Positions 1 through 64,000 of a DNA stretch of 64,000 nt are shown here, piece by piece. The translations under genes and the position numbers were made by a program. The DNA is taken from contig JBBIML010000006.1 of the NCBI GenBank assembly GCA_037444405.1, positions 96,001 through 160,000 on the forward strand. Direction: 5' to 3'. Below the pieces are notes generated by a model. That model was given only the letters and a program-made list of their open reading frames with translations, made no database searches and was not told where the DNA came from. Within the stretch, counting starts at the first letter, position 1. Every line of letters starts with the position of its first letter. Origin of the DNA: Armatimonadota bacterium (GTDB lineage: Bacteria; Armatimonadota; Fimbriimonadia; Fimbriimonadales; GBS-DC).

Positions 1-1684
1 CCACGAACGACGCGCCGAAAACCCGATACTCCCACTTCAGCCATGTGGCGGGGTTGCCAGGGTCCAAATCGGTTTTGATGGCGTACACAGAGCCGCTGGG
101 GTTGCCGATTATCACCAGGTTTTTGTCTTCCAGAATGAGCGGCGAGGCGTAGCTGAAGGGCGCGGCGGTGGCGGGCTTGATGCGCCAGTAGAGCTTCGTC
201 TCGCCCGAACTGGTGCCGTTCTGACCATCGCCCAGCGCGTCGATGCAGTAGATGAAGCCGTCCTGCGCGCCGAACACCAGCACCCAGCGCGTCGCGACGC
301 TATTGCCGTCGCGCACGCGCACCTGCCCGACCGCCGGTGTGGAGAAGACCGATTCCGTCTGCAGGTTCGCCGGCACCAGCTTGATGGCGTCGGCGACCAC
401 ATAGCGCGAGCGCTCGTTTGCGTCCTCGGGCGAGAAGTTGCTCACCCAGATTTCATAGGTTTGCCCCTGCGTGAAGGTGAAGGGCGATGCTCGCAGCAGC
501 ACCCAGTTCCCGCCTCGCGTCTGGTTAACAATCAGCGTGGCGGTTTCGAAGTCGTCTTCAACCACATAGCGGGCGCGGCGCGCATGCTGATCGCTGCTGG
601 GGAACCATGCGTACACATAGTATTGCCCGCTCTGGCTGACCGACACGCGCCAGACAGCACGACGCGCCTCAAACTGGCTCGCAGTCGGCGTGGTGCGGTA
701 GTAGGAACTGTTGTATTGATCTGGTAGATCGGTGCGCCGCTCCCAGCTGTTCGCCGTGAAGTCCGGGTCCTGATCATCGAGGATCACGCCCGTCTGACCT
801 GTGGGTATGACGCGGAACTGCCAGCGGATGCGCACATCGCGGGCAGCATCGTTATGCACATGCTCCAAGCAAGTGATGGTGCCGTTGCCGTTCGCCACGA
901 ACACAAGGTGCTGGCTCGCGTTCAGCGGGTTGCGAATGACCACCGGCGATGCCTGAATGATGCCGTAGTCGGGCACGAATCGCACGGCATCCGCCACCGC
1001 AATCGGCAGGGGCTGCTCCCCTGCATCGGGGCCCTGCGGGTCGATGCCGTTGTCGAGCGTGATGGTGATGCGTTCGCCATTGTTGCGCACGATAAAAGGC
1101 CGGTTGCCCAGCTGCTGCCAGCCGCCGCCCGTCTGATCCAGATAGAGATCGGCGACGCCGCTGGAGTCGGTAACCCGATAGTGAGCGTGCCGGAGGTTGC
1201 TGCGCATCTGACCCCCCACGCGTGTGCCCGACGAGGGCAGATGCACGAAAATCTTGTAGACGCCAGCAGGCAGCGGACCACTGTCCCATGTGAAGGTGGC
1301 GTTTGGTCGCCCCAGCGTGCCGACAGCGTAGCGGTACGGTTCGGTCGCCTGCGGGTCCTGAAGCCAGGCATCACCAACCTGCTCCTGCAGGGAGGGCACA
1401 ACCCAGGTGCCTGTGAAGGTTGCCGTCGCGCCGTCGTTATTGCTTTCGCCATCGTTATCGACAACGATTGGCTCCCGCAGTTGTGGCTGGCGTGTTTCGC
1501 CTGGAAACGGCAGAAACGGATAGGTCCAGCCCAGCAGCATCTTGACGCTGCTGCTGCGCGAGTTGCTGGTGATGCCTGTGCGCTGATTGCTGCCCCGGTG
1601 CGTCGCCCAGCTGTCCTGGGCGAGCGCCGTCGCCGTCCAGCCCATCAGCAAGACCATAACCCATACGAACCGTACCGCTCTCAT
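1..1684 (-). CDS. Secreted PQQ-type beta-propeller protein with Golvesin/Xly-like beta-sandwich domains (partial, runs off the left edge)
   Basis: Not in the ORF track. Hand translation from ATG 1684 (GGAGG upstream): MRAVRFVWVMVLLMGWTATALAQDSWATHRGSNQRTG..., i.e. signal peptide plus W..HRG...RTG propeller start. Later 'IVVDND..FTGTW' and 'LVFGAQDGFIYCIDA' motifs. Confidence 0.75.
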   Translation of the reverse strand, partial: MRAVRFVWVMVLLMGWTATALAQDSWATHRGSNQRTGITSNSRSSSVKMLLGWTYPFLPFPGETRQPQLREPIVVDNDGESNNDGATATFTGTWVVPSLQEQVGDAWLQDPQATEPYRYAVGTLGRPNATFTWDSGPLPAGVYKIFVHLPSSGTRVGGQMRSNLRHAHYRVTDSSGVADLYLDQTGGGWQQLGNRPFIVRNNGERITITLDNGIDPQGPDAGEQPLPIAVADAVRFVPDYGIIQASPVVIRNPLNASQHLVFVANGNGTITCLEHVHNDAARDVRIRWQFRVIPTGQTGVILDDQDPDFTANSWERRTDLPDQYNSSYYRTTPTASQFEARRAVWRVSVSQSGQYYVYAWFPSSDQHARRARYVVEDDFETATLIVNQTRGGNWVLLRASPFTFTQGQTYEIWVSNFSPEDANERSRYVVADAIKLVPANLQTESVFSTPAVGQVRVRDGNSVATRWVLVFGAQDGFIYCIDALGDGQNGTSSGETKLYWRIKPATAAPFSYASPLILEDKNLVIIGNPSGSVYAIKTDLDPGNPATWLKWEYRVFGASFV

Positions 1685-1711
1685 ATCTCATTCATCCTCC
1701 TGCCTGCGTGT

Positions 1712-4700
1712 TTAGAACGCGCGATCGGCGGCGCTGGGCTTGCGCAGTTGATAGGAGCCACTCATCGCCGGGCGATCCGCCGTACTCCAGACGATGGAGT
1801 TGTAGCTGAAGCCCAGCAGGCTGCCGTCACGCGGATCCATATCATTTGGATTGAAATCGCTCGCCTTGAGTTCCAGCACCTCGCCGGGGAACTCAATTGG
1901 CTCTTCGGCACCGCTGGCGTTGACGAGGGTGGTGTAGCCGCTGTAGCCGTTGACAATCAGCACATTGCCGTTGAACAGGTAGCGTGCCTGGCGCGGCTTG
2001 AAGAGGATTGGCTGCCGGGGCGGGCTTTCAGGGGCGCCGTCCACCGTCTGCAGTCGCAGCCCTTTCAGTTGGCGGCGAATGCCCAGACTATAGGCTTCAT
2101 TTGTGAGCATCCATGTGACGGGCAGCGTATCGCCAATCGTGCCTGTGAGCGGCACCTGCAGTTCGTAGATGCCCGTGCTGGTTGTCACCAGCAGGAACAG
2201 CCCGACAGCGCTTCCGCCTCCGCCACTGCTAACAAGGCTGACCCTGGAGGTGTCGATGGCGACGGGCGCCAGGATGGGCGCGACTGTGCCATCGGGCAGG
2301 CGCATCCGGGTGATGTAGAGCGTGCGATCTGCACCGCCTTCCGCCAGCTGGAGAATAATCATGCCCGCTTCGGGCGTAGCGGGTTCTGTGGCGGGGTCGG
2401 CACCGCGCGCAGAGGCGTTCTGCACCAGCGTGGCGAAGCCGATCCTGGTCATAGTGCCGTCCCAGTATTCGAACCGCTGGGCGCCCACATAGCGATAGGT
2501 CTGACCCTCTTTGAGCGTGGGCGTCATCCAGTAGAGCACGCCCGTCATCGGCAGGTTCAGCTGCGGATGCCATACCGGCTCGCCGATCGCGAAGGTGTTC
2601 GCGTCCACCACGAAGCGATCCACGATATCGACGACGCGGTTATTGCCCGTATCGGCGATGGTGTAGTGGATCCAGTATTCCCAGCCCGTGCTGCTGCGGA
2701 CGGCGTACGGGTTGCGTGCATCGGGCACGAACTCGGTCCAGACCGTGACATCGGTCGGGTTGCGCAGGGTGGCGGGCGCGCCGCTGATGTAGTTGGAGCC
2801 GAGCAGACCCTGTCGGTTCGGATCGCGCAGGTTAAGCGTGCCCGTGACATTACCGCTGGCATCGCGCAACGGCAGCAGGTCGGGCAGGAAGCCGGTGATG
2901 GTGCGCTCCTCTTCGCCCGCGCGGTTCAGAATCGCGAGACGATTGCGCTCCGGCTCCACAATCAGGAACTGGTTCTCGCCGTAGCGGTAGACGCGCGCGT
3001 TCGGCGTGAGCGGGTACTTGGCGAAGGCGGGCACGAACGAGCCGGTCGCAAACTCCAGCTGGCTGTTCTCGCTCGACCACACCACCTGACCCGCGCTGTC
3101 CACCTCCAGCAGGCGACCCTCGTCGGCAATCACCGTCAGCTGGCGGCTGTAAATCTGAAGCCCCTCGTTCGTGCCGACCACCAGCACGCCATCGCCGATG
3201 CTGACAGGCGATATTGTTGTGTAAGGCAGACTGGCGATAAATCGCCGGAAGAACTCGCGCAGAAAGGCGAACGGATTGCGCGTGATCTCCACATCGTTAA
3301 CTAAATCATCAATAAAAGGCCAGCGGATGACCGAGCCGTAGCCGAGGTTGGGGAACGGAATGGTTCCCGCCTGCGCGTGGCGCGCGCCAATATCAGGCTG
3401 GTAGCGGCGCGGGGCGGTTGCCAGACCCAGCACGCCATATATCTCCTGCCGATCGCTCACACCGGGGGGCAGCCCAACCCGCACGGGCAGATAGAGGATA
3501 TCGCCCGCCACCACTGGCGGTCCCTGCGGCACCTCGCCCGGCAGCACCGCGTACCAGAGCAGGTTGTCCCAGTTGCCAGCATAAAGCTTCTTACTGGGGT
3601 CGAGCGGGTCGCGGTCGGGGTCGATCAGCGCGTTGTAGGCGCCGACCGACACCAGCACAGGCTGCGAGATGCTGAGCGCGCTCAACAGCTCCAGCGTGCC
3701 GCCCGCCTGCGATTGACGGAAGCCGCTCAGCCGGATTTGACCCGTCGCATAGTCCACCATGATGAGCGGGTCGGGACTCTGCGGCGAGTAGGTCAGGCTC
3801 ACCTGCGTGAAGAGCGACGGGTTAGCCCCTGACCGTGCATAATCGCGCTGGGTGAGCGTGATGGGCGCATCGGTCGCAATCGGCGCGCCCAGATTGATAA
3901 TGAACTGCTCCGGCTCCGCATCGAACGCCAGCACGATAGTGTAAGGTATCTGAATGAAGCCGCCCAGCCGCACCGTGCCAAGCCCCAGCGCGTAAACAAC
4001 GCCGTTCGCGTAAACAGGCGCCTCGATGAAGGAAAAGTTCATCGCGAGCGGCGCGCCGCCAGGAAAACTATGGCTGAAATTCAGGAACGGACGCAGGAAG
4101 TCGGACAGATAGCGGTTCGGCTCGTTCCAGATGGTGGCGCCGGGCACCGAAACCATGTTCGTCTGTCCGCCTGCGGTCACGCGCTGCTGGTAGCCGCCGT
4201 GCGACTGCCAGCGCCAGAGGATGACGGAGCCACCGCCGCGCGTGCCAGCGGAACCCCACTGCTCCAGCACGGCAATCAGGTTGCCGTTGTCCGTGTTTGG
4301 ATCGCTGGAGCCACCGCCAGGGGTGAGGGTGCCCGTGGCGATATACAGGACGCCGTTGGCGCCGAGTGTGAAGCCCTGCAGATTATTCGGCGGCATCGGG
4401 CTGCCTGTCTGGGAGGCGGGCAGGCTCATAAAGGTGCGCATCATCGTGCTGGGGTTATTCGCCGTCGCCCAGTCGATGTAATAGTCGATGTAATAGAAGT
4501 TAGTATTGACTACGCCAGAATACGCCACACGCCCTGGCGAGCCGAAGTTGAAGGTACACAGGTTGGTGATCTCAGTAATCTGACCGGTTTGCGGGTTCAG
4601 CTCGTACACGCGCGGACGCAGAGGGCTATCGGAATTATTATAGATTCGTGCTTGACCCGTGATTCGGCAGCGCAGTTGACCTGTCGGGTTGCCGTTTGCA

Positions 4701-6427
4701 TCGCGCTCTATGATGAGCTGCTCGCCCTTCGCGCCGAGCCAGAACGCCTGCACACCCTGCAGCGTTTGCGTGCCCTGTCCGCTGATATCGCGTTGCGTGC
4801 CCAGATAGATGACCAGATCGCTGCCGCCGCCCTGCCCGCGATTGGGCACATAGCCCGCCACCGGCGGCACCAGCCAGTCGCCGATGCTGCTGCTGCGCGG
4901 CTGATACCATTCGGGATTCATCACGGGGTTCCGATCATCCGTAATGATATAGCGCGGATCGGTGCCGTCGCCCAGATCGATTGCCCAGAAGCCTGCCGAC
5001 GGGCGCGTGCTGACCGTCAGCGTCGCGGGCACGATCAGCATATTATCCACCGCGATTGGCGCAGGCACAGGATAGTTTTGCAGAGCGGGCGCGGCGGCGT
5101 TTGCACCGCCCGGCGCAGAGAGCGACCAGACGCGCTGCCCCTGGGGTACAATCCGCCCTGTGTTCGGGTCGCGCGGCAGCAGCCAGAAGCCGGCCACCTC
5201 GCTCCCCGTGGACACAACCACCTGCGTGCCCCTCTGAGTCTCCACAATGACGGGGGGCGACACCTTGCTGGTGCCCAGATTGAACTCCCACACCTTATCG
5301 AATCGCTCGCCACGCTCCAGGTCAGATACGCCATCATCGGTGCGCCCGTCGCCATCCAGATCGCGGTTCGGATTCGCGTCGTAGCAGATGAGCTTGTCGT
5401 TGACCGTTGCTAACACCAGCCCGCCGTACACCACCACGCCACCGTTCTGGCGATTCAGGCTGACTTGTGCATCCTTCCAGAAGGTGGCTAACGGTGCGCC
5501 GTATCGTTCGGGCGTCGAGTTGGCGCGTCGCATGTTGAGCATATCGCTGGTGCTGTTGCTCGCCCAGCGCAGCAGGTTATAGGCGAACTTCAATTCGAGG
5601 GTGGGCACCGCTTCGATGCGGTCAGCACGAGCCGTTTCGGGGATGGAGTTGTTCATGCGCACCATCGGCGCATTGATGGCGGCGGCGATGCCCGCCGCGC
5701 TCACGATGATGCGCCCTGCGCCGTAAGTGCCCGCCGCAATCACGAGCTGCGACGCGCTGACACCTGCCACCGGTTGTAGCCGTGGCTCCTGCACATTCAC
5801 GATGCCGCCGCCGAAGCCGCGCCCGCGCGCCCCGATTCGCGCAATCTCGGCGGGCGCAAGTGTGTAATAGCCGCGCAGAAGCGGATGGTTCAGATTCACA
5901 AAATTGATTGCTCCAGTGCTCGCGCTGAAGCTCACTCGCGGGAAGAACAGCTCGCCCGTGCTGCCATTAGCGGGCAGGTCAATCCACAGGATGCCGCCAC
6001 CGTCCACAAAGCGGCGCAGCTTCTCCCGCATCTCGATGGTCATCCCGTTCAGATTCGTGCGGCTCAACAGCAGAATCCGATAGCGAGAGAGTTGCGTATC
6101 GCTCACCTTGCTCAGATTGACCAGCCAGTAGGCAGCCTGATGGCGCCCTGTGCCAGCAGGCGCCAGCGGGTTCTGGAACGACAGCCCTGGCGGCTTGATG
6201 TCGTTGCGCTGATCCATCGCGTAGAAGGTGTACACATCGCGCACGACAGAATTTCGATCGCTGACGGAAGCGATTTCCTGATCGTTGAACGCGATGACCC
6301 CTGCATAGATAGGCGCCACGCGCGGGTCGTAGTTGCGCCCATCCGCCAGCGCGCTCGCCAGCCACAGATTCAGCACAGCGCCAATCGCCATCAGCCTGCC
6401 AATCGGTTTCGTTTTCATCGTCATCAC
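1712..6427 (-). CDS. Very large (1571 aa) secreted protein: N-terminal class-I GATase/DUF4159-like region plus beta-propeller repeats
   Basis: Signal peptide (..LWLASALADG); 'LRRFVDGGGILWID' and 'YGAGRIIVSA' motifs; propeller-like motifs (PPVVAGDILY, IADTGNNRVV); AGGAG RBS. Confidence 0.7.
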   Translation of the reverse strand: MMTMKTKPIGRLMAIGAVLNLWLASALADGRNYDPRVAPIYAGVIAFNDQEIASVSDRNSVVRDVYTFYAMDQRNDIKPPGLSFQNPLAPAGTGRHQAAYWLVNLSKVSDTQLSRYRILLLSRTNLNGMTIEMREKLRRFVDGGGILWIDLPANGSTGELFFPRVSFSASTGAINFVNLNHPLLRGYYTLAPAEIARIGARGRGFGGGIVNVQEPRLQPVAGVSASQLVIAAGTYGAGRIIVSAAGIAAAINAPMVRMNNSIPETARADRIEAVPTLELKFAYNLLRWASNSTSDMLNMRRANSTPERYGAPLATFWKDAQVSLNRQNGGVVVYGGLVLATVNDKLICYDANPNRDLDGDGRTDDGVSDLERGERFDKVWEFNLGTSKVSPPVIVETQRGTQVVVSTGSEVAGFWLLPRDPNTGRIVPQGQRVWSLSAPGGANAAAPALQNYPVPAPIAVDNMLIVPATLTVSTRPSAGFWAIDLGDGTDPRYIITDDRNPVMNPEWYQPRSSSIGDWLVPPVAGYVPNRGQGGGSDLVIYLGTQRDISGQGTQTLQGVQAFWLGAKGEQLIIERDANGNPTGQLRCRITGQARIYNNSDSPLRPRVYELNPQTGQITEITNLCTFNFGSPGRVAYSGVVNTNFYYIDYYIDWATANNPSTMMRTFMSLPASQTGSPMPPNNLQGFTLGANGVLYIATGTLTPGGGSSDPNTDNGNLIAVLEQWGSAGTRGGGSVILWRWQSHGGYQQRVTAGGQTNMVSVPGATIWNEPNRYLSDFLRPFLNFSHSFPGGAPLAMNFSFIEAPVYANGVVYALGLGTVRLGGFIQIPYTIVLAFDAEPEQFIINLGAPIATDAPITLTQRDYARSGANPSLFTQVSLTYSPQSPDPLIMVDYATGQIRLSGFRQSQAGGTLELLSALSISQPVLVSVGAYNALIDPDRDPLDPSKKLYAGNWDNLLWYAVLPGEVPQGPPVVAGDILYLPVRVGLPPGVSDRQEIYGVLGLATAPRRYQPDIGARHAQAGTIPFPNLGYGSVIRWPFIDDLVNDVEITRNPFAFLREFFRRFIASLPYTTISPVSIGDGVLVVGTNEGLQIYSRQLTVIADEGRLLEVDSAGQVVWSSENSQLEFATGSFVPAFAKYPLTPNARVYRYGENQFLIVEPERNRLAILNRAGEEERTITGFLPDLLPLRDASGNVTGTLNLRDPNRQGLLGSNYISGAPATLRNPTDVTVWTEFVPDARNPYAVRSSTGWEYWIHYTIADTGNNRVVDIVDRFVVDANTFAIGEPVWHPQLNLPMTGVLYWMTPTLKEGQTYRYVGAQRFEYWDGTMTRIGFATLVQNASARGADPATEPATPEAGMIILQLAEGGADRTLYITRMRLPDGTVAPILAPVAIDTSRVSLVSSGGGGSAVGLFLLVTTSTGIYELQVPLTGTIGDTLPVTWMLTNEAYSLGIRRQLKGLRLQTVDGAPESPPRQPILFKPRQARYLFNGNVLIVNGYSGYTTLVNASGAEEPIEFPGEVLELKASDFNPNDMDPRDGSLLGFSYNSIVWSTADRPAMSGSYQLRKPSAADRAF

Positions 6428-6430
6428 TCC

Positions 6431-9088
6431 TTACGGACGAGCTTCGCCTGCATAAATCGGTTTCGGGCACACAGGCAGCTTCGGGATGGGCGGCAGGATG
6501 CGCCCCGGATGTTGCCCCGACGGATCCTGCGTGCTGTCATAGGCGACGCGAATCGGCTGATTGTTCACGCGCGGGTCGCGCAGGATAGGGTCGTAGCGCA
6601 TGAAGAGATTGACTGCATAGCGCCCGCGCCCCGATTGCGTATCGTGGAAGAACTCCTGATGCTGGTCGGGGATGGTCAGCCCCGAGTTGCCGTACTCGAT
6701 GGGTATCCAGCCCCATTTGCGCAGCCATTCGGTCTGGTCGCCCAGGGGCGCGGTGAAGTTTTCGGCAATCGCGCCCACGATGGTGATTTTGATGTCAAGC
6801 GGCTCGCCATAGAAGGGAAACTCCGGCGAAGCGACTCCTGCAGGGCGCCGACCGTTGTTCGCTTGCGCGTTCGCGCGTGTGTCGCGCGGGTTGGTGTTGA
6901 ACCAGTAGCCCGGTATCACGAAGAAGCAGCCCTCCTGCGCGAACAGCACCGCCTCGATGCGAATATCCAGCGGCTGAACGACTGCCGCGCTCAACCGATA
7001 GGGCGCGTTATCGGTCGGCAGCTGGAACTGGCCCGGATCCACCAGCGGCTGCAGCTGCAGCTGCAACAGATTCTCCACGCCGGGCGTCGCGTCCAGCAGA
7101 TAGTTCGAGCCTGCTGGGGTCGGCACCAGCGTGAAGGCTATCTTCTCATAGTTCGGATAGACCTGAAAAGTGGTGCGCCCCAGCGGGTACATCGCGGGTG
7201 GAAAGCCCAGCAGGTTAAAGTTATAAAACGGGTTCTGGTTGAACGACGGGTTCACCAGCAGGTTGATGAACGAGCCGACGCTGGCGGAGGCGTGGCGCAG
7301 GTGGAGCTTCAGCCCGCCGAAGTTGCCCGTGTAGGTCTGCGGGTCAACCCCGAAGCTGAACTGCAGCTGCATCGGGCGGTTGGGCAGCACCTCAAAATAG
7401 AAGGGCGATTCGGGGTTGGTGGGGTCGCCCTCCGCCACCGACGGGCTTTGCCATGTGCGCCGCACAAACTGCGTCGTGTTCACGCACACATAGTCCTTCG
7501 CAATGATTGCCAGCGCGGAGCGGGCGTCTCCCTTCACAAGGTTGCCCTCGATATACGCCGTGCCGTTCGTTACAATCGTAATCTGTCGCCCTGACGGGAT
7601 GATGCCCCGCACGCGCACATTGCCTTCGGCATAGATGACGCCGTTGAAAGGCACGCGCAGCGCCTGCCGCTCCTGCTCGCTGCGACCAGGCACTTCGATC
7701 AGCTCGTTCGTCAGGAAGTCGAAGTTCGGGTTGCCCGGATCGGTGCTGCGGAAGAAGAATCGCAGCGTTTTGCGGTTGGTAGGCGTGCCAGTGTAGGGGT
7801 CGAACCACACATCGTTGGGCACGCTCTGGTTGCGCGTGATGCGGAAGCCCTGCTCGATGATCTGGTTGCCGTTGCGCACCTCATAGAGTTCGATATAGGC
7901 GCCGGGCGGCTCATAGAAGGGACCGTTCCAGTAGCGGGAGCCGCCGGGCTTGAGCCAGTCGCTGCGCAGGCTGTAGCCGCCGATCAGCCCGCGGCTCTCC
8001 TGCTGAATGTCCTGCGCGTTATTGATGTAGATGCCGCGCCCGTAGCCGTACTGACCCGTGTTGTACCAGGTGCCGCTGGGTCGCTGGCGCCAGATGCCCG
8101 ATTCGCGCGTGACGGACACATAGCGAGGTTGCCCGGTGGCGGTGTCGACGGTATCCATGCGGGGCGGCTCCAGATAGGCGATGGATCGCGGGAAGCCGTC
8201 GACGGCAGTGGTCGGCTTGCCGTCGCGATACAGCCCGCCGACTGTGAAGAAATCGGGGTCGCGGCTGGGCAATACGGGCGTCGCCCCTGCTGGCGTGATG
8301 ACCGAAACGGTGGTGTTATCGTTGTGGATAATCTCACCGGCGACATAGACCCGTTCGCCTCTGTCGGGGTTCAGCGCGATCTGTACATTGCCGCTCCAGC
8401 GCAGATTGCCGTTCACATAGATGGGCGCGAAGCCGACCTCACGGCGGGTGGGATCGGGGTTATTGCTGTCGGGCACAGGATTGCCCAGAATCAGCCGATA
8501 GGGCACGCCTATCCCCACATCCTCCGCACCGAACTCCATCAGTGTCGCCCGCTGATCGCGATTCATCACGAAACGCAGGTAATCGATGGTGCCAATCTGC
8601 ACATAGGCGACCTTCTCGCGGCGGCGCGTGATGTCCGCCCCACCCAGCGTGGTCGGATCGTTCGGATCCACCAGACCGGGTCGCCCGACCGATTCGATTT
8701 TAATGACAGGCTGGCGGTGGATGGGACCCGACGGCTGATAGCTCACGCGGATCAGCGCGCGCCCTTTGGTGAAGTTGATTCGGGTGAAGCCGCCTGTGCC
8801 ATCAGCAGGGTTGTACGGCTTCAGCCAGAAGTAGTCGGGGTCTTTTGGATCCGTGATATTGTCAGGAATAGGGCGCCAGTCCGCGCCGTCCTCGCTATTG
8901 ACCAGCTGATCGACCGCGTATTTGATGCCCGCTTCGGCGAAGTAGTCCGCGCTCAGCCCCTCGCGCGCCTGCTGCACATTCAGCAGGTTGCGGGCGACGG
9001 TCACGATGAACACGCCGCCCAGAATCAGCAGCACGAAGGCGACCAGCAGCGCAATCACCAGAGTCTGTCCACGCCGTGTATGTCTCAT
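6431..9088 (-). CDS. Large PilX/GspK-like minor pilin-type protein (~885 aa)
   Basis: Start reassigned to ATG 9088 (GGAGG RBS): MRHTRRG|QTLVIALLVAFVLLILGG...ADYFAEAGIKYA, a PilX-type N-terminus lacking Glu5. Confidence 0.75.
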   Translation of the reverse strand: MRHTRRGQTLVIALLVAFVLLILGGVFIVTVARNLLNVQQAREGLSADYFAEAGIKYAVDQLVNSEDGADWRPIPDNITDPKDPDYFWLKPYNPADGTGGFTRINFTKGRALIRVSYQPSGPIHRQPVIKIESVGRPGLVDPNDPTTLGGADITRRREKVAYVQIGTIDYLRFVMNRDQRATLMEFGAEDVGIGVPYRLILGNPVPDSNNPDPTRREVGFAPIYVNGNLRWSGNVQIALNPDRGERVYVAGEIIHNDNTTVSVITPAGATPVLPSRDPDFFTVGGLYRDGKPTTAVDGFPRSIAYLEPPRMDTVDTATGQPRYVSVTRESGIWRQRPSGTWYNTGQYGYGRGIYINNAQDIQQESRGLIGGYSLRSDWLKPGGSRYWNGPFYEPPGAYIELYEVRNGNQIIEQGFRITRNQSVPNDVWFDPYTGTPTNRKTLRFFFRSTDPGNPNFDFLTNELIEVPGRSEQERQALRVPFNGVIYAEGNVRVRGIIPSGRQITIVTNGTAYIEGNLVKGDARSALAIIAKDYVCVNTTQFVRRTWQSPSVAEGDPTNPESPFYFEVLPNRPMQLQFSFGVDPQTYTGNFGGLKLHLRHASASVGSFINLLVNPSFNQNPFYNFNLLGFPPAMYPLGRTTFQVYPNYEKIAFTLVPTPAGSNYLLDATPGVENLLQLQLQPLVDPGQFQLPTDNAPYRLSAAVVQPLDIRIEAVLFAQEGCFFVIPGYWFNTNPRDTRANAQANNGRRPAGVASPEFPFYGEPLDIKITIVGAIAENFTAPLGDQTEWLRKWGWIPIEYGNSGLTIPDQHQEFFHDTQSGRGRYAVNLFMRYDPILRDPRVNNQPIRVAYDSTQDPSGQHPGRILPPIPKLPVCPKPIYAGEARP

Positions 9089-9101
9089 CGTTCTCGCCTC
9101 C

Positions 9102-11021
9102 CTACTGCCCGCGCAGCTGCACAAGATTTGGCAGCTCGATCTGGGTGTTGAGCGCGTAGTTCACCGTGCGCTCCGCGCCGTAAAACTTCATGCCGACCTG
9201 CAGCGTCATCACGCGCCGCGTCTCATAGTCCACCACCGCCGAATCGGTGGGCTGGTTGAACTGGTAATAGAAGGTGACCATTACATTGTTTTCGCCGGGC
9301 GGAAGCGGGCTGTTCGGATCAGAGTAGAACTCAATATAGCCGCGCAGCAGCGACGGCTCGAAGCCGAGCGTGTTCAGCACCTGTTGCATCGGCGTGCTGT
9401 CGGTGTAGAGAATCCGATACTGGTTGGGTCCCACATCGCGGGTCGCGCTGGCGACACGCTGATAGCGGATGGGCCTGCCGTAGTTGGGTCCAGGGCGCTG
9501 ATCGGGACCAACCACCACTTCCGAGCCTGCCACAATCGAAGCGTTAGGCAGCGCCAGATAGTTGCGCAGCGGATCGTCGACCTGCCCATCGTTGTCGAGA
9601 TCGATCAGGCTGATATAGCGCTTCACATTATTGATGTTGTTAGGATCAAGGCGATACTGGTAGTTGAAGCGCCCGTTGATGGTTTTGATGTCAGGGTCCG
9701 GGTCGGTGGCGGGTGTGGCGTAGATGCCCGTGCTGAAGACCAGCCCCACTTGCTGATTGACAGGGTAATCCATCCATCTGCCCATCCACCAGGGGATGGC
9801 GAACTCCAGTTGACCCGCCTCATCATTCAGATAGAACGCCATCATCTCGGTGCTGTTCGGATCGACGAGTGTGAACCAGCGGGTGTCAGGCGTGCCGCTC
9901 AAAAGCGCCTGGCGGAACAGCGTGAGGTTGCACACCCGCTCGTTAATCTCCTGCCGCGTGGTCGGGTCATACCGATAGTAGCAGAGATACCAGTGGTCGA
10001 CAGTGTCGTCGTAGAGCGTGTAGAAGTAGCGCAGGGGCTGGGGCGGGTTGCGCTGGAGCGAATCGGGCGCACTGCGAAACACGAAGAGGCGGAACACATC
10101 GGGGTTCAGCGTCCACAAGCCGTGCGGGAACTTAATCTGGATGGGGATAATCGCGCCCATCTCGTCGCTGAGGGTCTGCGTTTCCACAGGCGAGCCTGCC
10201 TGATTCACGATCTGGGCAGGCTTGAACTGCAGCAGTGGCACCACCTGCGGGTTGCCCTGCGAATCGCGCGTGAGATTAATCATATCGACCTGCCCGACGG
10301 GTCCGATAGGTTTGGCGACCTCGCGCCAGCCGCGCCAGTGACGCCCGTAGAAGAAGTTCGGGTCATAAAAATCGGCAATCGTGTCGAACAGCTTCGGGTT
10401 CAGCCGCCACCGATTGTTATTATCCTTCACATAGAGGGGGAACTCAGCGCGGTACAGCACGGCGAGGTTCTCCTTCGCGGTGGCGGCGGTCATCGGCTCC
10501 TCTTCCGGGTTGAAGTAGGGCTGGTCAGGAACGCCGTCGTTGTTGCTGTCGGTATTGTCCTGCAACCCGATGAAGTACATTACAATGGTGCGTCCGGGCG
10601 AGAGCGGCATCGCCAGCTCCGCGTCGGGTTCACCGCGCCGACCAATCGGGATTTCGGAGGTGGGGTCGTTCGACTCCTGAGATGGATCGCCATAGGCGGG
10701 CGGCACCAGAATGATCATCGCGTTGCGCATCGGCACCGCGACGGGGCGATCGTCCCTGCCCTTCACCCAGATGTTGATGGTGCGGTGGCTGGTGTCGAAC
10801 ACATAGGCGGCGCGTTTGAGGTCGGTCTGAATCCGTTCGAGGGCGAGGCGGGTGGTGGTCTGCGCCTGCGATTGCACCTGACCCTGACGGGTGTAGCGAA
10901 AGCCCTGAATCAGGGGTATGAGCAAAAGCCCCAGCAGAACTGCGGTGATGGCAATCACCACCAGCAGCTCCACCAGCGTGAAGCCCTGCCGCTGCCCGAT
11001 TCGTATCGTCCGTCCTATCAT
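9102..11021 (-). CDS. Prepilin-type N-terminal cleavage/methylation protein (PilW/GspJ-like, 639 aa)
   Basis: QG|FTLVELLVVIAITAVLLGLL type IV pilin motif. Confidence 0.85.
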   Translation of the reverse strand: MIGRTIRIGQRQGFTLVELLVVIAITAVLLGLLLIPLIQGFRYTRQGQVQSQAQTTTRLALERIQTDLKRAAYVFDTSHRTINIWVKGRDDRPVAVPMRNAMIILVPPAYGDPSQESNDPTSEIPIGRRGEPDAELAMPLSPGRTIVMYFIGLQDNTDSNNDGVPDQPYFNPEEEPMTAATAKENLAVLYRAEFPLYVKDNNNRWRLNPKLFDTIADFYDPNFFYGRHWRGWREVAKPIGPVGQVDMINLTRDSQGNPQVVPLLQFKPAQIVNQAGSPVETQTLSDEMGAIIPIQIKFPHGLWTLNPDVFRLFVFRSAPDSLQRNPPQPLRYFYTLYDDTVDHWYLCYYRYDPTTRQEINERVCNLTLFRQALLSGTPDTRWFTLVDPNSTEMMAFYLNDEAGQLEFAIPWWMGRWMDYPVNQQVGLVFSTGIYATPATDPDPDIKTINGRFNYQYRLDPNNINNVKRYISLIDLDNDGQVDDPLRNYLALPNASIVAGSEVVVGPDQRPGPNYGRPIRYQRVASATRDVGPNQYRILYTDSTPMQQVLNTLGFEPSLLRGYIEFYSDPNSPLPPGENNVMVTFYYQFNQPTDSAVVDYETRRVMTLQVGMKFYGAERTVNYALNTQIELPNLVQLRGQ

Positions 11022-11085
11022 TGCCTGCTCGTCCTTATTTCTGACCGTTCATTTAATTTTCAGGTTCCCCTCGCTCCTCGCCTGC

Positions 11086-11126
11086 CCCCTCACCTGTGCC
11101 CTCTCCCCCACAGGCGGATGAGCGGG
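11086..11126. repeat. Degenerate copy of the CCCCTCACC..CCCTCTCCC palindromic repeat family
   Basis: cccctcacctgtgccctctcccccacaggcggatgagcggg resembles the copies at 22731, 23518 and 36301. Confidence 0.45.
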
Positions 11127-11131
11127 TTGAG

Positions 11132-12949
11132 CTAATCTTTGCGGGTGAGCATCGTGTCGAAGTCGATTTTAATCTTGCGTCTGTCGGGTTCGTAGTAGAG
11201 CCGCACTTTGAGCGACAGCCCCTGCACGCCGCGGATGGCGACGCCCGTCACTTCGGGCGCCCAGCTGGCACGCGGGTGAAGCTCGGTCAGGTCGGCGTAC
11301 ACATAGCCTGTGCCATCAGGCACTTCCGAGATGCGCAGAACACCGTTCACACCCCGCCGGACCGTGCTGTCCTGACGATACCAGTATTCGCGCAGCAGAA
11401 TCGTCTTGCCCGCCTCGCTCCGATTGAAGTAGAGTTTGCTTACCGTGCGACCTGCGAAAGCCGCTTCGGCGTCGTACCAGCAGGCGTCGACAGGCATGCC
11501 ATTCAACACCGGGCTGATAAAGTAGCGGTGGGCGGCTTTCTGCACGGCGAGCGCCCAGTTCTCATGCGCCTTACACAGGATGCGCAGCTTGCGCCCGCGT
11601 AGGTAGGTGTTATTGAGCTGGATCACGCCCGCCGTGTAGTCCACCGCGAAGCTGCCCAGCGCCAGATCACCCCCTATCTGGCTGTTCTTCTGAATATAGG
11701 CGACCTGACCCGTCAGCATGTCAATCAGCACAATGTCGGGCTGTTGCTCGTCGGAGAAGCCCGGCAGATTCAGCCCTTTATACTGGCTCTGATCCTCTAA
11801 CAGGTCGCCGTACTGTTTGATGTCGGTGAAGGCGAGGCGGATGCGCCCTGTGCCGGGCACGGTGTGGTCCTCGCGCAGGATGAACCAGTCGTACACATTG
11901 TAGTCCACATTGGCGACCAGCGGGCGCTGCCCCGCCCAGTAGCGCTCGTAGAAGCCCGTGCCCGCCGGGTTGAACGCCAGCAGCCCCAGCAGCTGGTTCA
12001 CCACCTTATATTGATAGGGATAGTTGGGGTCCCAGGCATCGCCAGGGCGAAGCCGTTCAAACAGCCGCGCCGCCGAATCGGAATCGGGCACGACTCCCTG
12101 AAAGCCCATCTCATTGCGCACAGGCGGGTAGTCGCGTGGATCCAGACCCGGCACGGGCAGGGTCAAATCCACCCACACAGGGAAGGGGCGTTGCGGGTCA
12201 GTCGGGTTAAGAATAATCACCGTGGACACCTGCCGAATATCTTCGTGCCCCTCATGCAGCACGCGATAGGAGTAGTCGATTTTGTAGGCGATGGGGCGAT
12301 AGCGCAATGGGCGCAGCAGCACCTTGCCCTGCTCGTAGTCGATGCCGTACTCGAAAAGTCGCAGATTCCAGCGATATTCCGAGTTCGAATCCATCTCGAA
12401 TCGGCGCATGGGGTTGCCATACACCAGCAGGTAGCTGCTGGCGATGGGGTCCCACACATCGTCGCTGACATTGGGTGGCGGCACGGCGATGGGCGCAAAA
12501 GCGGTTTGATACAGAATCCCTTCGGTGAGGGTATAGCGCGAGCCAAGATAGGGCGCAGGCGCCCCCAGATTGACCCGCTCGCCGATAATGCGCCGAACGC
12601 GATTGACCCCGCTGGCGTATTCAGGCGGCACATCGGGCGGCAGGTTCGGCTGGACGCCCATATCGTCGGGCGAGGTGGTCGGGTCAATCACCATCACCGT
12701 CTGCCCGTTCACAACCTCATATTTGATGGGCGCAATCATATACGGCAGGTTATCCTGCCGCCCCTTGAGCCGTTCCAGCTCCTGTTGCGCCAGGCGCGTC
12801 GCCGCCTCGCTCTGTCCGGAGCGCTTCAGCGCCAGGAAGCCACTCGGATAGAGCCGAATGAACACCAGAATTGCGACCGCCAGTATCACGATCGCAACCA
12901 GCACCTCGACAAGCGAGGCGCCACCCTGCCATCGCTTCTTCCCTGCCAT
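11132..12949 (-). CDS. Prepilin-type protein (PilV/GspI-like, ~605 aa)
   Basis: MAGKKRWQGG|ASLVEVLVAIVILAVAIL pilin motif; alternative start 12982. Confidence 0.8.
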   Translation of the reverse strand: MAGKKRWQGGASLVEVLVAIVILAVAILVFIRLYPSGFLALKRSGQSEAATRLAQQELERLKGRQDNLPYMIAPIKYEVVNGQTVMVIDPTTSPDDMGVQPNLPPDVPPEYASGVNRVRRIIGERVNLGAPAPYLGSRYTLTEGILYQTAFAPIAVPPPNVSDDVWDPIASSYLLVYGNPMRRFEMDSNSEYRWNLRLFEYGIDYEQGKVLLRPLRYRPIAYKIDYSYRVLHEGHEDIRQVSTVIILNPTDPQRPFPVWVDLTLPVPGLDPRDYPPVRNEMGFQGVVPDSDSAARLFERLRPGDAWDPNYPYQYKVVNQLLGLLAFNPAGTGFYERYWAGQRPLVANVDYNVYDWFILREDHTVPGTGRIRLAFTDIKQYGDLLEDQSQYKGLNLPGFSDEQQPDIVLIDMLTGQVAYIQKNSQIGGDLALGSFAVDYTAGVIQLNNTYLRGRKLRILCKAHENWALAVQKAAHRYFISPVLNGMPVDACWYDAEAAFAGRTVSKLYFNRSEAGKTILLREYWYRQDSTVRRGVNGVLRISEVPDGTGYVYADLTELHPRASWAPEVTGVAIRGVQGLSLKVRLYYEPDRRKIKIDFDTMLTRKD

Positions 12950-12997
12950 CGTCGGTTCTCGCTTACCCCATCCGAACCGCATCAGCGTGCCAGCCGC

Positions 12998-13792
12998 CTA
13001 CGGACGCGCATGATAGGGATATTGAGCCATCTCCACCGAATCCATCGGCTTAACGGCTCCGCTCAGGAACAGCACCAGGTCGTTCCTGGCACGCTCAGGT
13101 TGATTACCTCTATATGATCGATGATAACTGCACCATGTAACCACCGTTGTCGGATCAGGATTGCGATAACCGAGCTGGCGAGGGTTATCCGTTCGCTTGG
13201 GACCTATGCTACCGTCAAAATAGCCATCGCTATAGTTGGTGCCGTGTCGCTGATTCTCTATAGCATTCAGCGCGCTATTTGCCCAGAAAAGCGTGTAGCG
13301 CAGTTCGTAAGTGCCGTCGCGGCGCCTGCCAATATCATAACTGTCAAATCGATAAAAGCAGACCTGGATTAAATTCTGGGCTGACGGATCCAGCACAACG
13401 GGTTGCCCTGCCCAGGCGTGCCCTGCAGGATAAACAGCGGATGTGATCAGACGCTTATCGTCGGTGGGATTATTCGGGCAAAGGAAGATGTCATCATTTT
13501 TGAGGTAAGAGCGCAGCGGGCTTGGCGCGCGGTCAAACGGCACAGCTGTGTTCTGATTGCATGTGTAGTTACCCGTGTTGTCCACTGCATACGCGCCCAG
13601 CACGGGGGGATAGGCGTTGTAGTCCAGTTTATAGCTCTGGAGGGCGGTGTAAATCTGGCTGAGATTCGAGGTGCAGCGCGAGCGGCGGGCGTTCTCGCGC
13701 GCCGTGCCCGCCACCGGAAAGATAATCGCCGCCAGGATCGCGATAATCGCGATCACCGTTAACAGCTCCACCAGCGTAAAGCCCTTCTTCAT
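12998..13792 (-). CDS. Type II secretion/type IV pilin-like protein (DUF1559-like prepilin)
   Basis: MKKG|FTLVELLTVIAIIAILAAIIFPV...ARENARRSRCTSNLSQI; 'IFLCP' motif. Confidence 0.85.
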   Translation of the reverse strand: MKKGFTLVELLTVIAIIAILAAIIFPVAGTARENARRSRCTSNLSQIYTALQSYKLDYNAYPPVLGAYAVDNTGNYTCNQNTAVPFDRAPSPLRSYLKNDDIFLCPNNPTDDKRLITSAVYPAGHAWAGQPVVLDPSAQNLIQVCFYRFDSYDIGRRRDGTYELRYTLFWANSALNAIENQRHGTNYSDGYFDGSIGPKRTDNPRQLGYRNPDPTTVVTWCSYHRSYRGNQPERARNDLVLFLSGAVKPMDSVEMAQYPYHARP

Positions 13793-13939
13793 CGTCCTAT
13801 ACCTCGCCGCTCGAATATTGGACAGGGGTCAACCCCTTCAGGGTTCCCCGCTGCCTTCTATTATGACATATCGACGCCCTTTCCTGCCCTTTAGACCAGC
13901 AATCTGTTGAGCGGGTTCCCGACAGGTATCCTTCCCTCT

Positions 13940-15028
13940 GTGGAGCGGGAGCAGTTGAGTGCGTGGATTAAAGCGTATGCGCAGGCGCTGGGCTTTGAGC
14001 TGGTGGGGATTGCGCCTGCGGTTCGCCCGCCACATGCCGATTCGCTGCTCTGGTGGCTCCAGCAGGGCTACGCGGGCGAGATGCACTATATGGAGCGCAC
14101 CGCCGAACAGCGCACCGACCCGCAATCGCTTCTGTCAGGCGCGCGCAGCGCGGTGGTGGTCGGTCTCAACTACGCGCCTGCTGCGCTGCCCGATACCGAT
14201 TATCGAATCGCCCGCTACGCGCTCGGCGACGACTATCACGCGATTATCCGTTCCAGGCTGGAGACCCTGCTCGGCGCGATTCGCGCCCTACTGCCCGATT
14301 GCCAGGGGCGCGTGTGCGTCGATTCGGCGCCCGTGCTGGAGCGCGATCTGGCGTGGCTGGCGGGGCTGGGCTGGTACGGCAAGAACACCTGCCTGATCAA
14401 CACCCATCGCGGCTCCTATTTCTTTATTGGCGTGCTGCTGCTCACGATCGAGCTGGAGTATGACCATCCCGCGTTTGGCGGCTGCGGGCGCTGTCACAAA
14501 TGTATCGATGCCTGCCCGACAGGGGCGATTCGCGAGCCGTATGTGCTGGACGCCCGCCAGTGCATCAGCTACCTCACGATTGAACAGAAGGGCGCCATTC
14601 CGGAGGCGTTGCGCGAGCCGATGGGCGCGTGGCTCTTCGGCTGCGATATTTGTCAGGAGGTGTGCCCCTTTAATCAGCCGCGAGCGCATCAGCCGTTGCG
14701 GGCGGCGCCGACCGCCGAGCCGCGCCTCCAGCCCCGCCCGCTGCCCAGCCTGGAGGAGATTTTAACGATGGACGAGGCGGAGTTCCAGCAGCGCTTTCAG
14801 GGCAGCCCGATTCGGCGGGCGAAGTGGCGCGGGCTGATTCGCAACGCGCTCGTTGTGGCGGGCAACAGCGGCGACCCGCGCTACCTGCCACTGGTGGAAC
14901 GCTTCCTGCAACATCCCGACCCTCTCCTGCGCGAGCATGCAGGATGGGCATATCAGCGACTGACCGTTAGTTCCATCAGCGAGCCTCTAACAGAGGCAGG
15001 AACCGAAGTGTCCCTCGCGAATCGCTGA
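13940..15028 (+). CDS. queG: Epoxyqueuosine reductase QueG
   Basis: IARYALGDDYH, VDSAPVLER, GWYGKNT, CGRCHKCIDACPT, CISYLTIE, FGCDICQEVCPFN. Start GTG 13940 preferred over TTG 13907. Confidence 0.95.
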   Translation: MEREQLSAWIKAYAQALGFELVGIAPAVRPPHADSLLWWLQQGYAGEMHYMERTAEQRTDPQSLLSGARSAVVVGLNYAPAALPDTDYRIARYALGDDYHAIIRSRLETLLGAIRALLPDCQGRVCVDSAPVLERDLAWLAGLGWYGKNTCLINTHRGSYFFIGVLLLTIELEYDHPAFGGCGRCHKCIDACPTGAIREPYVLDARQCISYLTIEQKGAIPEALREPMGAWLFGCDICQEVCPFNQPRAHQPLRAAPTAEPRLQPRPLPSLEEILTMDEAEFQQRFQGSPIRRAKWRGLIRNALVVAGNSGDPRYLPLVERFLQHPDPLLREHAGWAYQRLTVSSISEPLTEAGTEVSLANR

Positions 15029-15034
15029 GCGTCG

Positions 15035-16264
15035 ATGCCGAAACAACCTGTTCTGCAGGCGGGCGCGGCGAAGGTCGACATCACGCCCGACATCCGCCAG
15101 ATACGGGTCCAGCTGGGCGGCTACGGCGCACGGCTGAACATGCCGCCCACAGGCGTGCATGACCCCATCTACGCGCGCGTGCTGGCGCTGCGCTATGGCG
15201 ACCAGCAGGCGGCAATCGTCGCGCTGGATCACCTGCTGGTGCCGGGCAGCCTCACGCGCGAGGTGCTGAACGCCACCCGCCTGAAGCCCGACCAGCTCTT
15301 TATGGCTGCCAGCCACACGCACTGCGCGCCCGACGCGATGGGCATGAACGAGCGGATGCGGTTCCCCATTCCGGGCGTGGCGACTTTCGTGCCAGAGTTT
15401 TTGCGTTTCACGGCGGCGCGGGTGAGCGAAGCCGTTCAACAGGCGTTCGCCCGCTTGCAACCTGCTCGGCTCGCCCTGCACGCTGAGCCGATTCCGAACC
15501 TGAACCGCAATCGGCGCGGGCGCGGCATCACCGACCCGACGATGACCGTCGTGCGCGTCAGCACGCCCACGCGCAAGCCGATTGCCCTGCTGGTCATCTA
15601 CGCCGCGCACCCCACCATCTACCCCCACACGATGATGGAGGTGTCGGCGGAGTTTCCCGGCGTGCTGCAGAACGGGCTGGAACAGACCATCGGCGACGGC
15701 ACGATTGCGCTCTACCTGAACGGGGCACAGGGTGATGTGTCGCCTGTCGCTGACGAGGGCAGCACCGATCACGAGCGCGTGCAACGCTACGGCAATCGGC
15801 TCAAAACGCACGCGCTGCGCCTGCTGGAGCGGGCGACGCCTGTGAAGCCGCGCCTGAAAACCCTTCAGGTGAGGGTGTCGCTGCCGCCGGCACGCCCGCA
15901 TCCAGAGTTCCAGCAATCGGCAGGGCGCGAATACAAAGTACCCGAAAGCCTGCTGAACGAGCTGGTGCGCCAGATTGTGCCCGCGCAGGCGCCCGTCTCG
16001 CTGATGCTGCTGGGCGAGCTGCTGATGGTCGGCTTTCCGGGCGAACCCATCACCGCGCTGGGGCTGGAGGCGCGGCGCATCGGGCAGGCGCATGGCTTCC
16101 GCACCGTCGCACCCGTCGCGCTGGTCAACGACTGGATTGGCTACATTCTCACCCGCGACGAGTACGAAAAGGGCGGCTACGAGGCGACCGTCTCTTTTAA
16201 TGGCGCGGAGCTGGGCAACGTCATCATGCAGGGCGTGCAGGAGGCGATTGCCGCCCTTCGATAA
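15035..16264 (+). CDS. Neutral/alkaline ceramidase-family hydrolase
   Basis: AGAAKVDITP, HDPIYAR, ASHTHCAP, YAAHPT, NGAQGDVSP, FPGEP motifs. Confidence 0.8.
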   Translation: MPKQPVLQAGAAKVDITPDIRQIRVQLGGYGARLNMPPTGVHDPIYARVLALRYGDQQAAIVALDHLLVPGSLTREVLNATRLKPDQLFMAASHTHCAPDAMGMNERMRFPIPGVATFVPEFLRFTAARVSEAVQQAFARLQPARLALHAEPIPNLNRNRRGRGITDPTMTVVRVSTPTRKPIALLVIYAAHPTIYPHTMMEVSAEFPGVLQNGLEQTIGDGTIALYLNGAQGDVSPVADEGSTDHERVQRYGNRLKTHALRLLERATPVKPRLKTLQVRVSLPPARPHPEFQQSAGREYKVPESLLNELVRQIVPAQAPVSLMLLGELLMVGFPGEPITALGLEARRIGQAHGFRTVAPVALVNDWIGYILTRDEYEKGGYEATVSFNGAELGNVIMQGVQEAIAALR

Positions 16265-16294
16265 ACAGCTGTCCCTTTGCGGTATAATCAAGTT

Positions 16295-17275
16295 GTGCCA
16301 CCCATTCGCTCTGTTGAAGAACTGATTGCGCTGATTCGTCAACATCCAGAGTGGCGGGAGGCTCTTTTGAGCGCGCTCCTGCCACAGGACCTGCTAACGC
16401 TGCCACAGGAGTTTCGTGAGTTTCGTGCCGAGCTTCGGGAAGCACTGGCTGCCCACGAGCTGCGCATAGCTGCTATCGAAGAGCGGATTGCTGCCGTTGA
16501 AGAGCGCATCGTCTCCATCGAGGAACAGATTGCCCGACAGCGCGAAGAGTTCCAGCGACAAATAGGCGAACTGCATCGGCAAATAGATGAGCTGCGCCTG
16601 GAGATACAGCAGATGCGCAAGGAGTTCCAGCAACAGATTGACGAGCTGCGTCTGGAAATGCAGCAGATGCGCAAGGAGCTGCAACAGCAGATTGACGAGC
16701 TGCGTCTGGAAATGCAACAAATGCGCAAGGAGTTCGAACAGCGATTTGAAGAGATACAGATGCAGCTGGCTCAACAGCGTGCCGAATATCTGGAGCGATT
16801 TGAGCGCGTGGAGAGCGAAATCAAAGCCATCAAGGACGATATGGGCAGGCTCAAGGGCGATGTGCTGGAGATGAAGTGGGGTCAGCGCGCCAGGTCCTAC
16901 TTCGGGCGAATCCTGCGCAAGGTACAGGTCTATATTCCCGGCGAAATTTGTGATGAGATAGAAGATCGGACGCCGATTCCAGAGCCGCAGCGCACTCAGT
17001 TGCTGGAGCTGGACTATGTGGTTCGTGGGCTGCGGCGCACCGACGGGCGCGAAATCTATCTGGCAGTGGAGGTGTCGTGGGGCATTGGAGTAACGGATGT
17101 GATACGGGCACGCGATAGGGCGCAGATTTTGCGCGATTATGGCTACGCTGCCTATCCTGTGGCGGTCGGCGTGGAGGCGACGCCCGAAGCCCGCGCGCTG
17201 GCAACAGCAGAAGGCGTCGTGTTGATGTTCGATTCCACCATTCAGGGCGCGGAACAGCTGCAGGTCGAGCACTGA
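16295..17275 (+). CDS. Coiled-coil repeat protein with C-terminal PD-(D/E)XK-like domain (DUF3782/DUF1626-like)
   Basis: Heptad coiled coil followed by LDYVVRG...YLAVEVS...DVIRARDRA. GTG 16295 preferred as start. Confidence 0.65.
   Translation: MPPIRSVEELIALIRQHPEWREALLSALLPQDLLTLPQEFREFRAELREALAAHELRIAAIEERIAAVEERIVSIEEQIARQREEFQRQIGELHRQIDELRLEIQQMRKEFQQQIDELRLEMQQMRKELQQQIDELRLEMQQMRKEFEQRFEEIQMQLAQQRAEYLERFERVESEIKAIKDDMGRLKGDVLEMKWGQRARSYFGRILRKVQVYIPGEICDEIEDRTPIPEPQRTQLLELDYVVRGLRRTDGREIYLAVEVSWGIGVTDVIRARDRAQILRDYGYAAYPVAVGVEATPEARALATAEGVVLMFDSTIQGAEQLQVEH
16560..16740 (+). repeat. In-frame 54-bp tandem repeat (~3 copies, QQQIDELRLEMQQMRKEF/L)
   Basis: cagattgacgagctgcgtctggaaatgca recurs at 16634 and 16688, with a diverged copy near 16580. 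Confidence 0.85.
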
Positions 17276-17288
17276 TCGATTACAGGAC

Positions 17289-17316
17289 TTGACAATCGCT
17301 GCCGATATGGTATAAT
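17289..17316 (+). promoter_or_regulatory. Consensus sigma70 promoter of tRNA-Ser
   Basis: TTGACA (17289-17294), 16-bp spacer ending in TGG, TATAAT (17311-17316). Confidence 0.9.
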
Positions 17317-17330
17317 AGCCCATGCAAGGC

Positions 17331-17426
17331 GGAGGGTTGCCTGAGTGGTCGAAAGGGGCCGCCTGCTAAGCGGTTGTAGGGGGGTTATGCCCTCTACCCC
17401 GGGTTCGAATCCCGGACCCTCCGCCA
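17331..17426 (+). tRNA. tRNA-Ser(GCT)
   Basis: Acceptor stem GGAGGGT/ACCCTCC, discriminator G, encoded CCA; anticodon arm gccgc-ctGCTaa-gcggt; long variable arm; GGTTCGAATCC T-loop. Confidence 0.97.
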
Positions 17427-17453
17427 TCTATCTTTACCAGAGGCTCAGGGGAG

Positions 17454-18842
17454 ATGACTCGCTCGGCACGGTTCGCCTGGTGGTGGCTGATCCTGCTCTT
17501 TTGCTTCTTCATTCTGCTTAACAGCCTGATCTTCCTCTATCTATTCACCCGTTCGAGCCGTGTCGCCCCCATCGATAAAGCAGCTCTGTTCGAAATTGGT
17601 CTGGAGGTGCGTCAGGCAGTTGCGTTCACAGCGTCGCCCCTGCTTGTTAGCGAGTTCAAATCGAGCGCTGAATCGGCTGCCCGCACGCTTCAGGACTATT
17701 ATGGCACCGATGCCGAGTGGGAGGCGCGGCTCTATGTGGCGCTGCTGGAGCGGTCCGCGGGTTTCGGAGACCCGGCACGCACCTTGCAGCCGCTGGCAGA
17801 TTCGCCCTCGATACGGCTCACCGCGCCTGAGCGTCGTTGGTACGCCGCGCTCTGGCAGGACGCCCTGCTAAGCGAGCTGAGCGCGGATCGGGTGGCACGG
17901 CTGCGCGACGCACTTGAACCCAGCGCGCCCCCGCTCGCCCTTCAGCTCGCCGAGAGCGTGATGTGGAAACGGGTCGGCGATAACCAGAAAGCGCAGGCAG
18001 TTCTGCACACGGCGGGCTGGCAGAGCGTCGCGCGGGTCGGGCTGATGGGCGTCCTCTTTTGCTGCGGTGGGCTGCTGGGTATTGCGGGCGTTGGGCTGTT
18101 CATCTGGTATCTCGTGCAGCGGTTTCCGCTGCCCGCCCGACCGTTTCCAGAAGCTCCACCCGACGCGCTGGACCCCGCCCTGCACGCACTCGCCGCGTTT
18201 TTTATCTTCTCGTTCGCCTGCGATGCGTTCTTCAGCGACATTCTCTCGCTCACACCCGAATGGCGACGCTACTATTCCGAGCAGGCAGCATCGGCGCTGC
18301 TCTACTCCCTGGCAGCGCTGTTATCGGTCGGTTTTCTGGTGCTACCCGATGAGCGCGCGCCATCTCATTGGTTGTCTCTGCGCTGGCGATGGCGAACGGA
18401 TGCGGGCGCCACGCTGGCAGGCTTGAGCATCTATTTGCCGCTGGCGGCGCTGGCTGCGCTGCTGGTGAGCCTTATCCTGCCCGACCAGCAGACTAACCCA
18501 ATGGCGGACCAGCTTGTCAGCGCGCCCGATCCGCTTGCTTTCTGGACGCTGGTGTTCCATGCGGTTCTCTTTGGACCGTTTATTGAGGAGGTGCTGTTTC
18601 GCGGGGTTCTGTTTCAGGCGTTGTGGCAGCACACGGGTCGTGTCTGGCTCAGCGCGCTGGTGAGCGGCTTTCTGTTCGCGATTGTGCATCCTCAGTTTTT
18701 GAGCGGGCTGCTTCACCTGGCGCTGCTGGGGACAGTTCTGGCGATAGTGTACGCGCACACGCGCTCGCTGCTGCCCTGCATTATCCTTCACGCGCTCAAT
18801 AACAGTGCCGTGGTGCTGATGGCGTGGATGCTGACGAGTTGA
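17454..18842 (+). CDS. CPBP (Abi/CAAX) family intramembrane metalloprotease
   Basis: EEVLFRG, FAIVH and ILHALNN motifs; many transmembrane segments. Confidence 0.9.
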   Translation: MTRSARFAWWWLILLFCFFILLNSLIFLYLFTRSSRVAPIDKAALFEIGLEVRQAVAFTASPLLVSEFKSSAESAARTLQDYYGTDAEWEARLYVALLERSAGFGDPARTLQPLADSPSIRLTAPERRWYAALWQDALLSELSADRVARLRDALEPSAPPLALQLAESVMWKRVGDNQKAQAVLHTAGWQSVARVGLMGVLFCCGGLLGIAGVGLFIWYLVQRFPLPARPFPEAPPDALDPALHALAAFFIFSFACDAFFSDILSLTPEWRRYYSEQAASALLYSLAALLSVGFLVLPDERAPSHWLSLRWRWRTDAGATLAGLSIYLPLAALAALLVSLILPDQQTNPMADQLVSAPDPLAFWTLVFHAVLFGPFIEEVLFRGVLFQALWQHTGRVWLSALVSGFLFAIVHPQFLSGLLHLALLGTVLAIVYAHTRSLLPCIILHALNNSAVVLMAWMLTS

Positions 18843-18881
18843 GAGGTACAATTCCACATCTTTGTTCGCCAAGGAGGCAGG

Positions 18882-20573
18882 ATGATGAGCGTTGCCAGCA
18901 TGCAGCAGGTGGAGCAGACTCCGCTCTGGTCAGTTGACGAGGGCAATCGGCGATTTAGTCGGCTTGACTGGCTGCTGATTCTGTTTCTGGTTCTCATCAC
19001 GGTTGGCTATGTGGCGCGTGGGGCACGGCTCTCGGCGCCGCCTGCCGAAGACGCCGCGATGCTGATGCGCTACGCGACTCATCTGGCGCAGGGGCATGGG
19101 ATCGTGTGGAACATTGGCGAGAAGCCCGTCGACGGCGCGACCGACTTCCTGTTCATGGTGATGGTGGCAGGTCTTATTGGGATGGGTCTCTCAGCGGAGG
19201 TTGCCGTGCGGTTGCTGGTGTTTCTGGCGCATGTGCTGAATGTGGTGCTGGTCTATTACGCTCTGCGGTCGCTGTTTGGCGCGACATGGTGGCTGGCGGT
19301 GGTACCCGCGTTTTTCCTGGCGGTCGCGACGGGACCCATCTACATCACCACCTGCTTCGGCGCACCCGTGTTCGCACTGTTCGCCTCGCTGAGCTGGTTT
19401 TTCGCTTTGCGGGCTATCCTGTGGGGCAGTTCACCTGCGAACGCGCTCGGTTTCGGTCTCTTCTCGCTGATTACAGGGCTTGTCCGCCCTGAAGGCGTCA
19501 TTCTGACCCTGCTGATGGTGGTGGCGGCTCTCATTCTCAGGGGATGGCGAGGGGCGGTCGCGCTGGTGTTGGCGTGGGTTATCTTCGTGGTCGGGCTGGG
19601 CGCCATCTATTTCCTGTGGCGCTGGCACTACTTCGGCTATCCGCTACCGAATCCCTTCTACAAGAAGGGTGGGGGCACACTCCACCTTGACGGGCTTCGC
19701 GATTCCTACACCATGCTGCGTGCCTTCAGCCTGCCGTTTCTGCTACTCTATCTTGGCGGCTTGCTTTTCAGGGAGACGCGCCGCCTGCTGATCGGGCTGT
19801 TGATCCCGCCTGTCGGCTTCGCAACGGCTTTTATTCTGATTTCGAGCGAGATGAATCTGGCAGGTCGGTTCCAGTACCCTGCGCTGCCGCTCATTCTGAT
19901 GGGGGTCTATCCTGCTGCGCAGGTTCTCTGGCGCCAGCTGCAGCCGGAGCCACGCCGCGAGCCGCTGCGCCCTGCGCATCTTTACATGCTGTTCGCCGTG
20001 CTGCTGCTCCTGCTGACCTACTGTCGACAGGCGTTTTATCGCTCCAGTTTCTATCCCGACGGTCGGGCGGAGGTCGCGAAAAGCCTGGCGCAGTATCGCT
20101 CTAAAGGCTACTGGATGGCAGTGACCGAGGCGGGTTTGCTGCCCTTCTATTCGGGCTGGAACGCCATCGACACCTGGGGCTTGAATGACCAGTGGATCGC
20201 CCATCACGGCGCCATTACAGAAGAGTATCTGGAGCGGTATCGCCCGCATCTGATCGTGTTTCACGCCTACTTCTCGCCTGTTGTGCCGCCAGATCCGACG
20301 GCGAGGCGGTCACGACGAGCAATTCAGTGGGATCAGATGGTTGCCACTCTGCAGCGCTATGCCGAGCGGCGCGGTTATATTCTGGCAGCAGTGTACGGAG
20401 ATACGCCTCGCGATACCCACTACTACTATGTGCGCTCTGACTTCCCTGACGCCGCTGCTATTGTGGAGCAAATTCGAAACACACGCTACATCTGGTACGA
20501 GACGGGCACTGTCAGCGTGAACTATGCCCTGCTGGAGCCGACGCCCGGCGCACTTCGCGCAAAAAGCAAATGA
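18882..20573 (+). CDS. GT-C-fold membrane glycosyltransferase-like protein
   Basis: EDAAMLMRYATHLAQGHGIVWNIGEKPVDGAT, VRPEG, FGYPLPNPFYKK, IDTWGLND; polytopic; AGGAGG RBS. Confidence 0.7.
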   Translation: MMSVASMQQVEQTPLWSVDEGNRRFSRLDWLLILFLVLITVGYVARGARLSAPPAEDAAMLMRYATHLAQGHGIVWNIGEKPVDGATDFLFMVMVAGLIGMGLSAEVAVRLLVFLAHVLNVVLVYYALRSLFGATWWLAVVPAFFLAVATGPIYITTCFGAPVFALFASLSWFFALRAILWGSSPANALGFGLFSLITGLVRPEGVILTLLMVVAALILRGWRGAVALVLAWVIFVVGLGAIYFLWRWHYFGYPLPNPFYKKGGGTLHLDGLRDSYTMLRAFSLPFLLLYLGGLLFRETRRLLIGLLIPPVGFATAFILISSEMNLAGRFQYPALPLILMGVYPAAQVLWRQLQPEPRREPLRPAHLYMLFAVLLLLLTYCRQAFYRSSFYPDGRAEVAKSLAQYRSKGYWMAVTEAGLLPFYSGWNAIDTWGLNDQWIAHHGAITEEYLERYRPHLIVFHAYFSPVVPPDPTARRSRRAIQWDQMVATLQRYAERRGYILAAVYGDTPRDTHYYYVRSDFPDAAAIVEQIRNTRYIWYETGTVSVNYALLEPTPGALRAKSK

Positions 20574-20592
20574 GCGGCAGGGTATACTTTTC

Positions 20593-21648
20593 ATGCAGAT
20601 GCGGCTCTCGGTTGACGATCTGGAAAGCCTGATTCGCCTGCTGGACGAGCATCCCGAATGGCGGGAGGCGTTGCAGGAGCGATTAATGACCGAGCAGGTT
20701 CTGCTTCGCCTGCTGCAGCAGAGAGCAGACCTGCGCGAGGCGGTACGCCGTCTCGTGCTGACCGATGAACTGCTGGAACTGCCCGCTCTGGTTCGGGAGT
20801 TAGTTGAGGCTCAGCGGCGCACGGAGGAGCGGTTAGCCGAGCTGGCGGTGCAGATGGACGCCCGCTTTGCTGAGCTGGCAGCGGAGGTTGCCGAGTTAGC
20901 CCGGCGCACCGACGCCCGCTTCGCTGAGTTAGCCGAAGCGCAGCGGCGCACGGAGGAGCGGTTAGCCGAGCTGGCGGCACAGACGGACGCCCGCTTCGCT
21001 GAGTTAGCCGAAGCGCAGCGGCGCACGGAGGAGCGGTTAGCCGAGCTGGCGGCACAGACGGACGCCCGCTTCGCCGAGTTAGCCGAAGCCCAGCGGCGCA
21101 CGCAAGAGCAGGTGGCTCTGCTGGTAGAAACCCAGCGGCGGATAGAGGAGGAACTCGCTCAACTGCGTCAGGATGTCCACGACCTCAGAGAGTGGCGGCG
21201 GGGCGAGGAGGGACGACGCGCGGGCGAACGCTTCGAGATCCAGATTATCAAACGCGCCCCGCGTCTGCTCAACGGCGGCGATGGCGGACGAACCGAAGAA
21301 CCCCATGTGCGCCAGCGACTGACCCAGTGGCTGCGCAATCTCCAGCCCGCCGAGATTGAGGACGACTTCGACGGCGAAAAAGACCCCACCTTAGCCGACC
21401 TCATCTGGTGGAAAGACAGCCGGGTGGCGGTGATAGAAATCTCGCTCAAGGTGGACGGGCGTGATGTGATGCGCGCCCGCCAGCGAGCCGACACCCTGCG
21501 GCAGGCGGGTGTGGATGCTATCCCCCTCGTCATCGGCGAGGAGTGGGCAACGCCCGATTCCCGACTGCTCGCCGAGCAAAACGGCGTCGAATGGATGCTC
21601 AAGGGCGACCTCTCGGCGGGCATCATCGAGTTCCGTCAGCTTCCGTAG
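20593..21648 (+). CDS. Coiled-coil repeat protein with C-terminal PD-(D/E)XK-like domain
   Basis: N-terminus 'LIRLLDEHPEWREAL' resembles the 16295 protein; C-terminus ADLIWW..VAVIEISLKV..DVMRARQRA. Confidence 0.65.
   Translation: MQMRLSVDDLESLIRLLDEHPEWREALQERLMTEQVLLRLLQQRADLREAVRRLVLTDELLELPALVRELVEAQRRTEERLAELAVQMDARFAELAAEVAELARRTDARFAELAEAQRRTEERLAELAAQTDARFAELAEAQRRTEERLAELAAQTDARFAELAEAQRRTQEQVALLVETQRRIEEELAQLRQDVHDLREWRRGEEGRRAGERFEIQIIKRAPRLLNGGDGGRTEEPHVRQRLTQWLRNLQPAEIEDDFDGEKDPTLADLIWWKDSRVAVIEISLKVDGRDVMRARQRADTLRQAGVDAIPLVIGEEWATPDSRLLAEQNGVEWMLKGDLSAGIIEFRQLP
20804..21105 (+). repeat. In-frame 75-bp tandem repeat (DARFAELAEAQRRTEERLAELAAQT)
   Basis: gacgcccgcttcgc recurs at 20911, 20986 and 21061; diverged copy upstream. 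Confidence 0.9.
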
Positions 21649-21672
21649 GGGCGCACCACCGTACGCCCCTAC
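21645..21672. repeat. GTAG-type REP-like palindrome overlapping a stop codon
   Basis: GTAGGGGCG-caccaccgta-CGCCCCTAC, a perfect 9-bp inverted repeat. Confidence 0.7.
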
Positions 21673-21710
21673 AGGAACCCTTCGGGCGTTTGGGCAGTAT
21701 AATCCTCACG

Positions 21711-22215
21711 ATGTTATTGACCATTACCACCACCTATCGTCCCGCGACCGATCTGGGTTATCTGCTGGGCAAGCATCCCGTGCAGGGGCGGTGAGCCGAT
21801 ACTGCGCGCGCTCGGCGTCCAAAGCGTGAAAGCGTGATCGACCTCGGCTGCGGCGAGGGCGACCTGCTCCTGCTGCTGATGAACGAGCCGATGCTGAAGC
21901 GCATTGCGGGGCTGGATGTCTCCCTGCGCGCGTTGCAAATCGCTGAGCGCCGCCTCAAGCGCCACCTGCAACAGGAGCGCATGCACCTCGCGCCGTAATC
22001 ATCACCACACCCAATCGCGAATATAACCCGCTCTATAGGCTGACCGGGACCCAGCGGCGCCATCCCGACCACCAGTTTGAGTGGACACGGGCGGAGCTGG
22101 AAAGCTGAGCGTCGTGCGTTGCGGAGCAGTACGGCTACCGCGTGCGCTTCATCGGCATCGGCGCCGAGCATCCCGAATATGGCTGTCCAACACAGATGGC
22201 GGTGTTTGAAAAGAA
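21711..22215 (+). pseudogene. hen1: Remnant of bacterial Hen1 RNA 2'-O-methyltransferase
   Basis: Fragments in different frames: [88 protein letters not shown]. Confidence 0.85.
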
Positions 22216-22690
22216 ATCCCGGAGCTATCGGTTGTGGTGCTGGTGGGGGCGTCGGCATCGGGCAAAAGCACTTTCGCCAGCCGATGGTTCGCGCCGACCG
22301 AGATTCTCTCTTCGGACGCCTGCTGTGCGCCTGAAGAGCTGAAGCCCACCCTGCAGGCGCGACTGGGAGTGCCTCCTGCGCTATCGCGACGCCTATCGCC
22401 ACTGCTGCTGGCAGGTGAACAGCCCCGACGACCTGCGCCTGGTTCAACCTGCGCTCAAGGTGCGCGGGCGCGAGTACCTGCGCATCATCTACGGCGCGGA
22501 ATACACCCTGCACCTCGAATCGCTGCGCGAGCGGGCGGTGGGGCGCAAGCGTGCGCTCGCCCTGCGCGAGTTCGCGCTCGGCATCGAGGCGCTGGAGCGG
22601 TTCGTCCGCTATGAGCCGCTGCCGCGCGTCCATCAGTGCGTGCTGGGCATCCTGGCGCTGGAAGCCGAACCTGTTGACCCCCGCCTGTGA
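22216..22690 (+). pseudogene. pnkp: Remnant of bacterial polynucleotide kinase-phosphatase-ligase Pnkp
   Basis: IPELSVVVLVGASASGKSTF..PTEILSSD (kinase N-terminus) joined to VQPALKVRGREYLRIIYG..KRALALREFALGIEALERF..EPVDPRL* (ligase C-terminus). Confidence 0.85.
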
Positions 22691-22730
22691 GCAGGAATCC
22701 CATAAAGCCGTGCCTGTGCCAGCGAATCAG

Positions 22731-22772
22731 CCCCCTCTCCCGCAGCGTGGGAGAGGGGGCTGGGGGTGAGGG
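22731..22772. repeat. Palindromic repeat CCCCCTCTCCC-loop-GGGAGAGGGGG-CTGGGGGTGAGGG
   Basis: Read directly; near-identical copy at 23568-23610. Confidence 0.85.
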
Positions 22773-22778
22773 ATTGCA

Positions 22779-23089
22779 TCAGAGAGTCAACTCCTTCACA
22801 ACAACAATTGACACCTCCTGTACTCTTTTCAATTCTGTATCATTTGTGAGAAAGGCGGTGCAGTTCGCCTGCAGCGCTGTAGCAATTTGTAAAGCATCGG
22901 GCAATTCTATACCGTACACTCCGCCAGCGTAATCACTGAGGTGATTGCTGTAATATCACCCGCGTCAATAGCTTGAAACAGCGGGGACACCAGCCCGTAA
23001 TAGAGCGGGTGCTTCTCCGCGTAGTAGATGATGGGAGCTGTGTCGAGAAACACGCGCGACAGGTCTGGAAGCAGGTCGGCTATTCGCAC
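22779..23089 (-). pseudogene. vapC: VapC/PIN toxin, internally deleted and frameshifted
   Basis: VFLDTAPIIYY...TSVITLAEC then, in another frame, YGIELPDALQIATALQANCTAFLTND; the PIN mid-section is missing. Confidence 0.85.
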
Positions 23090-23328
23090 TCTTTATCCTC
23101 CAGCAGCTGTTCGCGCTTGTGGGAGGCTTCGCGCCTTGTGCGCGAGACCCACTGCTGGGCATCCTCACCTGCGAGCGGATAGGGCGCTTTGCCAGCAATC
23201 TCTGCCCACTTGCGACGCGATTGCACCCCGCTAATCTGGCGATGCAGATAAGCCATCAGCTCCCGCAACTCGTCAGGGCTGAGCTGTTTGATTGCCTCCA
23301 TCAGGTGTTCCAGAGCTGGTGTTGCCAT
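23080..23328 (-). CDS. Putative type II antitoxin
   Basis: 82 aa, overlaps the vapC start; GGAGG RBS and TATAAT upstream; 'IKQLSPDELREL...DAQQWVSRTR'. Confidence 0.75.
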   Translation of the reverse strand: MATPALEHLMEAIKQLSPDELRELMAYLHRQISGVQSRRKWAEIAGKAPYPLAGEDAQQWVSRTRREASHKREQLLEDKECE

Positions 23329-23416
23329 GACATTGCCTCCATAAAGGATTATACCCTTTGCGCCTGAAAGGCGAGAAGGATTAAGTTAGACCCCTTTCAC
23401 GGCGCGAGAGTCTTGT

Positions 23417-23612
23417 CCCCTCACCTGCAGGCAGGGACGAGGGCGAATGAACTCCCTCTCCCCAAGCTTGGGGAGAGGGTTGGGGTGAGGAGTTTCCTGC
23501 AGGCGTGAGACACTTAGCCCCCTCACCCGCACCCTTTCCCCTGCAGGCGGGGGAGAGGGATTCAGAACTCTCCTCTCCTGCAGCGTGGGAGAGGGGGCTG
23601 GGGGTGAGGGCA
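23417..23612. repeat. Cluster of about four palindromic repeat units in alternating orientation
   Basis: ccctctccccaagcttggggagaggg..ggggtgagg; cccctcaccc..cccctgcaggcggggagaggg; cctctcctgcagcgtgggagagggggctgggggtgaggg. Confidence 0.85.
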
Positions 23613-23621
23613 AATACTCCC

Positions 23622-24017
23622 TCACTGCACTCCTGATAGCTCGTTCGGTAGCACCACAGCGAAGCCGCCGTACGCCAGCACCACCTCCACAGCGGGCAGG
23701 TCGTGCTCGGTGAACTCACCCAGCAGCACATAGTAGCTCGGCTGCAGCTGCTGCAGAAGCGATACCAGCTCGCCTTCCGACACCCTCACCAGATAATCGA
23801 TGGCGTCCAGCAGGGCGAGTTGCTCCGCATGGGCACTATCGGTCGTCAGCAGCGCGATAATCAGGCAGTCGCCAAGGGCGCGCGCTCGCTGCAGAAGGGT
23901 TGCTATCGCTGTGGATGGCTCCAGCCGCACGGGAGCCAGCACCACGACCCGATCCGCCTGCTTCAGGTCGGCGACCGCAGCCTGCAGCTGCTCTACGGAC
24001 ACGATTCTGGAGTTCAT
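23622..24017 (-). CDS. Degenerate RfaE/HldE domain-II (cytidylyltransferase-like) protein
   Basis: LLQRARALGDCLIIAL..LALLDAIDYLV..LQPSYYVLLGEF resembles HldE domain II, but there is no HxGH motif. Confidence 0.55.
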   Translation of the reverse strand: MNSRIVSVEQLQAAVADLKQADRVVVLAPVRLEPSTAIATLLQRARALGDCLIIALLTTDSAHAEQLALLDAIDYLVRVSEGELVSLLQQLQPSYYVLLGEFTEHDLPAVEVVLAYGGFAVVLPNELSGVQ

Positions 24018-24055
24018 CGGCAGCGCGCCCCGTTCGGTATTATACCGAGCCAGCG

Positions 24056-24907
24056 ATGCGGGTGGGCGAGGCACTGCAGGAAGCAGCAGGGCGATTGGCG
24101 GCGGCAGGCATACCCGACGCGGGACGCGAGGCGGAGCTGCTGCTCGCCGCCTGCCTGCGACGCGATCGGGCATGGCTGCACGCCCATCCAGAGCAGGTGC
24201 TTCAGCCCGCTGAACAGCGTCGCTGGGAGCGATGGCTGACCCGCCGCGCACGACGCGAGCCGCTGGCGTACATCACCCATCGCCGCTGGTTCTACGGGAT
24301 CGAGCTCACGGTGGCGCGGGGCGTGCTGATACCCCGCCCGGAGACGGAGCTGCTGGTGGAGCGGTTCCTGCGCTGGGCGGCAGAGCGAGGCACGGCGGGC
24401 GTGCTGGTGGATGCGGGCACAGGCAGCGGATGCATCGCGGCGGCATGCCTGCTGAACGCGCCACACTGGTGCGGAATCGGCATCGATCGGAGCCGTCGGG
24501 CGCTCCGAATCGCGGCTCGCAATCGTGCCCGACTGGGACTCTGCCGGCGGTGGCTGCTGGTTCAGGCGGACTGGCTGACCGCTCTGCGCCCTTTCAGCGT
24601 CGACGCGGTGCTGGCGAACCCGCCCTATGTGCTGCCCGACGAGTGGGCACATCTGGCGCCCGAGATCACGCGCTATGAGCCGAAACGCGCCCTGCTGCTG
24701 CCGCGCCGCGAGCCGCTACAACCCTATCGCCAGCTCATCCGGCAGGCGCGACAGGTGCTGAAACCGAACAGCGTGCTGATTCTGGAGACCAGCCCGACAC
24801 TGGCAGACCTGGTGGCAGCCCTGCTCGCGCAGCACGGCTATCGGCAGATACAGATCGATGCCGACCTCGCGGGGCTGCCGCGCGTCGTCAGCGCGGTCCG
24901 ACCCTAA
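24056..24907 (+). CDS. prmC: Release factor glutamine methyltransferase
   Basis: REPLAYI, VLIPRPETE, DAGTGSGCI, ANPPY, RYEP motifs. Confidence 0.93.
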   Translation: MRVGEALQEAAGRLAAAGIPDAGREAELLLAACLRRDRAWLHAHPEQVLQPAEQRRWERWLTRRARREPLAYITHRRWFYGIELTVARGVLIPRPETELLVERFLRWAAERGTAGVLVDAGTGSGCIAAACLLNAPHWCGIGIDRSRRALRIAARNRARLGLCRRWLLVQADWLTALRPFSVDAVLANPPYVLPDEWAHLAPEITRYEPKRALLLPRREPLQPYRQLIRQARQVLKPNSVLILETSPTLADLVAALLAQHGYRQIQIDADLAGLPRVVSAVRP

Positions 24908-26085
24908 GTCAGCCCCTGCTGGACCAGCTGCTCGGCGTTCTCGATGTTGCGAGCGACCTCGTTCAGGAACTCCGCGCCGCCCACGCCGTTAATCAGGCGA
25001 TGGTCAAAGGTCAGCACAAGGTTCACATGGGGCACGCCATCGATGGGGAAGGTATCGCCCGCGAACAGGATCGCCACCGCTGGCGCGACCAGCACCGGTA
25101 TCGCGTCGATCATCTGATAGCCGCCCATGTAGGTCAGCAGCAGCTGGATGGAGGCGTCCGCCTGATCCTCGCCCTGCCGCGCGCGCCGAATCTGCGCCTG
25201 CACCGCGCGGATGAAGCTCACAAAATCGAGCGCGGACGCCTCTTTGACCAGCGCGGTGACCAGCTCGTCGCCCGGTCGCGCGACGGCGATACCGAGGTTC
25301 ACATGCTTATATTCGCGCAGGGTGTCCTCCCCAATCAGCTGGGAGCGGAACTTGGGATGGTTGCGTGTTGCCTGCACCACGCAGTAGGCGAACACCTGAA
25401 ACTCGGAGGGCTGTACAGGCGCGCCTGGCTGCGATTTGAGCTGGCTGACCACGCGCTGGATGGCGTCCCAGCGGGCGGGACGCTTCAGCGTGGCAGGCAC
25501 CACCACCTGACTGCTGCGCTTGACCCGATAGATGAAGGTGCGCTGCTGCGGCGCGAGCGGGTAGTCGATATATTCGGCTTCGGCGACCGCTGCGGAGCGC
25601 ATGGCGAGATAGGCGTCGATATCTTCAGGCATGAGCTTGGTGCCGCTTGCAGCGGGGATACGGCGCAGCTCCTCTTCCGAGATGCCTTTCTCGCGGGCGT
25701 AGGCGCGCGTGCGAGGCGGGATGACCACCTCGGTGCGGGGTCCCATCAGCAGGGGTTCGCGGGGCGGTGCAGCGACGGTCTCCACCGCGGCGCTCGCTTC
25801 GGCGGCAGGCGCGGCGGGCGTCGCAATGGGCGCCTCCACAGCGCCCTCCACCTCGATGCGGGCAATCGGTGCGCCAATCGGCAAAATGTCGCCCTCCTTC
25901 GCCAGCCACTCCACAATCACGCCGCTGTAGGGGCTTTCCACCTCCAGCGTGGCTTTGTCGGTCTCCATCTCGTAAAGATGCTCATCCCGCTGGACACGCT
26001 CGCCCGGCTGCTTCAGAAAGCGCAGCACGCGCACCTCCTGCAAGCCTTCGCCCATCTGCGGCACCAGAATCTCCACAATCGCCAT
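24904..26085 (-). CDS. 2-oxoacid dehydrogenase E2 dihydrolipoamide acyltransferase-like protein
   Basis: Lipoyl domain (ETDKATLEVESP), peripheral-subunit-binding segment, LTFDHRLING catalytic motif. Confidence 0.85.
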   Translation of the reverse strand: MAIVEILVPQMGEGLQEVRVLRFLKQPGERVQRDEHLYEMETDKATLEVESPYSGVIVEWLAKEGDILPIGAPIARIEVEGAVEAPIATPAAPAAEASAAVETVAAPPREPLLMGPRTEVVIPPRTRAYAREKGISEEELRRIPAASGTKLMPEDIDAYLAMRSAAVAEAEYIDYPLAPQQRTFIYRVKRSSQVVVPATLKRPARWDAIQRVVSQLKSQPGAPVQPSEFQVFAYCVVQATRNHPKFRSQLIGEDTLREYKHVNLGIAVARPGDELVTALVKEASALDFVSFIRAVQAQIRRARQGEDQADASIQLLLTYMGGYQMIDAIPVLVAPAVAILFAGDTFPIDGVPHVNLVLTFDHRLINGVGGAEFLNEVARNIENAEQLVQQGLT

Positions 26086-26110
26086 CGTCTCTGCCCTCCA
26101 TTGCGAATAG

Positions 26111-26134
26111 GAGTATACCCCATCGGGTATACTC
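26111..26134. promoter_or_regulatory. Perfect inverted repeat forming back-to-back -10 boxes for divergent genes
   Basis: GAGTATACCC-catc-GGGTATACTC; each arm gives GGG-TATACT facing its own gene. Confidence 0.65.
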
Positions 26135-26151
26135 TCTCGTGGAGGGAAACA

Positions 26152-26931
26152 ATGCGAACCTTAATCGTTGCGATGGCAGGAGCTTTACTGATCAGCGGTC
26201 TGCCCGCCCAGGACGCCAAAGCGTTCCTGAAGCAGGTGCAGCAGAAGTATCGCCAGATGAAGTCGATGGAAGCCACCGTCGTCATCAATTTGCAAGCCAG
26301 TGGCGGCAGCACCTCCATGAAACAGCAGGCGCGTTCCTCGCTGGCGGTGCAGAAGCCGAACAAAGTGGCGATGAAGTCATCGGGCGACTCACCAATGGCG
26401 CAGCAAGAGGTCTATTCGGACGGCAAGAACCTCTTTATCTACATGCCCGCGATGAAGCAGTATCTCAAGCGACCCGCGCCGCCCAACTTCGAGGGTCCAG
26501 CCGCAAGCCTGCTCGGCTATCTCGGTATGCTGCTCGGCTTTGCCAACGAGAATCTGGACGATCCGAACTCGCAGGCGAAGTATGCGTTCAAGGGTAAGCG
26601 CACCATCGCGGGCAAGCCGACCCGCATCGTGGAAGTTACTGAGTCACGGCAGGGCATGAGCGCGAAAATACGCCTGTTTGTGGGCGAGCAGGACAAACTC
26701 ATCTATCGCCTGGAGATGGAGCAGCAGATTCGACCAGCATCAGGTCAGCAGGGTCAACCTGCACAACCGAGCCGCATGACCCTTCAGGCGGACATCCGGT
26801 ATATCAGCTTCAATAAGCCCATCCCTGCCAGCCGATTCCAGTTCACGCCGCCGAAGGGCGCCACCGAGATGCAGCTGCCCCAGCCCAGCGGCGCGCCGAC
26901 CACCCCACCACCCGGTGGCGGCGGACGATAA
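26152..26931 (+). CDS. LolA-like/DUF2092 periplasmic protein
   Basis: Signal peptide; QKPNKV, VYSDGKNLFIYMP and FNKPIPASRFQFTPPKGA motifs; GGAGG RBS. Confidence 0.75.
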   Translation: MRTLIVAMAGALLISGLPAQDAKAFLKQVQQKYRQMKSMEATVVINLQASGGSTSMKQQARSSLAVQKPNKVAMKSSGDSPMAQQEVYSDGKNLFIYMPAMKQYLKRPAPPNFEGPAASLLGYLGMLLGFANENLDDPNSQAKYAFKGKRTIAGKPTRIVEVTESRQGMSAKIRLFVGEQDKLIYRLEMEQQIRPASGQQGQPAQPSRMTLQADIRYISFNKPIPASRFQFTPPKGATEMQLPQPSGAPTTPPPGGGGR

Positions 26932-26951
26932 AACCCACAGGAGGTGATTAA

Positions 26952-27968
<1,017 letters not shown>

Positions 27969-27976
27969 CAGAGCGG

Positions 27977-29224
27977 GTGTGGCGGTATGCACCCCTTGCG
28001 ATAGTGGGGCTGCATATCGCGCTTGCGCTCCTTTATAATGCACGGACGCCGTTCGGCAACAACGGCTATGCGAACACGCCGGACGAGGGCGCGCACTTTC
28101 AGTATGTGGAGTATGTGGCGCGGGCGTGGCGCCTGCCCCTCTTTGAGGGCTATGCGGGGGTCGGCTATGAGGCGCACCAGCCCCCGCTCTACTACTTTCT
28201 GGCGGCGGTTCTCTATCACCTCGTGGGTGGCGCGGGCAAGGGCGTGCGGCTGCTTTCAACCCTCTTCAGCGCGGGTGTCGTGTGGCTCACATGGCTGTGC
28301 GCCCGTCGCCTGCTGCCCGACCGACCGCCGATCGCCCTCGTCGCGACGAGTTTCGTCGCCTTCCTGCCGATGCACATCGCGATTGGCAGCGCGGTGGGCA
28401 ACGACGCGCTCACCAATCTGCTCTTTGCAGGGGTTCTCTATGGACTGCTGAAGCGAGGCTCCAGTCATCCAGAGCGTCAGGCGTTGGGGGTGGGCGTTCT
28501 CGCAGGGCTGGCGCTGCTGACCAAAGCGACGGCGATACTGCTCCTGCCGGTTGTTGTGCTGGGCGTGCTGATGCAGGCGCGGCTGGACAGCGTAGGCTGG
28601 CAGATGAGTTTGAGGCGGGCTGGTCTCGCGCTTCTGCCTGCCCTGCTGATTGGCGGCTGGTGGTTCATTCGCAACGCCCTGCTGTATGACGACCCGCTGC
28701 TGCAAAAAACCTTCCTGAATGTGTTCGCGGGCACGGCGAAGGCGCAGGACTTCCTGCAGGCGGGCATGAGCGGGGGCGATTACCTGCGCCTTGTGGCAGA
28801 CTGGACATTCCGCAGCTTCTGGTTTGCCTACGGCACGCCGCGCACGGCGAACACAGGCGTGCCAAACTTCCTGCCATTTGGCGGCGTCTATCTGGCGATG
28901 CTGGTGTGGCAGCTGCTTGCACTGGTGGGGCTGGGGCGCGCCCTGCGCACGGTTCAGGAACGGCGCTCACGCCTCTGGCTGGCGCTGGGCGCGTTCACTC
29001 TCCTGCTGATTTTTGGCAGCTTCGTGCTTTTCGTGCGCATCTTCTTTCAGGCGCAGGGGCGATATTTTTATCCCGCGCTGGTGCCGATAGCCATTTTGAG
29101 CGCGCTGGGTTGGGACGGACTGCTGCCCGACCGCTGGCGCACGCTGGGGCACCTCACGCTGCTCGCTTTCTGGCTCCTGCTCGCCCTTGCCTGCAGCCTT
29201 TATCTAAGGGATCCCTGCGCCTGA
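27977..29224 (+). CDS. GT39/PMT-like membrane glycosyltransferase (DUF2142-like)
   Basis: PDEGAH, YEAHQPPLYY, VGNDAL, LALLTK and QGRYFYP motifs; start GTG 27977. Confidence 0.75.
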   Translation: MWRYAPLAIVGLHIALALLYNARTPFGNNGYANTPDEGAHFQYVEYVARAWRLPLFEGYAGVGYEAHQPPLYYFLAAVLYHLVGGAGKGVRLLSTLFSAGVVWLTWLCARRLLPDRPPIALVATSFVAFLPMHIAIGSAVGNDALTNLLFAGVLYGLLKRGSSHPERQALGVGVLAGLALLTKATAILLLPVVVLGVLMQARLDSVGWQMSLRRAGLALLPALLIGGWWFIRNALLYDDPLLQKTFLNVFAGTAKAQDFLQAGMSGGDYLRLVADWTFRSFWFAYGTPRTANTGVPNFLPFGGVYLAMLVWQLLALVGLGRALRTVQERRSRLWLALGAFTLLLIFGSFVLFVRIFFQAQGRYFYPALVPIAILSALGWDGLLPDRWRTLGHLTLLAFWLLLALACSLYLRDPCA

Positions 29225-29231
29225 AAGCCTA

Positions 29232-29259
29232 TGCGGAAGCTGCGCTTCCGCACTCCAAA
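29232..29259. repeat. Hairpin/REP-like element between convergent genes (possible terminator)
   Basis: TGCGGAAGC-tgc-GCTTCCGCA followed by CTCCAAA. Confidence 0.55.
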
Positions 29260-29261
29260 GC

Positions 29262-32200
29262 CTATTTATCCACCGTGACGGCGACGCGGCGGCGCAGGGT
29301 CGCCTGAGCGGCAGCCAGGCGGGCGATCGGCACGCGATAGGGCGAACAGCTCACATAGTCCAGCCCCAGCTCATGGAAGAACTCGATGGAAGCCGGGTCG
29401 CCCCCATGCTCGCCACAGACGCCGATTTTGAGTTCGCGCCGAACCGCCCGACCCGCCCGCACCGCCATCTCGATGAGCTTGCCCACGCCCTCGCGATCCA
29501 GCGTCACGAACGGGTTCTCTGGCAGAATCTTCTGCTCCACATAATAGGCGAGGAACTTGCCTTCGGCATCGTCGCGACTGAAGCCGAACACGGTCTGCGT
29601 CAGGTCGTTCGTGCCGAAGGAGAAGAACTGGGTATGCTGGGCGATTTCGTCGGCGGTGAGCGCGGCGCGCGGGATTTCGATCATCGTGCCGAACTTGTAA
29701 TCGATCTGCACGCCCTCATGCGCCATCACCTCTTTGGCGACGCGCTCCAGATTGTCGCGCACCACCTTCAGCTCGTTCACATGCCCCACCAGCGGGATCA
29801 TAATCTCCACATGGGGGTCATAGCCGCGGCGTTGCGCTTCGGCAGCCGCCTCCATGATGGCGGTGACCTGCATCTCCACGATTTCGGGGTAGAGGATGGA
29901 CAGCCGCACGCCACGCAGACCCAGCATCGGGTTCGCCTCCATCAGCTCCTCCACACGCTGGAGCAGGCGCCGCTTCTCGTCCAGCTCGGGCGAATCGGGT
30001 GCGGTCAGCTCCAGCTGAACCACCTCCCGCAGAAGGTCGTCATAGCGGGGCAGGAACTCGTGCAGGGGCGGATCGATGAGCCGAATGGTGACGGGCAGCC
30101 CGCGCATCACCTCGAAAATGCCGAGGAAGTCCGCCCGCTGGAAGGGCAGCAGGCGGGAGAGCGCCTCGCGCCGCTCCTTCGCCGTCTTCGCGAGAATCAT
30201 CTCCTGCACAATCGGCAGGCGTTCCTCGCCGAAGAACATATGCTCGGTGCGAGCCAGCCCGATACCCTCTGCGCCGAATTCGAGCGCTTTGGCGGCGTCC
30301 TGCGGCGTGTCGGCGTTCGCTCGCACGCGCAGGCGTCGGAACTGGTCTGCCCATTTCAGCAGGGTCGCCATCTCGGCGCCGATCTCAGGCGCCTGCGTGG
30401 GCACACTGCCGAGATAGACGCGCCCCGTCGTGCCGTCGATGCTGATATAATCGCCCTCGCGCACGGTCAGCGTCTCGCCACCGACCTCCACGCTGAAGAG
30501 GGCGTTCTCCTCGTCCACGCTGATGGCTTCACAGCCGACGACGCAGGGGATGCCGAACCCGCGCGCGACGACAGCGGCGTGCGAGTTAGAGACCAGTATC
30601 GGCGTGAGCTGCGACGAAAATACGATATAGTTTTTGTCTAGCTCGTCGGTCGCGTCCACTTCGAAGTTGTAAACGATGGATTCCTCGCGTTCTGGCGCAA
30701 GCGACACACGCATGGAGCGTAAGGGCGACTCGAGCAACCGCGCCAGTTCGTCGCGGAGCGCGTCCGATGGGCATATGGGAAGGATATCACGCTGAATCTT
30801 GTCCACGCCGAACATGATGTTGCGCTTAATTGCTTGTCGCACGCGACCGTGATAGTTCACCTTGTCTACGATGTCGCCAAACAGCGCGCGCATACTGAAA
30901 CATTTCGTGGAATGGAGCCGTGTGGGAGGCTCCGCTTTCACGCGATGAGTACGCGACAGAATCTGATCAACGCCTTCGGTAATCTGAATCAGATACGCGC
31001 TTCGGTTGTTCGACACTTGCGGCAGAATGCCCAGTCGCAGGCACGCCAGCACAATAGCTTCCAGTAGCCACGGCTTGCGCTCGGAAACCACAATTTGCAC
31101 GCGCACAGCACGGGAAGCCGTCGAGTAGGAGCCGTCGCCGTCGATGTACCCTGCAAGGAAGTTTTGCAGCGCTTCTGCATCTGCCTGCAAGACCCAGCAG
31201 GTGAGGTTGGCGATGGCTTCCGCCAGACGCACGGCAGGTTCACGGCGGTAGCAGATGTAGTCGGCAACTTTACCCTCCACAGGACGCCCTTTGAGCATAC
31301 CTCTGGTGCAGCGGATGCGCGCCTCACTCAGGGAGTATCCGAACGCGGTCTGGAAGGCATCGCGTACTCGCTGAATGAATTCTGCTTTCTCGGCAGTCGG
31401 TTTTTGCACGAACACAACGCATCCTTTCGTTGGGGTAAGTCGGATGTGCCCGTTGGAGAGGAGAGCACCCAATACATAGGCGAACGCCGTCGAGTAGTGC
31501 GCCTCTCCCATCGGCGGGATCCAATCGACTGCCAGCAGATACTCCTGATTGTGGACGACCGCCTCCAGTGGAACCTTGCACAGTTGACACTTGCGCACAG
31601 TAAACATCTTATGGTCAGGCGTGATGCGAATCCAGTTGTTGCGCGACCGCCCCGTCTGGGAGACCTGCGCCCGTACAACCTCAGCAGGGCGTCGCCCAGC
31701 GGCGATGATGGGACGCCAGACTGGACGCATCGAGCGCGTGTCAAAAGACAGAATTTTCAGGGGCGCGCCTTCGGCAAACAGCTCGAACACGCGCTCTGCA
31801 GAGAGCAGCCCCTTGTCCGTCAGGACTCGCGTTTCCCCCGCGATACAGGTCATTCCCCCACGCGCTGTGAGAATACCTTTTGAGGCGAGCATGCCGCCTA
31901 CATCGTCGGGATTGGTCTCCGGGCGCACCAGAATCACAGGCTCATTACGGCTCCACTCGATGGCGCGGCGGGCGTCGAACACGGCGCGTCCGCTCGCAGC
32001 ACCAGGCGAGGCGCCCAGCCCCTGCGCAATCAGCGGGTATTCGCCCGTCGTTAGTGCCTGCTCGTCCAGATGCGGATGCAGCACCTGGTCTAAATGCGCG
32101 GGCGAGACGCGCAGCACCGCCTCATCACGCCCGATCAGACCCTCATGCACCATATCGACGGCAATCTTGACCGCCGCGCGACCCGTGCGCTTGCCCACCC

Positions 32201-33200
32201 GACACTGGAGCATCCAGAGCGTGCCCCGCTCGATGGTGAATTCCAGATCCATCATATCGCGATAGTGGCGCTCCAGTCGGTCGGCAATCTCCAGAAACTG
32301 CTGATACAGTTCGGGCATCCGCTCACGCAGGGCGTCCAGCGGCAGTGGCGTGCGGACGCCTGCCACCACATCCTCGCCCTGCGCGTTCGGCAGGAACTCG
32401 CCGTAAAGCACCTTCTCGCCCGTGGCAGGGTCGCGTGTGAACGCCACGCCGGTGCCCGAATCGTCGCCCATATTGCCGAACACCATCGCCTGCACATTGC
32501 ACGCCGTGCCCAGATCGTGTGGAATCTTCTCCCGCTCGCGATACACAATCGCCCGCTCGTTGTTCCACGAGCGGAACACCGCCTCAATCGCCATCTCCAG
32601 CTGGACAAAGGGCTCCTGTGGGAACTCTTTGCCATGCTCGCGCACAATCTGTTGGAACGCTTCCACCAGCTCCTTAAGCGATTCGGCGGGCACTTCGGTG
32701 TCCTGCGTCACGCCCAGCCGCGCCTTCAGCTCCGAAAATCGCTCCTCGAACAGCTTTTTGGGGATGTCCATCACCACATCGCTGAACATCATGATGAATC
32801 GGCGGTAGGCGTCGTACACGAAGCGCGGGTTCCTGGTGAGGCGAATCATGCCCTGCGCGGTGCGGTCGTTCAGTCCGAGATTGAGGATGGTGTCCATCAT
32901 GCCGGGCATGGAGAACTTGGCGCCGGAGCGCACGGAGACCAGCAGCGGGTTGTCGGGGTCGCCGAACCGCTTGCCAACCCGCTGCTCGACCACGGCGAGC
33001 TTCTCGCGCACCTCGTCCATCAGGTCGTCGGGCAGTCGCCCGCGGCGCATATAGTCGCGACACACATCGGTGGTGATAGTGAATCCGGGCGGTACGGGCA
33101 GCCCGATGTTGGTCATTTCCGCCAGATTGGCGCCCTTCCCGCCTAACAGGTCGCGCATGTCGGCGCGTCCTTCCTCAAAGAGATAGACCCGCTTCATCAT
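29262..33200 (-). CDS. ppdK: Pyruvate, phosphate dikinase (intein-containing)
   Basis: LLGGKGANLAEM, SVRSGAKFSMPGMMDT, GGMT|SHAAVVARG, EGIGLARTEHMF, FFSFGTNDLTQ, GVCGEHGG; GGAGG RBS. Confidence 0.97.
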   Translation of the reverse strand: MMKRVYLFEEGRADMRDLLGGKGANLAEMTNIGLPVPPGFTITTDVCRDYMRRGRLPDDLMDEVREKLAVVEQRVGKRFGDPDNPLLVSVRSGAKFSMPGMMDTILNLGLNDRTAQGMIRLTRNPRFVYDAYRRFIMMFSDVVMDIPKKLFEERFSELKARLGVTQDTEVPAESLKELVEAFQQIVREHGKEFPQEPFVQLEMAIEAVFRSWNNERAIVYREREKIPHDLGTACNVQAMVFGNMGDDSGTGVAFTRDPATGEKVLYGEFLPNAQGEDVVAGVRTPLPLDALRERMPELYQQFLEIADRLERHYRDMMDLEFTIERGTLWMLQCRVGKRTGRAAVKIAVDMVHEGLIGRDEAVLRVSPAHLDQVLHPHLDEQALTTGEYPLIAQGLGASPGAASGRAVFDARRAIEWSRNEPVILVRPETNPDDVGGMLASKGILTARGGMTCIAGETRVLTDKGLLSAERVFELFAEGAPLKILSFDTRSMRPVWRPIIAAGRRPAEVVRAQVSQTGRSRNNWIRITPDHKMFTVRKCQLCKVPLEAVVHNQEYLLAVDWIPPMGEAHYSTAFAYVLGALLSNGHIRLTPTKGCVVFVQKPTAEKAEFIQRVRDAFQTAFGYSLSEARIRCTRGMLKGRPVEGKVADYICYRREPAVRLAEAIANLTCWVLQADAEALQNFLAGYIDGDGSYSTASRAVRVQIVVSERKPWLLEAIVLACLRLGILPQVSNNRSAYLIQITEGVDQILSRTHRVKAEPPTRLHSTKCFSMRALFGDIVDKVNYHGRVRQAIKRNIMFGVDKIQRDILPICPSDALRDELARLLESPLRSMRVSLAPEREESIVYNFEVDATDELDKNYIVFSSQLTPILVSNSHAAVVARGFGIPCVVGCEAISVDEENALFSVEVGGETLTVREGDYISIDGTTGRVYLGSVPTQAPEIGAEMATLLKWADQFRRLRVRANADTPQDAAKALEFGAEGIGLARTEHMFFGEERLPIVQEMILAKTAKERREALSRLLPFQRADFLGIFEVMRGLPVTIRLIDPPLHEFLPRYDDLLREVVQLELTAPDSPELDEKRRLLQRVEELMEANPMLGLRGVRLSILYPEIVEMQVTAIMEAAAEAQRRGYDPHVEIMIPLVGHVNELKVVRDNLERVAKEVMAHEGVQIDYKFGTMIEIPRAALTADEIAQHTQFFSFGTNDLTQTVFGFSRDDAEGKFLAYYVEQKILPENPFVTLDREGVGKLIEMAVRAGRAVRRELKIGVCGEHGGDPASIEFFHELGLDYVSCSPYRVPIARLAAAQATLRRRVAVTVDK
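30585..31847 (-). mobile_element. Intein with LAGLIDADG homing endonuclease domain (421 aa)
   Basis: Block A CIAGETRV, block B TPDH, endonuclease motifs YVLGALLSNG and FLAGYIDGDG, block F VYNFEV, terminal VSN followed by +1 Ser. Removal restores GGMTSHAAVVARG. Confidence 0.95.
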
Positions 33201-33241
33201 TTCAACCTCCTGTTGATCGTGGATTGTTTCTGGCGGGAACA

Positions 33242-33430
33242 TGGCAGGGCGAGACTCGGCGCCCAGTTCCAGCCTCGCCGCGTCGCGAAAGCGGACACCC
33301 CCACCAGCTGAATTCTGGATGGCTGACGCTGCGCCTTAGCCGATAAGCGCGCTTCAGCCGCCCAGCAACGCACCTGCTGAAATCGTCCATTCTGGGGCAC
33401 CGCTGCCCACACCCTCTTAGACGCCCTCCG
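33242..33430 (-). ncRNA. Candidate ~190-nt rod-shaped RNA (6S-like RNA or structured ppdK leader)
   Basis: Nested helices: 33422-33428/33245-33251, 33392-33402/33257-33266, 33354-33365/33315-33326, plus an apical hairpin; promoter directly upstream. Confidence 0.45.
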
Positions 33431-33436
33431 CAGGCG

Positions 33437-33464
33437 ATTATACCCTCAAAATTGCCCATGTCGA
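33437..33464 (-). promoter_or_regulatory. Sigma70-like promoter for the structured RNA/ppdK
   Basis: Minus strand reads TCGACA-16 bp-TATAAT. Confidence 0.6.
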
Positions 33465-33573
33465 GCCTCTCAACAAGGATTTTGCGGGAGATGTCGGGTA
33501 GCTGTGAAATATTTGCCGAGAATGGGGCAGGAATCAGATAGGCGGTAACGAATCACCAATCTGAGGGTTAGCG

Positions 33574-33675
33574 ATGAAAAACTGGGCAACGGTCGGACTG
33601 ATGGTGTGGATAGGCACGCTCGCTGCACAGGCGCAGAGCGTGGAGCAGAGTTGTGCCTTATTCAAGGGGGCGTAA
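33574..33675 (+). pseudogene. Truncated secreted-protein gene remnant
   Basis: MKNWATVGLMVWIGTLAAQAQSVEQ.. looks like a signal peptide but stops after 33 aa; GAGG upstream. Confidence 0.35.
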
Positions 33676-33843
33676 GCATAGCAGTTTGAATACCGTCTGC
33701 CGCGCGGCTATCGCTTCGCAAGGATGTTTAGCAGACCGTCGACGATGATTGCTGGTCTCATGCCCCACACTCGCAGTGCAGGCAGTACACATATACCAGG
33801 ACTGCCGATGCGCCTTGCCTACAGACCAAGTGAAGACTTCCAT

Positions 33844-34665
33844 TCAGAGAGGAGAGCGGCGCAGGGGGGAGAGGGTCACTTCGGCGGTGGCAATCTCGGT
33901 CGGGCGGACGCCAAAGTGCGCGGCGGCGGAACCCTGATTGAGCGCAATCTCCAGATGACCGCTGCTGCCAAAGTATGCCACCGGCTCGCCCACCGCCACC
34001 TCGCCAAAGGTGCGCCGGAGAGGAATCGGCACACCCCTGAACCGAATCGTCGCCTCGCCATCGCCCGATAACCACGCACGGAACTGACGCTCCGGCAAAT
34101 CAAAAATCAGGTTGCCAAAGCCGTCGATGTGCAGCAGGTGCGTGCGGATGCCATCGGGCGATATTTCGGGGTCAATCGCGTCCAGTTGATGCAACGAGGC
34201 GGGGTCTATTGACGTGCCGAGCTGCTCCAGCGGGGTGCCGTTAAACAGGTGCGCGGCGACGGGCGCGAACAGGTCGCGCCCGTGAAAGGTGGCGCTCACT
34301 TCGGGCAGGAAGTAGCGCGGGTTGTCCAGCGCGACTACCCGCTGGAACGGGTCGATGCGCATCGCCAGCGACAGCAGCCCGTTATCGGGCGCGATATAGC
34401 GATGGCGTGACGCCTGCACCGCGACCGCCCGCCGCGCCGTGCCGACGCCCGGGTCCACCACCGCGACGATGTGCGTGCCATCAGGCAGGTGCGGGATGGC
34501 GGTCATCAGCAGGTACGCGCCGCTACGCCGATTGCCCGCAGGCACGCCGTGCGTCAAATCGAGCAGGCGCGCCTGCGGCGCCCGCTGCATCAGCACCGCC
34601 TTCAGCTGACCCACATAGGTGTCGGTGTAGCCGTAGTCGGTCAGCAGCGCGATAATCCCGCTCAC
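33844..34665 (-). CDS. SAM hydroxide adenosyltransferase / chlorinase-fluorinase family (DUF62)
   Basis: LLTDYG, VVDPGVGT, APDNGLL, SATFHGRDLFAP, IDGFGN. Confidence 0.92.
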   Translation of the reverse strand: MSGIIALLTDYGYTDTYVGQLKAVLMQRAPQARLLDLTHGVPAGNRRSGAYLLMTAIPHLPDGTHIVAVVDPGVGTARRAVAVQASRHRYIAPDNGLLSLAMRIDPFQRVVALDNPRYFLPEVSATFHGRDLFAPVAAHLFNGTPLEQLGTSIDPASLHQLDAIDPEISPDGIRTHLLHIDGFGNLIFDLPERQFRAWLSGDGEATIRFRGVPIPLRRTFGEVAVGEPVAYFGSSGHLEIALNQGSAAAHFGVRPTEIATAEVTLSPLRRSPL

Positions 34666-35108
34666 AGGTTCGCCTCCTCCAGCAGCGCGTGGCAGCAGTC
34701 GACCAGCCGGATTGTGCCCACGAACCGCCCTTCGCCCGTCACGGGCAGGGTGTCCAGCCCGTGCGCGTGCATCAGCGCAACCGCCTGCTCAATCGGAGCG
34801 CGTTCATCAATCGCGGGCGGGTTTGCCAGCATCCAGTCGGTGATGGGCGTCCGAGCATAAGCCTGTGCTTCGGGACGCAGGGTGTCCAGCGTCGGCAGCG
34901 GCTGACCGCTCCCGTACGCACTCAGAAAGCGTGCGAACAGCCGCTCGAACAGCTGGCGCTCCGTGACGATGCCCTGCAACACACCCTCGCCATCCAGCAC
35001 AGGCAGCAGCGTGACCTGATAGAGGTCTAACTTGTCCACCGCGTCCTGCAGGGTGGCGTCGGTGCGCAGGGTGGGCGCGTGCGTGTTGATGAACTCCAGC
35101 ACTCTCAT
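34662..35108 (-). CDS. CBS-domain pair protein
   Basis: LLPVLDGEGVLQGIVTE and LPVTGEGRFVGTI; start ATG 35108. Confidence 0.85.
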   Translation of the reverse strand: MRVLEFINTHAPTLRTDATLQDAVDKLDLYQVTLLPVLDGEGVLQGIVTERQLFERLFARFLSAYGSGQPLPTLDTLRPEAQAYARTPITDWMLANPPAIDERAPIEQAVALMHAHGLDTLPVTGEGRFVGTIRLVDCCHALLEEANL

Positions 35109-36244
35109 GATGGCAGACGGTTCACCTCGCGAATAATTGCCAGCGTGAGATCGACGCTGCGGGACAGATTGTCGATGCGCACAAACTCCTCGTGGGTATG
35201 CACTTTTTCCATCGCGGTGCCGACCACGCAGCAGGGCAATCCGCGCGCGATGAAGATGTTCGCGTCGGAGCCGCCGCCCGTGGGTCGCATGGGGGCTTCC
35301 AGCCCGATGGTATGAGCGGCAGACCGCACGATGCGCACGGGCAAGTCGTTCTCCGTGAGCTGGTAGCCCACATAGTGGCGCTCCACCTGAATCTCGGCAT
35401 CGCCGCCCCGCTCGCGCGCCGCCTGCTCGAAGCACTCGATCATATGGGCGATCTGCGCGTCCACTTTGGCGATGGTGCGGCTGCGGGCTTCGGCGCGGAT
35501 GCGCACTTCGGGGCAGACGATGTTGGTGGCGTGCCCGCCCTGAATCGCGCCGATGTTGGCGGTGGTCTCCTCGTCGATGCGTCCCAGTCGCATGCGGGCG
35601 ATGGCGTGCGCGGCGATTTCAATTGCGCTGATGCCCTTCTCTGGCTCCACGCCCGCGTGCGCAGGCTTGCCGATGAGGCGCACCTCCATCGTGTCGTGCG
35701 TGGGCGTCTGCGATACAATCGCGCCCACCGGCGGTCCCGAATCGTACACGAAGCCGAAGTCGCTCTCCACCAGGCTCATATCGAGCGCGCGGGCGCCTTT
35801 CAGTCCGATCTCCTCGCACACGGTCAACAGCAGTTGAATCTGCCCGTGCGGGAGGTTGTTCTCCACCACGATTCGGATGGCTTCCATGATCGCGCTCAGC
35901 CCCGCCTTGTCGTCCGCGCCCAGAATGGTGCTGCCATCGGTGCGGATGATGTCGCCTTCAATAATAATCTTCACATTCGGGTTCGGCTCGACGGTGTCGA
36001 GGTGGGCGCTGAAGAAGATTCGGGGCGCGCCGGAGATATTGGCGGGCAGGGTGGCGATGAGGTTATTCGCGTTGCCGTTGACGACCTGCGCGGCGTTATC
36101 TTCACGCACTTCCAGCCCCAGCCCGCGCAGGAAGCCCTTCACATACTCGGCAACCTCCCGCTCCTGACGCGAAGGCGAGTTGATGCTGCAGAGCGTGGTG
36201 AACAGCTCCACCAGACGATCCGACTGCACGCTGAGCGGCTCCAT
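35105..36244 (-). CDS. M20 peptidase T-like metallopeptidase
   Basis: SAHLDTV, LGADDKAG, EEIGL, AHAG, GGGSDAN, HTHEE; start ATG 36244. Confidence 0.9.
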   Translation of the reverse strand: MEPLSVQSDRLVELFTTLCSINSPSRQEREVAEYVKGFLRGLGLEVREDNAAQVVNGNANNLIATLPANISGAPRIFFSAHLDTVEPNPNVKIIIEGDIIRTDGSTILGADDKAGLSAIMEAIRIVVENNLPHGQIQLLLTVCEEIGLKGARALDMSLVESDFGFVYDSGPPVGAIVSQTPTHDTMEVRLIGKPAHAGVEPEKGISAIEIAAHAIARMRLGRIDEETTANIGAIQGGHATNIVCPEVRIRAEARSRTIAKVDAQIAHMIECFEQAARERGGDAEIQVERHYVGYQLTENDLPVRIVRSAAHTIGLEAPMRPTGGGSDANIFIARGLPCCVVGTAMEKVHTHEEFVRIDNLSRSVDLTLAIIREVNRLPS

Positions 36245-36300
36245 AGTGGGGGTTCGATTCGCGCTGGCTGGCTTCGTTCCTGCTTCCCGCTGGGGATCAG

Positions 36301-36380
36301 CCCCCTCACCCGTACCCTCTCCCCCGCGTGCGGGGGAGAGGGGCTTTTTGAACCTCCTCTCCCACAGCGGGGGAGAGGGA
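36301..36380. repeat. Two palindromic repeat units
   Basis: ccccctcacccgtaccctctcccccgcgtgcgggggagagggg and cctcctctcccacagcgggggagaggg. Confidence 0.85.
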
Positions 36381-36424
36381 TAAATAACTTCCTCTGGTGT
36401 GGGGTACAATAGGGCGCAGGCGAG

Positions 36425-37354
36425 ATGAGCTGGGTTGTGGGCGTGCAGGGCGCAGGCGCGGCGCTCGCTGCGGGTTGCGCCGTTGCGATTGGCAACTTCG
36501 ATGGCGTGCATCGGGGTCATCAGGCGATTGTGCAGCGGGCGCAGGCGTGGGCGCGGCAGGCAGGTGTGCCCGCTGTCGTGCTGACCTTTGACCCGCATCC
36601 GTCGGAGATCCTGCGCCCGCAGAATCCCGTTCCGCTGCTGTGCCCGCTCGCGCATCGGGTCGAACGCCTGCTTGCCTGCGGCGCCGACCTCGTGGTGGTG
36701 CAGCCCTTCACGCCTGACTTCTCGCGCCTGAGCGCGGACGCCTTCATCCAGCAGGTGCTGATTGAAGGGCTGAACGCGCGCGCGGTGGTGGTGGGCGTCG
36801 ATTTTCAGTTCGGGCATCAGCAGCAGGGCGATGTGGCGCTGCTGCGCCGTGAGGGGCGGTTCGAGGTGCTGACCGTGCCGCCCGTGCTGGATGAGAACGG
36901 CAAGCGCATCTCGTCCACCTACATTCGCCAGCTGGTTCAGGCGGGTGCGTTGCAACAGGCGGCGCAACTGCTCGGTGAGCCGTTCCGCTGGACCGGAATC
37001 GTGGTGCGGGGCGAATCGCGCGGGGCGACGCTGGGCTATCCGACGGCGAACCTTGTGCCTATTGGGCGACTGGTGCGCCCGCCCGAAGGGGTGTATGCGT
37101 GCCTTGCGGAGCTGGAGGGCAGGCGCTATGCGGCGGCGGTCAGCGTCGGCACGCCCCCGATGTTCCCTCACTCGCCCCCGCTTGTAGAAGCCTATCTGAT
37201 CGACTTCCCGCCACGCTCACTGTACGGGCGCATGCTCACGCTCCAGTTCATCCAGCGCCTGCGTCCCCAGCGCAAGTTCGAAAGCCTCGATGCGCTCGTG
37301 CAGCAGATGGCGCACGATGTGGAACAGACCCGCCAGCTGGTGACGGTCGATTAG
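36425..37354 (+). CDS. ribF: Bifunctional riboflavin kinase/FAD synthetase
   Basis: IGNFDGVHRGHQ, TFDPHP, ISSTYIR, LGYPTAN. Confidence 0.96.
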   Translation: MSWVVGVQGAGAALAAGCAVAIGNFDGVHRGHQAIVQRAQAWARQAGVPAVVLTFDPHPSEILRPQNPVPLLCPLAHRVERLLACGADLVVVQPFTPDFSRLSADAFIQQVLIEGLNARAVVVGVDFQFGHQQQGDVALLRREGRFEVLTVPPVLDENGKRISSTYIRQLVQAGALQQAAQLLGEPFRWTGIVVRGESRGATLGYPTANLVPIGRLVRPPEGVYACLAELEGRRYAAAVSVGTPPMFPHSPPLVEAYLIDFPPRSLYGRMLTLQFIQRLRPQRKFESLDALVQQMAHDVEQTRQLVTVD

Positions 37355-37376
37355 AGCGATGCAGACTACCTTCCGC

Positions 37377-40300
37377 TCACGCCGACTGCGTCACCTGTTG
37401 CCACTGGCTCTGAGGCACCTGATAGCGCACAATCTCCCGAATCTGTTCGGGCTGGAGACGGCTGGCAGGGTTTTGAATCATGTGGAGTTGGGGCTGCTCG
37501 CTCGCGTGGGTGATGATGTAGAGCCAGTATTCATCGCCCAATCGCTGCGCCATAATCCACTCGTTGGGGGTCAGCACAATATCGCCTGTTTGGGCGCGTG
37601 CTTTCACCTCGATGTAGCGAACCGTGCCGTCGGGCGCTTCAGAGCGAATATCATAGCCGAGATTTTGCGCCGAGACATCCACGGGATTGCGCCCCTGTTG
37701 ACGCTCGTACTCCATCGCCACCTGCATGCCGATTGCCTCAACTTCGGCATCGGGCGTCATTCCTGACTGGGGCTTCGGGAGAACCTGCGCGACACCCAGC
37801 AGCTCAGGTGATTGCATAGAGAGGCTCTGCTCGCGTGCAATTTCCTGTTCCAGCGCGGCGAGCCGCTGTTCCGCCTCCACTTTGCGACGCTGGGTGTTGG
37901 CAATTTCTGCCTCAGGGATGTTTTCGCGCATGGAGTATTCTATCAGTTTATCGTTTAGTTCGCCAATTCGGCGATTCAACGAAGCGACACCGTACTTGCG
38001 TTTAATCTCAGCAAGTTGGGTTCGGGTTCGGCTGAGCTCGTCACGGAGCGGCATCACGAATTCCCGCATCAAAAACGCCCCTATAGAAGCCGTATCTGGC
38101 TCTGGGATCGTTGTGGGGGGATTCTGGGCTGGTACAAGGTCCCACAGGATTGCAGGGGGCACGAGGCGCGGTGTGCCATCCTGTGCCACATACACTGTGG
38201 CAATCTGCTGGGCAGCCGTGCGATTGTTGCCATCGCGGAGTTCGACACTGTAGAAGTAGAGCCAGCCGTCCAGTTTGCCGTCGGGGTCGTAGAAGGTGGC
38301 ACCGCGTTGGCAGGCGTCGCGGCTGGCTTCGCGCAGGCGCTCCCCAATCGCCTCCAGCAGGGGGTGCCCGGGCGCGATGAATTCGGCGCCTGAGGCGCGC
38401 GCCAGCTCTTTGCGAAACGCCAGCCTCTGATAGCTGCCTTGCACCTCACCATAGGTGCGTTTGAACGCCTCTGAGCGATGGCGCAGCTCAAAAGGCACAT
38501 TCGGCACGCTCCAGAGACCAGCATGCGAGCGCCGCGCACCGATTTGCAGATGCTGGCATGCTCGCTCAAAAAACTGCTCCACATACTCAGGCACGAGTCG
38601 GTTCTCGCGGGCGCGGCGCTCCTCCCCCACAATCGCCTGCATGTCGATGTGGCGTGTGGCTAACGCCTCCTGAGTGGCTTGCTGCACCTTCTCTATCAGC
38701 GCTCGGTCAGGCAGGGCGCGAATCGACTCCACAATCTCCTGCCAGTTGCGTCGATTCGTCACGGCGTCGATAATCAGCTCGCGCAGGTCGCGCTCCAGCA
38801 AATCGCCAATCACATCGAACACGCGGTCGGTGCCCATCTGCTCGCGGATGCGTTCCAGCTTTTCCAGCAGGGTTTCCAGCACCTCGCCCTCACGCGTGTC
38901 GTGCGCCACGAGGTTATAGATATGCACCTCTCGCGTCTGCCCATAGCGATGGATGCGCCCCATGCGCTGCTCCAGGCGGTTCGGGTTCCACGGAATGTCG
39001 TAGTTGACCATCAACGAGCAGAACTGCAGGTTAATGCCCTCGCCCCCCGCCTCGGTGGAGACCATCACTTGCGTCTCGTGGCGAAACTCATGTTCCGCCT
39101 GAATGCGCGCGTCGAGGTTCATGCCGCCGTGCAGCTCGGTGACGCTGTAGCCCCAGCTGCGCAGTTTCTTCACCAGATAGTCCAGCGTATCGCGCGATTC
39201 GGTGAAAATCAGCAGTTTCTCGTTGCGCCCGAGCAGTTGCAGTTCGTCCAGCACCTCACGCAGTTCCTTGAGCTTGGTCTCGATGCCCTGTTTCTCGGCT
39301 TGTTTTGCAAGTTGTACCAGATGGCGAAGGGTATTCACCTCCTGCTGAAGTTCTGCCTGCGTGGTGGCGTTGGTGAGCTTTTCAAGGAGCTCGTCTTCAA
39401 TCTTGAAGCGCTCTGCCTCTTCCAGCTCTTCCAGCTCCTCTTCGTCGTAAGGCAGTTTGCCCTGCCCTTGTTCGGTGAAGCGGATTCCGAGCTGGAGATA
39501 CTCTTCAAGGCGCTTGAGCCGTCTTTCGAGGGACTGGCGCGCGGCGTAGATGCTGGAGGCAAAGCGTCGCTGAAGCATCAGCAAGGCGAACGCCACATTG
39601 CGGTTCTCGCCCTGAAGCGCGCGTCCATACTCGCGCTCCACATACTCGGTGAGCGCGTTATACAGCTCCTTCTCGGCGTCGCTCAGTCGGAAGGTGCGCG
39701 TGAACACATGGCGCGGCGGGAACAGCGGGCGTCCCGAAAAATCTTTCAAATCCTCCTTGAGCCGCCGCAGATAGAGGGGGTTATCGCGCTGCACTATCGA
39801 TTGCTGCAGCGACTCCACCGTTCCGAAAAAGCCCGGACGGAGCAGGTCTAAAAACAGTCGGAAGTTTTCGGGGTCGCCGCGGTGCGGGGTGGCGGTCAGG
39901 AACAGAAGCCCATGCGTGCGCATCGAGAGCAGTTCGCCCAGCCGATAGCGGGCGGTTTTGTCGGTCTTGGAGCCATACTGATACGCCGCCATCTTGTGCG
40001 CCTCGTCCACAATCACCAGATCCCAGTGCGCTTCGTGCAAAGTCGCCATCACATCGGGCTGTTTGGCGTAGTCCATCGAGGTGATAATCTGGTTCTGGTC
40101 TTGCCACACATTGTGTCCCCAGTAGGCGTCCATCACACCTCTGTCCACGACGACAAACTGCTCATCGAACTTCTCTTTCATCTCGCGTTGCCACTGGTAT
40201 TTCAGGTGTCCCGGTACCACCAGCAGCACGCGCCGCGCCACGCCACGATACTTCAGTTCTTTAAGCAACAGCCCCGCCATGATGGTTTTGCCCGCGCCGG

Positions 40301-40706
40301 GGTCATCTGCCAGCAGGAAGCGCACATCAGGCTGGCGCAGAATGTAATGATAGACCGCCTCAATCTGGTGAGGCAGGGGGTCTATTTGCGACACATTCAC
40401 CGCGAGCAGGGGGTCAAAGAGATAGGCATAGTGCAGGCGGTACGCCTCAATCCCCAGGAAAAAAGCTTCAGGGTCGCCCTGAAAGTCGCGCATCAGGGGC
40501 GCTTGAATCTGCCACTGAGCAAGGTCAGCCTCTGAGAAAACGCCGTCGTAGGCTTGTTTCGTACGCACGCCCTGCGCGTAGATTTGCCAGAAGCCGTCCC
40601 CAAACGGCTGCACCTGCACCACGCGCACCGGTTCACGAAAGTGGCTCGATTCGACGATGCTCCCGATGGGCACAGGCAATTGGCTCGCGCCCTGCATCGC
40701 GCTCAC
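37377..40706 (-). CDS. SNF2-family helicase with C-terminal DUF3883 nuclease-like domain
   Basis: LLADDPGAGKT, VDEAH, LTATPH, STEAGGEGINLQ, EQRMGRIHRYGQ; C-terminal GYDIRS..YIEVKAR. Confidence 0.92.
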   Translation of the reverse strand: MSAMQGASQLPVPIGSIVESSHFREPVRVVQVQPFGDGFWQIYAQGVRTKQAYDGVFSEADLAQWQIQAPLMRDFQGDPEAFFLGIEAYRLHYAYLFDPLLAVNVSQIDPLPHQIEAVYHYILRQPDVRFLLADDPGAGKTIMAGLLLKELKYRGVARRVLLVVPGHLKYQWQREMKEKFDEQFVVVDRGVMDAYWGHNVWQDQNQIITSMDYAKQPDVMATLHEAHWDLVIVDEAHKMAAYQYGSKTDKTARYRLGELLSMRTHGLLFLTATPHRGDPENFRLFLDLLRPGFFGTVESLQQSIVQRDNPLYLRRLKEDLKDFSGRPLFPPRHVFTRTFRLSDAEKELYNALTEYVEREYGRALQGENRNVAFALLMLQRRFASSIYAARQSLERRLKRLEEYLQLGIRFTEQGQGKLPYDEEELEELEEAERFKIEDELLEKLTNATTQAELQQEVNTLRHLVQLAKQAEKQGIETKLKELREVLDELQLLGRNEKLLIFTESRDTLDYLVKKLRSWGYSVTELHGGMNLDARIQAEHEFRHETQVMVSTEAGGEGINLQFCSLMVNYDIPWNPNRLEQRMGRIHRYGQTREVHIYNLVAHDTREGEVLETLLEKLERIREQMGTDRVFDVIGDLLERDLRELIIDAVTNRRNWQEIVESIRALPDRALIEKVQQATQEALATRHIDMQAIVGEERRARENRLVPEYVEQFFERACQHLQIGARRSHAGLWSVPNVPFELRHRSEAFKRTYGEVQGSYQRLAFRKELARASGAEFIAPGHPLLEAIGERLREASRDACQRGATFYDPDGKLDGWLYFYSVELRDGNNRTAAQQIATVYVAQDGTPRLVPPAILWDLVPAQNPPTTIPEPDTASIGAFLMREFVMPLRDELSRTRTQLAEIKRKYGVASLNRRIGELNDKLIEYSMRENIPEAEIANTQRRKVEAEQRLAALEQEIAREQSLSMQSPELLGVAQVLPKPQSGMTPDAEVEAIGMQVAMEYERQQGRNPVDVSAQNLGYDIRSEAPDGTVRYIEVKARAQTGDIVLTPNEWIMAQRLGDEYWLYIITHASEQPQLHMIQNPASRLQPEQIREIVRYQVPQSQWQQVTQSA

Positions 40707-43341
40707 TCCTTCTCCTCGGTTTCAACTTCCGCCTGGATCTGATTCAGCGTCTCCCGTATACTGATGTCCACAAGGCTTTTGGGAATCTCCCCCTGCACTT
40801 CCAGCTCGATGGTGAAGCGGAAATTCAGCCCTTGTCGCATGAGGGGGGTCAGGACGCCCTGTGCCAGCTCATAGGTCTTCGCGCTGGACACCGAGGCGCG
40901 CAGTTTATAGCGCCGATAGCTGGGCTGCTCCGTGGACGCAGGCGGCGGTAGCGGCTCGACCTGATGACCATCGCTGACAGCCACTGGCTGGGCAGGCTCG
41001 CGCTCCGGCGGCACCTCTTCGGGCGTCGGCTCAGCCGAAGAGACAGCAGGCGGCTCCTTCAGCAGCGTGGCGTCGTAATTCAGCGCGTCCATCGGAATCG
41101 GCTGTTGGTAATACACGCGCTCTCCCACCCGTACAGCAAACGCGCCCTCCTGAACACCGCGTCGAATCGCCTGAAACACCACCTGCTCATTCTCCACTAT
41201 CGGCAGATGGGTGTAGCGGAAGAAGGCATCCACGATGTCCTTAACCGAAACCTCGTTCGTGTCAGCGGACACAGCCTTATCCAGTATCATTCGGGGCGAG
41301 ATTTGCTTCAGGAGCAGGTCATCATGCTCAAGGAATTGTCGCACGCGCTGGCTGAGCGTCTCCCGCGTGCCCGCGGTGGGCGTGCCCAGCGAGCGCCAGT
41401 CCAGCCGACCATCCCGTAGTAAAGCCACATGGCGATAGGCGTTCAGCGCCTGAAACTGCTCGCTTCCCAGAAAATCCTGAATGCGGCGATTGACCGTGTT
41501 TTTATCTTCGTCGCTCAAGGTTTCCCAGAGTGCCCGCTCTCTCTTGATTCGCTCGTACGCGAGGCGTTCGCGCACGCGGTTCTGCAGATTGGCTAAGTGC
41601 TGCTCGTCGGCAACCAGGAACACGAGCGTGTTGCGGAAGGTGCGTGGCTTTTCGCCTGCCGCGCCAAAGAGCGTATCCAGCAATCGCTCCGTTTCGGGGT
41701 GAGCGCGTGTGTAATCGGGCGCCAGCACGCCCAGCTTCAGCTCGCGTGTGTCGGGAATGTCATCGGGGCGCTCAGAAAAGAGCAACACCTTCGGGAACGC
41801 GCTTCCTGCATACTTACGAATCGCCTCCCGAACCGCCTCATCCACCTCCGACTGAGTAACCTGTTCCTGCTTGTCCAGAACAATCTTGTTCAGATTCGGC
41901 TGGAGTCGGAACTGGTACAGCCCGTCTTCGTAGTGGAGGTACCAGAGCTTGCGGGTGAGCTGGTGTATCGCCTCGCCGAGTATCGCTGTTGGCAGGGTGG
42001 GGTTCAGGGCGCACAGGCGCAGTTCGGCTTCGGAGACGCCGCGCTTCTCGCCCGCGCTGAACCCGCCAAAGAAGACGGCGGTCGCCAGCCCGCGCGCCAC
42101 CTGATGCGCCTCATATTCCGCGCCCAGCTGCTTCTCCACCATCCGCGCCTGCGCCGAATCGCCGATGATGTCCCGCTGAATCACCGAGGCGAACTCGTTG
42201 CCGATGTGGCGCAATAACTCCTGCTGAATCGCGCCGTTCGCCAGATTGATGTGAACGGGCAAGATCAGCGGCTCCGCCACACGACGCCGATAGAGGTCGC
42301 TCAACACCTCGCCCAGCAGTTTCAGCACGCCGCGCGTGCGTTGAAAATTTTGAAACGACGCCCACTTCTCGTAAAGCAGGTCAATCACCTCAGGGTGGAA
42401 GGGATAGGCAAGGCGCATGCGTTCCCGATAGGCGTCGGTGCGCGCCTTTTCGGGGAGCTGCTCCGCATGCCGTTGATACAGCTCATAAAACGCATCCACC
42501 GTGCGGCGTACTTCTGTCGGGTCTGCAATCTCCCTGAACAGGCGTGGCGAATCACATGGAAAAACTCATCCTGCTCTACAGGCGTGTAGATGGCTTGCAC
42601 GCGCCCGAAAATCATCTCCAGCTGGCGTAGCACGCGCTCGCCCTCTTCCCCGTAGGGCGCGCTGCTGGGAAGCGTCGCCACCAGCACGCTGTGTGGGAGC
42701 GATTTCACCACTTCGGTGAGCTGCTGGCAGAAGACCATCACCTGCTCCTGGAAGTCGCGGGCGCTCACGGCGTAGGTAGCCAGCTCGTCCATCAGGATGA
42801 GCGTGGAGGCGTCTCCCAGCATCGCGCGCAGGTTCTCGGCGCCGGGCGCCCGACGCTTGCGGTCATGCTCTTCCAGCAGGTCGTATCGCCCCAGCTGCTC
42901 CGCAAACAGCCCCCAGGGGGTTTTGCCCCGAATCGTATCGTACTCTGTGCCAACGAAGGTGAGGATGCGCACTTCAGGCAGTTTGTCCACCTGAGCGCGT
43001 TCGAGCGTATGCCGAACCAGCGGCGCCTCGCGGTGCGTGTCGCCGTGCCGAAACAGGTGGTAGAGGCTAATCAGCGCGTGCGTCTTGCCCCCGCCAAAGG
43101 GCGTTTGCAGTTGAATCACCGCATCGCCATGCCCCGTGGTCAGGCGTCGCACCACCTGCGCGAGCAGATTCAACAGCCCTTCCGTCGGATAGGTCTGCTG
43201 GAAAAACTTTTCGGGGATGCGATATTCCAGCGCGCCGCGCTCCTGCAACACATCGCGCAGGTCCGCCGCGAACATCGAATCATCCAGCTCACCCTGCAAA
43301 ATGTCTTCCCTCGGAATCGCGACCTCATACCATGCTTTCAT
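40703..43341 (-). pseudogene. DUF499 AAA+ ATPase, one frameshift near 42546
   Basis: FAADL, QTPFGGGKTH, LILMDE; one base missing in ATT CGC CA- CGC CTG TTC (IRxRLF); continues AYPFHPE, FQRTRGVL. Confidence 0.85.
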
Positions 43342-43384
43342 GGGGTTCACCCTCAGGGAAAGTTATACCACATTTTACATCCTC

Positions 43385-46252
43385 TCACACCTCCCAACGA
43401 CGGCTGAAGCCCAGCAACCCCTGCATCAAACGACGCTCCGAATCCCCCTCCGGCAACGAATCCGCCACCGCCTGCGCCAACATCCACAACACCCGATCCC
43501 GATGCAAACCCTCACGCTCCAACCACGCCACCAAACGCCCCGTCTGACCCGACTCCCACATCCACGCCGCCAACTGCAACGCCTCTACCTTGCTCCCCTT
43601 CGCCCGCGCATACAACGACTCCCACAACGCCTCCGACGCCTCGTTCGGCTTCTCCTCCATCTCCCAACCCATCGCCAACTGCTCAGGAGCCGCCCGACGA
43701 CGACCCCGCACCGACACGCCCACCAAACCCCGCCCCCACGCACGCTCCAACGGCGACACCACACGCACCCGCTTGCTCTCGCCCCCCCTTGCCCTGCGCA
43801 GGCACAATCACACGCCCCTCACCCCACACCGCCGTCAACTCCAACCCCACGCTCACCGCCAACTTGCGCGCCTCGTCAAACGGCACCTCCGCGTGCCCAT
43901 ACGACCACCGATACAACAGATAAAACTGCGACAGCGCGTCCAACTCCACCACCACCTCCCGCTCCCGCAAAATCCGCTCCAGCGCATAACGGCTCACCTG
44001 CTCCCGCACCAGCGTGAGCAACACCGACGCCCCCACCGCCTTCCCCGACGCCCGCTCCACACGCGCGTACTGCCCGAACACCGCCAGCGCCGGACCAATC
44101 GCGCTGATGAACAGATCCGCCCCCCGAACCCCCGCGTCCCAGAACTGGTGCAGGCGCCGCTCTATCGCGTCCACAATCTGTGGCTTGAGGTCGCCCCAGA
44201 AGCCGACGCGCGCCCCCACCCGCTTGCGACACACCAGATAGATAGACGACGCCAGCGCGGCGTTGCCCTGCGCCAGCAGGCGCGCCTGCATTTCAGTGTG
44301 TATCGGCAGGGCGGCGGTGGGGTAGAGACCTGCCCGCAACAGCGCGTTCAGCACCGTTTCCCACGCTTCGGTGGTCTTGTGGGCGAACACGATAATCGCG
44401 ATGCCGTCGGGCTTCAGCACGCGGTGCATCTCGCGGAACGCCTGCTCCAGCATCGCTTCAAACTGCTGTTTGGCGGCTTCCCGACTGCCCACGCGGTAGG
44501 CGTCGGCGACCATTTCCTGCGATTTGGGGGTGAGGGGTGTGGCGAACAGGTCGGGGTGCAGGTCGCCGATCGTGCGTTTGAGCCACACATAGAAGAAGTC
44601 AGAGAGGACGGCATAGTTCACATTATCGTAGTAGGGCGGGTCGGTGAAGATGGCGTCGAAGTGGTTATCGGGATAGGGCAACTCGGTCGCCGTGCCGTGA
44701 AGGGCTTTCGGGGGCGTTTCAACGGATGGAATAGCGCAGAGGTGGTCAAGTACTCTAACGGTGTCTTGAAATACTTCGTGCCAGCTCCGCGATGCCTCTC
44801 CTAACGGGTTCGATTCCACATAGTCCCACAGCATCGGGATTGCTTGGCGGGAAAAAGTATCCGCTATCTTTTCACCTACTGGTTGCCAGCGGCACACCGA
44901 AGAGCTTGCTGACGCCAGCCTGTCGAAGTTTAGTGCCAAATAAGTGCCACTGCTTTGGCGAACTCGGCGTCCGCGCCCTGCTCCACCATCAACCGATACG
45001 CCCGACGCACCCCCTCCGCAAACACCAGCAACGCCAAACGCTGACGCGCGTTGAACAAATCTCCAAACTCGTACATTTTGTAATGCAAAACTGCCATCTG
45101 GTTTCCGCCAGTGCGAACGAGGCGTTCATTCGGCACAGGCTCTATTCCCCACTCCGCTCGCAGGCGCGCCTCCCACTCCGCCAGCGCCGACCGCGCCCGC
45201 TCAAACACCGCCATATCCTCCGCCGTCGCCAAACGATACCTCTTGCCCGCACGATCCGAATAGTGCAACACCACCGCCACCAACCGCTCCCCCGCACGAC
45301 CCGCCTGAAACAACGCCCGAACCCGCTTGTCGTCCGTCGTCTCCCCACACACAGGACACCGCGCGTGCGCCCGCACCACCGTGCCCTGCTCCGGGTCAAA
45401 ATCCAATCCCTCCCCCTCCACAATCTCAAAATCCACCCGCTTCGCCACCTTATCGGGCACAATGCGCAACGCAACCTGCTTCTTCTCTTTCTTCACCAGC
45501 CAGGTCTGGCGCATCAGCGGGATTTCCGCCCCACAAATCGGGTTCTGGCACGGTATCGTGCGCGCCCAGAGGTAGCCCACAGGGATAGCACCGTCGGGGT
45601 CGGGCGGATAAAACGGCTCCAGATGTTCCCGCGCCCATTCCAGCACCCACTCACCATATGCCGCCACCGCCTCCACCAGCGGCGACTGGCGGCTCTCCGC
45701 CTCCAACAGGCGCAGCCCCTCCCCATTGCCCGACGGCAACACCACACGAAACGCCCCCGACGCCCCAAACCGCTGCGGATACTCCAGCACACAGCGGTTC
45801 AGCAACACCGCCAGCGGGTTATAATCCAGCGCGTGCGTCTCGCAGCCCAGCCGCAACGCCTCCAGCGGAATGCTCCCCCCGCCTGCAAACGGGTCCAGCA
45901 CCCGCGGCGCCCGCCCCCCATACGCCTCGCGAATCAGCGCCCGCGCTTTTTGCAAGTTCGGGTTCTTCGCGTTCTGTACCGCCTCAAAGGGGGTGAGCGC
46001 CTCAATCAGCTGGAGCCACTCGTGGCGTCGGCTGGGGCTGTCGGGCAACAGCGCCGCCAGTGCCGTCGCCCGCGAGGCTGCCAGCGGGCGGCGCGCCCAG
46101 TAGATATGGAGCGTGCTGATGTGCCCGTGTCGGAGGTTCTTCTCGCGGGTCGACTCGGCGGAGACGCGCTCCAGCGGAAAGACGGTTTCAATCAGGCGCG
46201 TCTGGCGTTCCTCTGGCGATAGGTTCTGAGCGTACATCATTCTGATGTTCAT
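43385..46252 (-). pseudogene. DUF1156 DNA adenine methyltransferase, frameshifts near 44947 and 43785
   Basis: LHIYWARRPLAASR, DPFAGGGSIPLEA, FTDPPYYDN; three ORF pieces rejoin with a 1-bp insertion (AVA-TYLAL) and a G7-to-G6 change. Confidence 0.88.
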
Positions 46253-46344
46253 CTCGTACCTCCTCACTTCTATTATACCCTATCTGTATTTTCGGCAGGG
46301 GGGAGGGCAGATTCCTGCAGAGGTTTTTGCTCCTTCCCCCGTAT

Positions 46345-46420
46345 TCTCTCCCCTGCAGGTGGGAGAGGGCTGAACGAACCTCTCTTTCCGCAGGGGAAAG
46401 GATCGGGGTGAGAGGGGTCA
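46345..46420. repeat. Two palindromic repeat units between serA and the DUF1156 module
   Basis: ctctcccctgcaggtgggagaggg and ctctttccgcaggggaaaggatcggggtgagagggg. Confidence 0.75.
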
Positions 46421-47998
46421 GAACTGCACCACGCGGGCGCTTTCGACGCCCTCTAACTGTCGAATCTGGGTCAGCACATCGGGCGGGATGGGGTCGTCCA
46501 CCTGCAGCATCATGACGGCGCGCCCGCCGATGCACTCCCGCCCCACATGCATGCCCGCGATGTTAATCTGATGGCTGCCTAACAGCGTGCCCACACGCCC
46601 GATGATGCCCGGACGGTCGTGATGCTCTGTCACCAGCAGGATCCCTTCGGGCTTGATGTCGACGAACAGGTCATCCAGGTGGGTGATGCGCAGGTCGTGG
46701 CGTCCGAACACGGTGCCGCTGAGCCGCTGTTCGCCCTGCGCGGTGGTGGCGATGGTGGTGAGCGTGTCGGGATAGAGTTCCGATTCGGCGCGGTGGCTCC
46801 ATTCCAGTTTCAGCCCGCGCTGCTGGGCGATCAGGGGCGCGTTCACGAGGTTCACCGGCGTATCGGTCGTGTGGCTGAACAGTCCGACCAGCGCGGCGCG
46901 GGCAATCATATCGAGCGGGATGCCCTCCCAGTCGCCCGCGAAGCGCACCTGCAGCTGCTCGACGGGCGCGTTCAGCAGCTGGGCGTGCAGGCGTCCCATG
47001 CGCTCGGCGAGCTGCAGGTAGGGCTGAACGCGCTCGCGCTGTTCAGCGGGGATCGGCGGTAGGTTCACCGGGCTGCGCGGCACGCCCCCTGTCAGCACCG
47101 CGACAATCTGCTCTGCCACATCGAGGGCGACCTTGACCTGCGCCTCTTCGGTGGACGCGCCCAGATGGGGCGTCAGCACATTCTGGGGCTGGTGCAGCAC
47201 GCGCAGGTCGCCCGGCGGCGGCTCCTGCGGGAACACATCGAGCGCCGCGCCCGCGACATGCCCTGAATCGATCAGCTCCGCCAGCGCGTCCAGATCGATC
47301 AGCTCGCCCCGTGCGCAGTTGATGATTCGCACGCCCGGTTTAGCCCTCGCCAGCCGTTCGCGATTGAGCAGGTGGTGGGTTTCGGGGGTGAGCGGCGCGT
47401 GCAGGCTGATAAAATCGCTGCGCTGGAGCAGTTCATCCAGGCTGACTGGCTCTGCGCCGAGTTGCTGGATGTGGGCGGGCGGCACGAAGGGGTCGTACGC
47501 CAGCACCTGCATGCCGAACGCGCGGGCGCGACGGGCGACCTCCCTGCCAATCTTGCCGATGCCGATGATGCCGAGCGTCTTCTTGTAGAGTTCGGCGCCG
47601 ATGAAGGCGCTGCGTTTCCATTCGCCTGCGCGCACGGAGCGGTCGGCTTGCGGCACTTTGCGGGCGAGCGCGAGCAGCAGCGCGAAGGTCAGCTCCGCCG
47701 CCGCAATCGTGTTGCCTTCGGGCGAGTTCACCACCACGATGCCGCGTCGGGTGGCGGCGTCCACATCGATGTTGTCCACGCCGACGCCCGCCCTGCCAAT
47801 CACCTTGAGGCGCGTGCCCGCCTCGATCAGCGTGGCGTCCACCTGCGTCTGCGAGCGCACCATCAGCGCGTCGTAATCGCCGATGATTGTGAGCAGCGGC
47901 TCACGCGCGATACCGGGGCGATACCCCACCTCGCCCGCCTGTCGCAGAATCGCCAGCCCCTCCTCGGCTATCGCGTCGCTCACCAGTATGCGCGCCAT
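46418..47998 (-). CDS. serA: D-3-phosphoglycerate dehydrogenase (with ASB and ACT domains)
   Basis: RAGVGVDNID, GNTIAAAE, GIGKIG, INCARG, TPHLGAST, DRPGIIG. Confidence 0.96.
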   Translation of the reverse strand: MARILVSDAIAEEGLAILRQAGEVGYRPGIAREPLLTIIGDYDALMVRSQTQVDATLIEAGTRLKVIGRAGVGVDNIDVDAATRRGIVVVNSPEGNTIAAAELTFALLLALARKVPQADRSVRAGEWKRSAFIGAELYKKTLGIIGIGKIGREVARRARAFGMQVLAYDPFVPPAHIQQLGAEPVSLDELLQRSDFISLHAPLTPETHHLLNRERLARAKPGVRIINCARGELIDLDALAELIDSGHVAGAALDVFPQEPPPGDLRVLHQPQNVLTPHLGASTEEAQVKVALDVAEQIVAVLTGGVPRSPVNLPPIPAEQRERVQPYLQLAERMGRLHAQLLNAPVEQLQVRFAGDWEGIPLDMIARAALVGLFSHTTDTPVNLVNAPLIAQQRGLKLEWSHRAESELYPDTLTTIATTAQGEQRLSGTVFGRHDLRITHLDDLFVDIKPEGILLVTEHHDRPGIIGRVGTLLGSHQINIAGMHVGRECIGGRAVMMLQVDDPIPPDVLTQIRQLEGVESARVVQF

Positions 47999-47999
47999 C

Positions 48000-48047
48000 T
48001 CACTCATTATTATTATCCATGAACGCATACAGCTTAGCTTCGTCCAT
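48000..48047 (-). other. 15-aa upstream mini-ORF abutting serA
   Basis: GAGGAGG RBS then MDEAKLYAFMDNNNE*; the stop is 1 nt before the serA ATG. Confidence 0.4.
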
Positions 48048-48166
48048 CGTTGTTCCTCCTCTTGAGTGTTGTGGGAGCTCACGCGGTTGCATGTATACCA
48101 TAAAAATTACACCTCACCAAAAGCCTTTTTGCCAAGATCGATCGCACATTTCAATTCGGGAACTTT

Positions 48167-49108
48167 TCATTTGAATCGCTGGTAGGCTGACCATCGCTGA
48201 TGCTCCATGCTGCCTTGACCAGCCATACACCAGCTCCGTACAGGGCACCTTGTGCAGTCTGGACTCGCTTCAAAACACCATTTCATAGCAACATGGAACG
48301 CACCTTCATCCACAAACATCGGCACCACTTGAGGTACTGATTGCACTCTCTTCTCTATGGAGCCTCGCATGTTCTTGGCTACAATCACATAGGGACGCCC
48401 CGACTCGTAGACTACATCCTCTATCACGCCCGTCCGACAAAAGACTTTACCGACATGTCCATCTACAACCATGAGTGTTTCTCGCATATCGATATCCAAC
48501 TCCCGCCATTTTTCCACAAAAAGCCAGACCAGCCAGCTGGTCAGCATGCGAGCAGCTTTCGGATCATTGCCAACCCACCCGCCCTCTAAAATAGAGTGTT
48601 CACGCAAAAATGCCCAAAGAGAGTTTACACCGTCCTGAAGCCGACTTCTGGACAGTTCATACAGACCAGTACCGTCTGGCAGATTACGAACGAGAAAAAT
48701 AAAAGTGGCGAATCTATATAGAAACAGCGACAGTGGTTTGATGCCACCCAATGCACCAACACGATAAAGCTCTCTGCCTTTTCGACCACCGATTTCTCGG
48801 AAGATATCCAGCACATCTCCGAATCGCTGCTCCACCGTATCAGGCTGGTATAGCAGTGTATCTCCAAATCTGGCGAACAGCTCGCGTACGAACTCTCGTA
48901 TTTTGCCGGTGTCGCCTTGCTGATTGAGTAATGAACGCAAAAGCAGGTAACGAATGATGCTTTCTCTGTTTTCGATGGGTAGCTCCTCAGGCAGCGCCAT
49001 GCTCTCGCGCCACTGCCCCTTCCATGTACGCCGACCAATCTGTTCCAGATGCGAAATTAACTCTTTTCGCTGATCAGGCTCGAGAGCTTCTTGTTTTACC
49101 TTTGGCAT
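48167..49108 (-). CDS. Divergent HhH-GPD (Endonuclease III-like) DNA glycosylase with [4Fe-4S] motif
   Basis: HhH-like GWVGNDPKAARML, VDGHVGKVFCRTG, and C-X6-C-X2-C-X5-C (CFEASPDCTRCPVRSWC); low-GC codon usage. Confidence 0.7.
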   Translation of the reverse strand: MPKVKQEALEPDQRKELISHLEQIGRRTWKGQWRESMALPEELPIENRESIIRYLLLRSLLNQQGDTGKIREFVRELFARFGDTLLYQPDTVEQRFGDVLDIFREIGGRKGRELYRVGALGGIKPLSLFLYRFATFIFLVRNLPDGTGLYELSRSRLQDGVNSLWAFLREHSILEGGWVGNDPKAARMLTSWLVWLFVEKWRELDIDMRETLMVVDGHVGKVFCRTGVIEDVVYESGRPYVIVAKNMRGSIEKRVQSVPQVVPMFVDEGAFHVAMKWCFEASPDCTRCPVRSWCMAGQGSMEHQRWSAYQRFK

Positions 49109-50072
49109 TACGAGCTGATGACCTCCTCTTTTTGACCTGGTCGGAGAGCCAGGTACGCAGGCGTTGAGCATCATCGCGCACGGTATACTCAAATCTCACA
49201 TCGTCCAGTAAAGAAGGGCTATCGACACCAACTTTTGCCCGAATGATGGGTAGCAGTTCGCTGTCGATTTCGTAGCCGATGCATGGGCGTCCGAGGCGAT
49301 ACGCTACTCGCATCGTTGTGCCACTGCCCAGAAACGGGTCCAGCACCGTCTCGCCCTTATAGGAGAACAACAGCATCAGACGCCGTACCAGCTCTTCTGG
49401 AAATGCCGCGATGCCTTCTTCCAGCCGTCCCTGCAACGGCAATACATTTGTTATCTGCCATACATTCAGGTACCATTTTTGTTTTTGATACTCAACTAGA
49501 TCGATTCGGGACTCTTCACGCCTGCCGGCGCAGATGCGTTGATAATCGAAGCGACCTTTCTGGAAAATCAGCACGCTCTCCTGTACATTATCCGGGTAGT
49601 AATAGAGCGGGTATGGATGCTGAAGAATCACCCCACTGCGACGGCTGATGCGGATATAACCCTCTGGTTTAAGCCAGACGATGCGATCCCGATAGCGGAA
49701 GCCCGCCTCCAGGAAGATTCGGGTCATGTCCGCAACCACAGGGTAGCGCTCGCCGTCGACAAGCACATCGTCGCAAACGATGCAGGCAACGCGCCCTTCC
49801 TCCAGCACACGCCAGATTTCCTGTGCCACGGCACGCATCGATTCGAGATAAGCCTCGTAGCTCTGGAATAGGTTGGGATAGTCAAATGGGGCATTGAAGT
49901 AGGGTGGGCTGGTGAGAACCATCTGCACCGACCGTTCGGGCAACTCTGTCATATTCCGCGCGTCGCCGAAAATCACGCGCAGAATGCAGCGCTCTGGCGC
50001 ACCTGCCTCTGGGGTATCAGCGGCTCGGTTCGCCAGACCATTCTGAATTGGTCGCTTCGCTGGCATGGTCAT
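49074..50072 (-). CDS. Beta-class N4-C/N6-A DNA methyltransferase
   Basis: Motif IV LTSPPY precedes motif I VLDPFLGSGTT; AAFPEEL; GYEID. Confidence 0.92.
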   Translation of the reverse strand: MTMPAKRPIQNGLANRAADTPEAGAPERCILRVIFGDARNMTELPERSVQMVLTSPPYFNAPFDYPNLFQSYEAYLESMRAVAQEIWRVLEEGRVACIVCDDVLVDGERYPVVADMTRIFLEAGFRYRDRIVWLKPEGYIRISRRSGVILQHPYPLYYYPDNVQESVLIFQKGRFDYQRICAGRREESRIDLVEYQKQKWYLNVWQITNVLPLQGRLEEGIAAFPEELVRRLMLLFSYKGETVLDPFLGSGTTMRVAYRLGRPCIGYEIDSELLPIIRAKVGVDSPSLLDDVRFEYTVRDDAQRLRTWLSDQVKKRRSSARNAKGKTRSSRA

Positions 50073-51157
50073 CCCCTGCGTTGCATGAAGTCGAGCATGA
50101 AGTCGCGCAGCGCCTGCACGCCTTCGAGGGGCATGGCGTTATAGATCGAGGCGCGGCAGCCGCCGACGGAGCGGTGTCCCTTCAGCTCGTACAGCCCGTT
50201 CGCCTGCGCCTCCTGCAAAAACGCCTTCTCCAGCTCCTCGCTCGGCAGTCGCCAGGTCACATTCATTACGGAGCGGCATTCGGGGTGCGCATGCCCGCGA
50301 TAGAAGCCCCCACTCTGGTCGATCACCTCATACAGCAGGCTCGCCTTCTGGCGATTGAGCTGCTGCATGCGTTCCAGCCCGCCGATCTCGTTCAGCAGCC
50401 AGCGCGTGACGAGCATCACGATATAGATGGCGAACACGGGTGGCGTGTTATACACCGATTGATGCTCCGCTTGCAGGCGATAGTCGAGCATGGCGGGCAG
50501 GTTCGGTGGCACGCGCTCCAGCAGGTCCTCCCGAATAATCACGATGGTGACGCCAGCGGGTCCTGCGTTCTTCTGGGCGCCAGCGTAGATGAGCGCGTAG
50601 CGTTCGATGGGCAGTGGGCGCGACAGGAAATCGGACGAGGCGTCGCACACCAGCGGCAGGTCGCCCACAGGTGGCTCCTGCTGAAACTCCACGCCCTGAA
50701 TCGTCTCGTTGGAGGTGAAATGCACATAGGCGGCGTTGGGGTCGATGTCCAGTTCGTCGGGGCGTGGGGTTCGGGTGAAGTTCTCGCTTTTGCCTGACCA
50801 CGCGATGCGCGCCCGCCCGACCTTGAGCGCCTCTTGAAATGCCTTCTCACCCCATGAACCCGTGAGGATATAATCGGCAGAACGGTCGCCCAGCAGGTTC
50901 ATCGGCACCATCGCGAACTGCAGGCTCGCGCCGCCCTGCAAAAACAGCACGCGATAGTGAGCGGGGATATTCAGCAGCCGTCGCAGGTTCGCCTCCGTCT
51001 CCTGCAAAATCGCATCGAACCATCGGGAGCGGTGGCTGATCTCCAGCACCGACATGCCGACGCCTGGCAGCGCCAGCAAATCGCGCTGCGCTTCCTGCAG
51101 CACGGGCAGCGGCAACACCGCTGGACCCGCCGAAAAGTTCCACACTCGCTCTGGCAT
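50069..51157 (-). CDS. serC: Phosphoserine aminotransferase
   Basis: NFSAGPAVLP, SHRS, LQGGAS, YAGAQKNAGPAG, GHRSVGGCRASIYNA. Confidence 0.97.
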   Translation of the reverse strand: MPERVWNFSAGPAVLPLPVLQEAQRDLLALPGVGMSVLEISHRSRWFDAILQETEANLRRLLNIPAHYRVLFLQGGASLQFAMVPMNLLGDRSADYILTGSWGEKAFQEALKVGRARIAWSGKSENFTRTPRPDELDIDPNAAYVHFTSNETIQGVEFQQEPPVGDLPLVCDASSDFLSRPLPIERYALIYAGAQKNAGPAGVTIVIIREDLLERVPPNLPAMLDYRLQAEHQSVYNTPPVFAIYIVMLVTRWLLNEIGGLERMQQLNRQKASLLYEVIDQSGGFYRGHAHPECRSVMNVTWRLPSEELEKAFLQEAQANGLYELKGHRSVGGCRASIYNAMPLEGVQALRDFMLDFMQRRG

Positions 51158-51172
51158 GACTGTCCCTCCAGC

Positions 51173-52603
51173 TTACAGAATGTATCGGCTCAGGTCGACA
51201 TCCTTCACGATGTCGCCGAGTTTGTTGCGCACATAGTCCACATCGATGACGATTCGCTCGCCTGCGCGTTCGGGCGCCTCGAACGAGAGGTCTTCCATCA
51301 GCTTCTCCATCACGGTGTGCAGGCGACGGGCGCCGATGTTCTCGGTGCGGGTGTTCACCTCGTAGGCGATGCGGGCAATCTCCTCAATCGCGTCGTCGGT
51401 GAATTCGAGTTCGACGCCCTCGGTGGCGAGCAGCTGCTGATACTGTTTGGTGAGCGCGTTGCGTGGCTCCCTGAGGATTCGGACGAAATCGGCGGCGGTC
51501 AGCGGCTCCAGCTCGACACGGATCGGCAATCGTCCCTGCAGCTCGGGAATGAGGTCGGAGGGCTTGCTCATATGGAACGCGCCCGCCGCAATAAAGAGGA
51601 TGTGGTCGGTGCGCACGGGACCGTACTTGGTGATGACGGTGGAGCCTTCGATGATGGGCAGCAGGTCGCGTTGCACGCCTTCGCGGCTCACATCGGGACC
51701 GTACTGACTGCGCGCGCCAGCGATTTTATCGATCTCGTCCAGAAAGATGATGCCCGTCTGTTCGGCGCGCTGGATCGCTTCGCGAACGACACTGGAGCGG
51801 TCGATGAGCTTGCGGGCTTCCTGCTGGGTGAGGATTTCGCGTGCCTCTTTGATGGTGACCACGCGGCGGGCACGGTTCTGTGGCACAAAGGGGTTGAAGG
51901 TGTCCACATCCATGCCCATCTCTTCGATGCCCTGCGCCGAGAACACCTGCAGGAAGGGGATGACGGGTTCCTCCACTTCGATTTCGATGGTTTCATCGTC
52001 GCGCAGTCCTGCGCGGATTTGTTCAGCGAGGGCGCGTCGGAGTCGGCGCCGCTCGGTTTCCGATTCTTCCGCGTTCTCATCCGATTCTTCCTGTTCAGGT
52101 GGGGTTTCGGTGCCGAAGATGAGGCGCATGAGGGGTGGGGGTGAGGTCTGGCGTCGGCGTCGGCGCGGGCGCAGCATCAGCTCCACGATGCGTTCCACCG
52201 CGCGCGCCTCCGCCCGCTCGCGCACCTCCTCCAGCTTCTCCTGCTCCACCATCCGCACGGCGACATTCACAAGGTCGCGCACCATCGAGTCGACATCGCG
52301 CCCCACATAGCCCACTTCGGTGAACTTGGTGGCTTCCACCTTGATGAAGGGCGCTTTCACCAGCGCTGCCAGGCGGCGCGCGATCTCGGTCTTGCCCACA
52401 CCTGTGGGACCAATCATCAGGATGTTTTTGGGCATCACCTCGTCGCGCAGTTCCGGTGGCAGTTGCTGGCGACGGTAGCGGTTGCGCAGGGCTATGGCGA
52501 CGGCGCGCTTCGCCTTCGCCTGACCCACAATATATTTATCCAGCTCCGCCACAATCTGGCGCGGAGTCAGCTCTTCAATCGGCAAAGTCGTTTCGGCTGG
52601 CAC
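51173..52603 (-). CDS. hslU: HslU ATPase subunit of the HslUV protease
   Basis: [54 protein letters not shown]; start GTG 52603 preferred. Confidence 0.97.
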
Positions 52604-52671
52604 ATGCAAGAGTATACCCGCTGCTATGGGAATAATGGCTTGCAGGCGGGTATAATCCCTCAGGTGCTGCT

Positions 52672-53250
52672 ATGCGACACTTCTGGATGATGGGGCTTAT
52701 TGGGCTGATGGCGCTGGCGGCGGCGCAACCCCCACGCGAGACCCAGCAGAAGCTCGAGGCGGTTCGCGACCTGCTTCAGTTCCGTCTGGTGCAGTTGAGC
52801 GACTATTACTGGCACGAGGGACACCACTACAAGACGATGGCGCTGCTCTTCGTGCTGATCGAGTATGACCCGCAGGATGTGGAGGGCTTCGCCTCACTGG
52901 GCTGGTTGCTCGATAGCTACGGGCAGACCGAGCGCGCGTTTCAGGTCTATGAGCGTGGCATCCGCGCCAATCCGAATCGGTACGATCTCTATTTTGAGGC
53001 GGGCTTCTGGTACTCTCAAAAGGGCGAGTATCAGCGAGCGCGCGCCTATCTGGAGAAGGCGGTGAGCTTCAAAGAGGCGCCCATCTTCGTCTGGAAATCG
53101 CTGGCGCACACCTGCGAGCGCATGGGTGATTTGAAACGCGCCCTCGAAGCGTGGGAGAAAGCCAAACAGATGGACCCCACCGACGGCGCGGTCGATCTGA
53201 ACATGGCGCGTGTGCGCAGGAAACTGCAGGAACAGAGCGAACCAAAGTAG
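52672..53250 (+). CDS. Exported tetratricopeptide-repeat protein
   Basis: Signal peptide followed by TPR-like helices. Confidence 0.8.
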   Translation: MRHFWMMGLIGLMALAAAQPPRETQQKLEAVRDLLQFRLVQLSDYYWHEGHHYKTMALLFVLIEYDPQDVEGFASLGWLLDSYGQTERAFQVYERGIRANPNRYDLYFEAGFWYSQKGEYQRARAYLEKAVSFKEAPIFVWKSLAHTCERMGDLKRALEAWEKAKQMDPTDGAVDLNMARVRRKLQEQSEPK

Positions 53251-53262
53251 GGGTGGTCAGGG

Positions 53263-53553
53263 ATGATTTCGCCCATCGATCTGGTCATCTGGGTATTGCA
53301 GGCGCTGGTGGTGATTATCATTCTGGATGTCATCTTCTCGTGGATACGGTTTGCGGGTGGGCGCGTGCCGCGCTATAACCCGGTGGTGCGCTTTATTGAG
53401 CGAGTCGCGGACGCCATCTTAGACCCCTTCCGTCGCCTGCAGGAACGGCTCTTCCGCAGCGCTGGCATGAGCATGTTCCCCATCGACTTCTCGCCTGTGC
53501 TGGCGATTATTCTGATCCAGTTTCTGGTTGCGCTATTGAACGGGCTGCGGTAA
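53263..53553 (+). CDS. YggT family membrane protein
   Basis: VIFSW..NPVVRFI..ILDPFRR..IDFSPVLA. Confidence 0.88.
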   Translation: MISPIDLVIWVLQALVVIIILDVIFSWIRFAGGRVPRYNPVVRFIERVADAILDPFRRLQERLFRSAGMSMFPIDFSPVLAIILIQFLVALLNGLR

Positions 53554-53562
53554 GCCCCGTGT

Positions 53563-56217
53563 TCAGCTCTGCAACTGCTGTCGGATCAGCTCGGGCAGGG
53601 TTTGCAGGGCGGTGGGTAGTTGGTCAGGCTGTTTGCCACCTGCCTGGGCGAAGTCGGGCTTGCCGCCGCCGGAACCGTTGATGCGCTGTGCCAGCTCGCG
53701 TGCCAGTTGACCCGCATGCAAGCCTCGCTGTACCCATTCAGGCGCAATTTTGACCACCAGCACGGCTTTGCTATCCTGCGCTGTGCCGAGCGCGACCACG
53801 CCTGCGCCTTTCTGGATGAGCCGATCTGCGAGCGCGCCCAGCGATTTGCCGTCCGCGCCCGCGACCACCTGCGCAATCACGGGCACGCCCGCCACCTCCA
53901 CAGGCGTCATCTCGCCGACAGCCTGCGCAACCGCGCTTTGCCGGAGCCGTTCCAGCTCGTCCTGCAGCTCTTTCAGCTGGCGTGTGAGGCGTTCGACGGC
54001 GCGGGGCAGTTCGGGCACAGGCGTCTGCAGGCGTTCGGCAGCCTCGCGAATGGCATGCTCACGCTCACGCAGCCACTGATAGAGCCAGCGCCCTGTGAGC
54101 GCCTCGATGCGCCGCACGCCCGCCGCCACACTGCCCTCATGAACAATCTTGAACAGCCCCGCTTCGATGGTGTTGGTCAGATGGGTGCCGCCGCACAGCT
54201 CCAGTGAGAAGCCCGGTATCTCCACCATGCGCACGCGCTCGCCGTACTTTTCGCCAAAGAGCATCATTGCGCCGCGCCGACGCGCCTCTTCGATCGGCAC
54301 ATCGGTGTGGACCCGCACCTCCAGCTCCGCCAGAATCTTCTCGTTGACCAGCGATTCGATGCGCTCCAGTTCGTCGGGCGTGAGGGCGCGCGGATGGGTG
54401 AAGTCGAAGCGCAGTCGGTCGGGCGCCACCAGCGAGCCTGCCTGCACCACATGGGGTCCCAGCACGGTGCGAAGCGCCGCGTGCAGAAGGTGCGTCGCCG
54501 TGTGATTGCGCCGGATGTCCAGGCGGCGTTGCGCGGGCACACGGGCATGTACCGTTTGCTCGATGGTCAGCTCACCTTCCACGATTCGAGCGTGATGGAA
54601 ATAAAAATCACCCGCTTTCTGGGTATCCAGCACTTCGGCTCTGCCGCCCGCCCATTCCAGGAGTCCCGTGTCGCCCACCTGTCCACCCGCTTCGGCATAG
54701 AAGGGAGTGATGTCCAGCACGATCTCCGCCATCTCGCCCTCATGGGAGGCGGGCACAAGATTGCCCTCTTTGACCAGCCCCACAACGGTCGCTTCGGCTT
54801 CGAGCTGGTCATAGCCCACGAATCGGGTTGGTGATGCCCGCTGCGCCAGTTCAGTGAGGGCGGCGCCCGTTTGCACGAAGAGCTTCTCGGAGATGCCGCT
54901 GGCTTCGCGGGCGCGGCGACGCTGTTCCTCCAGCGCGCGCTGAAAGCCTTCGATATCGACCTGCACGCCTCGTTCCGCCGCGATCTCGCGTGTCAGCTCC
55001 AGTGGGAAGCCGTAGGTGTCATAGAGGGTGAAGGCGCGTTCGCCGGGCAATACGCCCGATTCGGGCAGCTCGGTCAGCATCTCTTCCAGTCGCGCCAGCC
55101 CTGTCTGCAGCGTCTGGCGGAACCGCTCTTCCTCAAAGCGCAGCGTGCTTTCGATATACGCCTGTCGCTGTACGATTTCAGGGTACTGGTCGCCCAGCGC
55201 TTCGATGACGGCGGGCACCAGCTCGGCGAGGAACGGCTTCTCCAGATTGAGGATGCGCAGCCCGCGCGTGATGGCGCGGCGGATAAGCCGCCGCAACACA
55301 TAGCCGCGCCCCTCGTTCTGGGGGATCACACCATCGGCGATGCTGAAGGTCGCTGCGCGAATATGATCGGCGATCAGGCGAATAGCGGTATCGCTGGCTT
55401 CACCTGCTTTATAGGCGATACCGGCTATCTGCTCGATGCGGCGCACGATGGGCGCGAACACATCGGTCTCATAGGGGCTTTCCAGCCCCATCAGCACCGC
55501 TGCCGTGCGCTCCAGCCCCATGCCCGTGTCGATGTTCTTCTTTGGCAGCAGAACCAGCTTTGGCTTGCCGTTCTCTTCAGTGCGCTCGTACTGCATGAAC
55601 ACGAGGTTCCAGATTTCGAGCCAGCGTCCGCATTCACAGGCGGGACCGCAGTCGGGGTTGTTGCAGCCTGTGTTCAGCCCGGTGTCGTAGAAGATTTCGG
55701 AGCAGGGACCGCAGGGACCGTTGGGACCCTCGCTGATGGCGTTTGCGGGCCAGAAGTTGGTCTTCTCGCCTAATCGCCAGATTCGGTTCGCTTCGATGCC
55801 CACCTCGCGGTGCCAGATGTCGAACGCCTCATCGTCATCCTGAAAAACGGTGAACTGCAGGCGGTTGGGGTCTACCTTCAGCCGCTCGGTGAGGAACTCG
55901 AACGCCCAGAGGATCGCCTCGCGCTTGAAATAGTCGCCGAAGCTGAAGTTGCCCAGCATCTCGAAGAAGGTGAGATGCGACAGGTCGCCCACCGAGTCGA
56001 TGTCGGTGGTGCGCAGGCACTTCTGCACAGTGGTGACGCGCGGCGCGGGCGGTTGCGCCGTGCCCAGAAAGTAGGGCTTGAACTGTACCATGCCCGCGCT
56101 GGTGAACAGCAGGGAGGGGTCTTTCGGCACGAGGCTATCGGAGGGGAGCAGCCGATGCCCCTTCTGCTGAAAGAACTCCAGAAACGCCCGTCGCAGGTCG
56201 CGCGCGTTCCAAGTCAT
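53563..56217 (-). CDS. alaS: Alanine--tRNA ligase
   Basis: LLFTSAGMVQFK, HLTFFEMLGNFSFGDYFK, DTGMGLER, NHTATHLL, ELCGGTH, GGGKPDFAQAGG. Confidence 0.98.
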   Translation of the reverse strand: MTWNARDLRRAFLEFFQQKGHRLLPSDSLVPKDPSLLFTSAGMVQFKPYFLGTAQPPAPRVTTVQKCLRTTDIDSVGDLSHLTFFEMLGNFSFGDYFKREAILWAFEFLTERLKVDPNRLQFTVFQDDDEAFDIWHREVGIEANRIWRLGEKTNFWPANAISEGPNGPCGPCSEIFYDTGLNTGCNNPDCGPACECGRWLEIWNLVFMQYERTEENGKPKLVLLPKKNIDTGMGLERTAAVLMGLESPYETDVFAPIVRRIEQIAGIAYKAGEASDTAIRLIADHIRAATFSIADGVIPQNEGRGYVLRRLIRRAITRGLRILNLEKPFLAELVPAVIEALGDQYPEIVQRQAYIESTLRFEEERFRQTLQTGLARLEEMLTELPESGVLPGERAFTLYDTYGFPLELTREIAAERGVQVDIEGFQRALEEQRRRAREASGISEKLFVQTGAALTELAQRASPTRFVGYDQLEAEATVVGLVKEGNLVPASHEGEMAEIVLDITPFYAEAGGQVGDTGLLEWAGGRAEVLDTQKAGDFYFHHARIVEGELTIEQTVHARVPAQRRLDIRRNHTATHLLHAALRTVLGPHVVQAGSLVAPDRLRFDFTHPRALTPDELERIESLVNEKILAELEVRVHTDVPIEEARRRGAMMLFGEKYGERVRMVEIPGFSLELCGGTHLTNTIEAGLFKIVHEGSVAAGVRRIEALTGRWLYQWLREREHAIREAAERLQTPVPELPRAVERLTRQLKELQDELERLRQSAVAQAVGEMTPVEVAGVPVIAQVVAGADGKSLGALADRLIQKGAGVVALGTAQDSKAVLVVKIAPEWVQRGLHAGQLARELAQRINGSGGGKPDFAQAGGKQPDQLPTALQTLPELIRQQLQS

Positions 56218-56261
56218 GGCTGTGCGTGATGAGCCTCTCAAGAGGCAAGTCGGTCGCGATT

Positions 56262-56648
56262 CTACTGACCATAGCATCCGCAGCTGCCGCAGCCGCAGCC
56301 GGGCGCGCCCTCGACACCCTCTGCCTGAAACGACGAGCCACAGCCGCAGGTGGCTATCGCGTTCGGGTTATCGATCTTGAACCCACCGCCCAGCATGTCT
56401 TCCACATAGTCGATGGAAGAGCCGTCCATATACTGGATGCTCAGGTTGTCCACATAGATTCGCACGCCGTGCGACTCGAAGATGAGGTCGTCGGGTTCGG
56501 GCTCGGCGTCGTCGATCGCCATCTGGTACTGCAGTCCGCTGCAGCCGCCGCCCGCCACCCAAACGCGCAGGCTGGCGTTCGGAATGCCCTGCTCCTCCAG
56601 CAACGCTCTGATCTCCTGAGCCGCACGCTCGGTAAGTGTGATTGCCAT
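56262..56648 (-). CDS. A-type Fe-S carrier (IscA/ErpA/HesB family)
   Basis: GGGCSG and NPNA..TCGCGSSF. Confidence 0.93.
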   Translation of the reverse strand: MAITLTERAAQEIRALLEEQGIPNASLRVWVAGGGCSGLQYQMAIDDAEPEPDDLIFESHGVRIYVDNLSIQYMDGSSIDYVEDMLGGGFKIDNPNAIATCGCGSSFQAEGVEGAPGCGCGSCGCYGQ

Positions 56649-56812
56649 CGGTCTCTACCTCCACAGGGATTATACCCGACTGACCTGCCCTTCCGCGCCC
56701 AAAAACAAAACTCGCATTTTTCGCATGTGAAAGGGGCGGCTGGGTGTGGAAAAACGCCTCTGCAGACGCCTGACAGGGCGTCCGATACTCTTGCAACAGG
56801 AGGAGTGGAACG

Positions 56813-57241
56813 ATGCGACGAGTGAAGGGCTTTACGCTGATAGAGATGCTCGCGGTGCTGGTGATTCTGGTGACACTGGCGGCGATTGTGATCCCGCGCT
56901 TTATTAATGCGGGCACGCGCAGCCGCGAAGCCGCTTTACGACAGACGCTGGCGGAAGTGCGCAACGCCATCTCCATCTTCCGCAACGACACGGGCTACTA
57001 CCCCCGGCAGCTCAGCGACCTGACGGCGACCACCCCACCGACTCAGGGCTATGACCGCTGGGGTCAGCTCCAGCCGATTGACCCTGCCGATTATCACGGT
57101 CCCTATCTGGATAAGCTGCCCATCTGCCCCATTTCCAAGCAGCCGCTGCAGTACTATCGGAACGCGCAGACGGGCGCATGGGATGTGCGCAGCCCGTCCA
57201 CGGCACGCGCACAGGACGGCACGCGCTACAACACCTGGTAG
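56813..57241 (+). CDS. GspG-like major pseudopilin
   Basis: KG|FTLIEMLAVL..IVIPRF..FRNDTGYYP..GPYL. Confidence 0.85.
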   Translation: MRRVKGFTLIEMLAVLVILVTLAAIVIPRFINAGTRSREAALRQTLAEVRNAISIFRNDTGYYPRQLSDLTATTPPTQGYDRWGQLQPIDPADYHGPYLDKLPICPISKQPLQYYRNAQTGAWDVRSPSTARAQDGTRYNTW

Positions 57242-57249
57242 GTGGTGTT

Positions 57250-57660
57250 ATGCAGGGTCGGGACTATCGCCAGCAGCGGGGTTTGAGCCTTGTGGAGGTG
57301 CTCACCGCGGTGGTTATCATCGCGGTGGGGCTGCTGGCGATTGCCGGCACGCTGGGCTGGGTCAGCCGCTCCAGCGCGAAAATGCGCTATCAGAAGATCG
57401 CACTCACGCTGGCGGAAAGCAAACTCGCTGAGCTGGAGGCTGACCCCCAGCTGCCTGCAAGACCAACGACCCAGTTATTTAATGTGGGGCGCCCCGTGAG
57501 CAATTTGCCGCGCGGAGCCGTGATGCAGCTCTATTCGGAGCCGTTTCCGACGCCGACCGAGAAACGCCTGCGTCGGGTGCGAATCGAGGTGCGCTGGGGC
57601 GCACCCAACGACCCGCTCAGCGGGCGAATCGTGCGCGAGCGGCTCATCTGCTTGAGGTGA
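57250..57660 (+). CDS. GspI/PilV-like minor pseudopilin
   Basis: RG|LSLVEVLTAVVIIAVGLL. Confidence 0.8.
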   Translation: MQGRDYRQQRGLSLVEVLTAVVIIAVGLLAIAGTLGWVSRSSAKMRYQKIALTLAESKLAELEADPQLPARPTTQLFNVGRPVSNLPRGAVMQLYSEPFPTPTEKRLRRVRIEVRWGAPNDPLSGRIVRERLICLR

Positions 57661-58268
57661 GAACCATGCGACTGCGGCAGGGCTTGACGCTGGTGGAAGC
57701 ACTCATCGCGCTTGCGGTCGCAGGCTTGCTGGTTGCAGCCCTGTTGACTGTTTATGTGCAGGGCATGCGCGGCTCCACTCACCTGCAGAGCAAGGCGCTC
57801 ACCGAGCGCATGGTGGAAACCGCGCTGATGGAGATGGAGAGCGCGTGCCGACAGGCGATGTTCGCGGAGGTCAAAAACGGGCGACTGATTCTGACCTTCC
57901 CGCGTGATACCGACGCCTACGGCAAGCCGATTCCCCGTAAGGTGAACGATTCGCCCGCCTATCGCAAGGGCGCAGAGATAATCTACTATCTGTCGGACAC
58001 CTCTGGTGCGCTCAATCGGCGCGGCACAGTTCTCTGGCGAGCGGTGATAAACGGCGCCTCTATTCAGCCTGACCGCGCATGGAGCCTGCTTGGCAACGGG
58101 CGAGGACGAATCACACCCATCACCCAGTTCACCCCATCGGTGCAAATCTCGCCCGCTGGCGTGGCGGTAACCCTAACGGTGCAATCGATCATTCAATCAG
58201 GGGAGGATCGCTATGAGACAACACGCACGCGCACATTTCTGGTGCAGAATGCGAACACATGGCGTTAG
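57657..58268 (+). CDS. GspJ/PilW-like minor pseudopilin
   Basis: QG|LTLVEALIAL. Confidence 0.8.
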   Translation: MRTMRLRQGLTLVEALIALAVAGLLVAALLTVYVQGMRGSTHLQSKALTERMVETALMEMESACRQAMFAEVKNGRLILTFPRDTDAYGKPIPRKVNDSPAYRKGAEIIYYLSDTSGALNRRGTVLWRAVINGASIQPDRAWSLLGNGRGRITPITQFTPSVQISPAGVAVTLTVQSIIQSGEDRYETTRTRTFLVQNANTWR

Positions 58269-59334
58269 GCGTCAGCGCGGCAGCACCTACGCGATAGCGC
58301 TGATTGTGCTAACAGTGCTGGGCACGCTGGCGACGATGCTCGGCTGGAGCGCGCTGATGCAGAGCCGACAGGCGCAGGCGAAGGAGACCCAGCTGCGCCT
58401 CGATTCGCTGCTCGCCAGCGGCGTCACCTACGCCTGCTGGGCACGCTGCTATCAGGGAAGAAACCTGCCCTTCACCTTTACGCTTAATCTGAGCGAAGGG
58501 CGAGTCGTGGGGCGCGTGAGCCAGAATAAGCGCTACGGCGATAACGCGATGGAGGTGCGCGTCACAGCGACCTATAAAGACCATACCAAGACGCTCACCC
58601 GCATCATTGATGGCAGCCAGAAAGCCCGCAGCACCACCGAGTTCGCCCTGTTCCTCGATGAGGAGCTGGTGGTGGATGGCGGCAGGAAGCTGACCCTGAA
58701 GGGCGACCTGCGCGCCAACAACAACATCCAGGTCAAACCCGGCGGCACCCTGAGCGTGCAGGGCGCGGTCAGCACCAGCCGCCAGATTATCACCGGGACA
58801 CTTACTGGATTCACCGCCACCCTCTATATGGAGCAGTGGGCCCAGGTTATGCCCGATGACCTGCCCGATATCGGCGAGCTGTACTCGCAAGCCACACAGG
58901 TGGTTGCCGGCAATCAGAACCTGCCGTTCGGACTGACTCTGACCAACAAATCGGTCTACTATGTGCAGGGCAATCTGCAGATTCAGGGCGCTCTGAAGGG
59001 CTGCGCGATTATCGTGGCGGAAGGCAATATTGTGTTCACGGGCGACACCAGCTACGCCGACAACGACTCGCTGTTCGTGTTCTTTGCGGAGGGCAACATC
59101 GAGGTGCCCGATAACGCCCGCGTGTCGGGGCTGCTTATCAGCCTCGATGGGAATGTGAAACTGGGCAACAGGGCGCAGGTCAACGGCGGGATTATCATTC
59201 TGGATGGCGATTTGCAGCTGCAGGGCGAGGCACAGCTCGAACATGACCCGCGCATTAACGCCGACCTCTTCCGCGAGCTGACTCGCCTGCAGGAAACTAC
59301 GGGGGGGCTCCCCGTCCTCGTGCCGTTCCCGTGA
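58249..59334 (+). CDS. GspK/PilX-like protein with C-terminal beta-helix repeats
   Basis: RQRG|STYAIALIVL lacks Glu5; repeated xxGNxxx motifs; alternative start 58213. Confidence 0.7.
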   Translation: MRTHGVRRQRGSTYAIALIVLTVLGTLATMLGWSALMQSRQAQAKETQLRLDSLLASGVTYACWARCYQGRNLPFTFTLNLSEGRVVGRVSQNKRYGDNAMEVRVTATYKDHTKTLTRIIDGSQKARSTTEFALFLDEELVVDGGRKLTLKGDLRANNNIQVKPGGTLSVQGAVSTSRQIITGTLTGFTATLYMEQWAQVMPDDLPDIGELYSQATQVVAGNQNLPFGLTLTNKSVYYVQGNLQIQGALKGCAIIVAEGNIVFTGDTSYADNDSLFVFFAEGNIEVPDNARVSGLLISLDGNVKLGNRAQVNGGIIILDGDLQLQGEAQLEHDPRINADLFRELTRLQETTGGLPVLVPFP

Positions 59335-59398
59335 AGGAGTGGATATTGCCTGGCACAGGGAGATTTATTGACGCAGTACGGGCGCGGTCACCGCGCCC

Positions 59399-61126
59399 GT
59401 GCCACAGAAGGAGGCTTTATCGATGAGACGATGGCGCTGGATTCGGAACGGTCATTCGGCAGACCCTGAGCGGTCAGGTCTGTCAGGGCAGGAGCACGGG
59501 TGTGATGCTCGCGTCCCTGCAGGAGGGGGCGCGCAGCCAGTGCGCACGGCTGTCCTGCTGATGTCGTTGCTGTTGTGGGGCGCGCTCGCGACACGCTCCA
59601 CCCTCCTGCTGACAGCTTGCGTCGGACTGAGCGTGGCGACGCTGTTGCTCTGGCAGCAGGAGCGCCGGTCGGAGGGTCAGCGTCCGATGGCCTGGGCGCT
59701 GCTCTGGCTGATTGCCTGCGCCCTGCTGATTCTTTCGCCCGAGCCGTCGCGCACATGGTGGATGGCAGGCGCGTTCGGATTAGCAGCGGGATGGGCTGGC
59801 GGGAGCCGTCTCTGGCGCACGCTGGGCGTTACGATGGCGGTGTTCGCCAGCATCGAGTGGCAGATGCTCGGTGATGGGTTGACCCTCAGCCTGCAGAGCG
59901 CGTCGGCACTGTGGGGGTTAGCCGAGCAGCTGCTGCGAATCGGCTCGCTGGGGCTGGGTGCATGGCTGATCGGGCGCGCACCGGCGGGCGATTCGGCGCC
60001 CGTGAAGCAGGCTGTGGAGCCTGTGCCGTTAGAGAACCTGCCGCACCCGCGCTTCCTCTCTCAGCGGTTGAGCGTCTACCTGCAGCAGCATCTGCCGCGC
60101 CTGCAGGCGGAAGGCGCGGTGCTGTATCTGTACGATTTGCGCGCGGGCGCCCTGGATGCCGTTCTACGGCTGGGAGCGTTGCCCGATTTAGTCAAGCAGC
60201 GGGCGCGCGTGCCGATGGGCGACGGGATGGTGGGCGTGTGCGCCGCCACGGGGCGACCGCTGGCGTTCCTCTCGCTGCTGAAGCCGCCCGCTGACCTGCC
60301 GCGCAATGTGGCATGGGAGGGCGCACCCAGCCTCTGTGTGCCCCTGTTCGACCCCGCCAGCCCCAGCGGGCGACCGCTCGGCGTGCTTCAACTCACAGGA
60401 ACCCACCTCTCGATGGAGATTCTGCCACTTGCCCTATCGGTTGCCGCTCGTCTTGCCGAAGCGCTGGCAATCGTGCGCCAGCGCGAAGCCGAGCAGCTAG
60501 CAAACTTCCAGAAGCTGAGCGCGATTGTCGCTCAGGTGGAAGAGCAAAGCCCCCACACGCGCGGGCACTCCCATCGCGTGGCGGCGCTGTGCGACCTGCT
60601 CGCCGAAGAGCTGGGGCTGGAACCCGAGCTGCGCGAGAAGCTGCGCATCGCCGCGCTTTTCCACGACATCGGCAAAACGCGCGTGCCGCCCGAAATCCTC
60701 AACAAAGAGGGCGCACTCACCGATGAAGAGAAACTCCAGATCCGCCGATACCCCATCCACAGCGTGGAAATCTGCGGCGGTATGGGCTTCGACGAGGATG
60801 TGCTGTTCCTGGTCCGGCACCATGGCGAGCGGCTGGATGGCTCGGGCTATCCCGATGGGCTGGACGCCGCGCGTCAGCCTTTGGCGCTGCGCATCCTTGC
60901 CGTCGCCGATGTGTTCGACACGATGGCATGCACGCGCGCCTATCGCGACGCCTTAAGCACCGAAGAGCGCCTGCGCGAGCTGTCGCGCCTGGCGGGCACC
61001 AAGCTGGATATCCTGGTGGTGGAGACCCTGCGTCGGGCGCACCTGCAGGGGCGACTGGAGCCAATCTACAACGAGCTGCTGCGTAATCCGCTGGCGAGTC
61101 AGGAGCCGAAGCTGCTGGCGGCATAG
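59399..61126 (+). CDS. Membrane GAF + HD-GYP domain protein
   Basis: Transmembrane helices; GAF (GDGMVG, LCVPL); TRGHSHRV, HDIGK, DGSGYP, AVADVFD. Exact start uncertain. Confidence 0.85.
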   Translation: MPQKEALSMRRWRWIRNGHSADPERSGLSGQEHGCDARVPAGGGAQPVRTAVLLMSLLLWGALATRSTLLLTACVGLSVATLLLWQQERRSEGQRPMAWALLWLIACALLILSPEPSRTWWMAGAFGLAAGWAGGSRLWRTLGVTMAVFASIEWQMLGDGLTLSLQSASALWGLAEQLLRIGSLGLGAWLIGRAPAGDSAPVKQAVEPVPLENLPHPRFLSQRLSVYLQQHLPRLQAEGAVLYLYDLRAGALDAVLRLGALPDLVKQRARVPMGDGMVGVCAATGRPLAFLSLLKPPADLPRNVAWEGAPSLCVPLFDPASPSGRPLGVLQLTGTHLSMEILPLALSVAARLAEALAIVRQREAEQLANFQKLSAIVAQVEEQSPHTRGHSHRVAALCDLLAEELGLEPELREKLRIAALFHDIGKTRVPPEILNKEGALTDEEKLQIRRYPIHSVEICGGMGFDEDVLFLVRHHGERLDGSGYPDGLDAARQPLALRILAVADVFDTMACTRAYRDALSTEERLRELSRLAGTKLDILVVETLRRAHLQGRLEPIYNELLRNPLASQEPKLLAA

Positions 61127-61127
61127 A

Positions 61128-61778
61128 TTAGCGCGGGCGGTGCTGGCGTCGCATCCAGAGCCAGCCGAGCGGTAGCCCGATCAGCGCACCCAGCAGGGCG
61201 CCCCAGCTGCCGAACGCCCAGTAGCCCAGCCAGCCCAGAATCGCAGGGGGTAACCCCAGCACCAGCAGATAGACCATCAGCAGCCCCGCCACCATGCCCC
61301 CCATCAAGCCGACCAGCGCGCCCGGAACACAGCCCACAATCCCGCACGGCAGCCCAACGAGGAAGCCCGCCACCAGCCCCAGCCCTGCGAACAGCCCCGA
61401 CAGCAGCTGCGCCCACACAGGCAGCGTGTGGGTCTGCACCTGCACGCGCTGGAGCCGTTGCTGATAGCCCGCCCGCACCTGCATGTAGGGGTCGCGCGGG
61501 GAAGCGCGCACCGAAGGCGGTCTGGGCGGTGTGGCTGTGCCGCCGCCGTTCTGGCGCGCCGCATCGTACGCTGCCCGCCGCGCCGGGTTGCCCAGAATCG
61601 CGTACGCCGCGTTCACCCGCTTCATCTTCTCTTCATACTCGCGCTGCTTGCCGTCGGGCGCATGATCGGGATGGTAGCGGCGTGCCAGCTGGCGATAGGC
61701 TTGCCGAATCGCCTCCTGTGAGGCGTCGGGCGTCAGCCCCAGCTCCCGATAGGCGTCCCAGTGCCGTTCGAACCGCAT
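61128..61778 (-). CDS. J-domain protein with C-terminal transmembrane helices
   Basis: YRQLARRYHPD, VNAAYAIL; hydrophobic Gly-rich C-terminus. Confidence 0.88.
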   Translation of the reverse strand: MRFERHWDAYRELGLTPDASQEAIRQAYRQLARRYHPDHAPDGKQREYEEKMKRVNAAYAILGNPARRAAYDAARQNGGGTATPPRPPSVRASPRDPYMQVRAGYQQRLQRVQVQTHTLPVWAQLLSGLFAGLGLVAGFLVGLPCGIVGCVPGALVGLMGGMVAGLLMVYLLVLGLPPAILGWLGYWAFGSWGALLGALIGLPLGWLWMRRQHRPR

Positions 61779-61810
61779 CGCCCCCTTCTATTGTACACCA
61801 GAAACGGCTT

Positions 61811-62725
61811 TTAGAGGGGTGGGCGGATGGGCAGAAAGGTGAGCATCAGGCGCAGCAGGCTCTTGACGCGCAGCGGGTAGAGGCGCAGGGAGTGCAAGTA
61901 CGCCTGTCGCGCCCGATGCCGATTGCCCAGCAGGGCGTACTCCGTGCCCAGACAGGCGTAGGAGTGCGCCAGTGCCAATCGCATCGCCCGCGCGTCGTTC
62001 GCCCGCTGCCACAATCGCGCCTCGTTCGCATGGATGGTCTCTTCACGCACGCGCACATCGTCCTCGTACACGCGCCGATGCTGGAACGAGGCGTTCGCCC
62101 CATGCACCCGATAGAAGGTTAACGGCTCATCGATGAAGGCGATGTCGTACTCCAGTGCAATCCGAAACCACATCTCCCAGTCGCCGGAGCCGAACAGGTC
62201 TTCGCGGAAGCCGCCCAGCCGCTCAAAGCATTCCCGGCGCACCAGCACCGACGAGGCGATAATCTTATTGCAGCGCACCAGCGCCTCGATGATGTTGCCC
62301 GACGGCGTTCGGGGCCACTCGAAGCCCAGCGGGTTGCCCCACAGGAGATTGCCTTCGGCGTCGATGAAGCGTCCATCGGTATGCACCAGCCCCACCTGCG
62401 GCTGCGCCTCTAAAATCGCGACCTGCTTTTCCAGTTTGGTGGGCGCCCAGCGGTCATCGGAGTTCAGAATCGCCAGATAGCGCCCGCGCGACTCCGCGAT
62501 ACAGCGATTGAGCGTCGGATAGGTGCCGCGATTGGGCTGGGTGAACAGGCGGATGCGCTCCCCGTAGCTGCGCAACAGCTCGACGGAGTGATCCGTGCTG
62601 CCGTCGTCCACCGCCACAATCTCATAGTCGGTGAAGGTCTGCTCGAACACGCTTTGCAGGGCGTCGGGCAGGAACCGCGCGTGATTATAGCTGGGTATCA
62701 GCACGCTCACCGTCGGCTGGCTCAT
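61811..62725 (-). CDS. GT2 family glycosyltransferase
   Basis: VSVLIPSYN, VDDGSTD, LNSDD; start ATG 62725. Confidence 0.9.
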   Translation of the reverse strand: MSQPTVSVLIPSYNHARFLPDALQSVFEQTFTDYEIVAVDDGSTDHSVELLRSYGERIRLFTQPNRGTYPTLNRCIAESRGRYLAILNSDDRWAPTKLEKQVAILEAQPQVGLVHTDGRFIDAEGNLLWGNPLGFEWPRTPSGNIIEALVRCNKIIASSVLVRRECFERLGGFREDLFGSGDWEMWFRIALEYDIAFIDEPLTFYRVHGANASFQHRRVYEDDVRVREETIHANEARLWQRANDARAMRLALAHSYACLGTEYALLGNRHRARQAYLHSLRLYPLRVKSLLRLMLTFLPIRPPL

Positions 62726-62785
62726 CGATTCGATTGTACCTGTCGCGCGAGGAAGATTCAGGGTCAATCAGGTACACTTGCACTG

Positions 62786-64000
62786 ATGGAGACGCCATTC
62801 GCGACGCAGGTGCGGGCGCGGGAGCGGGCGCACCTGCAGGAATGGCTCCAGCAGGTGGCGCAGGGCAACGGTGGCATTCTAATCCTGATGGGCGACTGGG
62901 GCATGGGGCGCACCAGTCTGCTCCGCGACGCGCTGGCGCACGCGCCGACCATCGGGCTGATCACCGCCGACACATGGTGTCGGGGCGAGCATGGTGAGCC
63001 AGGTTGGATGCCCCTCGCCTCTCTGATGGAGCAGTTGCTACGCCATTTCGGCGAGGAGCCGCTCGCGCAGCCTCTGCAGGAGGGACTGCAGCAGTGGCTG
63101 GCGTTCCCGCAATCGTGGCATATCCCCGCCCAGTTCATTCGCCCGCTGCGCGCGCTGGCACGCAAGCGCGGGCTGCTGCTGTGCATCGACGATCTGCATC
63201 TCGCCTCCGAACAGCTCTGTCGCCTGATCCAGAGCTGGCTCTCGGGCATCCGCTTCGAACCGATTGGACTGCTGCTGACCATCTGCACGCCGATTGAGCA
63301 TCCGCTGCTCCATGAGCTGATTCGGCGTGGCGAGCAACACGGCGTCGCGCGCACGCTTACGCTGGAGCCACTGAATCGCGAGCAGGTGCGGGCGCTGATC
63401 GAATGCTGGCGCCCCGCGCTCGCGGGCGATGAGACGCTCGCCGAAGCGCTGCAGGTGCAGACCGCTGGCAATCTATTGCTGATCACGGAGATTTTGCGCA
63501 ACGCGGAGACGTGGGAGGCGGAGTGGCACGCGCGGCGCGAGCTGACGACCATTGTGCCGACCAGCCTGCGCACGCCCATCCTGCAGCGGATGCAGACTCT
63601 GCAGGCGCGGGAGCGTGAACTGCTGCAGTGGCTCAGCTGCTTTGAAAGCGCGATTCCTGAGGCGATTCTGCCTGCGCTCATGAACTGCAATGAGCGGCGG
63701 ATTGCCCAGTGGGTGGCGAGCCTGTTGCGCACGGGCTGGCTGGAACCTGCGCGCCAGCAACCCCACGCGCTCGCCTGGCGCCACCCGCTCGTGCGAAAGG
63801 TCATCTACGAGACCATCCCGACCCATCGCCGCGCCGCCATGCACCGCCAGATCGCCGAGCGGCTCGAACAGAACCCGCTGCTGCCCGACGAGCAACGCTG
63901 GTGGCACTGGACGCACGCGGAACCCGATTCCATCGTGCTGGAGCGGCTCTGGAACGCTTATCTGCAGGCACGCCAGCATGCCAATCCGCGATTCCGTCTG
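62786..64000 (+). CDS. STAND/AAA_16-type ATPase (partial, runs off the right edge)
   Basis: Not in the ORF track. Hand translation: METPFATQVRARERAHLQ..ILILMGDWGMGRTSLL..LLLCIDDLHLA..TAGNLLLI..WRHPLVRKVIY. Confidence 0.75.
   Translation, partial: METPFATQVRARERAHLQEWLQQVAQGNGGILILMGDWGMGRTSLLRDALAHAPTIGLITADTWCRGEHGEPGWMPLASLMEQLLRHFGEEPLAQPLQEGLQQWLAFPQSWHIPAQFIRPLRALARKRGLLLCIDDLHLASEQLCRLIQSWLSGIRFEPIGLLLTICTPIEHPLLHELIRRGEQHGVARTLTLEPLNREQVRALIECWRPALAGDETLAEALQVQTAGNLLLITEILRNAETWEAEWHARRELTTIVPTSLRTPILQRMQTLQARERELLQWLSCFESAIPEAILPALMNCNERRIAQWVASLLRTGWLEPARQQPHALAWRHPLVRKVIYETIPTHRRAAMHRQIAERLEQNPLLPDEQRWWHWTHAEPDSIVLERLWNAYLQARQHANPRFRL

Follow-up and report, generated by a model that had tools for sequence, protein, structure and literature searches.

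The closest described relatives of the locus analysed here fall into two groups, the HhH-GPD glycosylases and the PabI-type restriction glycosylases. Mig, a glycosylase of the first group, has a C5 methyltransferase and a separate endonuclease as its partners, and no sequence-specific removal of undamaged, normally paired bases is known for an HhH-GPD glycosylase. Restriction by base excision has been described for the PabI family (R.PabI and R.HpyAXII, together with R.CcoLI; HALFPIPE), in which an amino-methyltransferase is paired with an enzyme that excises the unmethylated base, the DNA then being broken by AP-lyase activity or heat; the gene pair is mobile and is found also in (hyper)thermophiles (PMC10273834, PMC5809426, available portions). 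A 2023 review (PMC10273834) presents PabI, a homodimer built around a curved β-sheet ‘half pipe’, as the only restriction-glycosylase superfamily, and the terms ‘HhH’, ‘helix-hairpin-helix’ and ‘endonuclease III’ are all absent from the available part of its text. Publications since 2021 retrieved with restriction-glycosylase terms were, as far as their available text extends, PabI-family studies, reviews or unrelated. In the literature searched, REBASE and subscription journals aside, no HhH-GPD restriction glycosylase was found, and the same search found no publication in which a restriction glycosylase, or base-excision restriction, is treated together with the helix-hairpin-helix or with an iron–sulfur cluster. 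The available part of PMC5809426 does not mention the fold of the endonuclease of SuaI (GG-m4C-C). Domains of the EndoIII type do serve in anti-phage defence in the END nucleases, in which, according to the available part of PMC12191111, a catalytically dead EndoIII domain is fused to a PLD or other nuclease, hypermodified DNA is the target and no methyltransferase is involved.

The locus is a two-gene cassette on the minus strand of the window, the 64,000-nucleotide stretch of Armatimonadota DNA that was analysed. It encodes a β-class N4C/N6A-type DNA methyltransferase of 332 residues (MT, 49074–50072, identified from its ORF, PF01555, PADLOC and a PDB match), followed by a divergent HhH-GPD glycosylase-like protein of 313 residues with a [4Fe-4S] cluster-loop motif (GL, 48167–49108, identified from its ORF, a structural model and fold matches), which is a candidate restriction glycosylase/lyase. 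The GL ORF spans 48167–49192, and the conserved ATG at 49108, a start methionine common to 30/30 aligned homologues, gives the 313-residue protein. The last 35 nt of MT (49074–49108, minus strand) are at once the first 35 of GL, an arrangement that suggests translational coupling; overlaps of similar size (23–38 nt) are found at loci L003, L010 and L015. Upstream, the ATG of MT shares bases with the stop codon (ATGA) of serC, encoding phosphoserine aminotransferase (50069–51157, minus strand; PF00266 at 2.8e-42), and the downstream flank is serA, encoding D-3-phosphoglycerate dehydrogenase (46418–48082, minus strand; PF02826, PF00389, PF19304 and ACT domains). A Hma defence system lies approximately 150 bp past serA from the cassette. 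The GC content of the cassette is 52.5% (GL 49.9%, MT 54.7%) compared with 62.3% for the window and 62.5% for the genome. An earlier note on this DNA, made from its sequence, had described an AT-richer cassette of two genes at 48167–50072 with this 35-nt overlap, the first gene being a β-class methyltransferase with TSPPY ahead of DPFLGSGTT, and all of this holds.

The methyltransferase matches PF01555 at 5.2e-41, covering model positions 1–219 of 221, and the PADLOC model MTase_II PDLC03353 at 2e-72; the closest solved structure is 2zie, a putative modification methylase of T. thermophilus (1.3e-25). Its catalytic motifs are complete. Motif IV, the SPPY of TSPPY (residues 55–58; 49899–49910, minus strand), precedes the FxGxG-type motif I, DPFLGSGTT (residues 245–253; 49314–49340, minus strand), and this order, with motif I C-terminal, is that of the β-class. 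The tetrapeptide SPPY is a mark of N4-cytosine enzymes and DPPY of N6-adenine enzymes, and the former suggests that the product of MT would be N4-methylcytosine. Its specificity could not be borrowed from relatives, as the clade bears only generic names among the best 120 of 4843 matches.

GL has no threshold-level match in Pfam, NCBIfam or PADLOC. The PF00730 model gives no match to it at E ≤ 0.1, EndIII_4Fe-2S gives it 13.9 bits where 20.5 would be needed, and the mutY model scores it at 22.2 bits against a threshold of 286.5. GL is not a housekeeping repair gene: canonical PF00730 genes number three in this genome, Nth and MutY among them, and a PF00730 search misses GL.

The AlphaFold model of GL (pLDDT 92.9, pTM 0.92) is almost all helical, with three strands of two to four residues, and its top 50 Foldseek matches are all EndoIII, MutY, Mig or NTHL1. 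Alignment with VIA-align places all 213/213 residues of EndoIII (1orp) on the model with Z 15.3 and rmsd 3.3, structures of the EndoIII/MutY/Mig type in general giving Z 12–15, and a profile search of the PDB with GL recovers MUTYH at 2e-5. The predicted structure is thus a complete two-domain, all-α HhH-GPD fold with an iron–sulfur loop. EndoIII residues 1–213 are spread over model residues 8–302, and the approximately 90 extra residues are therefore insertions inside the fold; the ‘long unrecognised N-terminal region’ reported in the earlier note is not a separate domain. The other features that the note had seen in this protein are borne out: no nuclease domain occupies the slot in which a restriction endonuclease would be expected, the whole 313 residues forming one HhH-GPD fold with no added domain; the model and its Foldseek matches agree with the assignment to HhH-GPD; the fold is other than that of PabI, since the model superposes end to end on EndoIII; and the motifs NDPKAA, C-X6-C-X2-C-X5-C and a VDGHV-type Asp are present and conserved.

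The first of these motifs lies within GNDPKAA (residues 180–186; 48551–48571, minus strand; placed by alignment and model), which contains an invariant Lys184 and opens helix 184–200, the predicted second HhH helix. Lys184 is presumably the equivalent of the nucleophilic lysine of EndoIII; the sequence alignments of GL with Nth and MUTYH end before this region. The segment VDGHVGKVFCRTG (residues 215–227; 48428–48466, minus strand; from alignments) carries the catalytic-type Asp216 and an invariant Lys221. Asp216, in VDGHV, aligns with the VDGNV aspartate of MUTYH and E. coli MutY and with that of VDTH in the genome’s own Nth. The four cysteines of the iron–sulfur cluster loop, C278-X6-C285-X2-C288-X5-C294 (48227–48277, minus strand; from alignments), are aligned with the cysteine motif of MutY, MUTYH and Nth. 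In an alignment of 31 sequences, Lys184, Asp216, Lys221, Cys285 and Cys288 are invariant and Cys278 and Cys294 are conserved in at least 90%; when both subfamilies of GL (described below) are included (41 sequences), Cys285 and Cys288 remain invariant and Lys184, Asp216, Lys221, Cys278 and Cys294 are at least 90% conserved. Homologues of GL number 180 at E ≤ 1e-3. Two further motifs are specific to the family, the invariant NQQ and a near-invariant Gly-rich loop, VGALGGIKP (48734–48760, minus strand; alignment and model), in which residues 118–121 form the sole internal low-confidence stretch of the model. The distant subfamily is missing this loop, which is therefore a candidate for recognition of DNA or of the target site.

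GL thus resembles EndoIII, MutY and Mig in its whole fold, in its catalytic Asp motif (VDGHV compared with VDGNV and VDTH), in the C-X6-C-X2-C-X5-C loop and, presumably, in the conserved Lys that opens the predicted second HhH helix. It differs from them in scoring below threshold in every curated model, in its approximately 90 inserted residues, in the NQQ and VGALGGIKP motifs, in a Lys–Asp spacing of 32 (18 in the genome’s own Nth) and in being mobile and methyltransferase-linked rather than housekeeping. To the PabI family it has no sequence relationship, and the folds are entirely different, that of GL being all-α with an iron–sulfur loop and lacking the half-pipe sheet that the available text describes; the logic proposed for the two is the same, each behaves as a mobile pair of genes, and (hyper)thermophiles are among the hosts of both. 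Unlike the EndoIII domains of END nucleases, as depicted in the part of their description available, GL has retained its catalytic residues, is a stand-alone protein and is linked to a methyltransferase. The longest structural superposition is with Qng1/DUF2419, a queuosine-5′-monophosphate hydrolase of similar size (7u07, Z 15.6, 248 residues), although this match and that to EndoIII are tied (Z 15.6 and 15.3). Qng1 also has a Lys–Asp spacing of 32 (K199 and D231, known from mutants in PDB titles), equal to that between Lys184 and Asp216. There is no sequence similarity between the two, DUF2419 being absent at E ≤ 0.1 (Pfam) and 7u07-type chains at E ≤ 10 (PDB). The substrate of Qng1 is a nucleotide, not DNA, and Qng1 is not known to have the MutY-type Cys loop that GL has.

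The earlier note had named conserved linkage to amino-methyltransferases as a check on its reading, and such linkage is observed in both sets of loci collected. Nothing that the note would have taken as a refutation was encountered, the homologues being linked to MT and the fold being HhH-GPD. The genome set comprises 40 GL loci, 36 of them with upstream DNA, and at 32/36 an orthologous MT (55–78% identical) directly adjoins GL, 31 being co-oriented upstream and 1 divergent; the remaining 4/36 hold only GL fragments of at most 141 residues. A second GL subfamily, approximately 27–31% identical to the GL of the window, was found in metagenomes, where a PF01555 gene adjoins GL at 52/68 loci by Pfam and four more neighbours were added by tblastn (L098, L108, L114 and L123), making 56/68. 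Three gene orders occur in this subfamily: GL then MT, MT then GL, and convergent pairs with spacers of approximately 200 nt. Among six sampled methyltransferases of the subfamily, five are 55–62% identical to that of the window and belong to the same clade; that of L065, at approximately 25%, lies outside it. With GL at approximately 30% identity and MT at 55–62%, GL diverges much faster than MT, and a fast-diverging partner of the methyltransferase is likewise seen in restriction–modification systems. Across the 40 loci there is no third conserved gene, the only recurring clusters being GL, MT and antisense shadow ORFs.

A few exceptions to the pairing were found. Distant GL homologues at L122 and L124 keep the Lys, Asp and Cys residues and have no MT within approximately 4 kb, and at L139 an orthologous MT lacks a GL to a distance of 1.5 kb. 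In a 401-genome sample of the phylum, which shares some genomes with set A, there are 19 places with an MT at least 60% identical to that of the window. Of these, 13 have an intact GL and 4 a broken or remnant one; 1 (L139) has none, and 1 is truncated by a contig end. Eight further MT matches in this sample, at 34–40% identity, have no GL beside them, and no classical nuclease was found in the GL slot beside an orthologous MT. Over approximately 100 loci, the linkage of GL to MT cannot be incidental.

The cassette is horizontally acquired and mobile, as evident from its patchy spread and its GC content of 52.5% in a genome of 62.5%. GL occurs in 2/151 genomes of the host’s class, both of one genus, and its hosts elsewhere belong to many bacterial and archaeal phyla. 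A same-genus relative has only a 36-residue MT remnant next to serC. No empty insertion site could be delimited: in six relatives the 6–7 kb downstream of serC do not contain serA, and synteny is broken there; no direct repeats were found flanking the cassette, and no GL relatives on viral contigs.

Both genes are found in decay. GL is broken beside an intact MT at eight loci (L022, L025, L030, L034, L035, L036, L061 and L120), and MT is broken beside an intact GL frame at four (L014, L108, L114 and L123); the excess of broken GL, 8 compared with 4, is not significant for genes of like length, and the bias that a toxic restriction gene should leave in such decay is no more than weakly seen. 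The lesions in GL beside an intact MT arose independently and include TGG-to-TGA nonsense changes at the invariant Trp178 (L022) and at Trp192 (L025), frameshifts (L030, L034 and L036) and an internal deletion (L035). Recoding of TGA at the two Trp positions was considered and rejected, TGG to TGA being a single transition; at L022, where this was checked, neighbouring ORFs are long under the standard code. The multiply frameshifted MT is the same in L114 and L123, which come from two metagenomes, and the pseudogene is therefore real; the GL of these loci carries Gly269Ser at a near-invariant position.

A recognition site was sought through k-mer avoidance in the host genome, in relatives and in pooled loci, and none emerged. 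Observed/expected ratios in the host genome are 0.026 for ACGT, 0.027 for GGCC and 0.049 for CTAG, an avoidance of approximately 20- to 40-fold; all three are equally avoided at six loci taken as controls from relatives that lack the cassette. In the pooled loci, CTAG stood at 0.15 in set A and 0.75 in set B, and GGCC at 0.20 and 0.48, and no 4-mer or 6-mer palindrome was depleted in both sets.

These observations are best explained if the cassette is a restriction–modification system in which restriction falls to an HhH-GPD glycosylase, probably with AP-lyase activity as well, a reading to which we assign a probability of roughly 0.55. It has features of Type II systems, namely a complete methyltransferase, a co-transferred second gene in variable order and a patchy distribution, and no other candidate restriction gene is present in the cassette loci. 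We infer that GL excises bases, with sequence specificity, sensitivity to methylation and lyase activity, and acts in defence; excision where target sites are unmethylated, with MT shielding the host’s DNA, had been proposed in the earlier note. The cassette would then be a mobile Type II-like module in which MT marks one specific sequence of the host DNA, and GL, rather than being a phosphodiesterase, would flip out and excise an undamaged, unmethylated base at that same sequence. Asp216 would be the catalytic acid/base, and Lys184, or possibly Lys221, could form the Schiff base that leads to nicking by AP lysis. Abasic sites or nicks in both strands would cause incoming DNA to break, the heat of the host habitats probably adding spontaneous breakage at abasic sites, and N-methylation of the target base would block excision of the host’s own. 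The further claim that GL represents a new class of restriction glycosylase, the second after PabI and independently evolved, stands at about even odds: an HhH-GPD [4Fe-4S] repair enzyme would have turned sequence-specific, excising a normal unmethylated base, probably cytosine, under restraint by an N4-cytosine MT, and would circulate in thermophilic bacteria and archaea as at least two deeply diverged subfamilies with one MT clade.

An unlikely alternative is that GL is a methylation-associated repair glycosylase in the manner of Mig.MthI or Vsr, mending lesions or mismatches such as deamination products at MT sites, with MT a solitary epigenetic enzyme. GL does belong to a repair superfamily, Mig (1kea) is among its structural matches (Z 13.6) and a dedicated repair partner would also be tightly linked to MT. 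Moreover, the GL frame is intact beside a dead MT (L114/L123 and L108) or without any (L122 and L124), so that GL shows no obvious lethality when MT is lacking. The methyltransferase, however, like 52/52 of the Pfam-scanned partners of the second subfamily, is an amino-methyltransferase (PF01555, SPPY) and not a C5 enzyme of the kind associated with Mig and Vsr. Deamination of N4-methylcytosine and N6-methyladenine yields uracil and hypoxanthine, which are handled by general repair, and we know of no need for site-specific repair of such products. A solitary methyltransferase with a repair gene would also have no evident means of patchy spread across domains, GL being present in just 2/151 genomes of the class, and the low identity of GL (approximately 30%, against 55–62% for MT) would be unusual for a repair enzyme of one lesion. 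Mig, in addition, has Tyr where bifunctional enzymes have Lys (PMC9945173, available portion), whereas GL keeps the Lys. Lower in probability is a non-excising role for GL, as a base-flipping DNA-binding or target-recognition subunit of MT or as its regulator, in a complex devoted to modification or acting with a further effector. Inactivated EndoIII domains sense DNA modification in END nucleases (PMC12191111, available portion), and MT and GL overlap and co-vary; those END-type domains have lost their catalytic residues, in contrast to the full or almost full conservation of the Asp, the Lys and the cluster Cys in both GL subfamilies, the variable gene order, including convergent pairs with spacers of approximately 200 nt, does not suggest an obligate complex, and no effector gene is conserved nearby.

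Slightly more doubtful again is action on modified bases, either foreign, as in a Type IV-like attack on hypermodified phage DNA, or self, as a ROS1-like eraser of the mark of MT. Glycosylases directed against modified phages exist, as available accounts of Brig1 and of a 5hmC glycosylase attest, and ROS1 itself matches GL in structure (Z 12.2) and by profile (E 0.014). A modification-dependent enzyme needs no dedicated methyltransferase, yet GL is almost never without one MT clade; an eraser of an abundant mark would leave the host chromosome riddled with abasic sites, and nothing found specifically supports modified phage bases as the target, the alternative that the earlier note had offered. 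Very hard to credit is the remaining alternative, in which GL would hydrolyse nucleosides or nucleotides in the manner of Qng1/DUF2419 of queuosine salvage, with MT an incidental neighbour. Qng1 (7u07) does top the VIA-align results and shares the Lys–Asp spacing of 32, but significant sequence matches are confined to MutY, MUTYH and Nth and extend through the iron–sulfur loop, Pfam returns nothing at E ≤ 0.1, DUF2419 included, and the linkage to MT is repeated at approximately 100 loci.

Were the restriction-glycosylase reading of GL correct, base-excision restriction would have evolved at least twice and would not be peculiar to the PabI fold, its second origin lying in the commonest scaffold of DNA-repair glycosylases. 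GL would be the first HhH-GPD enzyme to read a sequence and excise an undamaged base, it would add an iron–sulfur protein to the restriction enzymes, and a thermostable sequence-specific glycosylase would be a potential tool. ‘Orphan’ methyltransferases in many uncultured thermophiles would then have cryptic restriction partners, of a kind to which nuclease-centred searches are blind, those with the PADLOC, Pfam and NCBIfam models of this analysis among them. Should the reading prove wrong, GL would still define a new and sharply delimited family of proteins, of which roughly 250 are known, with a near-obligate tie to one MT clade. At two loci (L063 and L070), the MT has an N-terminal HTH_17/MerR domain, and such N-terminal HTH domains occur in autoregulated restriction–modification methyltransferases.

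The cassette comprises two minus-strand genes lying where the earlier note had placed them, and every motif quoted there is present in their sequences. The methyltransferase gene, MT (49074–50072, 332 amino acids), matches PF01555 (N6_N4_Mtase, 5e-41) and PADLOC Type II methyltransferase models (up to 2e-72); judged from the sequence, the order of its motifs, SPPY (residues 55–58) followed by DPFLGSGTT (residues 245–253), is that of the beta class. The second gene, GL (48167–49108, 313 amino acids), overlaps MT by 35 nt, starts at an ATG at 49108 common to 30 of 30 aligned homologues and ends 84 nt before the downstream flanking gene serA. At the other end of the cassette, the ATG of MT overlaps the stop codon of the upstream flanking gene serC (ATGA). 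GC content is 52.5% in the cassette and 62.5% in the genome as a whole.

No Pfam, NCBIfam or PADLOC model matches GL above threshold, the best family-model matches being the EndoIII iron–sulfur motif (E 0.07) and mutY (8.6e-5; 22 bits, where the cut-off is 286). In the PDB, sequence searches returned MutY-type enzymes only, confined to residues 206–303, with a best E of 0.006 for the single sequence and, for a 41-sequence profile, matches to MUTYH (2e-5), E. coli MutY (3e-4) and ROS1 (0.014). In these matches D216 (VDGHV) is aligned with the catalytic Asp motif VDGNV and the four cysteines of GL with the cluster loop, and the genome's own Nth shows the same placement of Asp and Cys (hhalign 85%, E 6e-6). 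Residues K184, D216, C285 and C288 are invariant in a 31-sequence alignment; in the 41-sequence set, which takes in relatives of just ~20–30% identity, C285 and C288 are invariant and K184, D216, K221, C278 and C294 are conserved in at least 90% of sequences. The genome encodes three other PF00730 proteins (Nth, MutY and one more), which makes GL an extra, non-housekeeping paralogue.

The AlphaFold model of GL, built with 31 homologues (pLDDT 92.9, pTM 0.92), is helical almost throughout. All of the top 50 Foldseek matches are EndoIII, MutY, Mig or NTHL1, at E-values no better than 1e-3. In VIA-align comparisons, endonuclease III is aligned over 213 of 213 residues across model residues 8–302 (Z 15.3, r.m.s.d. 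3.3), followed by Mig (Z 13.6), MutY (~12.5) and ROS1 (12.2). This end-to-end alignment indicates a single HhH-GPD fold with ~90 residues present as insertions. The HhH-GPD identity that had been proposed from motifs is upheld by the fold, the Asp and the Cys loop; the long unrecognised N-terminal region noted alongside them is not a separate domain, as endonuclease III spans residues 8–302. Tied with endonuclease III is Qng1/DUF2419, a queuosine-monophosphate hydrolase (Z 15.6, 248 residues). The residues mutated according to its entry titles, K199 and D231, lie 32 apart, just as K184 and D216 do in GL, a hint, from entry titles rather than a residue-level comparison, that K184 may be the active-site Lys.

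The GL family is small: of 5.8 billion proteins searched, 180 match at E ≤ 1e-3, and of 1.84 billion representative clusters, 56 do; nearly all derive from metagenome-assembled genomes. Scanning prokaryotes at one genome per species yielded 40 loci, the first set, whose hosts, by record title, include Armatimonadota/Fervidibacter, Thermodesulfobacteriota, Kryptonium, WOR-3 and Sumerlaeota and, among archaea, Thermoproteota, Archaeoglobales, Thermoplasmata and ANME-1, lineages that look mostly thermophilic. Gene neighbourhood, the check that the earlier note had named, ties GL to the amino-methyltransferase: MT, 55–78% identical to that of the window, directly adjoins GL in 32 of the 36 loci that have upstream DNA (the other 4 begin inside GL), co-oriented and usually overlapping in 31 and divergent in 1. 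The four loci lacking an adjoining MT hold only GL fragments of at most 141 residues. All-against-all clustering of every ORF of at least 90 amino acids in the 40 loci recovered GL (39 loci), MT (34 loci) and their antisense shadows as recurrent clusters, with no third cassette component among them, and flanking genes were common only to near-identical Fervidibacter genomes. Two Armatimonadota loci, L027 (3173–4774) and L033 (5956–7060), carry a C-terminal GL fragment (residues ~172–312, 62–65% identical) ahead of a PF01555-like methyltransferase ORF distinct from MT, and may be remnant or recombined cassettes.

Among 401 genomes sampled from the host phylum, a collection that overlaps the first set and is not independent of it, an MT of at least 60% identity occurs at 19 places: 13 have an intact GL and 4 a broken or remnant one, L139 has none, and the last place is truncated where its contig ends. 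No GL was found at the 8 places in this sample where the MT is 34–40% identical. Of 151 genomes of the host class, GL was found in 2, the host and a congener that carries the identical cassette in the same position. Another member of the genus (serC 92% identical) is without GL and has, beside serC, only a 36-residue C-terminal remnant of MT (67% identical; locus L053, 5785–5892), which looks to be left over from a cassette once carried and since lost. An empty site could not be demonstrated, because the order of genes downstream of serC varies among relatives.

A second subfamily, of ~300 amino acids and 26–32% identical to the window GL in a representative search, keeps the Lys, Asp and Cys residues and is devoid of GNDP and of the invariant VGALGGIKP loop, which in the window GL (residues 117–125) is the main candidate among the inserted segments for one that would read DNA sequence. 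A metagenome scan with six of these proteins gave 68 loci, and as neighbours the largest ORFs lying up to 700 nt away to either side were taken (104 ORFs, of which 75 were submitted to Pfam, most of those under ~110 amino acids being left out). Pfam placed an adjoining PF01555 gene in 52 of the 68 loci, and tblastn added MT at L098, L108, L114 and L123; 10 of the remaining 12 are short contigs ending near GL. In the other two, L122 and L124, MT is absent beside GL despite several kilobases of flank, showing that distant GL members can occur with no MT next to them. The commonest order is GL followed by MT after ~200 nt, with six convergent pairs (L059, L061, L062, L065, L089 and L104) and one locus, L060, in which MT comes before GL. 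Five of six sampled MTs are 55–62% identical to the window MT, a closeness equal to that seen in the first subfamily, so that one MT clade accompanies two GL lineages diverged to ~30% identity; the sixth (L065, ~25% identical) lies outside the clade. The MTs of L063 and L070 carry an N-terminal HTH_17/MerR domain. An Ogg-type 8-oxoguanine glycosylase gene (PF22175, 2.6e-35; 3119–3889) lies immediately upstream of the GL homologue and MT in L099. At L122 (2086–3876 and 4001–4855), the GL homologue (27% identical to P0136) adjoins a 597-residue DUF6884-domain protein and an unassigned 435-residue ORF, and may represent a differently wired GL branch.

A toxic restriction gene is expected to decay ahead of its methyltransferase. 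In the first set, GL is broken beside an intact MT at six loci, by independent lesions. L022 and L025, from unrelated hosts, each have a single TGG-to-TGA change at an invariant tryptophan (W178 and W192, respectively); L030, L034 and L036 are frameshifted; and L035 has an internal deletion. The rest of GL and the adjoining MT look intact in L022 and L025, and the two TGA codons appear to be recent point knock-outs. Both genes are broken at two loci, L024 (a nonsense codon in each) and L039 (GL without residues 217–266), and MT alone at one, L014, on a low-coverage contig, a pattern that looks to fit GL decaying first. The tally is reversed in the second set, with GL broken and MT intact at L061 and L120, both broken at L119, and MT broken beside an intact GL frame at L108, L114 and L123. 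The MT of L114/L123, multiply frameshifted and seen in two metagenomes, is a real pseudogene; the GL beside it carries Gly269Ser at a near-invariant position, a change that possibly, but not necessarily, inactivates GL. The combined count, 8 with GL broken against 4 with MT broken, is not significant.

The HhH-GPD structure of GL and its linkage to MT are well supported. That GL is the restriction enzyme of the pair is a predicted function and the best explanation of these data, with a probability of roughly 0.55. This reading is drawn because GL is tied almost exclusively to one MT clade, gene order varies and GL evolves faster than MT, occurrence is patchy and spans both bacteria and archaea with no other conserved candidate effector, and the catalytic residues of GL are kept. 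A repair role has a precedent in Mig, which is of the HhH-GPD type and accompanies a C5 methyltransferase, acting in T:G repair; amino-methylation is not known to call for a repair enzyme of its own, which argues for restriction–modification. In such a module GL would take the place of the endonuclease and excise the target base when it is unmethylated. SPPY is a mark of N4-methylcytosine methyltransferases, suggesting that MT may produce N4-methylcytosine and hence that the excised base would be cytosine. GL would probably go on to nick the abasic site by way of a Schiff base with Lys, and where the habitat is hot such sites would in addition break by themselves, as has been described for R.PabI (PMC10273834).

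PabI-family restriction glycosylases embody the same base-excision concept in an unrelated fold. PabI/HALFPIPE is the only restriction-glycosylase superfamily given in a 2023 review (PMC10273834), in which neither HhH nor endonuclease III is named, and a 2025 restriction–modification review, where it mentions glycosylases, cites PabI papers alone for Type II base excision. END nucleases differ (PMC12191111): their EndoIII domain is inactivated and serves as a sensor, it is fused to a nuclease, and no methyltransferase accompanies it. No HhH-GPD restriction glycosylase was found in the open literature searched. Restriction–modification by base excision is already known; what would be new, if the prediction holds, is its use of a different and very familiar repair scaffold.

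Palindrome counts in the host genome show strong avoidance of ACGT (150 observed against ~5783 expected), GGCC (494 against ~17974) and CTAG (159 against ~3224), and observed/expected ratios of 0.12–0.19 for GTGCAC, ACGCGT, GAGCTC and CTCGAG. Relatives without the cassette share the avoidance of the three 4-mers, implying long exposure to several restriction systems. No palindrome was found depleted in both locus sets, and the recognition site could not be inferred from palindrome avoidance in the host, its relatives or either set.

A helicase–methylase–ATPase (Hma) defence system lies ~150 bp beyond serA, on the minus strand (37377–46267). It consists of HmaA (37377–40706, match 1.1e-213), HmaC, split in two (40703–42499 and 42385–43350), and the DUF1156 methylase HmaB, also split (43683–44939 and 44930–46267); with two of its three genes each in two ORFs, the system may be degraded. 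Over 43217–44300 the composition is odd: GC skew is very strong, falling to −0.52, and long Pro/Arg-rich shadow ORFs run on the plus strand across the 3′ end of the split HmaB. Farther away, a 1,326-residue pyruvate phosphate dikinase-type ORF (29262–33242, minus strand) has a LAGLIDADG_3 match at residues 693–749; lodged between the AMP/ATP-binding and mobile domains, this match is suggestive of an inserted intein.
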